Part shown: positions 1 to 64,000 of the stretch, one piece after another
Numbering within the stretch: the first letter of the stretch is position 1
How the letters are laid out: the number at the start of each line of letters is the position of its first letter
DNA from: Guillardia theta CCMP2712
Lineage: Eukaryota; Protista; Cryptophyta
Length of the DNA stretch: 64,000 nucleotides
Direction of reading: 5' to 3'
NCBI RefSeq assembly: GCF_000315625.1
Contig: NW_005434610.1
Coordinates: 235,698-299,697 of the forward strand
Notes under the pieces: generated by a model
Databases searched by the model: none
Told to the model about the DNA's origin: nothing
What the model saw: the letters and a program-made list of their open reading frames with translations, nothing else
Made by a program: the position numbers and the translations under genes

Positions 1-1455
1 GCGTGCAGCCGACGCGCTTGATCGCAGGGAATCACTCTATCCGTGGCGCCATGGACGATCAAGCAGGGACATCTGACCTGCCTTGACGTCTTAGACAAAC
101 TCACATCCGCCGCAAGCAGAAAGTCAAACGTTTGCGATGCAATCGTCCGAGGGATACAGATTCGCCAGCTCCGCCGTCAGCCAGGACGTCACAATGCCTG
201 CATGCTGTCGACCCGCGAGTGATACTCTTATCCAACGGAAGGTTTGGGGGAGGAAGGGGGGTAGGGAGAGGAGGAGGAGGGAGGAGGGAGGAGGGAGGAG
301 GGAGGGGGGAGGAGGGAGGAGCGCAGACCTGTGAAACAAGATCTTTGATCGAAGTGTACGGGCTAACAAGTATCAACCCTCCACACTCGAGCTCTGATGC
401 CTGTCAGCGCAACACAGTCAACGTCACAACCACAAGGGATAAAAGGGAGGAGGGAGGCGGGTTGATGGGCGGCCCTTGGAGGAGAGGAGAGGCGGCAGGA
501 GAAGACAGGAGGACAGGAGAGGACAGGATGAAATGGATCTCACCAACTTGACCGCGGGCCCGGTTCCTATCGATCGACCGAAGAAGATCACCCTCTTGGG
601 ATCCCAGTGCAGGCCTATGCCACGTCACCGCCCCGTCCCACTGCATGCTGGTCCCCAAACCTTTCACGGCGAACTCATAGGCGGCCAAGATGTTTCGGTT
701 CACAGAGAGCTCGTTCGGACTGTCCGGCGCGACTCCATAGCCTGCGGTGGAAGGCGGAAAGGGCGAGATGCGGAGGAGGAGGAGGAACGGGAGATAAGAG
801 GATGAATGGAATTTGATACAGGAGGGAGGGAGGGACGAGGAGCAGGGACAAGGAAGGGAAGGAAGGAGGGACGAGGAAGGGAGGGAGGGAGGGAGGAAGA
901 GAAGAATTTCACTCCTCCAACCGCATGCTCTCATCTCCGGCACATACCTGGGTACTCCGGGATGAGGACATGAACTCCCAGCGTGTCGCAGAGCCAGTGA
1001 CCAGCCTCGTAGAGCACCCCGACATCCTCCCCGTTGGCATGGCAGTAGATCACTATGTTGGAGGCTGGATCATCGAACATGAAAGGCTGCATCGGGTCAT
1101 CCTGGGAGCACTCTCAGCTCAGGACTATCATCCTCCCTCACCCGCTGCTCCTGCTCCTCACCACAATCTTGGAGGACATGCCTGGCATCACCGCGCAGGG
1201 AACGATGTTCCCTTCCCTCCCCACTATGCACCTGCCATGATCGCAGTCATCCCCCCAGGGTTCATCATGGACAAGCATGCAGCTTACATGAGCTCTCCCT
1301 CGAAAGATGCCCAGCTGTAGCTCGCAGCCGGCGCCTGTTGAACCTTATCGGGGCATATCGACTGAAAAAGAGCAAAGACATACTGGGAAGAGAAATCGAT
1401 TGAGGATACTCGTCTCCTTCCCAAACGCTCCCATGGATTCCGTGAACGACTGCAT
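1..1455 (-). CDS. ABHD17-like alpha/beta hydrolase, multi-exon, 3' end runs off the window
   Basis: Spliced minus-strand peptides ILNRFLFP / APAASYSW / IVIYCHANGEDVG...HVLIPEYPG / YGVAPDSPNE / IFFGRSIGTGPA (GxSxG) / ILVSPYTSIKD. The start ATG at 1455 is tentative. Confidence 0.8.
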
Positions 1456-2739
1456 CTTCAAGTCTTAACGACGGTGCCTGATCCCTTCCTGATGACGCCT
1501 CGGAGGAATGCAAGGAATCCAGCGCAGGCGGACTGAACAGGTTCTCCTCTGCGCTGTACCCTGCTGGGCTAGGTTTCCATGGCTCTTGATCGGCACAGAT
1601 GTCAGATCCTGCGAATCATGGTGAATCTATCAGACGAGACATGCGAACATGTCATTGTCTCGTTCCTCTGCCTCGTGGGCATCAGCAACTTCCTGCCTCA
1701 GCTATCTAGAGGTGTTTTGACCTCCATCACACGATTTACACACACTCATGAACTTCAAACTTTTCCTCCGCCTCCCTCACACACCATCCGATGCTCTGAT
1801 ACGTCCTAGCTCCCACAAATGAAGTCCAGCGCACTCGCTCACTTGATCCTTCCCGGTATCCCTTGCTCCACTTTCACTCCCGAGCACCACAATTCAGCTG
1901 CCCCGATTGCGCCTTCCTTGCGACGCCCTGTCCCACACCATCACAGCCATCATCACATCTCCCTTCAACTGCTCTTCATGTACTCCTGCTCTTCCTCCCC
2001 CTCCTCCTCCTCCGCTTCTACATCTTGTCGCTGCTCTTTCATATCTCGTATGCTTGCCGGCATTCGGGTAATGTTTCGCCATGGGGCAAGTGATCAAAAG
2101 GTAGTAGGGTGGTACAAGATTGGCCTTGCATATTGGGGGTAGGGGTTTGTGACTGGGGGGTCCATGACGTCATAGCACGATTGTGTACCGGTTATTTGTA
2201 TTGACTTTTCGTGATTGATACAGGGTGGGTCCAAACTTTAAGGGGTGGTATCGTATTTGGATAGGGTGATGGGATTGCAATCGGGTTTAACAAATGATGG
2301 GGTAGTGTTCGGAGATTACGGAAACAGGGGTGGTGCAGGTAAATAGTAGGTAGGGTGGTCAAAAGGACCTTGAAGCTACTGGGTGGGGGTGAGGGTACTC
2401 ACCCCTCCCCTCCATATGGTGCAGAAGCTCATCATTACCCCACAAATCTTGCGTAAAATCAGGGGTATTTTGAGTTCAGAGCACCCCCCAGCGTCCTACC
2501 TGTAGTAGTTTGTATGGTAGGGCTCAGATTGCTGCAGTACTAGTTACCGTTGGGGTGTCCAGGTTAGTGACTGCAGGGTAGGGGTCATACACCCACCGTA
2601 ACCCAAGTCAATCTAACAAGGGAAAAGGCAGGGTGAAGAAACTGAGAGGGTACTTCAGTACCCCCCCTCTTTGATATTGTACTGAGATGCAACCCCCTTG
2701 CCGCCGGCAGGAAGTTCGAGGATTTTGGTTTAGGGCCTT

Positions 2740-3135
2740 GGCCGGGCCCGCGACCCCGGCGCCGGGCCCGCCTGCCCGGGCCACCGCTGCCAGTCCGATC
2801 ACCGGGGCCCGTTGTCAGCCGGAACTTGACGATCAACGATCCTGTCTTTTGCCTCCTCGCCTCTCCTCATCGTCCTTGTACTGATTGGCAAGTAACTTAC
2901 TACGTGACTAAGTTGACAGTGACTAGTAATGCCACCGTCGGTCTTTTCTGTGACCCGGCGCGGCAGCCCCCACTCATCACTGGGTCTTGAGTCTGAGTCA
3001 TAGTAATCGGCCAGTCGGACTCCGAAGCCTCCGGTGGGCCCGGGCCCGGCCCGGCGAGCGGAGCCTCAGTCGTCACTGAGTCACGTGTGTGGCCCGGGCC
3101 CGGCCCGGGCTGGGCCCGCCGGGGGCCGGGCGATA
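2740..3135. promoter_or_regulatory. GC-rich palindrome-dense core of a divergent intergenic region
   Basis: Dense GGGCCC/CCCGGG/CCGG and ACTGAGT/GACTC words between divergent genes. GGGGTAGGGG-type tracts lie to the left and CCCTACCCC tracts to the right. Confidence 0.5.
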
Positions 3136-3835
3136 ATACTCAAAGGGAACTCTCATCTTTTATCTTCTATTTGTTTTTGGATGACACCACCTACTTGGTC
3201 ATCACCCTACCCTACCCCCGCCACTATGATGAGAAACCTCAATCTGTACCATCAGGAATGTAGACTTTCTTTGCCGAGAAGTACCGGTCAATGTTGACTC
3301 CATGGAACAAGTACCCCTTCTGCAGTAGACTCTCCACGCCACCCTACCCCCTATTCTGAGTCTAAAAGGTGCCGCCATGCTTGGTAAGGGCGCCAGAAAG
3401 GCATGGAAGGTGAGAGAAGCATTGTACCTCCTCCTCCTCCTCCTCGTCGTCGTCGTCCACCTCGTCCTCCTTTCCTTCTCCTGTCCTTCTCCTGTCCTTC
3501 TCCTGTCCTTCTCCTGTCCTTCTCCTGTACTTCTCCTGTCTTTCTCCTGTCCTTCTCCTGTCCTTCTCCTGTCCTTCTCCTTTCCTTCTCCCCTGATGCT
3601 CGTTTCCTCATTTTCACCAATCTTCCGCTTCTCCTTTTTTCGTCATCTCCCTCAGCCTCTTCCCGTTTCTTTTCTTTCCCTTTCGGTGTATTCATGTCAA
3701 ACACTATTAGCTACATCTACCGAATATTTCTAGTGCTCTCTTTCGTTTTGCTGACTGTGATCCTGCATAGCGCCTTCTCCATGCCTTCTGGTAAACCCGA
3801 ACGCTTAGCACCCGCACTCCTTCCAACGCCGAAGG

Positions 3836-6281
3836 ATGCGCGCATGGCTTACAGTGCTCTTTGCTCTCACTTTCGTCATCTTTTGCAGCTCAGATGAGAC
3901 GAGGACTGCAGACAGGCCTCCCTTGGGATGGTCGTCGTGGTATGGCCTCGGAAAGGAAGACGGTTGGCCGCAAACAAACGAGAAAACGATCAAGGAGATT
4001 GCTGGAGCCATGGTCGCGACAGGACTGCGAGATGCAGGATACACCATACTCCATGTCGACGACTCTTGGCAGTCCACAACTCGTGAAGCAGGGAAGGGAC
4101 TGCAAGCGGATCAGGCCAAGTTCCCTCATGGAATGAAGGACGTCGCAGACTTTCTTCGAGCACTCAACCTCACGCTGGGCTTGTATACAACGCCCGGACA
4201 CTTCTCTTGCGCGGGAGAGGCGGGGAGCGGGCAGCTGGGGAGCTATGGGCACTTGCAGGAAGACATCGACTTGTGGGTGGGCGAGTGGGGTGTGGGGTAC
4301 TTGAAGAACTGCATCTGCAACACAACCACCTCCATGCGCAGGACGGCGTACGCTGATGTCAGAAGGGCCATCGACAGGGCCCTGACAAGACGAAGGCGAG
4401 TGGATTTGACTCGGAAGGCTCCTCTTGCGATCTGACATGTATGTGGACAGTAAACGGAAGGACAGCGTAATCTACGAATGCTCGAACTACATGGATGCAC
4501 CATGGAGGAACGGACAGGCAAGCTCTCGCTGCTGATGTGCTCAGGACGAGCTCACTTCCTTTCCCCATTTCAGCACGAGTACTGCAATGTCTGGCGTGTT
4601 AGCAACGACGTTCCAGTGAGTCTCATCTCCCGCTCTCCGACGTCCCTGCACCGCAGCAGTGGACAACCTTCTGATCCACTCACTCTCACGTTTGTCAGGA
4701 TAACTTCGACGGGTGGAACAAAGCCGTGGATGCAGTGATGAAGAACGACGTCAACAGGCTTGCGGGACTTGGTGAGCGTACAGGCACACGTGGGGGTAAC
4801 TGCAGAAGGCTCATGTGCGGTGCAGGAGGAAGCTATGGGGCGAGGTGGAGCTCCTTCGACTTCTTGCAGGTGAGCCTTCCTTCCTCTTCCTCGTTGACAA
4901 GTTCTTCTTCTCCATCTGATCGTTGGTTCAGATTGGCTCCAAAGGACAAACTCTGTCAGAGTATCGAGCGCAGGTCTTGCTCCCCCCCCCCCCCCCGCCC
5001 TCCATTTTCCCCTCCTCGTTCCTCGTTCCTCGTTCCTCGTTCCTCGTTCCTCGTTCCTCGTTCCTCGTTCCTCGTTCCTCGTTCCTCGTTCCTCGTTCCT
5101 CGTTCCTCGTTCCTCGTTCCTCGTTCCTCGTTCCTCAATATCTCTTCTTCCTCTCGGGTTCCTGTGAGAGCCTCCCTCTGATTCGACCCCGTTCCCGCAT
5201 CTGTTTCTCGTCTGAAATTCTTGCCGCTCTGACGGTTTCATGCATTAGATGTCACTCTGGTCCATCCTTGCAGCTCCCATCTTCATCGGAGTCGACGTGA
5301 GGACGATTTCCAAGGAGGCGCTGGAAATCTACACCAACCCAGAGGTACATCATGGAGGAAGGAGAAGCGGAGAATGGCTGAATCGTCTCTTTCCTCTCCT
5401 CTCCCTCTGTCCCTCTCGTCACGCCCTCCTTGTCCCTCCTTTTCCTCCTCTCCTCCCCATCTCGTCCAGGTTCTGGCGATTAGTCAAGATCGTGATGGGA
5501 TCCCTGGATTCCGGATTTCTCGAGATGTTAAGGTCAGAGACAAACTCTCTTGCACTTCTTCACTTACACCTGCCGCGTGCAGTCAAACTTGGATGTCTGG
5601 GTCCGTCCATTATCGTGAGTCGTCTCGAGGGAGAGGCAGGGGATGAAGAGAAGGTGGAGGGAGAGGCAGGAGAGTTGCTTCCTGGGAAGGAAGGGGACAG
5701 GGTGCGAATGTTTGAGAGAGGAGGAAGGGAAGGGAGGCTGAGGTATTTGCTGACCTTCTCAACGCATAGGGAGCGTGCAGATGGTGAAAAATTGCACTAT
5801 CGACGAGCAGCACTGCTGCTGTTGAACCGTTCGGGGAAGCGAAGGTGAGGGAAAGACGAGCCGCCTGTCTCCCTCCTTGACTGGACGTGCCGGACAGGAC
5901 GATGGGGGTCAAGTGGAGCCAAGTGGCGAAGGGGAAGGGGATGGAGAGCTGGAGGCGGCGGAGCAAAGACTCCGTGGTTCTCGTCCGAGATGTCTGGAGG
6001 AAGCGAGACTTGGGGATGTTTGCCAAGGACTTTGAGATCGAGGTACGACTTGTGATGCGTCTGTGGAGGAAAGGAGGGGAGGAGAAGAGAGCTTGTGAGA
6101 AAAGATAGAAAATCGAGGTGGGAGAATTGAAGAAGATCTGCTGGCCAAAAATCAAGAGGGGGGAGCAGCAGTTACAGTAACCTGTCACGTTGCATTCACC
6201 GAGCTTTCATAGGTCGACCCGCATGCTGGCGTGATGTTGGTGCTGCGCGTGGAGTTGAAGGAGACTTCTCAGCCCTGGTAA
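3836..6281 (+). CDS. Secreted GH27 alpha-galactosidase-like protein (nucleophile Asp replaced)
   Basis: Signal peptide, PPLGWSSW, GLRDAGY..VDDSW, KFPHGM, LGLY, WGVGYLK, WRVSND, SLWSILAAPIFIGVDVR, YTNPEV/LAISQD and C-terminal VRDVW...VDPH beta-sandwich motifs. Stop at 6279-6281. Confidence 0.85.
5013..5136 (+). repeat. (CCTCGTT)n heptamer microsatellite, about 17 copies, intronic
   Basis: Directly visible tandem 7-mer. Confidence 0.95.
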
Positions 6282-6533
6282 GCCGAGTGGGCCCCCCTCG
6301 TTGCCCTTGCATGATGACATCACGCAGCGTCGGGCTGACCATGCAAGAGATCTTGTGCAACACTTTCGACGACCAACGGCTGAATCTTCAGTGATGACTT
6401 TATTGTTAGTGTCAACCATCTACTTCGACTGTACGCTGTCTTGTTGATGCGTCATGAACCGTTGTCGCCAGACTCATCCGCGTTCTTTACCCTCCTTCTC
6501 CTCCTCTCTACTCCTCTACCTTGCTCCCTCCCT

Positions 6534-7277
6534 TCACGCCCAGCTCGGGACATCGTACCTCTTGACAGGGCTCCACGACACTCGGAGCGGGTCAGCGTTC
6601 TTGAGCTGTAGGAATGCAACGCTCAAGTCTGCCCCTCTTGTCCTGTCTGCTGCTGCATCTACGAAGCCTCTCCACTCGCTCGACGTCCTCCTCCTCCACT
6701 CGGCCACGTCGCCCGGGACTGGGAAGCGAGTCCCCTCTTCCTTCCTGTGAAGTTCTCGCGCCTCAGCCGACTGCCGCCACTCTTCTGCTGCGTTTGCCCT
6801 CCACTCGTGGAGGCTCTTGAAGGCGCAGGGGCCCCAACCTGCTTCCTCAGAGGCGTCGAGGCTGCGAGACTGGGTCGATGCCCTCCACTCAAGCGCTGCC
6901 TCTTTGCGCCACGAGGCGATCTTGACGCGGAAGGAGTCGCGGCTTGCCGTCTCTTGTCCGCCGTTATGGACGGCGGCCTGGAGCAAGAGAGCAACAAATG
7001 CCGGGAGGAGGAGTGAAGCGACCTTGTAAGGCGAAGAGGAAGAGCTGCGGGGGAGCGGGGCTTGTTCTTGCACCTGCTCATGTCGTTCCTGTTCTGGCTG
7101 TTGATCGTAGCTCGAGACCTGTTTCTCTTCTGAGGTAAGGACGACCTTCGAAGGTGTCTTGGAAGGCTTGTCGACGACTGGAGATCGTACGAGGTTGCTG
7201 TTGATCACCGACAGAGGCCTCCTGCTCCTTAACTTGGGCGTCAGGATAGTAGAGGGACTGTTCTCGTTGTTCTCCAT
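6534..7277 (-). CDS. Hypothetical single-exon protein with one hydrophobic segment and Trp-spaced repeats
   Basis: Open frame from ATG 7277 (MENNENSPSTIL) to the stop at 6534, with hydrophobic VASLLLPAFVALLLQAAVH. A promoter-type block lies upstream at about 7500-7800. Confidence 0.6.
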   Translation of the reverse strand: MENNENSPSTILTPKLRSRRPLSVINSNLVRSPVVDKPSKTPSKVVLTSEEKQVSSYDQQPEQERHEQVQEQAPLPRSSSSSPYKVASLLLPAFVALLLQAAVHNGGQETASRDSFRVKIASWRKEAALEWRASTQSRSLDASEEAGWGPCAFKSLHEWRANAAEEWRQSAEARELHRKEEGTRFPVPGDVAEWRRRTSSEWRGFVDAAADRTRGADLSVAFLQLKNADPLRVSWSPVKRYDVPSWA

Positions 7278-7589
7278 CTTAGCACAATGAGCAAGAGTAC
7301 TCGAGGTCTGCTCTGGGTACAAGGGAGGCACAGGAGACGAAGGCAGGTGGAGGAGCAGTCCAAGAGACCAGCAAGGGATCAAGGAAGCTGCGAGGGGTCC
7401 GGCAGGAGCTGGAGTGGGGGGAGAGAAGGAGGGGAGGAGGGAGGGAAGGGCGAAGGGGTGGTGGGGTACCAGAGAAACTGCCGTTGAAGAGTTTCTGAAG
7501 AGGACCCCTACCGTTGAGTGGAAAATGGCTGAAGTCCAGAGGTGGGTGGGTTTGAGTAACTAAAAAAGGCTTAGAGTAAAGAGAAAGTC

Positions 7590-7800
7590 ACTTTGGACTC
7601 CGACGCTCCGGCCCGGCCGGCCCGTCGGGTGACTTAGACTGACTCAACTTCGAGTAAACTTTAGTTGATTGTCGGACCGTACACTGAGTGCGGGCGGGCA
7701 ACGGGAGTCGGCCTGAGTCGAACGGTTCCACTTGTCGGAGGCCAGCCTGAGCGTTGAATCTCATCATGCGCGGCACCTAGAAGTGCAATTTGAAAATTGA
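7590..7800. promoter_or_regulatory. Palindrome-dense upstream core
   Basis: CCGGCCCGGCCGGCCCG, GACTCA, ACTGAGT and CCTGAGTC words upstream of the 7277 gene. Confidence 0.45.
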
Positions 7801-7941
7801 AGTCTCGGAGGCTCAGCCGAGTATGATCATCGATGAGAGATCGAGACATCAGTCAAGGCTGAGACTTCATAGTTTCGAATTTACCAAGATTTACTACAAA
7901 CGACGATCATCAGGATGCAAATTATCCATTCTCAGCCACAC

Positions 7942-10281
7942 TTAAGGAGAAGGGTTCTTAGACACAATCATCTCACTAATCTCGGAAGCTAATAGTGATT
8001 TCAAAACACTCACTCCATCAGATTCGGTCCACACGGCAAGGACTCTCCTAACAGCAAGCTCAACTTCAGATGGCATGTCATAACCAGGGCGCATCTGTAC
8101 TGAAGGATCAGAAGTCTGTAAAGGCAATGGGAGGATCAATGCTCACCATCAAAGTGCCAATCTCGTGCAAGGTGAGTCCTGACAAGGCGGCTTTCTGAAT
8201 CAAAGTGGTCCCGATAAACAGGGTGATCAAGCATTCTTCCGGCAGACCCAAAGTGGTCTTCAACATTTCCATCTCTTCATCGGCATTCAGATTCTCAATG
8301 AACGACAAGGTGTCGGCACTGAAAGGTTTCTTAGCTTGAGGCCAGTGCAACCAACAAGTGTTCACATCCTGCGCTCAACATCAGAACTTTGGCACTCAGC
8401 AAGCAAAATAAATTTGCCACCTCAAGGTGTTTGAAGGATGGAAGCACGTAACCGTGGTCAATAGGAATCAGAGAGACTTTGCCAGAATGATGACGATTGA
8501 CCAGAAGGTTGTCCGAGTTCCGATCCATGTTGAACAAGCGGACATCCAATATGCCAATGTAATGAACCTGTTCGACATCCAACAGCGAGGTGCCAATATC
8601 TTCCGCTGTGCAGTCATGCTCATGGAACCTCTGCAACGAACCGACTTTGATCTGAACCTCAGCTTCAGACTTGGGCAGCAGAGTAGTATGAGAGATTCGA
8701 AGCATAGTAGTGCAAGGAACCTTGGCACGACTTTCATGGTCCAACAGATATGCAGCACATTCCCGAGCAGCTCCTCCACCAACTTTGATTCCACTTTTCA
8801 TTTCAGAGTACACGTCCATCATGCCAGTAAATCCTTTCGGATTGAATGGAGCATAAGGTTCCTCATCAGTGGGCTTGAAGATCGCGGTCTTGGCTCCAGC
8901 AGCATTTCGCATGATGTACGTACCACCACAGCAGTTGTCCACCAAATCTCCATAATCGAAATCAGAGAGCCTGGGCAACTGCGGCCGGCGATCCCAATCA
9001 CAATCCTGAGAATTACAGGTCCATTCAGAATCGAAAGACTTGTTTTCCAGGACTTCTGGTGCATGACCATATCGCAGACCACCTTGTACTTCCAAAACCA
9101 GCTGCTCTAATGCACCGAGCTTCTGCCTCTGAAGGAGAGGGATGCACATTTCTTTTGCTCCACGATCCCGGAATATTATGTGCAACTGGGAAGAGTAAAC
9201 TCCCCCGCCTGCTTGTATTCCGTGCAGAAGATACGTGTCCAACATGCCTTCAGCCGATGGATTGGACGGAGTCTTTTTGATGTCGTTATAGAGCATTCCA
9301 ATCATGCCACTACCCTCACATTCGGTGCTGCATTCGTAGATATCGAAGTACGAGGCATCCGAGGTAGGGGTCGTCTTAGCCGACAATATTGAATCCCACG
9401 AGCACTCGGTATTTAGCTCGCTGAGTTGGCAGTTGTTCCACTTGCCATTGTCAAGATCATTGTTTGTGGCTTTGATGCAGCCGGGAATGGTGATAGGACT
9501 TACACTTGTGATCAAGGCCGAAGAATCCGATACAAGAGAGTTGTGTCGAGGACTACTCGATGGACTTGTGACACATGGGCTCGTCACTGTATTGACTTGA
9601 GAAGAAGCAGTTGACGTCGTGCTTCCATCAATGCCTTCCATTTCTTCTCCAAAGAACGGCTGCTCCTCCTCCTGAGCACCTAACTGAACGGCTTCCGGGA
9701 GGTTCTGAGCTGCAAGACTCATGTCTGTGACAGATGCTAGGAAGAAACTGACCTGCAACCAACGAATTTATGGGAATATCAATCAAATAATGCTTCTTAC
9801 CAATTCAGTGACTCTAGGTTCAAGAGCAAGACAAACATTGGGCTGAGCACGTACGAAATCCCTAACCTGTTTCAACTTTCTCAGTACCAGGTTGTTTACA
9901 AACCTGGCTAAATACCTTCATATCGTCCGCGCACTCCTCCCCGTTGAAAGAAATCTGCTGGATATGTGACGGAATGATCCGTAGCCGATTATGACCCTGG
10001 TAAGATTGGATTCTTTCCTTCAATTCAAGGAAAATGGAATCAGGCCGGCATTCGACTCGCAACATTTTATCAAGGAGCAAATCCTTGACCTTCACTTGAA
10101 TATGGACACTTTCCTGTACAAGACGCTCAAGCTCTGAACGTTTGCGGGGTGGCGACTTGAAAATGCTGACACCCAAGACATCTTCCTTGAACAGAGTCGA
10201 TGACGAAACTGATCGCTTGAGTCTTCCAGCACACTGGGACATGGAAGTATTGGGAATGTCAACTCCTGTTTCGAAGTTCAT
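7942..10281 (-). CDS. Type II phosphatidylinositol 4-kinase gamma-like protein with an N-terminal ubiquitin-like domain
   Basis: GGTY..FKPTDEEP, ARECAAYLLDH, GSLQRF, IGILDVRLFNMDRNSDN, LIPIDHGYVLP, WLHWPQAKKPFS. The first exon resembles a UBL fold (IQVKVK...LKERIQ...ISFNGEECADD). Confidence 0.9.
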
Positions 10282-12761
10282 GATTGAAAATCAAGGTAAA
10301 TTTTATATGATAGAGTTTCTTTGGTAATTTCTCTCGAATTTTTTGTTTTGTTTTTCTTGTTTGTAGAATCTCAGGATGTGAATTCCCGAAATTGCAAATT
10401 GACTATATACACGATTCAGTTCTGAAATTGTTCTGCACAGAAAGGTGCTGACTGAAATGAAAATTGTTCCAATAAGATACAACTTGGAAATCCGAATAAA
10501 ATTCTATTTCTTCTTCTTGATACCAAGAACGGCAGAGCACAGCAGCTGTAAACTATATCCTGCCTTGAGAGGGGTGAAGAAACCCCACGTTTTGTGTGAG
10601 ATCAAAAGTACATGTTATAAGAAGTCGGCGTTTCGCGCACTCGCACGATTTGCCGTATTCCTAATATGACATAGGATTCATTTCAGTTGCACATATAGTT
10701 CACTTGGAACGAATGCCACAAGATTCGAGGAGGGGGTGCGGCCCCTGCCGCAACCCCCTTGCACTTGTTGTCAGTCAAAAAGTTGCCTCTATTGGCAACC
10801 TTAGCCAACCTGCCGAGGAGAGACTGCAGGAGATCTGTATGGCCTTCTTTGGGAACAACTCGAACAGATAGACCGGTGATTATTACAGTCAGTTGCAAAA
10901 CAGCTCAAAACTGGTCCTCCTCGATTCAATCATCCAATGCTTTCACACCGTCTGAAAGAGTCGGAAGGGTAAGAGAGTTCGAAGAAATCACTCAGACTGT
11001 GTGAACGAAGCTCACAGACAGAACAATAATCCTGTAGGTTCTCGAAAGAACCGAAGCAACTCAAACCCTGTCCTCACAGAGCCAACAAACCAGACTTGCG
11101 CTGCCTTCCACAGAACGAGTGTAAGACAAGAGAGATATCCGCTGAGGACGTCAAGACTGGCAGTGGTAGCTGCCAGTGTGCCCAACAAGCGCGCGGGAGA
11201 GGATTGGAGACGCCGCCACGGCGGGGTATGAGAATGCAGAGCGAACAGGAGTGAGTGCAGATTGAGGGGGTAGGGGTGAGGACCCCCTGGTGGGGTAGGT
11301 TGGACGTGGCAACTTTTCGTACCTTCGAAATATTTCGTACGTTTGCAATTACGGTACAATAAATCTGTATTGATGAAATTGATTTCAATAGTGTTTTCAC
11401 TACAATTAATAACAACTAATATCTCTTTGGTACAGATGCGGAGATGATGTGTACCATAAGTTTTGACCTTATTTTAGGTAATTTATGGTAGTTACATTTG
11501 TATGTAGAATTATCTTTGTGGTAATAAAAATGAGTACAAAAATTACTACATCGGACTGCACAATTGTACAAAGTACGGTGGTACAGCCAAGAGTGCGAGA
11601 TTGCTCTGGAATACGGGGAGGGTGTGTTGACCTCTTTAAAACCATAAAATTTAATATCACAATTTGCAAGATTTCTTGGTAGCACATGTTGGTCTAAAAA
11701 CACATAACTTTGAGTATCCGTATGGATATGTGGTAAATTTAGATTTATTTGTATTTATTATGACAAAAATAAAAGCATTTGTATATGATCAAATGGGTCA
11801 ACACGATCAGAGTTACAGAAGAGTTGTTGATGAGCATCCACCCCCTTATATTTCCCTTATACTATCACCCCACCCACCCCTTCTGGATCACGTCGGCCTC
11901 CGATCAGATGTAGGACCGCGATTCTTTGGGTACCCCTACTCCCCCCGCCAGGGTCCCTACCCCATCTTCATCCTCGCCTCGAAACTAAAAGTACCTGGTC
12001 TTTTTCTTGACGTACCCCAGATTCGGGACCTCCACCCGTACTTGTTGGAGTATTGCAACCCGTGGTAGCCAATGGGGTCCTCAATAATCGAAAATATCAA
12101 AAAACAATTGTTTTAAACCAAATGTCATCTGCCACACCCCCACCCCCTGAAAGCCCTGCCCTCTTGGGCCATGAAGAAACACCCTACCCACGTCTGATCT
12201 ACAAAGGTTTGCACAAAGGGATGGGTGTATGGGTTCAACCACCCCTGTTGTAAACGATAATTTGGTTTTAATTAGACTAATTTTATTTCTGTACCATGAT
12301 TGGTACCATGGCAGGCTTCGGTATACAATCTCAGGGATCTCTTCCGGGGTCCTGTACAATCTCACTGTACTTCTGGCTGCCAAAAGAGGGGTTTTCATTG
12401 AATTGCAACTCAAGTATCAGGGGTATTTCTATATCCTTGAGGAGGTAGGGTACCACAACGCGGAAACTGAAAACCTCTATTTTCGAAAAATAGAAACAAG
12501 ATCTATTCCGGTGCAAAGGTACAATTTGGACCACCCCTACCCCTCATTTCAAACCTTTGGTGAATGCTCATCGTACCCACGAGCACATTCTATATATGGC
12601 TGTAAGTTCATCTTGCTGCCTTTCTTGTTATACCCCCACCTACCTTTTGTAGAGATCAAGTACCCGTTTATTAAAGAATCTAACTGAGGCGGACTTGAAG
12701 ACCTTCTCTCAAAAGTCAACAGCCGATCCTACCAGGAGAAATCTCTGTTCGATCGGCGCCA

Positions 12762-15597
12762 ATGGACACGACCCAGGCTGTTGCGAGAGTAACTCAAGCA
12801 ATGAACGAGTGGCTCCTCAAGGACGACGGGGTTGAAAAAGCACAAGCTTTAGTCCGTCTGAGACAGGCAGAGCATGATCTGGCTGTGCTTGAAGGAGCTG
12901 AGAGTGAATCTCCCACTCTTACCAGACTGCTTGTCAAGCTGAAGCATGCAGAGCATGCCCTGGCCAAACGAGGAGGAGACAAGCAGAAGGTTGCCGAGGC
13001 ACTAGTAAAGCTGAGGGATGCAGAGCATGCCCTGGCCAAACAAGGAGGAGACAAGGAGAAGATTGCCGAGGCACTAGTGCGGCTGAAGGATGCAGAGCAT
13101 GCCCTCGCAGTAGAGCAGAGGAGAGCACAGCATGCCCATGCCCAAGATGAAGGAAACCAAAAGAAGATTGCCTTGGCACTAGTGCGGCTGAGGGAAGCAG
13201 AGCATGCCCATGCCCAAGATGAAGGAAACCAGAAGAAGATTGCCTTGGCACTAGTGCGGCTGAAGGAAGCAGAGCTTCAAACAGTTGCCAATGGAGGACA
13301 GGGAGATCTTGATCGTCTTTCCAAAGAGCTCGAGACTGCAAGGCTTGCACTCCTCTCGCAGCAAAATGATGGAGATACAAGCAATTTCTTTTCGAGTGAG
13401 TCTGTACACTTGCCCGGAATGCTAAACCCTAACTCCATTGCTGGCAGTATTGAGCGAGTTTGCCAATCAAGTTGGCGATGTGAATCAGATTTCCAAGCCC
13501 TTGCAGGAATGCCTTGAAAAATGCCTGGACGCTCAATGGACGCCGACATCACCACGTGTGAAACCAAGCAAGCGATTTAGCGATTTGAACCCCATTAGCA
13601 TGCTGGTGAAAGGCAAGGAGAATACTGAGGAGTCTTACGTCTGCCTTATAGAAGCTTGTTCTGGGAGTGGGAAGTCGCTTTGCGCTGCTGATCACTTTGT
13701 TCGGAACGTGGACGACAGCATCTATTTTCTGTTCAGCCTTGTGGGGCATGACGGAGACTCCCAATTCAAGGTGCAACCCATCTACAGGCCTTTGCAACAT
13801 ATCACGCGACTGATCAACAAGGCACTCGACTGTGATCTTTGCAACTTGACAACGCGATTTGCCGGATCAAAGGAATCAGATCCTTTGACCGCTTTGAATT
13901 TCAACTTCGCTAAACAGTTGGCTAGGGAAGATCCAAAGTGGTATGTGCTGGGAGTCCTCGGCTGGATATGGCATGAGTTGCCCAATATTTCTCCAGTCTC
14001 TATAGCAGAGGCAGCTGAATGGAAAAGGCGGTGGGTGCTTGTGGACGAGGTGCTTCCTCCTCGTCACGACGATACTAGCTTCTTCTCAGTAATTGCTAGG
14101 CTGGTATTCTTCAAGAGATTGTTAGCGAACTCGCAAATCAACTGTATCATGTTAGGGACGAGCACTTTGGTCATGAATATCGTGCAGGTCTCGAATATAT
14201 CTGAACATAGTCGCCAGACTGGTCAAATGATGCTCTGCTTGACACATCGCTCTCTTCCGGAATGCATCTTGCCGTCAGACGGAGACGAAGAGATCCTGGT
14301 GAGGATTTTCGGAAGGACATCAGTACCTAAGATACTGGACTGTGGAAATCCAATGCTCTGCACCCTTTTCTTGTCTCAGTACAGATCAGCAAATGACAGT
14401 ATCAAGAATGCTGAGGCGCACGTTGTCCTCCGAAGTCTCTCAGCTTCGGTGTTCAATCATGTAAAGCATTCGCGCAAACTGAGTTGGAGCTGTGAGTCGA
14501 GATATTGCATGTTTCAGATTGCTGCACACGAAGCTGTCTCCCAGTTGCACATCTCCAAGGGTTTTGCTTCTCTGAACGTGTGGGGAAATGATCCGCCAGC
14601 CCGGAATAGCCATGCATCGACCGTAATGGTTGACTTGAATGAGGAAGGGATTCCTATGATTCGAGGTACCGCTCTTGCGCAGCTGACCTCGAGGTTTCCT
14701 CCTGCAATGCTTGATCCTATCACGACAGCTGTTGGTGCTGGAGGGGGGAGGCCTTTCGCTTATGTCTCAGCTCTTAAGGTCTTGCAGAAGATTCACCTGG
14801 AATCAATGTCCTCATATGACCCTCTGAGCGTGGATGCTTGGAGGCGAGATGGGAGTCTACTGGAGTCGTTCGGGGCGGTAGTCATGATGATCAGCAGCTG
14901 GTCTTCTCCTCAGGACCTGCTGAAGAACATCGCTTTTCATTGCGGTTTGGCAGATGACAGAAGTGTAGACGCTATTCTTGCCTCTGTAGCAAACAGAGAA
15001 AGCTTCGTGGAAATGCTTACCTCTTGCGTATGCAACCTAGTCCCTGTAAAAGAGAGCGATCAGGAGCATTGCGATTCCGCGGCTTTGGGCTTCTACACAC
15101 GGAACAAAGATAGCGAAGGCAGGGACGGGACTTTCGCGGGACCGGCTGTTCCAAACAAGCAGAGGTGGAAAGGTGGAGCACAGTTCAAGAACTTGTCCGA
15201 TCCCCTTCAACCGAGTCAGTTAAACAGCGTAATCTTCAAGCTGTTGTCGCACAATCTAGATGTCAATGTGTGTATGGTGTCGGAGATTTCACCAAGTGCG
15301 CATCAACTGGACTTCGTAACCAGAAGTTCCACCACCGAATGGCTATTGTTGCATCTGCGGAAAGGTAAAGGCTGGTCTGCAAGGGTTCCTCCAGTTGTGG
15401 AACCAAACAAGAAAAGAATGAAACGCACTGACGACGAAGGCAGGGCTGAGACGGGTACACGTAGGAGAATTCTAATGCTTGTGGAAGTGGGAATGCACAC
15501 CAGCCCATTCAGCGGTTCGGCTGGCCTCGATTCCAAAGGTGGTGCACCTGTGTCGGAGGAAGAACTCAGCGACGAGGACTTGCTCGTTCTGGAATGA
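12762..15597 (+). CDS. Crinkler/RHS (CR)-type protein: helical-repeat N-terminus, P-loop NTPase and PD-(D/E)xK-like nuclease; exons 12762-13395 and 13448-15597, about 927 aa
   Basis: A 52-nt phase-1 intron (GTGAG...CTAAC...CAG, 13396-13447) joins the two overlapping ORFs in frame. Walker A ACSGSGKS, Walker B WVLVDE, and CRN-like motifs QPIY, LGT, SR, FPP..DP, DG..LE, RDG..QFKN. NLS-like PNKKRMKR. Confidence 0.8.
12945..13275 (+). repeat. 72-bp (24-aa) coding tandem repeats
   Basis: AEHALAKRGGDKQKVAEALVKLRD / AEHALAKQGGDKEKIAEALVRLKD, and A(Q/E)HAHAQDEGNQKKIALALVRL twice. Each pair is near-identical at the DNA level. Confidence 0.9.
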
Positions 15598-15949
15598 TGC
15601 CGTGCACACAGCGTGAGAAACCGGGCGTGTATCTTCAAGATTGCACTCATATTTCAGTACCAATCTTGTCCCTCAGAAGAATCTCAACCAAGCTATCGAC
15701 TATCTCAATCCGATCCGATCATGAATGCAAACTTAGAGACATTTGAATCTAGGAGATGCTACCAGAGGGAACAGATAATGATAAAGTCCATATCAAATGT
15801 GTTGTGCCCTCAATCGTGTTGTATGAGTTACTTCGGAGAATGGATACTCCCGGAGAGCCTAAAATAAATCGAATCTGACTCCAGAAGATGTCTTCAGCTA
15901 CGTTCAATATTTACTTCTTACGCTTACACAATCGGATTCAAACACCATA

Positions 15950-17448
15950 CGAAAATTCCTAAACTTCCTCGGTCTGTGTTGTCTTATGGAACAACATCAG
16001 TACCATCGTCCACGTCATCAACCTTGTCGTCAGGGAGTTCCACACCTTGTTAGTCCGTCACAATTGTTGCGAGTCATCGAAAGTATCTGTGGCTTGAAGG
16101 CTTGGAGGTGCGACGTGATTGATCAAGACGTATGATCTGACCTCAGCTTTGAAGATCTCCCTTCCTCCGCCTTCCCCTGTCCTTCTATATGCTGTTTTAG
16201 GCTTGTCTTGGCTGTTGGACCTCTCGTTGATGCAAGCAATGTCGGTGAAGCACCAAGATGTCCATCATGGACATCACAACTTTCAAACAGATAGAGGCTT
16301 GCACCAGTCAAGCATTGCTCGATACATGTCAAGCTCGAGACTGTCGCCAATCCAGCTTCATCTGCAGGACATCCCAGCATTGAAGCCACATCTTCAATCA
16401 GTTTTCACCTCATTTGAAGATACCATGTGAAGATAGATTCACTGGTCTGAGATCAAATGACAACAAAGCAATTGATGTGATGTACACGAAAGCACTTTGA
16501 TATTCTCTAATGTTGCATAAGACGCGTTGCATACCCATGGATTTGCTAAGCCTCTTTACTCAAATCTGCTTCGTACATGAGCAGATCAGTTAGGAGCAGG
16601 ATCAAGAAGGAAGCATTACGCTCTGGGTGTTGCATGGTCCCTTCACTTAACTCATGTTCCAGTTACAATGAACACAGAAACAGAGTTAAGATGCACATTA
16701 CAAACCATTACATGTACTGAACAACTGCTGCTAAACTTCAAAGCAACGATGTCCACACTCCTCAGCTCAACTCGGTTTTCTCACAACTGTCGAGATGGTG
16801 TCAGAGTCGATCTTGTCCGAATTCAGGGTGAATAGGAAGCTTTCCTGGTTGTGCTCCCCGGTCAAGGCAGTATCCGTTTTGTGTAGCTCAATTTTGTTAA
16901 CCTTGCGTCGAGGAGAAGCCAATGATTGATTGGACGACTGCCATGCTGCAAGTTTACCTCCTTGCGTCGAGGAGAAGCCAATGATTGATTGGACGACTGC
17001 CATGCTGCAAGTTTACCTCATGAAAACTGTTCACCATCGGCGTCCTCACCATGAACACCATTGCACTCGAATCGCATGTTCGGACTCAAAACGCTTCCCT
17101 CAGTCCATCAAGTTCAACTTCTATCTCTCATGTTTGAAGGTCTTGACATCAATCTTCTTGCCTCACGATGTCAAGGACGAGACACACGGGGGCTACAGGC
17201 TGATCCGCATCGAGCGTCAGGTCCAAGGGCGGTGACTCGAACGTCCCTGAGCATGGGGAAGGGAGAAACTCGATCTCGCAACGTTTGGTAACTAAATTCA
17301 CCGGACAAGCGAAAATGGTTGGAAGCAAGTAAGGAGGGGAGGAGGACGATGGGGACGTCAAGTGATAGCAGTAGTGCAGAGCGGAGAAAGAAGAAGAGAC
17401 TAGGCAGCAGGAAAGACAAGCTCTAGTAGAACAACTATCTCCTGCCAT
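15950..17448 (-). CDS. Hypothetical multi-exon gene, model uncertain
   Basis: Short exon-like frames (e.g. VNKIELHKTDTALTGEHNQESFLFTLNSDKIDSDTISTV) separated by about 50-nt GT-AG segments, with a hydrophobic N-terminal frame. No recognisable domain. Confidence 0.4.
16902..17019 (-). repeat. Perfect 59-bp tandem duplication (GAG plus a 56-nt intron-like unit)
   Basis: Two identical copies at 16902-16960 and 16961-17019. Confidence 0.95.
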
Positions 17449-17649
17449 CTTAGCTTTGGAGGAAGCCAGGATTGACGACGCCCGAGGTTTTCAGTCCGTA
17501 AATTCTGTTCGCAAGGAGTACAGAGAGGAGATCTGCTTGCAATACCCCCGGACAATTGCTTGCATCTATGTACACTTAACATTCCCATGTGTGGATCATA
17601 CTATCGCCCTCCTTCGCTGCTTGCCGAGGAAATCCGCTAGGCATTCCGA

Positions 17650-20288
17650 ATGGGAAGGTTCCGGATCCCGATAGGGTCGGGATTCTTTCTCCTGCTCTTG
17701 GCTACGATTGCAGCATACGAGTCTTCGAAGCAGTCCTACAGCAATGAAGCAGCGGTCGCCTACAACAAAGGCATTGAATCATCGAGGGGAGGAGATCTGC
17801 ACGCAGCAGAGGCCCGCTTCCGGGAGGCAATCCGCTCCTCGCCCAAGTTCTTTGAGGCTTGGATGGGGCTTGCGCAGCTCCTGCAGGACAGTGGAAGGGG
17901 CAGAGAAGCAGAAGATTGCTACAGCAAGGCTGTGAAGCTCGTGCCCAACTCGGTGTCAGCTGTGAACGCGCTTGCATTTATCCACGTGGAGGCGGGAAGG
18001 CTGCAGGAGGCTGAGAAGAAGCTGAAACGAGTGAAGGAGATGCTTCCTGCCTCTGCGTCTGCCCTGCTCAACCTTGGAGCGATCCAAAGGCAGATGGGGA
18101 AGCTGGACGAGGCGATCAAGAGCTACGAAGCAGCGCGGAGGTTGGAACCAGACGAGGCTAAAGCATCCTACAACCTTGGAAACGCTTACTACTCCAAGAG
18201 GGAGTACGAGAGGTCGATCGCCAGCTACATGCAGGCAAGCAGGCTGTCGCCGCAGCATGTGGACACGTACAACAACATGGCGAACGCGATGAGAGACTCG
18301 GGGGACAAGCGGGGGGCTCGAGGGGTGCTGGAGACAGCGATGAAGATTGATCCCAACAGTGTGGCCGTGCTGTGCAATCTCGGAGTGCTGTACGCTGACC
18401 TGCAGGAGCTCGACAAGTCCTTGGAGGTCTTGATGGCAAGCTCTGAGAGAGGCGGGTAGTCAGGAACATGCGCAGGTACTGGAGCAAGCCCACAGGCTCG
18501 GACCAGACGTCCCGGAGGTCATCTGCTCAAGAGCAAACTCACTGCACTCGCTGGGAAGATCTGAGGTGTTGTTGTTGTTGTTGTTGTTGATGATGATGAT
18601 GATGATGATGATAATGATAATGATGATGATGATGATGATGATGATTATGATGATGACTGCAATGATGATCAAGTGTTTGAGAACGACAAGTATGTGATGA
18701 TGAGCGATGTCATGATAGTGAGTACGTGGTGAAAGTAAGGATGTAATGACGATGATGACAATTACAATGCTTGTTGGATGGGCGTGATGTGGAAGCAGGA
18801 AGGAATATCCGAGTACAGGAGAGTGGTGAAAGCATATCCTCTTGTCGCCTCCTACAGGAAGGGACTTGCAGGCAAGATCTCCTTCTATTACCTCTGCTGT
18901 ATTTCCTTCTCCTACCTGCGTGAATATCACTACAACATCACTATCATGCATACCACAATATGCTCCCATCATCGTCATCGTCATGATTTCCTTCATCGTC
19001 GTTCTCTTCCTCACCCTCTTCCATTATTGACCTACATCCTCTTCGTGTCCTGCAAATGCTGCATAAAAATGACGCTATTGTTTACCAGACATGCTCATGT
19101 CGGCTGGGTTTGATGAAGAGGTCAGCTTTACATCATCATCACCATCTTCATCATCATCTCCATCATCATCATCATCATCATCATCTCCATCATCATTATC
19201 ATCATCATCATTATTATCATCATCATTATCATTGTCATCATCATCACTCATGTACCATCTTTCACGATCCATGCGTTAGCTTGACTGCAGGCCATTCAAG
19301 AGTACCAAGTCCTTGCGCAGAGCAATGATCATGAAGTTGCGGCAAACTCCATCGGGCAGCTTGCAGCCTTACAGAACAAGAAGGGAGAGCACGGGGGGGC
19401 AGAGCAGAGCTACAGGAAGTCGATAGCTATGGACCCGACCAATGCTCAGATGAGGATGAATCTTGCTGTCATCTTGGCCGATCAGGTGGGTGAAGGAAAC
19501 CTGTCGTGGTTGAGGGAGAATGAGCGCTGGAAGGAGTGGAAAAGCGGGGGGGGGGGAGCTGGGGAGGAAGGAGGAGGAGCGTTTGGAGGGAGGTGGTGGG
19601 GAGGAGGAGCGCTAGCAGGGAGGAGGTGGGGAGGAGGAGCGCTAGGAGGAAGGGGGAGGGGGGGAGGGGGGAGTGCGAGAGTAAGCTGAAAGGGGGCGGA
19701 GGTTGAGTTTGACAGTGGACGGTGCAGCATCGCATTAAGGAATCTTTCGCTCTCTTCGAGGAGGCGATCGTCATGCGGTAAGACGCCGTGATATGCTGCT
19801 GAACTCGAATGATTGCAACAGATGTGGAGAGAGAGAGTGTGTGTGTATGTGTGTGTTGTGTAGAGGAGATCTCTTCTTGCTAGATGGTCAATTCTTGCTG
19901 GATTGCTAGATTGCATTGTTTCTCTCGTTCCTCGCTTCACTTCCCTTCTCGTCCCTTCCCTTCCCCTCACTTCCCTTCTCTCTTCTCCTTGAGGGTGAGA
20001 AACTTATCTCATACGTTGCTGCAGGCCGGCAGACCATCTCACCCTAAGTAACTTCGGGACGGTGTTGCACAGGACGGGAGAATTCGAAAGATCCGCGCAG
20101 TTGTACCAGAGGTGGGAGATGACGTAGACGACGACCACGACGATGATGATGGAGATGATGATGATGACGAGCACGATGATGATGGTGATGATCATGATCA
20201 TGATCATGATCATGACGATGATTACGATGACAATGACGACGACTATGATGATGATGATGATGATGACGACGACGACGACGACGACGAC

Positions 20289-20322
<34 letters not shown>

Positions 20323-20738
20323 GCTGTGGTAATGGTGGTACTCAAATCATGCAACGTAGGGCACTCCAACTTCTGCCAGGATCAGCTAATTTGCATTACA
20401 ACTTGGGGAACTCGTACATGGATATTGCAATCCAGGTCAGTTGCGGAAGACAACGGTGCTTGCTCTGAAAGAGTAAGAGTACATGTCTTCGAATCGCTCA
20501 TACCTCAGTGCAGAAAAACTATTCTCTCCTCCGATCAGCGATTCAAGAGTACACAGAGTGTCTATCGATTCAGGTGCAACTCTGCAAGGAACATCAGAGG
20601 TCGATGACGCTTGTTCAGGTCACTTATCCTGGTGCGATGAACAACCTTGGAAATGCGCTCAAAGAAAGCGTAAGATGCTAATAGTGACGGGGGGCGGGGT
20701 TGGTAGGGGAGCGAGGATAGACGAGGACGAGGACGAGA

Positions 20739-20769
<31 letters not shown>

Positions 20770-23734
20770 ACAGGGAGAGGACGAGGACGAGGACGAGGAA
20801 CAGGGAGAGGACGAGGACGAGGATGAGGAACAGGGAGAGGACGAGGACGAGGACGAGGACGAGGATNNNNNNNNNNNNNNNNNNNNNNNNNNNNNNNNNN
20901 NNNNNNNNNNNNNNNNNNNNNNNNNNNNNNNNNNNNNNNNNNNNNNNNNNNNNNNNNNNNNNNNNNNNNNNNNNNNNNNNNNNNNNNCTCCTCCCTCCCT
21001 CCTCCTCCTGGCCAACCAGCGTCATCCTCCTCTTCCTCCTCTCTCCTCCCTCCTCGCCTCCTCCTCCCTCCCTCCTCTGCTCTCTCCTCCTCTTCCTCCC
21101 CTCTCCTCCTCCACCACCACCACCACCACCTCTCTCCTCTTCCCTCCCTTCCTCCCCTCCCCTCCCCTCCCTCCCCTCCCCTCCCCTCCCTCCCATCCTC
21201 CCCTCCCTCCCCTCCCTCCCCTCTCCCTCGGGTCTTATCCTTATGGAACTTAACGGGGGCAGTTGGAAGGCATCCTAAGGAAGCAGCTCAAGTGGTACGA
21301 GACGAGCGATGGAGGGGAGGCGGAGCAGAAGGAGAAGGCAGAGGATGGCAGGGCAGCAATGATGAGCAAGAAGAAGGTTGGAGAGACTATAAGGAGCGCA
21401 TCTGCCTCTTCTTACTGACCTGCTCTCAGTCCGTCTCCTGTCAACCCTTCCATGCCCTGCTCTACGCAGAGCTCGATGGAGATGTAATGATGACACGTCT
21501 GCTCCTGCTGCTCTTCCATGTGACGGCGGGTGTGCAGGTGGTGCTGAAGGTAGCTCAATCGTTTGCTCATCAAGTAGAATTCTCCGGTGATTGCATCCTC
21601 GGTGGAGCTGCGGGGATTTGATGAGTTTTCCTTTGAGCAGCAAGACACTTCAGACATTTCTTCGAGGCAGCAACGAGGTTTGATAGATTTCCGGCTTTCA
21701 ACGACAACAAGATCAACGTTGGCTACCTCTCTCACGACTTTGGGGTACGGAAGAACCTGTGAAAACAGCTCACGATGTCAAACTCATGTGAACAAGTTTT
21801 CTCCCACTTGTTCACTACATCAGTTCATGTGATCTCTTGGATGAAGAAGCGTTGCAGGCAAAACATCTCAGCAATCCTTTGAAACATGCTCCACCTCAAA
21901 CAAACATCTCTCATTTCACCTCTCACATGTATGATATGTTGCAGGATCATCCGACGGGGCATCTTTTCAACGGCGTTCCTTTCCTGCACCAACAATCCAA
22001 GAGGGTTCGAGCGTTTTATTTCTCCCTCAGGTAAAATTCTGCCTCCTCCCTCCTCCCTCCTCCCTCCTCCCTCCTCCCTCCTCCCTCCTCCTCCTCCCTC
22101 CTNNNNNNNNNNNNNNNNNNNNNNNNNNNNNNNNNNNNNNNNNNNNNNNNNNNNNNNNNNNNNNNNNNNNNNNNNNNNNNNNNNNNNNNNNNNNNNNNNN
22201 NNACCTCACCTCACCTCACCTCACCTCTCCTCCTCCTCACCTCACCTCTCCTCTCCTCCTCCTCTCCTCACCTCTCCTCTCCTCTCCTCACCTCTCCTCT
22301 CCTCACCTCACCTCTCCTCTCCTCTCCTCTCCTCTCCTCTCCTCTCCTCTCCTCTCCTCTCCTCACCTCTCCTCTCCTCACCTCTCCTCTCCTCTCCTCT
22401 CCTCTCCTCTCCTCTCCTCTCCTCTCCTCTCACTTTGCTGCTTCTCTCTTCAGTGGAGCCGCCTACATCGACTTTCTAGTCTCAGACAAGATCGTCAGCC
22501 CGCCGGAAGCAAGAGCCCTCTACTCAGAGCACCTTGTCCTCCTCCCTGGCACCTACCAGGTAGAGAAGCTGGGGAAGACGAGGAGAGAGGGAGAGGTATG
22601 GAGGAGGGGAGCAGGGGAAGACAGGAGAGAGTCAGAGGAGGAGTGGAGGGACAGAGCAAGAAGGAGGGAGAGCCAGAGAGAGAGAGAGTCAGGCTGGGCG
22701 GGAGGTGAGGGAGAGGTGAGGGAGTGATGTGGGCTCAGGTCAACGACTACAAGGTTGGCTTCAAGCATCTGAAACAGTCTCTGATGAGGGAGAAAGAGCT
22801 TCATACGAGGTACCTCCTCCTCCTCCTCCTCCTCCTCCTGCCTCCTCCTGCTCCTCCTCCTGCTCCTCCTGCTCCTCCTGTCTCCTCCTCCTCCTGCCTC
22901 CTCCTCCTCCTGCCTCCTCCTCCTCCTGTCTCCTGTCTCCTCCTCTGCTCTCCTCCTTTCTCCTGCTCCTCGCTTCACTTTCTCCTACCTTACATTCCAC
23001 ACCTGCTGTTTCGCTACCTCAGGCAATCTGGGCTGGCGTTCCCCTAGTCACCTGGCCGGGTGTAGCGATGGCGTCAAGAGTAGCAGCAAGTCTACTGGTT
23101 GACCTCCTTCCCTCTTCCTCTCTCCTTCTTCCCTTCTCCTCCTCTCCTTCTTTCCTTGTCCTCCTCTCCTTCTTTCTTCTTGCTCCCTTGCTTCTCCTCT
23201 CTCCTGTCTCCTCTCCTCCTCCTCTCTCCTCCTCCTCTCTCCTCCTCCTCTCTTCCTGCTTCTCTCTCTTGCTGCTCCCATCTCCCTTCCCTGTTCCTCT
23301 TTGTTCTCTTCCCTTCACACCCTGAACTTTTCCTCCTCCCAACCTCCTCCTCTACCCTCTTTCGTCTCCATCTGCTCACTTGACCTGCAGATGTCAACTG
23401 CGACTGTCTCTTGCCTGATTGCTCGCACGCAAGAAGACTTCCTCGAGCTCGTCTTCGCTCTCGCAATCTCCCACCACAGGAGGCGAGCTTTGCGACAGAG
23501 CATGTAACCTCTCTACAATCTCCTCCTCCTCCTCCTCCTCCTCCTCCTCCTCCTCCTCCTCCTCCCTCTTCCTGGCCATGACTCATGATCTCTCGCAGGA
23601 TGCAAGGCAGCGACCTCTTCGATACTGAGCGGTGGGTCAGCAGCTGGGAAACGAGTTTGCGCCTTATGGTCACAGCTGGGATGTATGCTGAGCGAGGGCA
23701 CGTTCCGCACATTGTTGCCCGTAGATCAAGTTAG
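17650..23734 (+). CDS. OGT: TPR-containing GT41 O-GlcNAc transferase-like protein with an N-terminal signal peptide; interrupted by gaps
   Basis: Many TPRs (YNLGNAYY, YNNMANAM, LCNLGVLY), then QPFHALLY, DHPTGHL, SGAAYIDFLVSDKIVSPPE..YSEHLVLLPGTYQ/VNDY, AIWAGVPLVTWPG..MASRVAASLL and LFDTERWV. Stop at 23732-23734. Confidence 0.85.
20867..20987. other. Assembly gap (N run); others at 22103-22202, 26257-26356, 29023-29122, 54130-54229 and 56174-56383
   Basis: N runs, mostly adjoining simple repeats. Confidence 1.
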
Positions 23735-23744
23735 AGGGCCTTGA

Positions 23745-24125
23745 GCGTACCCGGCCGACCACCGTGAGCCCGGCCCAAGTGCTCCGAGGCCCGGCGGCCT
23801 CACTGAGTCTTTAACTTAACTCAGTTGAGTAAAAAAGGAGTCAGCTCACACTTCAGTCTCGGACCGACGGTCCGACGGTCGCCGGAGCACCGGGCCGGGC
23901 CTGCCGGGCCTCGGGGACCAGACGTTACGATAATGTAACGGTGAATAGCAGAGCAAAATGAAACCACTGCCTTGTCGTTCTGAACCCACCCCTATGTGTC
24001 CGATGTTGACTACCCCACAAGTGTCACAGTACCCCCTACCGACCTTTTCTGTCAATATCTCGTGTCCTCATATGGGTACTTATGACCCCCTACCCACTTT
24101 TTACATGACCTACCCCAACTTCCGT
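23745..24125 (+). promoter_or_regulatory. Palindrome-dense core followed by a CCCCTAC tract upstream of the DC2 gene
   Basis: CCGGCCCAAG, ACTGAGTC and CGGACCGACGGTCCG, then repeated ACCCCTA/CTACCCC on the plus strand. Confidence 0.5.
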
Positions 24126-24259
24126 GAGAGACCGTTGATCGGTTGACCCGAAGAATGAATGGCGCGGGGCTGATGAATGCGGGGAAGAAGCGAGGAGAGG
24201 AGCAGCGGAAGGAAGAGAGAAGCAACTGCAAGCAGAGATGTAGGAACAAGTGAGCATGG

Positions 24260-24290
<31 letters not shown>

Positions 24291-24432
24291 AGTCTGAGGA
24301 ACTTGATCATGAAGACGTTCTCTACAACCAGACGGAGCGATCTGACATGGTGTTCAGGTCAGACATCATTTCATCGAACAGCTGGGTCTTCAAGTGAAAT
24401 CGATTGATTGGAGCGGACATCAACAAGTCAAG

Positions 24433-29646
<5,214 letters not shown>

Positions 29647-29760
29647 AACAGAGGACGAGGACGAGGACGAGGACGAGGGAGCGTTGTGCTGGAGCTCTAG
29701 ATGTTCATTATTGAAATTTCTGCTTACACAAGGGAGGAGGACGAGGAGAGGGAGGGGGGG

Positions 29761-32700
29761 TCACTTGTGCCTCCTGCTGAATGCGATGGCGAAGGGGAGG
29801 GAGTCGAGACGAGGATCGGAGGAGGAGAGGAGCAGCACCGCTCGCTTCCACTCCTCCTCCTCCTCCTTCCATACTCCAGCTATGCTCATTGAGCTTCCCA
29901 TCCGTGAAACAGAGCGCAGGGAGGAGGAGGAGGTGAGGGACGTGCTGGGCCTGAGCTGGGAGCAGCTGGAGGAAGGTCGTTGGGCGACCTCCCGCTCCTC
30001 CTCCCGCTCTTGCTGCATGGCGCCCTCGAGAAGCTTGACAAGAGCTGCCGCCTGTGACGGGAGTGAGGAGCGACAGAGAGGAGAACCAGAGGAGGAACGG
30101 GGAGGGCAGTTGTGCAGCAAGGCAGGGAAGGAGAGAGGAAAGGAAAGGAGCCGAAAGGAGGAGAGAGGAGAGGAAGCATGAAGAAGAGAGCAGGAAGGGA
30201 AAGAAGGGGAGGGAAGGGGAGGGAAGGGGAGGGAAGGGGAGGGAAGGGAAGGGAAGGGAAGGGAAGGGAAGGGAAGGGGAGGGAAGGGAAGGGAAGGGAA
30301 GGGAAGGGGAGGGGAGGGGAGGAAGAGGTTCTCACCTCCGCTCCCTCCTCCTCCTCCAGCATCCTGCTCTCCTCCATGAACCCCAGCAGCTTCTTCGCCT
30401 GGGCTTCTGCTCCCCTTCCCCTTCGATCCTTCCTCTCCTCCTCGTCTTCATCGTCCTCCTCTTCTTCCCTGCCAAACTCTCCCATCCTCTCTCTGAGCAA
30501 GAAGCCTGCTGGGCCTGCTGCTCGTACCCGCAGCCGCTGCCATGCCTTCTGAAGCTCGACGGGACTCCAGCGCCGAAGGAGGTCGGCGGAGAGGAGGAGG
30601 TGAGGGCGACGGGCAGGAGAGGAGACGAACTTCTTGCCCACACTAGAGTGGAAGCGTACGAGACTTCTTGCCGCCTTGCGGTCTGGGGAGGAAGAGGAGG
30701 AGAGGACGGAGGCAGGTCGCTGTGGGGTACTGGAGGCACTGTCGGACCAGATCTTCTGCAAGAGAGAAACGTCAGGAGGAGGAGGAGACGAAGGGAGGAC
30801 GTCGACTTTGGTGAGGGAGGGAGGGAGGAGGAAAGGGGAAGGAGGACAAGGAGGGCGAGCAACTGAGAGAAGGAGGAGAAGGGAAGAAGGAAGAGCAAGG
30901 GAGAGGAGGAAGAGGAAGGGGGTAGCTGACCAGGACTTGCGCTTTGTTGTGTTTCAGCTCTTCGAAGGAGGCAGAGTGAACGGAGCGCAAGATTTCAGCC
31001 CATGAGATGTAGTTCCTGTTGACTTCTATGCACTGAAGCAGAGGGTTGATCAGTCGCGATGAGAGAGATGGAGGAGAGGAGAGGAGCGAGGAGAGCGGAG
31101 AGGAAAAGGGAGGAGGGGAAAGCAGGGGAAAGCAGGGGAGGGAAGGAGAGGGGAGGAGAGGAAAGAGAAGTAGGGAGGATAGGTGAGAGGGGAGGAACTA
31201 TTTGAAATTCACCTGTACTGTGTTGTAAGTCCTGCATTGAGCAACTATGTCAAGGAGTTTCTGTCTGCTTATAAGAGGCAGATGGACATCTGAGTTTTCA
31301 ATCTCCTGCAAGAAAATTACAATCTCACTCCTTCCACAACCTCGTGCCCTCCTCTCCCCTCCCCTCCTCACTTCTGCTCCTGCTCCCTTCTGACCTCCAT
31401 CCCTTTCCTCCTCGCTTTGTCTGGTCACCATGACACACAATCTCCCTGCCTCTCCTGCCCTCTCTCCTTTTCTCTCCTGTCCACAGCTTAGCTCTCCTCT
31501 CCTCTCCTCTCCTCTCCTCTCCTCTCCTCTCCTCTCCTCTCCTCTCCTCTCCTCTCCTCTCCTCTCCTCGCTCTCATGACCTCACCTGGACAAGGAGTTC
31601 TCGATCGATCAAGCTTGTAAACTGCGACGAAGTCTTCGGGTCGCACCTTTGAAACAACTCGTGCAATCTGTTCGTTGATCAGTATATTCATCATCTCCAT
31701 CATCATCATCATCATCCCCATCATCATCCCCATCACCTCCATCATCATCATCATCATCATCTCAATCTCCATCATTATCACCACCACCACAACGGAGTGA
31801 AGCTCTTTCTTGATCTCACATTCGCTTCTGTTTTGCAATCTTCTTCAGATATTCGTTGATTGCTCCTTCCCTTCCATCTTTTGTCTTTTGTAGAATAGAA
31901 GTGCTGCTTTTGGAGCTCATCGAGGAGAGAAAAGAAGAATGAGGAGAAGTGCGATCAACAAAATGCTCCTGTCACGCTGCGTCAGCAGACTCCTCGTCCT
32001 CCTCGTCCTCCTTCTCCTCCTCGTCCTCGTCCTCGTCCTCTTCCTCCTCCTCCTCCTCCTCCTCCTCCTCCTCCTCCTCCTCCTCCTCCTTTCCTTGATG
32101 GATCCAAAGATCCTTTTGAAATTCGCCCGGTGCTTCGGACCAGCCTGGGAGATCACGGAAAGCCAAGAGGTCAGAGGGAGGGAGGAGAGGATTACCTCAT
32201 TCATGTCCTTACCTTCTCCAGCCATTCCTTCACTCTCGATATCTCAGACTCGTCTACAACTCCCTTGCACAGCTCGCTGATCTCTTTGTCTTGCAGCTTG
32301 ACCTCACTGTCATGTGAGAACATTGCATCCTTGCTGCCACTGATTCCTGAAGTTGGTGTCGACGACGCTGCTCAAGCACGTCAGAGCCTCGTCGCAGCCG
32401 CCGTCCGTCCGTCCGTCCGTCCGTCCCTCCTTCCCTTTCCTCCCTGCCTCTCCTTTCTCCTCCAACTACTCCACCTGCTCGCATGGACTTGTTCATCTTG
32501 ATGAAAGACCTCGACTTCTCTCGCCTCTCTCGTCGGACGCGCTTCAGCTCTTCCTCACTCAGAGCTTGCCTCTTGCTCTCCCCTCCTTGCAGTGCCATCT
32601 CCACCTCCGTCTTATCTCCCATCATGGTCTGCAATCGCCGCATCAGTCTTCCTCCTGCATGCACTTCTAAGGTGTCAAACCTGAAACCAGTGATGTTTGG

Positions 32701-32843
32701 GTGGCGTCTTCCCGCATCTTTCCTGTGGAGTCGCAAACTTGTACTCGACTATGTCACTGATCGCTGCTTCGTTCTCCATCCTGATATCATACTGTCAGTC
32801 TGACTGATCGCCATCCTTCATCCTGCCTGGGCCTCCTCGCCAT
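29761..32843 (-). CDS. Hypothetical multi-exon protein
   Basis: Coherent minus-strand exons between SSR introns (e.g. RLMRRLQTMMGDKTEVEM, IARVVSKVRPEDFVAVYKLDRSRTPCP, RWSPVELQKAWQRLR). No family recognised. Confidence 0.55.
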
Positions 32844-33084
32844 GGCCTCTATATCGAATCCTCTCCTCCTCTCCTCTCCACTCCTCTCCTCCCTTGCTCT
32901 ATCACTCAGTCGCAGCCATCAACTGGTCTACTCTGTGGAAAAGGGTGGGTATGTAGAGTTATTGGATAGGTAGGGGGTGTCAATGCACTTGGTAAATACG
33001 GGTATAAAATCTGGTCAAAGGAGGGGTGTAAATTTCTTTGAATGGGTGGGGGTCATGGCCACGGGGGTGATTGTCGCACTCGGA

Positions 33085-33450
33085 GTCTTAGCCGTTGAGG
33101 CTGATAGTTGACTGGGCGCACTCAGTGGGCCCCGGGCCCCCAACCCGGCGCCGGCCGCTGAGCTCCGAACTTCCGGGCCCGGTAGTCCGGAACCTTGATC
33201 TCACAGACGGGTTAGTGGAAACTTGACTCAGTGAAGAGAAAAGAGCTTCCGATTCAACCGGGGATCTACAGGCCCGGGCCCGGTGACTCGGGGCCGGGCA
33301 CTGTAAAAGTGACTCGCTCAGTGCCAAACTTCCGTTGAACACTGACCCGGGTCGTTGTTTGGGCGAAAGGCAACGCCAGGCCACCAGCTGACCCCGGAAC
33401 TGGTTCCGAGGGTCCGATGAGTCAAACTTGACGTGATCACTGAGTCCTCG
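33085..33450. promoter_or_regulatory. Palindrome-dense core of a divergent intergenic region
   Basis: GGGCCCCGGGCCC, GGCCCGGGCC, GACTCAGT and ACTGAGTC words, with GGGT-rich tracts at 32940-33070 facing the minus-strand gene. Confidence 0.5.
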
Positions 33451-33457
33451 CGTTCCC

Positions 33458-34687
33458 ATGGCGCTCGTCTGGGCCGTCATGGCGGCAGCCCTGGCGCTGG
33501 CTGGCAATGCAGGAGGAGCAGACGCCTCAGGTGGGACCTTCCTGATCCCCTCTGCTGAGAGGAAGCTTCTGGCTGCTCAGGATGGGATCAGCAACTGTAG
33601 TGCGGCCTGCGCTCGATGCAACATGTTCGGCAGTACCCTGGACGTCCCATGTAGCAGCAAGATTTGCAACAGCAAGGGACGATGCGATGGGCAAGGACGA
33701 TGTGTCTGCTTTGAAGGATGGGCAGGGCTGACATGCAACGTGTCTACGACAACTTCTCCTGAAGTTCATCAACAAACAAGCACAACTATAATCATCACAG
33801 ACACCAATGCTACTATGCTTCCAGGGACCACAGTGCTTCCAGAGACAACAAGCGCACAAAACTTGACCAACATCACAGGTGAAAACAGTCTTCAAGAATC
33901 AACCAGGACATACGACAACATTACGAGTGTTGTATCATCCATGGAATCAACCAATCCAGCCAGTACCCCTGAAACGACTCCAGTTGGTAACAGCGCCATC
34001 GAGGCCACCGTCAACTTTCTCGTCACTTTCTCGATGACCCGCGCTGAGTTTGAAAACATCCGAGTGAAGTACCTTGCAAGCTTCGCGCGTGCAGCAAAGG
34101 TTTCTCTTAACAGGGTGAGGATCGTAGAGGTGAGGGAAATCTCCCTCAGACGATCTGCAATACACCGACGACTGCTAGCCAGCGGGGTAGAGGTTGTGAC
34201 CGAGGTGAAGCTCGACGGTACGCAGTCAGCAGACAGCTACAGCATCAGTTCTGATGGTCTCAATGCTGAGCTTGTGAAGGACGGGCTTCCTGCCAGTCAA
34301 GGGGTCAAGAAAGTCACGTCCCCCTCCACCACCGTGGTGAAGTCACTTGGCGGCATCACCCGTTCGGAGATCATTCTTGCGAGCTGCCTCGGGGGCGTCA
34401 CTTTGTTGGGTCTGGTCGTCGGATGTTTTGTTTGGGTGTGGATAAATGGGGGGAGGAAGAAGAAGCTGGAGGAGACGAAAATGGTTGAAGGGAACAGTGC
34501 TTGCTCGGCCTCGATCGGTTTCGAGTCATGGGCAGTACCCCATTGCGTGAAGAAGCAAAGTCCAGATGGAAGCTACGAGATTCAAGAGAATGAGGAAGAG
34601 AACACCGAGAAGCTCAACCAGGAGGCCGCTGAGCCTGACTCAGAAGCTTTAACCAAGTACTGTTTGAGCGAGGTGCTGAATGATTAA
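33458..34687 (+). CDS. Type I membrane protein: signal peptide, EGF-like domain, Thr/Ser mucin-like stalk, juxtamembrane domain with RRLL, TM helix
   Basis: 409-aa intronless ORF with CNSKGRCDGQGRCVCFEGWAGLTC, NxT sequons and TM IILASCLGGVTLLGLVVGCFVWVWI followed by RKKK. Confidence 0.85.
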   Translation: MALVWAVMAAALALAGNAGGADASGGTFLIPSAERKLLAAQDGISNCSAACARCNMFGSTLDVPCSSKICNSKGRCDGQGRCVCFEGWAGLTCNVSTTTSPEVHQQTSTTIIITDTNATMLPGTTVLPETTSAQNLTNITGENSLQESTRTYDNITSVVSSMESTNPASTPETTPVGNSAIEATVNFLVTFSMTRAEFENIRVKYLASFARAAKVSLNRVRIVEVREISLRRSAIHRRLLASGVEVVTEVKLDGTQSADSYSISSDGLNAELVKDGLPASQGVKKVTSPSTTVVKSLGGITRSEIILASCLGGVTLLGLVVGCFVWVWINGGRKKKLEETKMVEGNSACSASIGFESWAVPHCVKKQSPDGSYEIQENEEENTEKLNQEAAEPDSEALTKYCLSEVLND

Positions 34688-34842
34688 ATCGTAGGTATGC
34701 TGCAAGTTCTGCCAATTTAGAAAAGGATGGTAATTGTCCGATGTCACGAAGGAGCTAGAAACAAGTGGAGGACTAGGCAGCCAAGGCTTGTAGCGCAGGG
34801 GCCAGAGCGTTGAATGCCATTTAAACACTACCTTAGCCGACG

Positions 34843-36150
34843 TTACACCTGAGCATCACTCTGTAGGTTTGCATGACACGACGCAATCCACTCCAACTTG
34901 TTGCAACGCTTCTCAACCTGCAAATCATCATGTTGTCACGTGACAGAATCTTCACCGTCATCCGCCGACACTCTTCTTCCTCTTTCACCGTCTCTCACCT
35001 CCAAGAGATGCGGGCAGGTCGTGGCAAGGTCGACGTCATACCTGAGGAAGTGACTGTAACATTGACCCGCAAACACCTCATCGCACATTCCAGACCTTCG
35101 GGCATTGTAGAGCTGAGGTATCAGACAGGCATCAGCCATGGTTGGTTCGCGGGTTCCAGCAAGGTACACGCTGTCGTTTCCTCGATCCTCCTTTAGCTCC
35201 TCCAGGATCTGCAGGGCAAGGACCTGAACGAAAGGATACACGTGAGGACAGAAGTTGAAGCTCATGGTCCGAAAACCTCCACAGCTTCCAAGCCCTTTGA
35301 GATAGCCTTGTGTGCCCAATCCTGTTGTCTCAAGTTCACGGACCAAATCTTGATCATCCTCGACTTCATCAACACACAGTCACATACCTTCGAATCCATC
35401 TGCCCGTTGCTGCAAAGATCATCAGAGAGGAGGATGGCCTGAGATTCAGTCTGACTACCTTGAAATAGCTTTGAGGACGCTGAGATTCTGCAAGGGTTGT
35501 ATTCCACTGTTGATTATCTCCGATATCTGCAGCAGCTGTAAACTTGGAAATCCTCCACTTCGCATTCAGAGAGTCCCCACAAGACGCTGGTAAGATCACT
35601 GTACCTGTCTCACTCGCATCCTTTCAATAGGATCTTTTGGCAACATGGAGCAACCTAAATCAACATCAACACATGAAAAAGAGTTACATATCCGGCACCA
35701 GAATTGGGAAAAGTCTCTTCCAGAAATTCGATGATTGCTAAGCTCTGACTCAGCAGCCTCTGTCATGACGTCACTTGGTCTACCACATCCAATACAGAGA
35801 ATTCCTTTGTCTTTGCTTCTTCATCATACACCTCCAAAGTCGGAACCTGAGCCCACCATCATCGGCAGGGAAAGACTGAACCAAATTTCCACCTGTCTCA
35901 TTCGGTTGCGATTTTCATGCTCACTGTCATGCTGGTCCCCTTTTGAGATGTCAATGGGAACGTACTGTTTTATCACAGTTGTCAGTTTGGACATTTTAAG
36001 GTAGCTTTAACAATTTTCCGAACCTCATACTTAATGCCTTTTGCGGCCAACGCGATTCTCACTCGCCAAGTGCACGATGACCGCCAGTAGCCTAACAGAA
36101 ATCTTCAATCGATTAGTGGGTATAATAAAATCTGATGACCGTAAAGCTTC
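34843..36150 (-). CDS. GSTZ1: Maleylacetoacetate isomerase (GST zeta) domain, the C-terminal part of the FAH fusion
   Basis: KLYG/YWRSSCTWRVRIALAAKGIKYE (zeta-class SSC motif), WAHKAISKGLEAVE, PTMADACLIPQLYNARR/YDVDL. Stop at 34843-34845. Confidence 0.85.
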
Positions 36151-37611
36151 CAAGTGTGAAATCGTCTTGCCCCCATAGACGCAACTTGTGACACTCCGTG
36201 AGCTGCAAGTACCTCTTGTTCCAGGTGGACGTGCGCTGGATTACTTTCAATAATGGAGCCAGCAGGGAAGATCTTGCCTGCAGCAATTGAAACTCGAGTA
36301 AGTTTTGAAAAATGAGACAACAATTTTACCATTGCACTCTCCAAAGCCAAGTGACAGTATTCTCTCGTTCCCATTGCTGTCTTGGACCTTATTTTGACAT
36401 TTTCCTCTCATAATCACTTTGTCAAAATCCTTGAGAAATTTTCTGTTTTCTCCAGAGCTACCAAGCGGAACATCACGAGTACCTCTCCAGCTCATCTCCA
36501 ACAGACTCCCAAGAGAGTCTTGTTCGCCCCCACTGATTGTGCCGGTACCGAGAAGATCTCCTGGCCTCATCCGACATCCTGTCACTGTGTGATGCACCAG
36601 TTGTTGCTTGATGTTCCAGTAAAGGTTGCGCATGTTGGTGCGGCAGACCTGCTCTGCTTGAGGCATATCCTGACCCTGGATGCTGACCGTGAGGTCAATG
36701 TCGAAGGAGGAGTAATTGGGATCTTTCAAGTAGTCGAGCGGCTCGGGGTCCTGTTGAACCCTGGAGATGGTCTCGCAGGTGAATGGTTTCAAGGCCTCAT
36801 ATGGAACGATCCAAGGAGATATGGAGGTGGCAAAGTTCTTGGATCCAAAGGGCCCAAGTGGGACATACTCCCACGACTGGATGTCCCTGGCAGACCAGTC
36901 GTTCATGAGGACAAGGCCGAAGATTCGATCTTCAACGTTGTCCATGGTTATGGTCTCACCCAACCTCAGGGGCTCCCCCCCTACAAAGAACGCAATCTCC
37001 ATTTCAAAGTCCAGGTTCTTGCATGGACCGTACTCGCTTCCTTTCTTTGGGTCTCCTTTATCCTTCTGCAACTGACCTCGTGGGCGAACGATCTCGGTCC
37101 CGCTGACGAATACGGTAGATGCGCGGCCATGGTATCCAACAGGAAGGTGTAGCCAGTTGGGCTGCAAGGCATTCGCTGGATCACGAAACATGCACCCGCA
37201 ATTGAACGCATGGTCTCTGGAAGAGTAAAAGTCTGTGTAGTCTGGTATGACAGCCGGAAGATGCATCTTCACTGTATCTAACTTGACGAATGCCTTGGAT
37301 GCCATTACAGGATCGTCTCTTAATTCCCTGCTTCCTCCTTCTCTGAGAAGGTCCATGAGTCTTTCTCTTGTAGCTTTCCAAACAGATGAAGGACATGCCA
37401 TGAATTCATTCAAGGCTGGCTTTGAGAAGCACGATGGGTCCAAGCCTCCAATGCCCCGGAGCAGGCAAGTGACAACTGACAAGTCCAGGACTAAATTTCC
37501 TATGGCAACCCCGCACCTTGGTGGCCTTGAGCTCGTTGAGAAGACTCCATATGGCAGATTGTCAAGTGTGAAGTCAGAATTCTCTGGTATCTCAACCCAG
37601 GAGCGCGTCAT
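36151..37611 (-). CDS. FAH: Fumarylacetoacetate hydrolase domain, fused in frame to MAAI
   Basis: SDFTLDNLPYGVFST, DYTDFYSSRDHAFNCG, HLPVGYHGRAST, LDFEME, NDWSARDIQSWEYVPLGPFGSKNF, GDLLGTGTISG, GFGECN/GKIFPA. Confidence 0.95.
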
Positions 37612-39008
37612 CTTGTCCCTGCAGACAAGTGTTGAGTGAGCACATCAGCTGCACGACCCTGCGAAATACTCTCCTTCCTTGCTTCCTTCCCTCCCTTCCT
37701 CCCTACCTTTCTCTCCCGCACCTCACCTTCTAAATTCATACAATTATTGGAAAAGGATATAGATCAATCTGTTAGCACAGCCAGAAACCAATAAACTGGC
37801 TGCAAGGAAAAAACACAAACTAGAACTTGTCTTCGGATCATGGAATCTGGAAGAGAGCGAGAGACGATGAGAGACAAGAGGAAGAGATTTCAGTCAGCAC
37901 TTTCGACATTTTGAGATGCCCACTGAGGGTAGGAGGATGGCAAGGGGAGGAGAAGGAGGAGGGGACGACAATCGAGCCAGGATTTCTGCGAGCATTTCGT
38001 TCAAGCTTTCTGGAATGAACAAAGTTCTTTATAGGGGGGTGGGGGTGTAATCAACATGTGTGGGTGGGTGTGAAATGAGTGGGTGGGGGTGAATAAAATG
38101 AGGGGTAATGTTGATCTACGGGATTGGGAGTGAGATATTACCCCCCAAATTCCCAGATTCTTTGAGTGATATGATGGGGTCATCCGATGCTTGTCGAATA
38201 ACCAGGTAGGGTTGATCTAGCGGTGGAATATCAGTGTAGGGTAGGGTGTAAACAGGGTCAGGGGTCAGGGTTTGGGCAAGGTCAGGTCCCCTACCCCTAA
38301 TCAGGTACCCCCCCATTTTTACTTAGTACCCCGTTCTTCTATACCTTTTTATTGGGCCTATTGGGTATTTTGAGTACCCCTACCTACTCGTATTACGCTC
38401 TAAGCCACAAACCTGCCAACTAACAAAACAAAGATATTACCTCGAAAATTTTGAAGGACACCCACTAAGACGTTGAATTTGGGGGTAAAGATCAATTAAT
38501 CCATTTTTTTTCAGTATTGTTCAACGGCCGTTTGCCATGGCCTCGCGCTGCAACAGCAAGGGGTGCATCGGGGGTGGTAAACCAAACCTTGTCATAATTT
38601 GAAATATCACCCAAAATTCCAAATTATATGTGTAATTTTGAAACTTCTGTAACCTTTGTTATGTCAATTTTTGAGAACTAAAATATACTCCTATATTTCA
38701 AAACATCATCAAAAGGTTCAGGAGACTACATGAAATTGGTTTCGCAGGAGCGGGCGCAATGCAGCCAAATGCAAGGAGGTAGTTCCTGAAGCGCCCTCGA
38801 CGGTGGAAGGCGACTAGATTGCAGGAGCAGTTTGAGAGCCAAGAGATCGATTGAAATTCATGAAATCTGAAATTGAAAGGAGATCATAGGACAGGAGGCA
38901 ACAGAGATTGGTGGATAGGGGTAGTGCAGCGACCGCAGCCAAACAAGCTTTACGGCAGGGAGTCAAACAGGAGCCCTTGAGGTTATCATCGTCAACTCAA
39001 ACAACAAG

Positions 39009-39479
39009 ATGAAACAGTTCTTATCCACCCGTTGCGTTTGGCTGGGCCTCATTCTCTTCGTCGACCTTTCGCTCCATTGTGAGGGGGGGACCCTGCTTCG
39101 GTTGAGAGGAGGTGGGAGGGGACTGGTAGGTGCCATCCGCAAGTCGCAGCGTGTAACGGGGAAATCTCACAACCTGGGCTGCCTGACCACTCTGCCCTCG
39201 GGTTATGATTCCATCAACAAGGCTCGCATCAAGTACTACAACGATTACTTTTCAGTGGTGCGGGAGAAGGAGACCCAGGAGGGCAAGATTGCAAAGCGCA
39301 GGTCGAAAGATTATGTTCCAGCAAAGCTGCATCTGATGAAGCCTGCGAAAGCCAAGAAGTTGAAGACCATTCACAGACAGAAGATGAGAGAGCTGGGGCT
39401 TCCTCTTTGGTCGAATCCCCAGAGAGCGAACTATCTCAAGCAGGTTCGAGAATCAAGGAGGAAAACGACAAGGCGATAG
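39009..39479 (+). CDS. Hypothetical basic protein with a signal peptide followed by LRLRGG
   Basis: 156-aa ORF with a hydrophobic N-terminus, TLLRLRGG at residues 28-35 and a K/R-rich remainder. Confidence 0.7.
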   Translation: MKQFLSTRCVWLGLILFVDLSLHCEGGTLLRLRGGGRGLVGAIRKSQRVTGKSHNLGCLTTLPSGYDSINKARIKYYNDYFSVVREKETQEGKIAKRRSKDYVPAKLHLMKPAKAKKLKTIHRQKMRELGLPLWSNPQRANYLKQVRESRRKTTRR

Positions 39480-39839
39480 GTATCTAGAGAGCAAATGGAT
39501 GCTGGATATCACTGCCTTCGTTTTGCAACAGAAGGAGGGTCGCTCTAGAGCTTTCTTTCAGGCTACCTTGTCAGTGTTGAGTGTCTATCCGGTGGAGTCG
39601 ATCTCTTTGGTGAAGTGTGAAGATTTTTTTTTTCTTGAATACACTGTCAGAGATCAGAGAGTATGATAATACAGATTAAACACACTCTCGACGAATCCTT
39701 TGGTTTGCAAATATCCTTTAGTTCCTGAAATGATGTGTACTTCGTTGAAGTTAATCATTTGTAATCCCTCCCTCCGTTAGTAGATTTTTGATCTATCTCC
39801 GTCGAAGACGATCACAACCATCGTCAAGCTTGATACGTG

Positions 39840-39965
39840 ATCGGACAGGACTGAGAGACCCGGCAGGCTCTCAGCACTGCCTGGCCGGATCCGACCGGGG
39901 CCCCCGGGCCGGCGGCGGCCTGAGTCATCGGCACTGGCCCGGGCCGCATCACTGATTGATCGGAC
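39840..39965. promoter_or_regulatory. Palindrome-dense upstream core
   Basis: CCGGGGCCCCCGGGCCGG, CCTGAGTC and GGCCCGGGCC upstream of the 40158 gene. Confidence 0.45.
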
Positions 39966-40157
39966 GGTGACAGTGGGATCAACAGTCTATAAATCATCCC
40001 CCTCATTCGCATGCTCACCCAAACAATCTGCAAACAATCGCTACGCGATGCCGCATTCAAGTTTGTGGGGTCAAGGGGCAGAACGGAGAGCGGGTGAAGT
40101 GAGAGGAGAGAGGAGAGAATGAAGTCAAGCTCGGAGGGAAGTCTCCTCGTCTGAAGG

Positions 40158-42447
40158 ATGAGATACCTGGAAATCGTCGCACTCCTCACCTTTATGGCCG
40201 CCATGACGGCAGTCATGGGAGCGAGCAAGTCGGTGTATCTGAGCGTGGTGATGGTGATGCGCAACGATAACTACGGGGAGAACCTCCTTCATCGTTTCAA
40301 CAGAACCATCGCAAGCTTGTCCGAGTCTGCGTCTCTTTACCGTCTAGACTACGAGATCATCGTAGTTGAATGGGATCCGCCAGGATCTCGTCCACTTCTC
40401 CGAGAGGTCAGAGGACCTGGCCCCGAGTTATGCCTGACCTGCTGATGAAGGCGCTTGTCTGGCCCAAGAACATACCACGGTTGCACATCATCACAGTTCC
40501 TCAACATGTCCACAAGGAGGTAAACTGCAGGTGAAATGGATTCATCCGCCGTCCCCTCCCATCTCTGACTCGATCTCCCCAGGGGATGGGAATACGAAGC
40601 CAAGAACCTTGGGATATCCCAGGCCGAGGGGTCTTTCATCCTGTGCATGAACTGCGATGTGATCCTCTCTCCACGCCTCGTCAAGTTTTTGAGTGAGAAG
40701 GTGAAGATAGATATTTCGACACGTTAGCTGTCCTTCCTCACTCGAGTCGTGAATAGACCCTGAAAGATGATTGCTATTACCGTGTGGACCGTTATGATTG
40801 CATTGAGTTGATTCCAGAGAGCATGACCGCCGTCCAGGTCGATTTTGTTTACAAGAGTCATGTATTCTTATTTCAACATCGCAGGCAGCCAAACATTGTC
40901 AAGACCATTCAGGTGGGAACATAGAGTTATGTTTTACCTTCTTGACAGTCTCGGGTTGGAACGACAGTCCGTTTGCTGCGATCTTGGGGATTGGAATGGT
41001 TTCCTGCTCCAGACTCACCAACACCACAGGTCGATCTTGACAACAATGTATTGTCCAATTACTCTTTACATGTGCATAGATTGAAAGTAGAGAAGCATTG
41101 AAGGAGTACGAAAGAAGGGGCTTAACGACAGAATTTCACGGAAAGCACATCAAAAAGTCTTTATTTGTCGTATCAAGCGGATGATGTGTAGTGATACCCT
41201 TTCACAAGTCTCGGAGAGCTGCACCACACTGCATCAGGGGATTTCATGTTGATGCATTCGAAGCACTGGCAAGATCTGAGGTCGGTTCCTTCCTGTCTCG
41301 TTTTCGACGCTGATGTGGTGCCCCAGAGGGTTTCAAAGGGATTCATATTGTTCGTCCTACTGCGATAATCACACAGGTCATCAGCTTTGCATTGAGCATG
41401 TTGGGCTTTCTGTTTGAAAGGATTAGCACAGATTCCTACTTGGTTGCTGCCGCTGCTGCAAAAGGTACACCCCAACTTTGTTGCGCCTTGATCACGGACA
41501 GATATCTCGGATAAAACATGTCCGCTAAACATTTCATAAACTCTTGAAACAGGATTGAGACAAGTTTATCTCAAACCACCAATGGCCATCTTCCATCAAG
41601 AGCACCAACGAAATCGAGCTTCGGGTATTTTCCTCGTGTTGACCTGATCTCTCTTGACTTTGACACAGCAAATTGTTCGTCTGAAAACTGGATGAGATTC
41701 CAAGCGGCAGCTTCAAGGATGCTGGCCGGTACTGAGAGCTCCTACACACACGCCCTGAGGTTTCTTTTTCCAGTGCAAACTCCGATAACTACCAACGACC
41801 TGCACGGATGGCATCTGGATGCCTCGACTTGCGATCTGTTCAACATCTCCACCGTTCCATCGGCTCTATCCGCATCCAAGTCGTCTAAAGATGATCCCAA
41901 TGATGATGAGTTCAGGGCAAACTACCTTTGCTCAGGAAAAACGCACATTCGCGGACCTTGGAAGAGACTGGTCACCACTCCGATCTTCTAACTCACCTGG
42001 CTGAGTTCAATGCAGGAAGCGTACCTGCTAGTGGCCAACGGACTTGCTTCTCAGGGTATCGACTTGCTTTCCGATTCCGACTCCCTTTGATCCACTTGTC
42101 AGGTTTGAAGCTCGCTGCTCTCCAGTGCTACGCTGGTGCTCTAGACCTGGTTGTACAATCGAGCAGCAGCGGAGGCGTCCTGGCGGGACTGATCTCGAGG
42201 GTTCTCAGAGGGGAAGAGGAGAGTTGGAAAACAAGCCCGTCCTCTTACATCGCAGACTGGAAATCGTTGACTGAAGATCGCAAAAGGACGTTGTTACATC
42301 TCATGTCTAGCGCTGGTGAGCGAAATAGTTTACTTGTAATGTACATTGGAGGGTATCTGACCATAAAACCCAGCCTTGGCCCTCGCAGCGGAGGGCAGAG
42401 TCTCAGAGGAGCTTTTGTTGCTCTCTAACCAGCTGTCTCGCAGCTGA
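40158..42447 (+). CDS. Secreted or Golgi GT-A fold glycosyltransferase-like protein
   Basis: Signal peptide, LSVVMVMRNDNYG, YEIIVVEWDPP, EYEAKNLGISQAEGSFILCMNCDVIL and ASGDFMLM. Multi-exon. Confidence 0.65.
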
Positions 42448-42563
42448 AGGAGATAAAAAACTCTCTGACGGAACCTCCAGGACACAGGCTCTGTCCCCTA
42501 CTCAGGTCGCGTTCTTTCCAAGAGCTCAGTCCACCTGTCCTTTCAAGCAGCCATCCTTGCAGC

Positions 42564-45304
42564 TCACTCTAAGAAATTGCTGGGATAGTGCCCCTTTCCG
42601 CCTGTCTCGGTGATCTGATGCACTTTCTTACCGAGGCTCCTCATTTCCTTCCGGAAGTCAACAAGCGACGCCAGCACAAGCTCGACGTCAGTCTGCAACT
42701 TCAAGACGTCTTTCTGAACTCTCCCGTCATCTTCCTCCAGCGTCGCTTCCTCCTGGCACATGAAGTCAGCAAACGATTTCGTACGAAGAGTCTCAGGCAC
42801 CCTTCCAGACGCCTCCTCGCCGCCACGGTGATCTACTTGGATTGGGTGGACAGTGGTCCCGATGACGTGTGATAGCTTGTCACGCAAGTAGGACATCAAT
42901 GTCACTTTCTCTTCTTGCTCCCTTACGATCTCATAGCTCTCCATGATGATGGCGACAAACATGTTGAGGAGGAAGCAGATGGACAGGATGGTCCACAACG
43001 CGAAGTAAATCCTGCCAGTGACCCAGTTGTACCTGAAGGTTGGATCAGCGCAAGAGAACGAGGGGCGGAGAGCAGAAAATGCAGGCAGGGAAGCGCCGGA
43101 AAGGCAGGCGGTGAAGCGAATTACTTGTAGATGGAGTCGTAATCCCAATCGCCCAGGCACATCCGGTAAAGCGTCATGAGAGTGGTAGTCCACGTGGAGT
43201 AAGAGCTCATTTGATTTCCGTAGGTCAGCATGAAGGTGAAGACGAAGCTGGAGGGATCCAAGTTATATGCAACTCTCGTCTATACGCGCACATGAGAGGC
43301 TGAGAGGAGGACATGAAGCCAGGATGCCGTGGGCCAGAGGAGGGAAAGGAGTACCAGAGAAGGGGAAAGACGTGAGGAGAAAAAGGAAGGAGCACCGGAG
43401 GACGGGCAGTACAGGAGGAGTGAAAGGAGCAGCAGACAGGAGGAAGTATAGGAGGAGAGGACGCAGCAGGCGAAAAGGGGACCACGGGGCAAGACTGTTA
43501 CCCGTTGAGCGCGACAAAAGTACAGAGCATGAAGGCAGCAACATCCTCCACGCAAGCTCCCATGATTCTGATCAACCGAGACATGAATGGGATGTGGCCG
43601 AAGTACTTGAAGCTAGATCAGTAGCTGGTAACCAGGTCGGGGAGGAGTTTACCTTGAACATCTTGAACCACGTGAGGATGGCGTTGAACCCCATCACATA
43701 TTTCCACTGCCATCGATCGTCAGGAGCAGCAAAGAGTCAACAAGCGATGGGCACAGACCATGCTGACCATGTTGGCAGCTGGGGCGTAGTAGACAAACTC
43801 GTTGTCAGCAGGAGGAAAGTTGGCACTCTGGAGACAAGCAGTCAAAGTTTCTGGTCGAATGATGTTGACAGGTGAACAAACCTTGGCATTGAGCAAGGCG
43901 CCATATCTGAGACCGAAGGCAACGTAGAACAAGACGAAGTTGACCCAGTCGATGACGGTCCACAAGGACTTCCAGTACTTAGTGAACCCGAGCTTGTACC
44001 AGTGCCAGAGCGACAGGACATGGTATCCGACTACCATGAACAGCATCACGGCCTCTGTTCCCCGAATCGAGAAGACAAGAGTGAGTAGAGAACCAGCTCG
44101 CTATCGAGATGATGTTCAACCTGCGATCAAGTCGACGGCTGATCCTTGGTCGCTGTCAAGCTGAGTCAAGGGAGAAAATAAACAGTGCAGTTGCGAGGCA
44201 CCTATAGAGATGCTTGATGTTCAGAGTGATGACTTGAATGAAAGCTGATATCGAGCCTGCTTCATCCTCTTCGTAGATGAGTTGAACCACCTAACGCGGT
44301 CAAGGTGGTGAGACCGACAAGGGTGTGAGGAGCATAATGCTTACTGCCATCAGATCTGTCGCCAGGTTGTACATCGCAAACTCAACAATCACAGCGCGCG
44401 TTTGCCTACCATCACGTCAGAAGTAACGAGCTCCAACTTGCCCTACTTGTCGATCCAGCGGTCAGTCTTGAGCTGTGAGATCTTCGCAATTGCATCTGTT
44501 TGGACCGTCAGGTTCCTTGCCGAGGGGATGTCCTCTGCGAAATAGTGAGCCGGACAAGGCAGCCAACCCTCCTCCTCCACCTCTGTATCCTCCCCCCGAA
44601 TACGCGTTCAGCACCCCCCGCGTTGAGCATCCAACTTTGCACCCGAGCTCGAGCGCCGTCTGGTAGTTGAATTTCTTCATATTGATGTCTGTCGCGTACG
44701 TGGGCCCGTAGGGCGCGCGATCCTCATTGGAGCTGGAGTACGGTCCGTAGCATATGTCCGCGTACTTCGCCATCTTGCTGCCCTTCATCATGTTGCAAGT
44801 GTTCGGCTTCACCCGCACCTGACGCGCTGAGATCGTTCCGAGCAGCATGAACTTCATGTTCACCTGCCGAAGCTCGTCTGAATTTAGCGAGTCGCCATTG
44901 TACCACGTGACCGGGAGCACAGCAGGAACGAATGTGGTCTGCATGAAAACGTACCAATCCCCTGCTGAGCTGATCGACTCAAACGACGACAACTCGTTCC
45001 TGATGCTCTGGGCCAGGCTGTACGATTTGGAGCCCCCTTGCGCATTCATGCAGACCCAAGTGAAGATGATAAGGAAGATTATGTATACCAGACTCTCCCA
45101 GAAACGAGGATTGTTAGTAAAGATCCCTTCTTTGAGCTGCTGCAGCACGCTTGAACGTCGGCGGACAGCTGGTTCGTGGGGATCTTCATCGTCATCTTCG
45201 AAGGTACTTCCGTTAGGCACTATACTTCCCTGTTTCTTCTCTATACTCTTCTCAAAGTTTGTCTTTACCTTCTTGCTCACCACAAAACGCGGCTGGATCA
45301 CCAT
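42564..45304 (-). CDS. PKD2: Polycystin-2-like (TRPP) cation channel
   Basis: LLGTISARQVRV, YSGGGY, YWKSLWTVIDW, LTWFKMFK/YFGHIP, pore TLYRMCLGDWDY, S6 FLLNMFVAIIMESY and a C-terminal coiled coil. Confidence 0.9.
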
Positions 45305-45634
45305 CGAACTTGTCGGACCACCTTATTTTGAGAGTTCAAGTCAGAGGCTTTACATAGTATTTTGATGATTGCTCTTGAATCCTCCGTTCTCAACTCTACT
45401 GCGCGTTTTACTTTTGATCCGATCTGCTCTTATCGCCTTAAGGACTCAGACTCTGCGAACTGACTCCTAGCTCAATAACACTGCCACGCGCTCTTCCGTT
45501 CTCCTGCTATAGCTGTCTGGCTCTTGCTCACTTCTCCTCCTCATCTCCTCCTCATAGTCTCTGCAGCCTTCTGCCCTCTTGCCGTCGCCCATGTTTTTAT
45601 TTTATCGCTTTCATTGTCAGTTGACAAGAAAAAA

Positions 45635-45790
45635 ACGGCCGGGCCTGCGCGGGGAAGGGGCCCACCCAAATCTGGCCCCGGGCCCGATTGCCGGTCCGGG
45701 TCACTGAGTGACCAGAGGCTCACTTTACTGGAATCACGGCCCGCGGTCACGGCACCCGTCGAAATGTCTGAGGCAGGCCCGCTCACTGTC
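45635..45790. promoter_or_regulatory. Palindrome-dense core of a divergent intergenic region
   Basis: GGCCGGGCC, GGCCCCGGGCCC and GGTCACTGAGTGACC (an inverted repeat) between PKD2 and the GST-like gene. Confidence 0.5.
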
Positions 45791-45925
45791 AACCAAGGTT
45801 GCGATCAGAACACGCGGACCCCTACCTTTCCCCTTGTTTTACTAGAAGGGGTGGGTGGTTGACCCCACGGTTTCCGTCCCCTGGGGAATCGAAGCCTGAT
45901 AGTCATTGGACAGAGCCCTGCCGAC

Positions 45926-47058
45926 ATGCTGGCGGCGTTCGCTCGGCTGGTCAGCGGAGACTTCAAGGAGATCTCGAGGAAGAAGCAGCGACCGCAGATG
46001 GTTACGATCCCCTTCTCCCACTACGTTGAGTTTGCGCGCTGGTCTCTGTTGTACGCTCGGGTGCAGTTTGACGAGCATCCCTTCACCCCTGGCGATCACA
46101 TTCTTCCCACGTTGTCGGTTCGGCTGGCGGACAAGCAGAAGGCAGCGAAGGGTTCGGATGGTGATGAGAAGGAGAACTTGACACTCGTCCCTTTGGTTGT
46201 TCTCCCCGAAGGAGAGGTGCTTAACGACAGCTGGACTATTGCGCAGAGGCTGTCAGGTATGGGGGGTATTGACCCGGAGTTGAAGGAGTTCTTGAACCAG
46301 CAGTGGGGTCCTCAGACACGAGCGTTCGCCTACTCGTTCCTGTTGAAGAAAGGGAATTCTCAGACCTGGAAAGATCTCATCACGTCTGTCGGAGGGTGGT
46401 GGTTACAAATCAAGTTTTTCCTCTTCTACGACAGCATACTGAGGTGCGACGGGAATGGTCGTCTCTGTACTCTGACTGAGAGGTTTCTCCCGTTGCCGTC
46501 CAATTATCCAGGAATCATTTCCGATCAGTCCGACCGGACGATCCTGAAGCTCTCAAGGAGCTCATCGCAAAGATGAAAGCGTCCGGTGAGTTCTTTCAAC
46601 GTCATCGCAGAGCCATCGCCGCTCATATTTTCTTGTTGGCAGTCAGCACCCTGGATAGTTATTTCGACAAGGCTGGAGGAAAGAAGTACCTTGGTGATGG
46701 CAAGGGATCAGATCAGCCTGGCATCGCTGACTTCGCCTTGGCGGCTCTGGTTTGTCTTGAGCTCTCGGCCCCTGGACTCTCCTCGTTGGCTCATATTCGT
46801 GCAGACTGCTCCCTGCGTCAACCCTCCTAAGTTCTGCGGAGGAATGTACTCGGATTTCTTCGACGGGATGATCAAGAAGGTGTCAATGTTACTATCGTAT
46901 TGCTCTCTTGAATGATAAGCACAGGATCCGGAGTACAGCGCCAGCATCAAGGAATTCCGGGTACGTTTGCAAGCTTTCGTTGTTCCTATCTCAGCGTCGA
47001 GATGCAGGAAACAAGGACGGGCAAGTTTTGCCTCGACATGTACGAGCAACATCGATAA
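45926..47058 (+). CDS. Glutathione S-transferase-like protein
   Basis: MVTIPFSHYVEFARWSL, VPLVVLPEGEVLNDSWTIA, YLGDG..PGIADFALAAL, TGKFCLDMYEQHR*. Confidence 0.75.
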
Positions 47059-47379
47059 ATGGTGCGGTGAGCGAATGCAAAGCACAGCGAAGGATAACAA
47101 TCTGTGCGGTGCGAGTGGGTAGGACACTTCTCCAAAAGAACAACTACTCGTGTTTTCAGAAGGCAAAATCAAGCGCTGTGGATGTTGCGTATCTTCGATT
47201 TAATTTCCTTTGTCACTTGCAGTGTCACTTGCTCGTCATAAAGGTGCCATTGCTATAGCATTGCACGTGTCGTCACATCCCCATCACTATGTATGATGTA
47301 TCACAAGTCAGTAGAGTGGCCGACACTATCATCATTCATTCAATGACAAACACTGTCGGTCTGGCATGCTCCACCAGCT

Positions 47380-47604
47380 CTAGTATCCGCGCACTGCCAT
47401 GCGCTGCTGGTTGTTGCCGGGAGGCTCATCGTTGGAGTCGATGACGGTGTTGGGGGTGATGCCGTTTGCGTTGTGCGGCTCCGCCCAGGTGTTGATGGTG
47501 TTGACATCCTTGAGGAGGGCATCGACGTCGTTGCCGTTGGCATCGAGAGTGAGCATGGTGAAGTTCTGGCGAACTTCAACGTATTGACGAAGAATAGCGA
47601 ACAT
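47380..47604 (-). CDS. Small 74-aa hypothetical protein
   Basis: Strong C-ending codon bias (AAC, ACC, ATC, GAC). The ATG directly follows a CAG acceptor. Confidence 0.6.
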   Translation of the reverse strand: MFAILRQYVEVRQNFTMLTLDANGNDVDALLKDVNTINTWAEPHNANGITPNTVIDSNDEPPGNNQQRMAVRGY

Positions 47605-48301
47605 CTGCTCAGAGATTCAGTACAAGTCCAGATATGAACCGCCCCGTCTCTAACTTTCAACATCCTTCGGATAGACGGTCAAACAGAGTCAAATTCTGGT
47701 ATGATTTCAAGACGAACAACATGGCCTCGCTTTTTCAAAATCAACTCGCATCCCTGTCAGTCTCCTCTTTGTCATATTCTGTCTGACTGTCTCAAGAGAA
47801 GAAAAGGATACTTTCCATGAGTTCTGTCTCAGAGAAAGAAATCCTCCTTGCGTTCATAACTAGTTCCAGTTTCACTATGGTCGCCTCAGGACAAACAAGG
47901 ACTAAACACAAATATCTCCGTGTATTCACATCCCTCCTAGCCTTGAACATGCACCATACTCTTGGGTCTGTTCTATCCCTCGGGCCTGCCCTTCCTTGAT
48001 CCTTCTCTCCTTTCCTCTCGTCTTGTCGTTTCCTTCCTCCATCCTTAGGCCATTTTTTGCCTTTATGAAGAACCCCACCACCCCAACTTGTTCCTAGCCC
48101 TGTTTAGTACCCTACCCCCTTTCAACACCACCCCATGTAGTGTGTTTCAATGCACCCCTACTTGATCTATTTCTCGTCTAACCCTACCTCACGCAGTCAT
48201 ACCGAAATGAACCCCCTACCCCCACATTGGATTTTCCACGGCAGCTTACAAGGACAGTATCGAAATAGACAACTTGATATCAACGAGCCTCTTAGCTCCG
48301 A

Positions 48302-51300
48302 CTAATACTGATCGATCTCCGGCTCCAACTCGAACAGCTCCTCCTCCCGCTTGCTCCGCAGGTTGAGGTCCTGAAGTCCAGAGATCACTCCCTCGTTCTT
48401 CAGGTTGCTCGCTTCTGTCAGAGTGTTCTTGTCAACTCTCGTCTCCATCAAGGCGATGGTTGCTTTCTCCTCAGTGGCAACCCCGATGTAGTTCCCTTCA
48501 ACCTGGTGCGCAGGAGGAGCATCTTCAGTCGAGAGCTCCCAGCAGGGCAAGAGCAGGCCTACCTGACAGAACCGGAGGACCAGCCCAGTGCCATCGCCGA
48601 CTGCTATAGCGCCGAACTCCTTGTTCCCCACGACCCTGCACCGCACACAGATCCCGCACCCGCCGTCCTCCACATGGACGCCATGCGCGTTGCCAACGAG
48701 GTCGGAGTTGATGAGGTCGAAGCTGGACCCGGAGTTGAAGGAGCTCACCGCCGACTCCTTGTTCTCCTCTAGCCAGCAGTTGATGAGGTGCAGGTACCCG
48801 CCTCTGGTCACGCAGGCGCCCTGAAACTCGTTGCCCCGGATCCTGCAGGAGGTCGCCCTGATGAGCGACACTGGGTCCGTGCAGTACAGGCCGCTCTTGC
48901 CGTTGAAGCCAAGGTCACAGTCTTCCAGTTTGACCTGTCAAGACGTCTCAACTGCTATCAAGGTCATCGAGGCCTCCACCTGACCACCGTTGACGCAGAC
49001 CACTCCGTCCCCCCCGTTGTGGCTGAAGGAGGAGGAAAAGCATTCGACGTCGGAGCGGAAGTCAACGAACAGTCCTACCCCGCCCTCACAGAGGACGGTG
49101 CATCGAGATATGGTCAACTTCCCTTGTTCTGCCTTGAGGCAGCTCGTCCAGACGAAGGGCAAGGAGTCGCGGACGTACTCTGGCCCAATGAAGGAGTGCC
49201 GGAAGCTCAGTCCCACCAGAGAGATATCGGACTCTTCGTCCTTGCAGGACAGTATCGCGCTTTTGTGCGTTGATTCCAGCCACACGCTCCCCTGCGGTTC
49301 TGAGGCGTCACGAGGATGCGAGGGAAGGAGCTCACAGACCTGCAGGTCCGACCGTGTCTGGATCGTTATGCAACCTACGGGGAGCAGGGAGGAATCTGAG
49401 AACAGACAACGTTACGGACCGTAACAGCGAGAAGGGCGTTTGAGGACCGTTGAGGGTGGAGATGTTGCGGATCACGGTGATGAAATCGTCGACCCCTTCA
49501 CATCGACCGAGGGCATGGTCGACAGTCGGATGGGCGGTCGTGAAACCGTCGCAGGCCCTGCACACGACTGCAGCACGCTGTAGCTCCTGAGGCGTGCTCG
49601 GCTTCCCTGATTCAGCACAAGTCACGGAGGAGAGAAGAGAAGTCCTCTCAACCTCTTGTGATGGCAGCTGCCTTTGTCTTCTTGCGTTTCGGTTTCTTGA
49701 TGAGGACGTTCCACGATGAAGTATTCAAGGTGCGTGAAGCCTGCTGGGCTGCAGATCCCTCTTTTGCGGCGAGATCGTGTTCGACGACGGAAGGAAGTTG
49801 TTTCAACACGTTTCCTCCCACTGCCTGCCGTCGAAGGGAGACAACAAACACATCCATTCCCCTACAACAGGTTGAGCGGCAAAGACATGGGCAGCGCTAC
49901 GCGCAGAATCCTTACCTTCTAAACTTCAACGACACTGAGCTCCCGACCGGGCCGAGGATGTATGGAGCCAATTGCTGCACATAGAGAAGACGTGGCAAAT
50001 GTGAGGCACAGAAGATGAACAAAAGAATAGGAGGAAGTCGTTGAAGACCAAAATCATCCCTTCCTCGTCTTCTCCTTCCCGTTCTCCTTCTTTTTTTCGC
50101 TCTTCCAAACCCTCTTCTCTCCATCCCTCTTCTCTCCATCCCTCTTCCTCCATACTTACATGAACTTCCATCCCCTTCGTGCTCTTATCTCCAACGGACA
50201 GCAAAATGTCCCCTGGCTTGATCTAGGCATCAAAATCAACCGAAGGTTCTTGCCAATCAGAACATCCAGTATGCACCTTCCCAATTTTTCGTGCTGGACT
50301 ATCAGGAAGAATTTGATCGACCACCGGCAGATATTCCTTGCTATCCTCGTAGATCTCTCCTGATTTTTCCCTTGTTTTTGTAATCGACTTTTGGCGTAAG
50401 ATAGTCTGCCGAAGCTCAAAGACAACGCCTATGCCCCCAAAGCCTTTCGGCTTCTCCGTGGCATCCTGAGCATATCCAGTCAGAATGGGGTCATAGAGGG
50501 AGGAAGACACACCTTTGTCAACGGCATGAGCTCAGTCTTGCTTCGATTCACTTGCCTCTCTTTTTCTATCTTTGTCTGGTTTAACGCTTCTGCCTTCTTC
50601 TTTTTGTTGTACTGTTGCAGAAGTTGTCGGTTTCTCAGCTTAATAATTCATCATGTTCCTTACCGCGTCAACTTTCTCCATCATATCGGCAAGGTACTGC
50701 TCTGCGTAGGCATTATCCTCTGACTCATTCTGATCAAACGTTGCATGACAAATGTATCAGGACAGGAATATCACACGGCCAATCATTACAAATTCTGACT
50801 CTGGCCTCTCATACTGCTCGGATTCTGGATGAAGTCTCCTATAGGCTTGATAGGCCTCAGATGTCTTCCATTTGTCGGTGATGTTCAACCTGCATGCATT
50901 TCAAAGAAGAGCTGGAGTTGAGGTCAGAAGTCTCACCAGTCTGATTCATCCGATACAGAAACATTCTCCATCAGCTTGTCTATCTGGTTCATCTTCCCCA
51001 TGTCCCAAACGTAGTAGTCTTGCGTTTCAGTCTTGTAGTGCGTGATGGCATCACCTACAAGCAGAAACCAGGTGACCGTGAGATCTGACATATCATGTAG
51101 CGAGAATAAACACAAAAGATAGAACATGACAAGATAAGGTGAGATTACGGATTTCGAACTCCTTGATCTTTGAATCATTCATGCACTTCTCCGCTGACGC
51201 GTGCCAATGATCGAACAATTGTCGAAATGCTTCTGACTTCAACCTTTCTTGCTTTCTCTTCTCTTTCTCCTTATCTTCCTTTTGCTTCTTCTTTGACATC

Positions 51301-52143
51301 ACTTTCTTTTCTCCCATCCCTTTCTTGTCCTTCTTTGAAGATTGAACAGCTTAAGTCAAAGTCAAGATCATGTAGTCAAGTTTCACAAGCTCTAACCGGT
51401 GACATTACGATGTTCAGCTACCTCGTCGTCGTCATAATCGTCCTCGTCTTCGACATCATCAATCATCTCCTTGAATCTGCAAAGAAAAAAAGTTCATAGA
51501 CGCAAATAAAATCCGCAATGATTACTTCTGCGCAAACTTGGCATCCTCCACCTTTTTACTCTTAAAATCAAAACTGGATGCTTTCCCCATGTCCTTCCAT
51601 TCTTTGTTGGAGAATTCCTTCTCGTTATTCGCGGGGACTGTATTTTGTTTGACCTCTGCTTTCTTCTTCTCCTTCTTCTTCTTCGGACGTGTCTTTGACG
51701 ACTTTATCCTCCAAAGTTTCGAGTCCCACACATCCTTGTCGTACCACCCCTGGAAAAACAGTTGGTCAGTGTCATGGCGACGTGTGGAGGAGGATCATCA
51801 CCATGATTGACTCTGATTGGTTCGAGACTGTCTCCCACTCTGATTCGCCGTCGACAACTTCATCATCCGCATACCCCAACTCGTCTACCTCGCTTGACTC
51901 GTCGCTCGACCCCCCCCTGAGCAACAAAACCCTTCGTCTCCGCGAGCATTTTGCAGGGAGCGATTGGCTCTTCCGACTCCCTGCATTGCACAAGACACCA
52001 GCACACAGTGTACTAGAAGGCGCCTTCCTGCATGTGCTGTCCCAGGATGTCGAACTCTCCTCCCCGCTGCCGCAGGTCAGCAGCAGGTAAACCAGTAGGG
52101 GGCCAGCGCTTCGGAGATATGGCAGATCTTCTGCTCTCCTCAT
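48302..52143 (-). CDS. Large multi-exon protein: hydrophobic N-terminus with LLLRGG, acidic/basic low-complexity region, PDZ domain and right-handed beta-helix
   Basis: PDZ: FGGIGVVF...VVDQILPDSPA../IEPGDILLSV../YILGPVGSSVSLKF. Beta-helix repeats: FSHNGGDGVVC, IRGNEFQGACV, LVGNAHGVHV, VVGNKEFGAIA. Confidence 0.65.
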
Positions 52144-52733
52144 GGATGCCTTCCAGTTCTCACATGCTCACCATTGCCGTAGCAGCTCCACTTTGTCCTC
52201 TCCCTACTCGTCTGACTCCTCCTCCTCCCCTCGCCTCAGCTATCGCCTCTTCCCCTCCCTTCGCTCTCCCACCATTGCGTCTCCTGAGCATGCTTTGAGC
52301 CCTCTTCCCCCACCTGACTTTACACCTCATCCCACCTCGCACCCACTATCAAAACCCTCATCCCCGCCTCAGTCCCCGCCTTGCCCAGGACGGAAAGTTC
52401 CATGTAAACGGATTCCTGCAATGGCACGTGCTGTGCAGGGAAGACGATGGGGAGGGTGCGACGCGATGGCGGCGGGAAGGATGCAGAGTTCTTATGTACA
52501 GACGGAAAGTTACAAGAAGAGACGTTTCCTCTGTTCTCTGGTAGTCTTAGTTGACAATCACGAGGGGTTTATAGAAGGAATTGCGTAATAGTGGTGTTTG
52601 TGGGTGGTATATTATCCCACCATCGCCCTCTTGTAAATCTCGTCCAGGCTGTTTCCAGTTACAATCTGTCTCCTTTCAGGAAGAGAAGGTGCTCGAGGAT
52701 GTTGCTTCGGTAGCATCTCTGTGTTGAATACCC

Positions 52734-53724
52734 ATGGCATTCCGGTAAGGCCTGCACGACCTACAGATGTCGGTGCTGAAGAGGTTGGCAGGTTGTCGAA
52801 GAGTGTGATCCACACATTCCCAGCTGCAAAAGACTTTGACAAGAATCCCTACGTTTTCGACGTCTGCAACAACACACAGGGATTGCTGGTGTGTGAGCAA
52901 CGTGGCCATGTTGTGACGAGCATGATCGACCTTTCCATAGGCTGTCTCAGCATGCGGACCGGGTCACGTCATCAAGGCAAACTTTGCCCGATGTGGCACG
53001 TGACGAGCTGACAACGAGCAAGAGCAGGTCTACGACGAGCAGACGCTCTCCTGCTCCATCCAGGTGATGCGAGAACAACTCTTTCTTATCTGATTGCTTG
53101 AGAGTAGCTGGGAGGACATGCTGCTGCAGTCAACGACATACACTTCTCCCTTCTCTCCCCGCACCTACTTTACAGCTCCTCCTCTGACGGGACTGTCAAA
53201 GTGTGGGACATGCGCAGTCCTCATGCTCCGGTCAGCAGCATCAGGTGCACTTCCCCCCATCCTCCTTCTCAACCTCCTCCTCCACCTCCTCCTCTCCCTG
53301 TTCCTCGTCCTCCTCCTCCTCCTCCTGATCCTCCTCCTCCTCCTCCTCCTCTCCCTGTTCCTCGTCCTCGTCCTCGTCCTCTCCCTCTCATTCATCGTCG
53401 TCCTCTTCTCTCCCCGCCTCCTCGATATCCTCCTCCTTGGCTTTCCTTCCATCTTTGACTTCCTTCCATCCTTGACTTCCTTCCAGCTCGGGGGGTAAAC
53501 CCTTCTGGTCTGCCCATCTCAACAGCGACGAAACGATGATGTCGACAGGCTGCGGGCGACTTGTGAGGGTCTACGATATGAGGGTGAGGCGTCGGCTCAG
53601 CTGCTCATGATCTCTCACGTTGATCCCTCCTCGCAGACTCAGAAGCTCTTCCGCAACTACTCGGATGTTCACACCGAGGATGTAACGCAGGTGCGCGGGG
53701 CGACACATTCCTCCTGTTCTTCTG

Positions 53725-53759
<35 letters not shown>

Positions 53760-54659
53760 GACACTTGCCCTTGTTCTTGTTCTTGTTCTCGCCCTTGTTC
53801 CCTGCCCAGTCCCCTCCTTGGTCTCCTGGCCCTCGTTCTCTTCTCTTCTTACGAGCTTGCCTTCAGGTCCGCTGTCACCCAACCCTGCCTTCCATCACCG
53901 TGAGCGGAGGAGAGGATGGGCTCATATGCGTCTCCAACCACCAGCCGGAGGACGAGGGTAGATCTCTCCCTTCCTCCTCTGCCCTCTTCTGACTCTCCTC
54001 CTCTCCTCCTACTCTCCTCCTCCTCTCCTCCTCCTCTCCTCCTCCTCCCCTCCTCCTCTCCTCCTCCTCTCTTCCTCCTCTCCTCCTCCTCTCCTCCTCC
54101 TCTCCTCCTCCTCCTCTCCTCCTCCTCCANNNNNNNNNNNNNNNNNNNNNNNNNNNNNNNNNNNNNNNNNNNNNNNNNNNNNNNNNNNNNNNNNNNNNNN
54201 NNNNNNNNNNNNNNNNNNNNNNNNNNNNNTCCCTCTCCTCTCCTCCCCTCAGACGACAGCCTCGAAGCCGTTTTCAACGTCGAGGTCGCCATATCGAGGA
54301 TCGGCTTCTGCGGGAACCTTGCCCAGCAGGTCTACTGCACAACCAACATACACAGCTTGCAGGTGGTGAGCGACGAGCCGTCGGAGGACGTGTGACGTTG
54401 GGGGTGCAGATGTGGGATGTCGGCAAGGAGAAGCTCCTTGTCAACGTGGAGGACATGAGGGGAGCGTTGCAGGTTGAGCTCTTGCCATCCTCCAAACAAC
54501 GAACCTCCTCCTCCTCCTCCTCCTCCTCCTCCTCCTCCTCCTCCTCCTCCTCCTCCTGCTTCCCGTCCTTGCTTTCGTTGTCGTTGTCCTCTACCTGCGG
54601 TCTCCTCGCCGTCGTCCAGCAACCGTTCCTCCTTATCCTGACCTAAATGATTATCATCG

Positions 54660-54691
<32 letters not shown>

Positions 54692-55700
54692 TCCATCATC
54701 ATCATCATCATCATGAGCACTCTCTTCTCACCACTGCTGATCGCGCAGTCAACGTCGCCTCACCCTGTCGACTATCTGGTTGACTGTAAATATCAACGGA
54801 GCACAGGTGATTGGAAGACAGTGAGAGGAGGAAGAGGAGGAGAAAGAGAAGGAAGATGAGGAGTAGCAGAAAGAAGTACAGGAAGAGAGGCGGAGCAGCA
54901 GCAGCAGGAGCAGCTAGAGCAGCAGGAGGGGGGAGGGGGGGACAGGGATGGCGAGTGGAAGTGCATGGGGAGAAAGGGGAGGTAGGTTTCTTTCATCTTA
55001 GCTGATCTGCAGATACGCTTCATCTCTTCACGGGCTCCGAGTCAGGGCATCTCAGCATGTGGCGCTTGAGCTCCGATGGGCCGCAGTTGGAGGCCTGCAT
55101 GCAAGACAAGGAAGGGCATGTAGCGGTAAGAGGAGGCTGGAAGATGAAGAGAGAGAGGAGGAGGAGGAAAGGGAGAGGGAGGCGAGGGGAGGCTGGAAGA
55201 TGAGAAGAGGTAGGAGGAGGAGGAGGAAAGGGAGAGGGAGGGGAGGGGAGGGGAGGGGAGGCAGTAGAATGTAAGATGAGCGCATGCTTCGTGCGCTGCC
55301 TCCTTAGCATCACATTTGGCTGACTTGCTCACGAAACTCTTGCAGATCGTTCGGGGAGTTTGTTGCGATTTTGAGAAATCGATCATTTGGAGCGGGGGTG
55401 AAGATTGCAAGGTAAGGATTACCCCTTCGTCGACCTCCTCCTTCCGTCCTTCCCTCCCTGCGTTCAACCCCCTCCCTCCCTCCCTTCCCTCCCTTTCTTC
55501 CTCCCTCTCCTCCCTACCACGCTCTCTTTTTCTTTCGCTCTTGCTCCTTCGTCTCCTCGTGCTGTGATTCTCATTCTCTGCCGCAGGTCTGTATGTGGAA
55601 GCATGACGCTAATTCTTCGCTCCCTCCCATCTCGACCGACAGAGCAGGAGGTGTAGGAAAGGTGAGAAATGAGCGAAAGATGGGATGGAGTCCCTACTGA
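52734..55700 (+). CDS. WDR89: WD40-repeat protein 89-like
   Basis: SSSDGTVKVWDMRS, YSDVHTEDVTQ/VRCHPTLPSITVSGGEDGL, DDSLEAVFNVE, VDYLVDC, IWSGGEDCK and C-terminal SPY*. Confidence 0.75.
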
Positions 55701-56479
55701 TCGGTACTCCTCTCCTCTCTCCTCTCTCCTCTCTCCTCTCTCCACTCTCCACGCACGAGAAGCCGAAGGTTGTGGGCGTGAAACTAGGGACTCGGAAGAT
55801 GGGGGATTGGGGAAGGATGCCATAAGAGTGTTTAGGCGAAGGTTCGAGGGACTGATGATGGTATATTGATAGTAAAGGGGGAGAACAGAATGGGTCCTGA
55901 CCGATGTGTTGCCGCGAAAGGATTGTGTGGCTGATGGTGCTGTATATCCTTAATGATTCTGATGCGTAGCATGCGTGCGTGCGAATTTCTGTCAATAGAA
56001 TGCGAGATACAGTTGAGGTGGAAGGGAGTGTTTGAGCTCTTTGTATTAGTGCTGAGGGGATGTTGGTCACATGATGCATCAAGAAGTAGGTGAGGGGCGA
56101 CTAGGTTGAAAGCTGCGACCGCAGTGTTGCGGATATTCATAGAGTTTTCTTGTGTTGTTTAGAGTCTTTGGGCNNNNNNNNNNNNNNNNNNNNNNNNNNN
56201 NNNNNNNNNNNNNNNNNNNNNNNNNNNNNNNNNNNNNNNNNNNNNNNNNNNNNNNNNNNNNNNNNNNNNNNNNNNNNNNNNNNNNNNNNNNNNNNNNNNN
56301 NNNNNNNNNNNNNNNNNNNNNNNNNNNNNNNNNNNNNNNNNNNNNNNNNNNNNNNNNNNNNNNNNNNNNNNNNNNNNNNNNNNGAGGAGAGGAGAGGAGA
56401 GGAGAGGAGAGGAGAGGTAGAACAGGAGAGGAGAGGAGAGGAGAGGAGAGGAGAGGAGAGGAGAGGAGAGGAGAGGAGG

Positions 56480-58444
56480 AGAGAAGATCGCAACCTTGCG
56501 AGACATACAGTGGACAGGCCATACTCCTGTCCATCCGTTAGTGAGAAGATAGATGATGCAGTGGCAGAAGATGGTGACAGCAAACGAAGATGTAACTAGC
56601 GATGATGATGATAATGATGATGATAATGATGATGATGATGATGATGATTACAATGACGATTATTTACAATGACAATGACTAGGGAGAGTATGTGAGTGTA
56701 TCAGAGTGAAAACCTTGTAGAAGACTCTCAATCTTCTTCGCAGCCTTCTGACTCACATCTTCGACGTAGACACAAGGAAGGAACCTTGACAAGACGGACT
56801 TCACTTGTCTCAATGTCACTTCACCACCTTCACAACCTCTCAAGGGTCCTGACGCTTTCGTTGAGCACTTTCATGGCTGCCATCTGATGCCGGACATCAG
56901 CTGGCCAAGAGACTAGGAATAGGAAGAGCAGACCTGGGTAGAGAAGTAGATCAAGGAGTTTTCCATCACATCGTAGGAATCCAAGCTGAAACAAGCCTCC
57001 TCCTGCCTCTCCGTCACTCTCTGACCTCCGAAGCGGCCAAGAACAACGAGGAAAGGATGTACGAGAGACATCAGCCGGTTCTTGACAAGGTTTGCTGCTT
57101 TCCTCTCAGTCCTCCCCGACCTCTCAACCACCTCCCCTCACCGCAGAGCAGCTGGAACAGAAACTGATCGCTCTCGAACACGACGAACTCCCTCGTACCT
57201 GTCACCCACTTCCTTCTTCTCCTCCTCCTCGACTCTGCGAGCGCAAGAGTCCGACCGCCAAACTTGGCACCAACTTCAACCACTTGATCAACAGCATCGA
57301 CGAGGTCAGCGAGAAAAGCTGTCTCTCCATTACACCACTCTCCTGCATGTGACGTCACAATCGGTGCACCAAGGGCACTTTGACTCTTGCCGTACAGACT
57401 GAGGGGAAGACCGATCTCTCTGTCCTCGACAGGGACCAGAAGCTTGCCAAATCTTCCTGCACTGATCAGAAAGGCGCTTCTTCCATCCTTGCAGCACCTG
57501 CTCTCGATCTCTTCAACCTGCCCATCTCGCAGCGTCTTCGTCTCACTTGCGTTCATCACATGCCGCCTCGTGCAACTTCTCATGCTCTGCTTCTTCTGAG
57601 GTCATACGTCAATCAAACTTCCCACGGTAGCTCGTCTTGCCTTTTCTGTCTCCATGCACAAACTTGCGAGGGTCCTCGGAGCTTCTCCTTCAGTCGCCTT
57701 GTCAGCCAACAGCGTCAAGACAAGGTCATGGACGTGTTGGCCTGCACACTCTGACAGCTTGAGATGGTTCTCCTCCTGCAAGCTGTGTAGATTTCTCCGC
57801 CATCTTCTGATCTTCATCTTGCTACAAATCGCCTTATGACTGACAGCGACGATGAAGAGCGGAGGGTAAGGCACCTGATGTTGCAAGTAAGCGACTCGAG
57901 CCTTGAAAGACGAGGCTCGTTGGGCAATCTGGAAGAGAGAACATTCAGACTGAGGAGCCGGCATCAAACAGGACGGAGTACCCGAAAGTTTAGCTCCTTG
58001 TCTCCGTTCTCCAGCCTTGTAAGGCCCCATATGAAGCACAGGCACACGAGGACAAGCTTGTAGATGGATTCTTCCATCAGAAAGTTGCTCCTGCCAACTC
58101 TGACGATCCTCCCCTACATCACGTCTCCCCTCCCCCTGGAACTTTCAACAGCTACCCCGCGTTCACAGCAAGTACACTCGGCTCGCTTTGTTCCCTGCTC
58201 CTCTCCTCTCCCCTCCTCTCCTTCCTCTCCTTCCTCCTTCCTCCCGTTATGCTTTGTTCGTTCGGCTATCCTCTCCTCCTTTCCTCTCCTCTCCTCTCCT
58301 CTCCTCTCCTCTCCTCTCCTCTCCTCCTCTCCTCTCCTCTCCTCTCCTCTCCTCTCCTCTCCTCTCCTCTCCTCCTCTCCTCTCCTCTCCTCTCCCCTCC
58401 CCTCCTTCGTCCCCTTCTCCTTCACAATGTTTGTCGTCGCTCAT
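56480..58444 (-). CDS. FkbM-like SAM-dependent methyltransferase-containing protein; boundaries uncertain, runs toward a gap
   Basis: GRFGKLLV..DREIG.PLSLY/GEWCNGE...VVEVGAKFGGRTLALA...FESDQFLFQLLC/ANL and PCVYVE. Confidence 0.55.
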
Positions 58445-58917
58445 CAGTTTGAAATCTTTTTTCAATTGCACAATTTGTGCAGCACAAAACTCTGAATTTT
58501 TCAAATTTTGGACAATAGATCAAATTTCAAATTCAGATTTGGCGGGACATTTTTTTCCCGAATCAGAACTTCGAACGATCACCTGCATTTCAGAGGGAGA
58601 GGCGAAGGCGATGGCGGTGCGATGAACAGGAAGACAGGAAGACAGGACGGGACACAAGAGAGAGGAGAAAGGAGAGGAGAGGAGAGGAGACAGGAAGAGA
58701 GAAGAGAAGAGGAGACAGGAACAGAGAAGAGGGAGAGAGGAGGAGGGGAGAGAAGAGGAGAAAGGAGGAGGGGAGGGGAGGAGAGAGGAGGGGTGGGGAA
58801 AAGATCCAGGCAACAGGATAGTTGAGAGGTAGAAATCGAGGTCACTATATCATACGATCCCCGCAACGTCTTCTCCTACCTTGGAGATCACTCTCTATCT
58901 CTCTATCCTCCAACACC

Positions 58918-61788
58918 ATGAACGTCTTGTTCGACGTGAAGCGCGATGCTCTCCTCAACAACTTCATCTTCCCATCGCCACAAGGTGAACTTGATGTTGG
59001 TCTACTTGTTGTACCTGCTAACATCGTCCTCCCTCAGCCTCCTACAAGTGGGATTCATTCCCTGGTCGGCTGCTCTGCGTCGCTGGGCTCGAAGGAAACG
59101 TCTTCCCTTGCGTTAGTGTACCGTCAGCCACCATCCATGAGCTCACATGGCTAGCAGCTGCTTATCACGAGGAATCCGGAGAAGCAGGAGGAGGAGGAGG
59201 AGGAGACGGGTGAAGAGCGAAAGGGTGTGCAGGATGAGACGTTTGACGATAGGCAGACTTTTCGTCCTACCTTGCGATCTACTGCCATGCAAACGCTGAG
59301 GTCACAAACTTGCGCCATGGTGGACCCGCCTCACACTTCACTTGCCTTGCAGGACTTGGGAGCACTACATGACGTGAGGAGTTTCTCTGTATCCTGTCGT
59401 GCTCCACTCTCTTTGACGCACAGCTTGAAGCTCATCTGCTGGTTCTCTACCGCCATGCGGATGCACGTCCTTGTGCCAGAGTACCCTGGTGAGAAGAGTC
59501 GTGAAGGTGTCGAAGGCGTTGACCTGCGCTTGTCACTTCAGGGTATGGGATGGCCGGCGGCAGGTTGAACTGCGAGGACGAGGACGATGGTGCTGTGATG
59601 GAGTTGCCAGAGCAAACGAGGAGAGCGTGTTAGCAAACGTGAGATCTGCGTATCACTTTGCTCTTCATGGTCTGTGCTGGAAGCCGGAAAAGGTGAGAGG
59701 AGGAGGAGGGTTGTGAAGATCGCGTGACAGGCTCCTAGATCCTGCTGGTGGGGCGATCTGTGGGAACAGGAGTTGCAATTAGACTCGGTGAGAGCATTGG
59801 GCGGAAAAGGATGGGCGGGGAGAGGATGGGAGAGGGAGAGGGAGAGAGCAGGGAAGAGAAATGGAGACAAGGAGGGTAGGGGAGGGAGACAAGGAAGGTA
59901 GTAGGGGAGGGAGACAAGGAGGGTAGGAAAGCGAGAGGAGGAAGGGAGAGGGGTGCGAGGGGAGAGGAGAAATTGAGGCTGCAAGTGTGATGCTAGCTTG
60001 GTAGCCTCGGAGTTGCCCATCGGGGGTCTCGCGCTGTTGAGCCCTTTCACGAGCGTGAAGGTGACGAGAAGTCCAGCTGACGACTAGCTGACGGCCACTC
60101 AGGATCTCGTCCGGGAGCACGCGGGACAGGCAGAGAAGGAGGAGAGGAAGAGGACATAAGGCTGACTTGTGCGGTCAGATCACGGCATGGTTGCTAGCTG
60201 AGGGGCCGGACATTTTCCCTTCCGACCAGGTCGTGTCTGAGTCGACTCTTCCTCCTTCTACTGACCGGACTGAGTGCGTCAGTTCATTGACAAGGTGATC
60301 TGCCCGACGCTGATCATTCATGGATCCAAGGACAACGTGATTACGAGGTTGTTTGAGATGTACCTGAGACATGGTTGTTGTGCAGTCCCTGTTGAATGAT
60401 GTCTGGAGGTGGAGAGAGTAGATGACTGCTGATGGGCGCTTGTACCGCATGCTGTGCGATTTCTACTTTTGTCCTGATGTCAATGGCGATGTTTTCATCG
60501 CTACTGAATTCTTCTTAGTACTGACGGCTCTCCCTCCCTCCCTCCCTCTCTCCCTCCCTCCCTCCCTTCTTCCCTCTCTCCCTCCCTCCCTCCCTTCTTC
60601 CCTCTCTCGTTCCCTCCCTCGTTCCCTCCCTTCCTTCTTCCCTCCCTCCACATGCAGCGATCACTCGATAAAACTCTTCGACTGTCTCAACGCCAGGCCA
60701 AAAGTTCTTCACGTCTTGCAGGACGTGAGCGGGAAGAGCTTCTATACCCCACCCCGCTGATTGTTGTCTTGCCTGCTAGCTCGGACATGGCAACGTGGAA
60801 CTCTTCTTCATGGCAGTGAGCTTCGTCTACTCTCACCATCTCTTCTACCTGTCGTTCACCTCTGTGGCAGGCGAAAGAAATCCCCCGCGTCTTTGGGCTG
60901 GCCAAGGGGAGCAGATCGCTCAGTCTGGAAATGTTTCTCAACGATCCGTATTTGCAAGTGAGATGATGATGATCATGACATCAGATCAGATGATGTTGAG
61001 ACGGAAGTTATGATGATGATGGAGACTGTGATGGAAAAGACAAGAACAATTACGAAAAGTCTGACGATGACGATGCTGCTGTTGTTGGTTTCGTCGTGAT
61101 GGATGTCGCTGTTACTGATGATGGTCACATCGATTACGATGATGACGATGATGATGAGGAGGAGGAGGAGGAGGAGAGGGTTGTGGCGGTACTGATGAAG
61201 GAGGAGGAGGAGGAGGAGGAGGAGGAAGAGCAAGGTCTGCAGCATGACGCCTTCTCTCAGGGGGACACAGTTGCTTCTCCCATTCCAGCGTTCGACTGCA
61301 AGTCAAAGGTTGTCAAGTGCGACGACTGCGGGTCAAACGGCTGACGAGTTGACAAGTCCTGGTCAAGACCGACTCTCTCCTCCCATCATCCTCCATACAT
61401 CCGCCATCCTCCTCAAGGTCTGCAGATTTCACGAATCCTCTTTTGCCTGCTTTCCCCCGGCTCCTGCCTTCCCTTCCTCATCTCACCTGCTCCTTTTTCC
61501 TTCTTTCCTTTCCTCCTCCCCTTTGTCCTTCCTTTCCCGCTCTTCTCCTTCCTCCCTCGTCCCTTTCTTCATCCTCTTGCTTGCCTCTTACCTGTCTGCT
61601 CTTCGGCTTATGCTGTATCTCCCTTCTCTTGTATCTGAACTGCTTTTGCACTCAGGGAGCAGGGCACATACCCTCCAGCAAGACTGGGATTTTCCTCCAT
61701 TAAATGAGGTCAGCGGAGGAGGAAGAGGTGTACAAGAAAATGCAGAGTGAAGGAGTAGAGGAGATGAAAGAAGAGAGCAGAACTGGAA

Positions 61789-61857
<69 letters not shown>

Positions 61858-63054
61858 GATCTCACGCGTGATTCAGGATCGTTTGCGGTTCGCAGGAGTT
61901 GCCATCACCGACGAGACCTTTATGGCTCAATCGCATCAGGTCGGCGTCTTCTCTCCTCCTTCCCTTGTGCGTCTCCTCCTACCTCCCATACCTCCCCCCC
62001 CCGGCCCCCCCTCCTTCAGCCCCACTCTCGTCATGGCTCCCTTGCCTATACTGTCGCTCTCTAAACTTCCCACCCATGGATCCATGCGCCCTTCCTGTCC
62101 CAACCTGCTTGCCGCCCTCCTTTCCCCCTCCTCCTCACTTCCTCCCTCCCTCCTCTCTTCCTCCTCGCCTCTTCCCACTCTCCTTGGTTCCCTCCTCATC
62201 ATCTGAATCGCTCCCTCAGGGCCCACGTACAACTTCCTCCGACACCTTGGATCCAGCAGTCTGTTGATCATAAGGGAGAAAGCTTTCTCATGCTGCTGGC
62301 AGGTGCCACACAATCCCAACGGCATCAAGAGCGGAGGTCCCAGCCTTACCTCCTCCACCTCCTCTCCTCCTCCTTGTCCTCCTCCTCCTTCTCCTCCTCC
62401 TCTTGCTTGCCATGCCCCATTCTCCTCTTTATCTCATCCTGTTCTCCTGCTCACCCTTCACGACTGGAACGAGCAGTCGACGAGGACGCGTCCTCGGGCT
62501 CGAACGTGCAGGAAACAGGTGGAGGAGAAAGCGGGAAGGGACCTCTGTGCATCTTGAACTTCCTAGCAGGGAATCCTGTCCTGTCCCCTCGGCCGACAAG
62601 GACTCCCATCGTCTCCTGGGGCCGCCCCGTCACGGAGAAGGAGGAGAGCGGAGCAGCAGACTTCTTCTGCTGGCTGCAGGAGACAGGTGTGCAGGAGCAG
62701 GAGAGGTATCCCAGCTCCTTGACCCCAGCTGCAGCTCTGCTGGAAGAGAGCTCCCAGCTCACGGAGCATCGGAAGCGTCCACTCTTTCCGGGTGATGACG
62801 TGTCGGAGGGATGGGGCAGGGCTGAGCGAAAGAGGGCAGGGATGCAGGAAGTCGTCGTGGTGGAAGCCGCCACCTCCTCTATGGCCTCCGACTTCTCCCC
62901 CGACAAATTTTCAAACCCCATGCGAAAGCCGCACGATGGGCAGGTACGATCGGTCTCCCCCGCACTGCTAGGCCTCTCTTCTACAGTCCTCGATTGCCTG
63001 ACTCTCTTTCTTCCTCCTCCCTCCCCTCCTCCCTCCCCTCCTTTCACACAGTGA
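58918..63054 (+). CDS. ABHD17-like alpha/beta hydrolase with a long low-complexity C-terminus
   Basis: LLNNFIFPSP/PSY, YCHANAE/DLG, MHVLVPEYP/GYG, ANEESV, LLVGRSVGTGVA, GLALLSPFTSV, CPTLIIHGSKD. Confidence 0.8.
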
Positions 63055-63148
63055 CGCCTCGTCCCTTCAGGCTATTCTACTCAAGCACAGCTGAGGAGTT
63101 TTTCTTCGCCTCGTCCTGTAACATAGAGTGCTGTCCTCCTCCCTTGCT

Positions 63149-63327
63149 TCACTTTCCGTCCAGCACCTCGCAGATGTCTCTGATTGAAAGTTCCATGCTG
63201 TCCACAAACGCCTGACCGTCTCTGCAAAGTCGTCAGTTGGCAAAACAAAATGTCAAAGTCCACGTCAGTCCTTCTCGCATGTAGTCGTGGCCGTTTCACC
63301 ACCACCACCACCATCATCATCATCACC

Positions 63328-63361
<34 letters not shown>

Positions 63362-64000
63362 TACTCATACTCATACTCATACTCATATCTCGAGACGTAC
63401 CTCTCATTCTTGTACGTCATCACAGAGGAAGCAAACCCGTCCACGCTCGCATTCTTTCCCCCACCGAAGGGATTGGCCCCGTCGATTCCTCTGAGCTTCC
63501 CAGTGGTGTACCTTTACCCACAGTGAGCCGCACGCCATCCCACGCTCCTCTCACCCAATCCCGTAGCACTTGGGCCCGACGGGTCCGAACCCTCCTCCTT
63601 GGATGTTGGGAGACGTCAAGGTGGAGGTGGAGAGGATGATCTCCGACAGGCGGGTGTATGCCTCATCTTGGAAGATGGCGGGAGTTTTCAAACCGCTCTT
63701 GAGGGCCTCGTGCTTCAGGGCGAACATGTGTCTGTCCCACCCTTTTCCTGATGGCCTGCAAGTCAGCGACGTGGCAGCCCGGGGGCAACGGACCCATAAG
63801 AGCGTTGCGGGTGATGACGCCATGCTGCTTGACAGCCTTGCGGAGAGCTGCCGCGCGGCTGTCAGAGGCGAGAGAGAGAGAGGAGACATGGGACCTTCTT
63901 CCTTCTCTGGCCTCGTCGAAGACTTGGAGAAAAAGGTCTTGCACATCGCATCAGACTCGGGAGTGGCCGAGCGGATAGTTTCCGTCCTCCTGCTCGAGAG
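63149..64000 (-). CDS. CPT2: Carnitine O-acyltransferase (CPT2-like), 3' portion only
   Basis: ALM/GKGWDRHMFALK, IILSTSTL, GGFGPVGPKCYGIG and last exon AFVDSMELSIRDICEVLDGK*. Confidence 0.8.

Follow-up and report, generated by a model that had tools for sequence, protein, structure and literature searches.

Background

In bacteria, Avs-type STAND and other ATPase-nuclease defence systems couple an NTPase switch to a nuclease effector, whereas the Tn7/Tn5053 transposons use the AAA+ ATPase TniB/TnsC with TnsA, a nuclease of restriction-endonuclease fold. Among eukaryotes, a comparable pairing is found in the Crinkler/RHS (CR) class, which includes oomycete CRN and trypanosome RHS proteins; chytrids are known for CRN-like genes. 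The order NTPase, helix-turn-helix (HTH), restriction endonuclease (REase) is the commonest in Phytophthora CRN C-termini, and both alpha-helical headers and free-living hosts have been reported for CR proteins (PMC5289972, reviewing Zhang et al. 2016).

We analysed 64,000 nt of the nuclear genome of Guillardia theta CCMP2712 (hereafter the window; source scaffold JH993028.1), in which an initial annotation made without database searches had described a CR effector. The protein is built like Crinkler-type nuclease proteins, though a relationship to them was not demonstrated, and it belongs to a multi-copy, uncharacterised family of cryptophytes and chytrids that has no Pfam model.

Gene structure and annotation

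Positions 12762-15597 of the window, which correspond to JH993028.1:248459-251294, constitute a single intact two-exon nuclear gene (Table 1), whose two exons were analysed separately. The initial annotation had joined two ORFs across a 52-nt intron, and this was borne out: the intron opens with GTGAGT and closes with CAG, and its removal places exon 1 in frame with exon 2 to give 928 codons (927 aa), as checked by reading the codon that the intron splits. Downstream of exon 1 the frame is closed by an intronic stop (13423-13425), and ORF2 cannot stand alone, since its first ATG (residue 55) lies 3' of conserved helices. At the identical position there is an intron of 47 nt in P0005, 48 nt in P0010 and 86 nt in P0016, all annotated G. 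theta paralogs, and an intron is found there in the metagenomic relative L003 too; in the mRNA-derived paralog P0002 the sequence runs through the junction without a break. Two exact exon-2 patterns gave no matches to transcripts of the window copy among metagenome and transcriptome contigs. A second copy within the window was ruled out by tblastn, which returned a single locus.

Public annotation covers ORF1 alone, as an unspliced 251-aa ORF ending at 13517, and exon 2 is absent from the GCA_000315625.1 annotation; a second G. theta locus of the family is likewise annotated only as a fragment. The reference cryptophyte gene model can now be corrected, since what is annotated as a 251-aa 'gene' amounts to no more than exon 1 of a gene for a 927-aa protein. 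The neighbouring genes, encoding a PI3/4-kinase and a TPR protein, are ordinary ones. Scarcity of introns had been taken as a sign of recent insertion, an argument that we do not uphold, as intron poverty is a trait of the family and the adjoining TPR gene also has no intron.

Table 1. Positions in the window of the gene, its protein domains and its sequence motifs
Feature	Position	Strand	Description
ORF1	12762-13517	+	251 aa; program-made ORF list
ORF2	13438-15597	+	719 aa; ORF list; frame differs from ORF1
Exon 1	12762-13395	+	634 nt (211 codons and one base); start codon, N-terminal helical repeats
Intron	13396-13447	+	52 nt, GT-AG, phase 1; sequence
Exon 2	13448-15597	+	2150 nt including stop; intron-free; NTPase and nuclease-like domains
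Six helical repeats	12843-13316	+	A/L/E/K-rich, ~24-35 aa, ALV(K/R)L(K/R)xAE core; units in register
AAA+/STAND-like NTPase	13615-14697	+	ORF2 residues about 60-420; nucleotide-binding domain, helical lid, winged-helix-like part
Walker A ACSGSGKS	13654-13677	+	ORF2 residues 73-80
Walker B WVLVDE	14032-14049	+	ORF2 residues 199-204
Predicted PD-(D/E)xK (restriction-endonuclease-like) domain	14698-15507	+	ORF2 residues 421-690
LESFG	14860-14874	+	ORF2 residues 475-479
Helix glutamate E476 in LESFG	14863-14865	+	Helix 52-66 of domain model
RDGTF	15121-15135	+	ORF2 residues 562-566
Aspartate D563 in RDGTF	15124-15126	+	Start of second core strand, 144-147 of domain model
QxK (Q582, K584)	15181-15189	+	Third core strand, 158-164 of domain model; ExK in relatives
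QFKN	15181-15192	+	ORF2 residues 582-585
Basic patch KKRMKR	15409-15426	+	ORF2 residues 658-663; low-confidence loop

Copies, relatives and constraint

The family has at least 8 loci in G. theta, with identities of 36-99%, which sets the gene apart from a single-copy, slowly evolving ortholog, the outcome that would have told against the initial annotation. Searches with the exon 2 protein returned 17 homologs (E 1e-82 to 1e-246), and the window copy is 38-63% identical to its G. theta paralogs. Three copies form a tandem triplet (95-98.7% identical) that arose by a segmental tandem duplication carrying an unrelated gene along. The triplet's 105-aa gene was considered as a conserved small partner and rejected, as it had no counterpart at other loci. 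Relatives also occur in Hanusia and in saprobic chytrids, and their spread is patchy; the distant, chytrid-containing set aligned with the cryptophyte family at an hhalign probability of 99.9% (E 6e-37). When 1.84 billion representatives were searched exhaustively by profile, all matches were cryptophyte, chytrid or unnamed environmental proteins; a search started from a chytrid relative found further chytrid copies, all labelled 'hypothetical', and a word-indexed search with alignment A2 found only two near-identical proteins. An Argonaute gene adjoins the chytrid copy in one species; conserved linkage was rejected, as this gene is absent in another chytrid and in G. theta.

Scanning both ORFs and 39 relatives against Pfam, NCBIfam and PADLOC produced no match above threshold; PADLOC assigned no family to the core ORF and only noise to distant relatives, and tblastn against plasmids and phages found no match. 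Literature searches found nothing on the G. theta locus tags, nor on Guillardia together with Crinkler. Purifying selection on the window gene was shown by comparison with its closest relative (dN/dS 0.32). The window copy departs from the family at 3 of 97 otherwise invariant columns (range in the family 0-5), and in its MLGTN motif an S replaces the N of nearly all cryptophyte relatives.

N-terminal helical repeats

Exon 1 encodes what appears to be a fast-changing array of amphipathic helical repeats. Tandem Repeats Finder reported two arrays with a period of 72 nt, one at 12936-13105 with 90% matches and the other at 13119-13275 with 94%, and the repeats were also detected as direct-repeat family D2. 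The N-terminus of P0002 aligned with exon 1 (tblastn, E 1e-9), and the arrays at the N-terminus vary from paralog to paralog. The initial annotation had suggested looking for paralogs with swapped N-termini, and the family is indeed multi-copy with N-termini that differ among its members. Variable repeats of this kind could provide a surface for partner binding or sensing. A PADLOC match of exon 1 to GajB (E 1e-4) falls on low-complexity helix.

All of the motifs and header features reported in the initial annotation were present. In agreement with it, the translation shows tandem helical repeats at the N-terminus and contains neither LFLAK nor a Ubl header, and no N-terminal hydrophobic stretch or signal peptide is visible. 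The Pfam Crinkler model recognised no CR header in exon 1 or in any long relative. The further suggestion that a helical header and a free-living host are non-canonical falls away, as the CR class had already been reported with both (PMC5289972).

Central NTPase module

The central part of the protein carries the signatures of P-loop NTPases, with GSGKS matching Walker A (GxxxxGK[ST]) and WVLVDE matching Walker B (hhhhDE). Neither motif varies among the 18 rows of cryptophyte alignment A1, and the Walker A GK and Walker B DE are invariant in the distant set. An AlphaFold model (pLDDT 72, pTM 0.73) was compared with the PDB using Foldseek, as the initial annotation had proposed, and STAND and ORC/Cdc6-type proteins were recovered: the Dark apoptosome and Apaf-1 matched at E 2e-4, followed at E 9e-4 to 4e-3 by MalT, CED-4, Cdc6, subunits of ORC and the archaeal ATPase 2qen. 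Overall, matches ranged from E 2e-4 to 1e-2 over about 370-570 columns, with low TM-scores (0.2-0.38) because the domains are packed differently. By fold, a lid and a winged helix follow the nucleotide-binding domain, the HTH or winged-helix part being assigned solely from how it aligns with the winged helices of Cdc6 and ORC. Weak AAA_22 matches occurred in 5 of 18 and 7 of 12 relatives; in the window protein and its relatives, AAA_22, AAA_16, ATPase_2 and TniB all stayed under the Pfam gathering cut-offs. When PDB sequences were searched with the single protein, or with the A1 and A3 profiles, only P-loop noise came back. UniRef labels one paralog a 'helicase', which we rejected, as the fold is AAA+/STAND rather than SF1/SF2.

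Nuclease-like domain and basic patch

An AlphaFold model of the C-terminal domain (pLDDT 84.7, pTM 0.84) has an alpha-beta-beta-beta-alpha-beta core. At the level of the family, E...D...(D/E)xK residues lie on helix 1, strand 2 and strand 3, and they are invariant in the distant set. In alignment A3 (36 rows, distant set included), the helix glutamate is kept in 34/35, the aspartate in 36/36 and the lysine of ExK in 34/36. The acidic residue of ExK is E in 33/36 rows, K in 2/36 and Q in the window protein alone, so the catalytic competence of this copy is uncertain. With Q at its second acidic catalytic position, the window copy may cut weakly or only bind. Active PD-(D/E)xK enzymes with a non-acidic residue at the ExK acid position exist.

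The best fold match in BFVD was annotated 'Restriction endonuclease' (E 1.5e-3), followed by a Mrr-domain protein of CroV (E 1.7e-2). In the PDB list, none was significant (best E 0.096) and the restriction-endonuclease fold was dominant; restriction endonucleases, Mrr, EndoMS, MUS81 and Rpb5-N made up most of these weak matches. Pfam Mrr_cat did not match the domain. The C-terminal domain does give matches to the REase fold that the initial annotation had predicted, though weak ones in both databases, and the proposed order of repeats, P-loop NTPase and PD-(D/E)xK-like domain holds by motifs and predicted fold.

The KKRMKR patch had been described as resembling a nuclear localization signal (NLS). 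The patch itself is present, in a loop of low confidence (pLDDT <50 at residues 655-672) whose equivalent in paralogs is K/R-rich yet variable, and it might possibly serve as an NLS.

Proposed function and alternatives

Most likely, the family encodes an intracellular, NTP-regulated nuclease engaged in genetic conflict. Binding and hydrolysis of NTP in the central module would make the protein switch or oligomerise, and this change would gate the binding or cutting of nucleic acid by the C-terminal domain. Patterns of copy number and divergence suggest that the family behaves like a genetic-conflict family, defensive or selfish, and unlike a housekeeping gene. Taken as a whole, from the intact two-exon gene to its role, we consider it fairly probable that the window encodes a cytosolic or nuclear protein of ~927 aa, with repeats, an NTPase and a nuclease domain, which is NTP-gated and belongs to a genetic-conflict family. 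A more specific version, which we put forward tentatively as a minority view, is that cryptophytes and chytrids share an undescribed innate-immunity family in which a STAND/AAA+ switch, a diversifying repeat sensor and a Mrr-like nuclease would act against viral or transposon DNA.

True membership of the CR class, as the initial annotation had it, would make the protein a delivered toxin whose NTPase-HTH-REase module has a common ancestry with the C-termini of oomycete CRN and trypanosome RHS proteins. The C-terminal order of P-loop NTPase, HTH and REase fold was found here by predicted fold and motif and is the one commonest in Phytophthora CRN C-termini, and helical headers and free-living eukaryote hosts are on record for CR proteins (PMC5289972); the nearest distant relatives are in chytrids, and the N-termini are polymorphic. 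However, Pfam Crinkler and RHSP were unmatched in the window protein and 39 relatives (up to E 1 in 30 of the relatives), no protein named CRN or RHS by any source was among the matches of the exhaustive profile search, and homology to CRN/RHS domains was undetected in the comparison made through these Pfam models and that search. With LFLAK/Ubl header and signal peptide both absent and no sign of secretion in the sequence, we regard class membership as unlikely. We are similarly doubtful that the window copy is a paralog without catalytic activity that binds to or regulates active members. Its Q in place of the ExK glutamate of 33/36 rows, its S for N in MLGTN and the lack of matches to the two exon-2 patterns among metagenome and transcriptome contigs would fit such a role, but the helix E, the D, the K and both Walker motifs are all kept, the changes at invariant columns lie inside the family range, the reading frame of 927 codons is intact, and a non-acidic residue at this position is compatible with activity in other PD-(D/E)xK enzymes.

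The initial annotation had also raised recent insertion or a domesticated mobile element, and a TniB/TnsC plus TnsA-like ATPase/nuclease that belongs to, or recently derived from, such an element could be imagined from a weak TniB match in one distant relative (E 1.3e-3, under the Pfam cut-off), a 1596-aa RT/RNase H ORF adjoining one distant relative, a KDZ transposase 10 kb from the Obelidium copy and the intronless core exon. Against this, we found no terminal inverted or direct repeats and no flanking duplications around the gene, its flanks are dissimilar to those of paralogs, DNA similarity ending at the boundary of the coding sequence, and the locus has ordinary neighbours and no integrase or transposase. 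The paralogs are old, at 38-63% identity to the window copy, yet have their intron position in common, and the sole young copies are the segmental tandem duplicates with their unrelated gene. Recent insertion finds no support in these observations, and a mobile origin is very improbable. We give even less credence to a housekeeping replication or repair factor, in which an ORC/Cdc6-like loader would be joined with a repair nuclease. That Foldseek matched Cdc6 and subunits of ORC would suit it, as would a nuclear protein suggested by the basic patch, but ORC is matched no better than Apaf-1, CED-4 and MalT, distribution is patchy and copy number variable, and most eukaryotes among the 1.84 billion representatives have no ortholog. 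Nor are a dN/dS of 0.32 and a within-genome paralog identity of 36-63% housekeeping-like.

Significance

The family, which occurs in free-living eukaryotes and has so far had no Pfam model, combines an NLR/ORC-like NTPase with a domain resembling restriction endonucleases. If it is a defence or selfish nuclease, it would be a lineage-specific addition to the ATPase-nuclease conflict systems of prokaryotes and eukaryotes, and the Crinkler-type architecture would gain a non-pathogen context. If it is neither, it would be an ordinary uncharacterised expanded gene family.

Comparison with known systems

For the C-terminal domain, Mrr-like and type IV restriction endonucleases (MspJI, AspBHI, BamHI and the CroV Mrr-domain protein) lead both fold lists. 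The core predicted for the window family, alpha-beta-beta-beta-alpha-beta with a helix-1 E, a strand-2 D and (E)xK in strand 3, resembles theirs; the matches are marginal, and the window protein differs by a long helical insert before the core and by its QxK. The NTPase module resembles STAND and ORC/Cdc6 AAA+ NTPases (Apaf-1, Dark, CED-4, MalT, Cdc6, ORC4 and the archaeal ATPase PABY2304, PDB 2qen) in its Walker A and B motifs and, by fold, in its nucleotide-binding domain, helical lid and winged helix; the window family has a conserved S-R after the sensor-1 region. Unlike STAND proteins, the window protein has no CARD, TIR, WD40, LRR or TPR parts, and its output domain is a C-terminal nuclease with the repeats at the N-terminus.

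Tn7/Tn5053 TniB/TnsC and TnsA likewise pair a nuclease of restriction-endonuclease fold with an AAA+ ATPase from the broad clade to which the window ATPase belongs, whereas in the window protein ATPase and nuclease are fused in one polypeptide, and its gene has no transposase, element ends or target-site duplication. The window family differs from CR proteins in lacking a Ubl/LFLAK header and any detectable sequence relationship to them; its header is a tandem helical repeat array, and there is no sign of delivery into another cell. What the two have in common is a P-loop NTPase followed by a helix-turn-helix-type linker and a domain of restriction-endonuclease fold, in the window family by predicted fold and motif, as well as a variable N-terminal 'header', multi-copy families and occurrence in chytrids and free-living eukaryotes. 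Compared with bacterial Avs-type STAND and ATPase-nuclease defence, the window family has no PADLOC match above noise, a different domain order and a eukaryotic host. What it has in common with that defence is an NTPase switch, a nuclease effector and possibly trigger-sensing repeats, and if the innate-immunity reading is true, the family would be a eukaryotic counterpart of Avs-type defence.

Gene structure and annotation

The initial annotation had joined two open reading frames (ORFs) through a single short intron into a protein of about 927 aa, and this structure held up. Both exons were analysed separately and the frame was checked on the one codon split by the intron; splicing restored a single frame. 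As a stop codon within the intron (13423-13425) closes the downstream frame, and the first ATG of the core ORF is only reached at residue 55, past helices conserved in the family, the core ORF is not a standalone gene. In annotated G. theta paralogs P0005, P0010 and P0016, whose proteins were mapped onto their own loci, introns of 47, 48 and 86 nt, respectively, fall at the homologous position. The flanking peptides agreed with how exon 1 ends and exon 2 begins in the window gene, and two of the three paralogs share its GTGAGTC donor. The locus of a metagenomic relative (L003) was 72.5% identical at the DNA level across the intron, kept the two-frame layout and contained a GT...AG interval. 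For a further paralog, P0002, an assembled transcript (L007) carried one unbroken ORF running from the helical repeats into the core across the junction. All motifs first reported for this gene were found where they had been placed.

Coordinates of the gene, its surroundings and related loci (window positions unless a contig is named)
Feature	Position	Strand	Details
ORF 1	12762-13517	+	251 aa, frame differs from ORF 2
ORF 2 (core)	13438-15597	+	719 aa
Intron	13396-13447	+	52 nt, 5' GTGAGT, 3' CAG
Exon 1	12762-13395	+	shares the exon 2 frame once intron removed
Exon 2	13448-15597	+	joined with exon 1, 927 codons plus stop
AT-rich stretch	10001-12700		2.7 kb, GC 0.43
Tandem duplication	16901-17018		59-nt unit, perfect
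(TGA/TGT)n and (CAT)n arrays	18554-18677, 19119-19260		inverted repeats, ~100 nt, 75-87% complementarity
G-rich repeat	19533-19667		11/19-nt repeat
Strand asymmetry	22001-24000		GC skew -0.34, AT skew -0.30
Triplet family genes, L009 (G. theta JH992979.1:410088-433220)	2348-5244, 10001-13133, 17943-20841		products 717, 1009, 931 aa
Argonaute and family relative, L010 (Rhizoclosmatium globosum MCGO01000019.1)	6802-9974, 10001-12333		same strand
Reverse transcriptase ORF, environmental contig L002	5747-10537	-	1596 aa, uninterrupted
KDZ transposase gene, L011 (Obelidium mucronatum)	1-398		

Public annotation was compared over 20.8 kb of Guillardia theta CCMP2712 scaffold JH993028.1, which encodes the neighbouring 269-aa ORF exactly; this stretch is identical to window 7650-28459, and the gene occupies about 248459-251294 of the scaffold. 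Over the gene, the annotation contained only the unspliced first ORF; the core ORF was unannotated, which explains why no identical protein appeared among the homolog search results. The P0002-type locus was a second under-annotated case, represented only by a 186-aa fragment (GUITHDRAFT_146424). Transcripts were present for two other family loci; among the metagenome and transcriptome contigs scanned, none matched two exact exon-2 patterns of the window copy.

The neighbours encode a PI3/4-kinase and a tetratricopeptide repeat (TPR) protein (269-aa ORF), with a fumarylacetoacetase farther along. AT content peaks, for the window, in the 2.7 kb 5' of the gene, where short ORFs had no Pfam match and annotation consisted of one 52-aa call. 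A tandem duplication separates the gene from the TPR gene, directly downstream of which are two long trinucleotide arrays and then a G-rich repeat. Beyond these, one 2-kb stretch showed strong strand asymmetry relative to the rest of the window.

Domain architecture

Exon 1 encodes six A/L/E/K-rich repeats with the core ALV(K/R)L(K/R)xAE, specified by two arrays of 72-nt period (unit matches 90% and 94%). These arrays varied among paralogs and were missing from some, so the repeat region changes quickly. An AlphaFold model of the core ORF (pLDDT 72, pTM 0.73) searched against the PDB with Foldseek matched the Dark apoptosome and Apaf-1 (E 2e-4), followed by MalT, CED-4, Cdc6, ORC subunits and the archaeal ATPase 2qen (E 9e-4 to 4e-3). 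The core is predicted to combine a nucleotide-binding domain with a lid and a winged helix, the layout of STAND and ORC/Cdc6-type AAA+ proteins. Both Walker motifs, A and B, were invariant in the family.

The C-terminal domain, modelled alone (core ORF residues 421-719, 36 sequences), gave an alpha-beta-beta-beta-alpha-beta core (pLDDT 84.7, pTM 0.84). In this model the first helix bears a conserved E, strand 2 starts with an invariant D and strand 3 carries (E)xK, a predicted placement that is canonical for PD-(D/E)xK nucleases; all four positions (E, D, E, K) were invariant in the remote homologs. Nothing in the PDB matched significantly (best E 0.096), the sub-significant folds including MspJI, AspBHI, BamHI, AgeI, EcoT38I, EndoMS, AF1548, MUS81 and the Rpb5 N-domain. 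In the viral fold library BFVD the top match was a 'Restriction endonuclease' (E 1.5e-3), and a CroV Mrr-domain protein was also found (E 1.7e-2). These model-based searches are marginal but consistent in pointing to a restriction-endonuclease type. The ExK glutamate was present in 33 of 36 aligned members and is Q in the window copy, whose catalysis may, judging from this substitution, be attenuated. Otherwise the copy is a typical member: of 97 columns invariant in the other sequences it differs in 3 (family range 0-5, with one outlier at 11), and dN/dS against its closest relative was 0.32. The proposed pairing of a P-loop NTPase with a restriction-endonuclease fold is backed by the invariant Walker motifs and the family-wide E...D...ExK; the QxK of this copy and the marginal nuclease fold matches count against it.

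Family distribution and origin

All 17 homologs of the core ORF (E 1e-82 to 1e-246) came from cryptophytes (G. theta, Hanusia phi) or were environmental sequences without a name. At least eight loci are present in G. theta: the window gene, GUITHDRAFT_120867, 110897 and 113579, the P0002 locus and the tandem triplet 104014/104016/104018. With pairwise identities of 36-99%, this is not a single-copy, slowly evolving ortholog. The triplet arose by segmental triplication: its units, 7.7-7.9 kb long, are 95-98.7% identical, and the products they encode vary in length through the N-terminal repeats. Each unit also holds an unrelated, divergently oriented 105-aa gene that is absent from the other family loci.

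When 1.84 billion representatives were searched exhaustively with a profile, 57 matched. Beyond the cryptophyte set and fragments, these comprised a distant set of 630-800 aa (E 5e-9 to 8e-4), including one protein of the saprobic chytrid Rhizoclosmatium globosum; further chytrid copies occurred in Obelidium, Terramyces and Gorgonomyces. The cryptophyte and distant sets aligned over 497 columns (hhalign probability 99.9%, E 6e-37). An Argonaute gene with ArgoN, PAZ, Mid and Piwi domains ends, stop codon included, 26 nt before the Rhizoclosmatium relative begins, an adjacency found neither at the Obelidium mucronatum locus nor in G. theta. On its environmental contig, the distant relative P0051 is ~1 kb away from an ORF that encodes a reverse transcriptase domain and an RNase H domain. 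About 10 kb 5' of the Obelidium relative there is a transposase gene of the KDZ (Kyakuja-Dileera-Zisupton) type.

The scarcity of introns had been taken as a sign of recent insertion, possibly of a domesticated mobile element. Non-coding sequence did account for only 2-15% of the span of family genes, compared with 32% for neighbouring genes taken together. However, the core exon was without introns in all paralogs and some neighbouring genes were likewise intronless; as intron poverty is therefore old and common to the family, it does not indicate recent insertion at this locus. No terminal repeats or duplications flanked the gene, similarity to paralogous loci ended at the coding sequence, and the neighbours are ordinary, all of which speaks against a mobile element. 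The intron poverty instead argues for an intron-poor ancestor, arising for example by long-ago transfer or retroposition.

Comparison with Crinkler/RHS proteins

Our best reading is a nuclease-type protein that would be gated by NTP, act inside the cell and belong to a conflict family expanded in its lineage; its nuclease activity, gating and role in conflict are inferred. The original observation is confirmed and its interpretation partly supported. The searches did not support the Crinkler/RHS (CR) label. Pfam Crinkler and RHSP matched no family member scanned, where the only Pfam signals were sub-threshold AAA_22, AAA_16, ATPase_2 and TniB; NCBIfam and PADLOC gave no match for the core, nor did plasmid and phage records, and no relative in any source was named CRN or RHS. 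This difference from the CR class is drawn from Pfam models and the names of relatives. The helical header and free-living host had been considered unusual, but PMC5289972 already records both for the CR class. The same source also gives NTPase-HTH-REase as the commonest type of Phytophthora CRN C-termini, the same domain order as here. By analogy, the protein would work like a CR-type module, and it may descend from one.

Follow-up and report, generated by a model that had tools for sequence, protein, structure and literature searches.

A single Guillardia theta gene predicted to encode fumarylacetoacetase fused to maleylacetoacetate isomerase

A single nuclear gene of Guillardia theta very probably encodes fumarylacetoacetase (FAH) and maleylacetoacetate isomerase (MAAI) as one fusion protein. 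The gene has 13 exons and occupies positions 37611-34843 on the minus strand of the window (the whole stretch of 64,000 nucleotides that was analysed). Its predicted product is a cytosolic protein of 697 aa (about 78 kDa), in which the N-terminal 430 residues would constitute FAH and the C-terminal ~225 residues MAAI, the two being connected by a tether of ~37 residues. A preliminary description of this DNA had already proposed an in-frame FAH-MAAI fusion, and the proposal is borne out by a spliced transcript, by the exon structure and by orthologous proteins.

Gene structure and splicing at the junction

The coding sequence predicted after removal of all introns, including introns 9 and 10, comprises 2094 bases and extends from an ATG at 37611-37609 to a TAA at 34845-34843. 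The features are listed below in window coordinates; L001 is a public transcript contig of 2400 nt, 100% identical to window positions 37617-34662.

36330..37611, minus strand: exon 1, nearly the entire FAH domain (427 codons plus 1 base; positions 7-1288 of L001)
36278..36329, minus strand: intron 1, 52 nt, GT..AG, spliced out in L001
36140..36277, minus strand: exon 2 (bridging), 138 nt, with the KIFPA end of FAH, the 37-residue linker and the KLY strand
36092..36139, minus strand: intron 2, 48 nt, GT..AG, within the N-terminal strand of MAAI, spliced out in L001
36024..36091, minus strand: exon 3, zeta-GST signature YWRSSCTWRVRIALAAKGIKYE, matching Ser14-Ser15-Cys16 of human GSTZ1 (1fw1)
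35964-35893, 35846-35805, 35759-35699, 35654-35605 and 35526-35459, minus strand: exons 4-8, spliced in this way in L001
35760..35804, minus strand: intron 5, 45 nt, non-canonical GA..AG ends, removed in L001
35409-35388, 35321-35277 and 35223-35096, minus strand: exons 9-11, a single unspliced block in L001
35387-35322, minus strand: intron 9, 66 nt, in frame and free of stops, retained in L001
35276-35224, minus strand: intron 10, 53 nt, with an internal TGA, retained in L001
35041-34999 and 34917-34843, minus strand: exons 12-13, C-terminal helices of MAAI and the TAA, spliced in L001
34662..34842, minus strand: 3' UTR, its extent given by the end of L001 at window position 34662

L001 is the only transcript contig found. 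Both junction introns predicted in the preliminary description (36329-36278 and 36139-36092) are precisely removed from it, together with eight further introns, and the transcript reads through from FAH into MAAI. Removal of intron 1 gives ...GFGECNGKIFPA, i.e. the conserved FAH ending; the frame of exon 2 then remains open, with no stop, for 37 residues up to KLY (the linker had originally been put at about 35 aa), and removal of intron 2 joins KLY to YWRSSCTWRVRIAL. The chance probability of an open frame of 45 codons is about 0.1. The fusion is placed beyond chance because L001 is spliced exactly at both introns and because many orthologous proteins are fused as well.

L001 also shows that intron retention occurs in the FAH-MAAI gene, which fits a different reading, namely that one transcription unit gives rise to two working enzymes: retention of intron 1 would yield FAH with a short unrelated tail, and translation beginning internally, at the linker Met (MGARRFHTWKLYG), would yield free MAAI. 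With intron 1 kept, the computed product is a 454-aa ORF (36247-37611) that stops at 36247. In keeping with this scheme, the protein model of the nearest relative, Hanusia phi (P0001), contains FAH alone and breaks off at the same exon-1 boundary, and in a related MMETSP organism isoforms retaining the linker intron give separate FAH-only and MAAI-only ORFs. However, intron 1 is removed in the one transcript seen, and its retention eliminates KIFPA, the counterpart of the C-terminal GK[IV]LPA kept by most FAH homologues, fused and unfused. The single Met of the linker (MGARRFHTW) is not conserved either: a Met at any place within 26 residues upstream of the strand is found in just 16 of 55 fused homologues, at varying positions. 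Finally, the uninterrupted fused ORFs of other genomes offer no intron-1 option. Separate products are thus an unlikely outcome of this gene, and the single fused chain is the reading followed below.

Within the MAAI half, exons 4-8 (35459..35964) encode what remains of GST_N as well as the first part of the helical domain, including the VP, QS and QPLQN glutathione-site motifs. No GT..AG placement of intron 5 recreates L001, and the spliced length agrees with the homologues. Because introns 9 and 10 are retained, the natural ORF of L001 (L001:7-1935) ends after the GST N-half. Both of these introns have phase 0 junctions, and taking them out produces an alignment to mouse GSTZ1 and to the homologue P0004 that is gap-free across them. 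The 3' UTR overlaps the end of a convergent ORF (33458-34687). The output of a scan for sigma-70 promoters and terminators in 36000-36400 was discarded, as such a scan relies on a bacterial consensus that is meaningless for a cryptophyte nuclear gene.

The two enzyme domains

Exon 1 matches the Pfam profiles FAA_hydrolase_N (PF09298; 94.8 bits, profile positions 2-105 of 105) and FAA_hydrolase (PF01557; 119.9 bits), and its similarity to mouse and human FAH in the PDB has an E value of about 1e-138. The natural L001 ORF scores 538.1 bits against the fumarylacetoacetase model TIGR01266 (cut-off 375.3), covering model positions 1-419 of 420. Alignment to 1hyo, whose chain index is 2 ahead of the residue number, reveals identity at mouse positions D126, Y128, H133, E199, E201, D233, R237, Q240, K253 and E364, all of them invariant across the 55 fused homologues. 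We take D126, E199, E201 and D233 to be the metal ligands, H133 and E364 the catalytic pair, and Y128, R237, Q240 and K253 the oxyanion and substrate residues; the list reportedly goes back to work by Timm in 1999 and Bateman in 2001. To judge from its sequence, the N-terminal part of the fusion is a complete fumarylacetoacetase (EC 3.7.1.2) with intact catalytic residues.

The natural L001 ORF also contains a GST_N domain (50.3 bits) besides FAA_hydrolase_N and FAA_hydrolase, and this N-half matches PDB entries 2cz2 and 1fw1 at E values of about 1e-30. In the alignment to 1fw1, RSSCTWRVRIAL corresponds to residues 13-24 and carries the signature SSCxWRVRIAL, the motifs QVPTL, SQSLAII and GIQPLQNL are conserved, and NARR corresponds to human N172-R175, with the equivalent of Arg175 located at the exon 11/12 junction. 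The segment L001:1932-2219 scores 24.3 bits against GST_C_2 (cut-off 24.9) and is similar to the C-terminal half of MAAIs of known structure (4igj, E 4.7e-7; 1fw1, E 3.2e-6). The catalytic positions of FAH and GSTZ, considered jointly, are invariant or nearly so in the 55 fused homologues. As far as such comparisons can tell, the C-terminal ~225 residues are a complete zeta-class GST, i.e. a maleylacetoacetate isomerase (EC 5.2.1.2).

Zeta GSTs are catalytically promiscuous (Polekhina 2001, as cited in PMC7780933), and this general property would fit a genuine fusion in which FAH had recruited a detoxifying or dehalogenating GST in place of an isomerase. The score of the natural ORF against the maiA model TIGR01262 (146.1 bits over model positions 1-122) does fall below the cut-off of 171. 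This shortfall, however, arises because the retained introns cut the ORF to half of the model; the full-length orthologue P0004 attains 203.8 bits against the same cut-off. Moreover, the top PDB matches of the GST domain are MAAIs without exception, and the SSCxWRVRIAL signature is accompanied by the Arg175 equivalent. No second zeta-GST exon is detectable in the G. theta genome besides the fused one, while the genome has homogentisate dioxygenase (HGD) and FAH and the pathway needs an isomerase. It is accordingly very unlikely that the GST domain is anything other than an MAAI.

The fusion gene is the only FAH locus of the genome. HGD and 4-hydroxyphenylpyruvate dioxygenase (HPPD), the upstream enzymes of the pathway, are encoded on other contigs. 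The next-best TIGR01262 match in the genome (C31) was rejected as a delta/theta/phi-like GST, not a zeta GST. Three additional matches to a degenerate DNA pattern for RSSCxWRVR were likewise dismissed: they did not exceed the reversed-pattern control, contained stops and lay outside any GST context.

An AlphaFold2 model of P0004 (mean pLDDT 90.6, pTM 0.79; linker pLDDT 80-92) points to two domains packed into a compact body. In structural superposition, the model of the fused homologue reaches a TM score of 0.96 with 1qco and of about 0.9 with MAAIs. No PDB entry with both FAH and MAAI domains in one chain was found.

Distribution and descent of the fusion

A domain-architecture check found FAA_hydrolase followed by a C-terminal GST, in the same domain order, in 69 of the 120 nearest FAH relatives (Pfam-based count). 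Carriers include diatoms, a dictyochophyte, a chrysophyte, three dinoflagellates and the green alga Cymbomonas, and in three of the fused relatives a frame of 671-675 aa runs unbroken along a eukaryotic genomic contig. Databases hold several proteins of 640-720 aa under the name fumarylacetoacetase, among them those of Seminavis robusta (P0092), Fistulifera solaris (P0103), Cymbomonas tetramitiformis (P0062), Effrenium voratum (P0094), Crypthecodinium cohnii (P0034), Gymnodinium smaydae (P0091), Pseudopedinella (P0008) and Paraphysomonas (P0010). They share with the G. theta protein a short linker, the junction motif and the order FAA_hydrolase_N, FAA_hydrolase, GST_N/GST_C, with GST_C a probable assignment in G. 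theta; their FAH parts are 53-64% identical to that of G. theta, but the MAAI N-halves only 48-53%. These proteins are uncharacterised, and their names ignore the second domain. By these domain assignments, the FAH-MAAI architecture is neither unique to G. theta nor new to databases, and is widespread in microalgae.

The junction itself is conserved. The 55 fused homologues carry R-[YF]-x-[ND]-F-K-L-[YH] before YWRSS, and the corresponding G. theta sequence is R-F-H-T-W-K-L-Y. In G. theta, GFG and the core motif are 50 residues apart, the longest linker among the 55 fused proteins compared (range 28-50, median 34). The bacterial stand-alone MAAIs nearest to the G. theta domain begin with MKLYGYWRSS, using a start codon of their own, whereas the fused proteins have F or W in place of this start Met.

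A literature search for a described FAH-GSTZ fusion returned only a remark on Phaeodactylum tricornutum (Pan et al. 2020, PMC7780933). In that work a single gene model, Phatr3_EG02215, annotated both as fumarylacetoacetase and as GSTZ1-like/MAAI, was up-regulated together with other genes of Tyr catabolism. It resembles the G. theta gene in combining both enzymes in one model of an alga with a complex plastid. The authors suspected that it was perhaps "a compound of two genes" brought together by annotation, and the same suspicion could be raised here, with two neighboring genes of the same strand joined by chimeric transcriptome assembly or by read-through; short-read assemblies may indeed merge adjacent transcripts that overlap. 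In G. theta, however, the spliced frame contains no stop codon that would end FAH, and the end of FAH and the first strand of MAAI lie within one 138-nt exon. Furthermore, dozens of assemblies produced independently show fusions with a conserved junction, as do continuous ORFs in genomic DNA. An artefact of this kind is so improbable as to be close to refuted. The G. theta gene thus differs from Phatr3_EG02215 in that a true single frame is demonstrated by a spliced transcript and by exons; in addition, it comes from a cryptophyte and contains 12 short introns.

The preliminary description had also suggested that the fusion could serve as a phylogenetic marker. This holds in part only, the distribution being patchy. 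In the unrooted FAH tree, unfused FAHs (from oomycetes, Triparma and some diatom transcripts) are nested among fused ones; the 17 changes between fused and unfused states counted on it are an overestimate, as strict regular-expression labels marked several long fused proteins as unfused. The MAAI domains may fit one clade: in unrooted MAAI trees, in which G. theta was represented by the N-half of its domain alone and the stand-alone proteins were chosen by similarity to that domain, constraining the 53 fused rows to a single clade raised the likelihood by 35.4 (p-AU 0.92). A free quick tree placed G. theta among stand-alone MAAIs of bacterial type. An independent fusion or domain replacement in G. 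theta was nonetheless tentatively set aside, in view of the higher likelihood of the constrained tree and of the shared junction motif. The MAAI domains of the fused proteins would thus be compatible with one clade.

It seems conceivable, although this is tentative and on balance doubtful, that the fusion arose once, that it forms a hitherto undescribed, structurally fixed bifunctional enzyme handing fumarylacetoacetate directly from the isomerase to the hydrolase site, and that its patchiness records gene flow among plastid-bearing lineages. The fusion was seen in cryptophytes, ochrophytes, dinoflagellates and one prasinophyte; it was not seen in oomycetes.

Implications for tyrosine degradation

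Physical linkage between the genes of the last two steps occurs in the bacterial hmgABC operon and in the fahA-maiA pair of Aspergillus nidulans, and the Pseudomonas order, FAH then MAI, is that of the fusion. The linkage in these systems concerns transcription or neighborhood, whereas in the fusion it would reside in one polypeptide. Animals, plants and fungi have FAH (mouse 1hyo/1qco) and GSTZ1/MAAI (human 1fw1, Arabidopsis GSTZ 1e6b) with the same folds and catalytic residues as the fusion but, unlike it, as two genes and two homodimeric proteins.

In the proposed mechanism, the C-terminal MAAI domain would act first, using glutathione to isomerise maleylacetoacetate, the product of HGD, to fumarylacetoacetate. 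The N-terminal FAH domain would then cleave fumarylacetoacetate to fumarate and acetoacetate through its metal site and His/Glu dyad. Both activities would reside on one polypeptide in vivo. The fusion would set a 1:1 ratio of FAH to MAAI and may hold the reactive intermediate near the hydrolase. Substrate channelling and higher-order assembly might follow from this arrangement.

The toxic intermediate underlying human tyrosinaemia type I is fumarylacetoacetate, and a natural protein that makes and destroys this compound on one chain would offer a ready model for asking whether fusion shields cells from a reactive metabolite. For G. theta, the analysis provides a corrected 13-exon model of the gene and places the entire homogentisate pathway in the genome. 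Microalgae that dominate ecologically commonly carry the fusion, but its annotation reads just "fumarylacetoacetase", and on one occasion it was put down to a possible error of annotation; as a consequence of this naming, metabolic reconstructions of algae can wrongly report MAAI as missing. The G. theta protein is a new member of a barely described type of fusion that is present, though unstudied, in many other microalgae.

Gene structure and transcript evidence

A preliminary description, made from the sequence alone, proposed an in-frame fusion of fumarylacetoacetase (FAH) to maleylacetoacetate isomerase (MAAI), a zeta-class GST, on the minus strand at 37611-34843. Direct reading of this strand, with a check of the exon arithmetic, bore out every coordinate. 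The gene model has 13 exons with 2094 coding bases (697 codons, then TAA at 34845-34843) and 12 introns of 44-81 nt, 11 of them GT..AG.

Segments of the FAH-MAAI gene
Exon 1, 37611-36330, minus strand: open frame from the ATG; FAA_hydrolase_N and FAA_hydrolase match
Intron 1, 36329-36278, minus strand: 52 nt, GT..AG; splits the codon after ...GFGECN
Exon 2, 36277-36140, minus strand: 45 stop-free codons, GSIIES...MGARRFHTW to KLY
Intron 2, 36139-36092, minus strand: 48 nt, GT..AG; joins exon 2 to YWRSSCTWRVRIALAAKGIKYE
Intron 5, 35804-35760, minus strand: 45 nt, GA..AG; no GT..AG placement reproduces the transcript L001
Intron 9, 35387-35322, minus strand: 66 nt, in frame and stop-free; retained in L001
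Intron 10, 35276-35224, minus strand: 53 nt, contains TGA; retained in L001

Excision of intron 1 gives GKIFPA, the conserved C-terminus of FAH that is kept in most homologues, fused and unfused. The linker, first put at about 35 stop-free residues, measures 37 from FPA to KLYG, without a stop in exon 2, and removal of intron 2 leads into YWRSSCTWRVRIALAAKGIKYE, the zeta-class GST signature. With intron 5 excised, the spliced length exactly equals that of the homologues. Searches used single exons, window references or the natural transcript L001.

A word search with exon 1 retrieved P0002, a 557-aa database protein, 100% identical and carrying both FAA_hydrolase and GST_N domains. Its source, L001, is a 2400-nt JGI contig that matches 37617-34662 (minus strand) with zero mismatches. 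In its spliced alignment introns 1 and 2 are excised exactly, as are eight more of 44-81 nt. From the ATG, L001 forms a single 642-codon frame, which scored 538 bits against TIGR01266 fumarylacetoacetase (cut-off 375; model positions 1-419 of 420) and 146 bits against TIGR01262 maleylacetoacetate isomerase (model positions 1-122), the Pfam domains agreeing. Thus, one natural RNA holds FAH, linker and MAAI in a single frame.

Introns 9 and 10 are still present in L001, within the block 35409-35094, so its ORF stops after the GST N-half; the remainder was called as a separate 95-aa product with a weak GST_C_2 match. Because both junctions are phase 0, and excision gives a gapless alignment across them to mouse GSTZ1 and to the full-length fused homologue P0004, it would appear that a functional message must have both introns removed; the sole transcript found keeps both. 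Retained intron 9 would add 22 residues to the GST helical domain. P0003, a cryptophyte-like homologue, has a charged insertion of ~20 residues (ERREREREKE...) at this place.

Retention of intron 1 would yield a 454-aa FAH lacking the conserved end, and the Hanusia phi protein model (P0001) ends exactly at the exon 1 boundary. An MMETSP relative, 65% identical, has a fused isoform (P0151, 609 aa), and other isoforms of the same gene keep an intron within the linker, giving one ORF for FAH alone (P0038) and another for MAAI alone that starts inside the intron (P0150, P0164). Such RNAs may be merely unprocessed; regulated intron retention at the junction is possible. The linker Met suggested earlier as an alternative MAAI start proved not to be conserved, a Met anywhere in this stretch being found in only 16 of the 55 fused homologues, at varying positions.

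A convergent 409-aa ORF at 33458-34687 (plus strand) overlaps the FAH-MAAI transcript at its 3' end by the last 26 bases of the ORF. The N-terminus of its product is signal-like and is accompanied by a single EGF-like domain (EGF_Teneurin, 24.6 bits), a region rich in Ser/Thr and a probable membrane span.

Active sites, junction and predicted structure

Alignments of the FAH domain to the mouse and human enzymes reached E about 1e-138. In an alignment to 1hyo (chain index = residue number + 2), the metal ligands (D126, E199, E201, D233), the H133/E364 pair and other active-site positions (Y128, R237, Q240, K253) described for FAH structures are all identical in G. theta. The MAAI N-half aligns to GSTZ1 of mouse and human (E about 1e-30) and keeps the S14-S15-C16, VP, QS and QPLQN motifs; the C-terminal piece, which has the Arg175 equivalent, can be aligned with MAAIs of known structure. 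When 55 fused homologues are aligned, none of the listed FAH positions varies and those of GSTZ are invariant or nearly so; selection therefore acts on both domains in the fused state. Alignment of the N-terminus from residue 4 of mouse FAH leaves no targeting extension, and the protein is probably cytosolic.

The stretch preceding the first MAAI strand is conserved in the 55 fused proteins, with the motif R (22/55), Y/F (46/55), x, N/D (41/55), F (36/55), K, L (55/55), Y/H; in G. theta it reads R-F-H-T-W-K-L-Y. Since stand-alone MAAIs begin right at M-K-L-Y-G-Y-W-R-S-S, the ancestral initiator position is filled by F in the fusions, or by W in G. theta. The G. theta spacer, from GFG to the core motif, is the longest of the 55 (50 residues; median 34).

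An AlphaFold2 model of P0004, built with the alignment of the 55 fused homologues, had a mean pLDDT of 90.6 (linker 80-92) and a pTM of 0.79. The FAH part alone makes up 64% of the chain; so high a pTM suggests a defined domain arrangement in this homologue, not beads on a string. Foldseek matched the model separately to FAH structures (TM 0.96 for 1qco) and to structures of MAAI (TM about 0.9), and found no single PDB chain covering both.

Distribution and origin of the fused architecture

The closest FAH relative is that of Hanusia phi (91% identity). Among the best 120 FAH relatives, 69 have GST domains after the FAH domains; these fused proteins are 587-721 aa long, and their count includes P0002, the 557-aa piece of the G. 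theta locus. Carriers include diatoms (Seminavis robusta, Fistulifera solaris), a dictyochophyte (Pseudopedinella), a chrysophyte (Paraphysomonas), dinoflagellates (Effrenium, Crypthecodinium, Gymnodinium) and a prasinophyte (Cymbomonas). On genomic contigs, one of them 373 kb long, three of the fused genes form ORFs of 671-675 aa without interruption, beside eukaryotic genes (condensin-2 subunit H2, GPI2, an SF3b-type splicing factor). For the family, an artefact of transcript assembly is thereby ruled out.

The FAHs of oomycetes and of Triparma are not fused. Seven unfused FAHs from Triparma, Attheya, Leptocylindrus and other relatives (P0013, P0018, P0031, P0041, P0047, P0056, P0112) have a common short conserved C-terminal tail (...AGS/TKL..G.G.W...) where MAAI would sit; it may be a paralogue mark or a fission remnant.

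Fused and unfused rows are interleaved in the FAH tree, where labels are imperfect, several "unfused" rows being 3'-truncated fused transcripts. In a free quick tree of MAAI domains, the G. theta N-half fell among stand-alone MAAIs, mostly of myxobacterial type. Holding all 53 fused rows as one clade raised the log-likelihood by 35.4 (p-AU 0.92; unrooted MAAI tree, G. theta N-half only). This constrained tree, the shared junction motif and the shared domain order tentatively favour one fusion event with later losses or transfers, as read from unrooted trees and half of the G. theta MAAI domain. Among the stand-alone proteins nearest to the fused MAAI domains (P0153-P0272; PDB 4igj/4kae), those that carry names are myxobacterial, and the P0004 model is 45-46% identical to Anaeromyxobacter MAAI versus 36-38% to mammalian GSTZ1.

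The fusion in tyrosine catabolism

The L001 frame, the bridging exon 2, the domain scores and the fused homologues establish the G. theta gene as a genuine FAH-MAAI fusion, so that the main interpretation of the preliminary description holds. In the literature searched, no bifunctional FAH-MAAI enzyme is described. The one pertinent passage, in Pan et al. (2020; PMC7780933), notes that Phaeodactylum Phatr3_EG02215 is annotated as fumarylacetoacetase and also as GSTZ1-like GST, and concludes that this gene "may actually be a compound of two genes"; our data argue for a true fusion. The architecture is not new: it is common in microalgae, and public databases already contain it, although it has been neither recognised nor characterised there.

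Searched in six frames, the whole assembly (87.1 Mb, 669 contigs) gave a single FAH locus, the FAH-MAAI gene, and TIGR01262 and pattern searches of the same assembly found no zeta-GST exons beyond it. The best other TIGR01262 (maiA) match in the genome, a 217-aa GST encoded without introns (L006:1426-2079; G000:C31, about 210319-210972), was rejected as being of delta/theta/phi type, and signature-pattern matches elsewhere as chance. Two multi-exon genes encode upstream pathway steps.

Upstream genes in the whole assembly (G000)
G000:C42:96805-98546, minus strand: homogentisate 1,2-dioxygenase
G000:C219:67535-69308, plus strand: 4-hydroxyphenylpyruvate dioxygenase

Very probably, the FAH-MAAI protein is bifunctional and carries out both final steps of tyrosine catabolism. 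With both dioxygenases and the FAH-MAAI gene present, the homogentisate route is complete in G. theta, one gene holding its last two steps.
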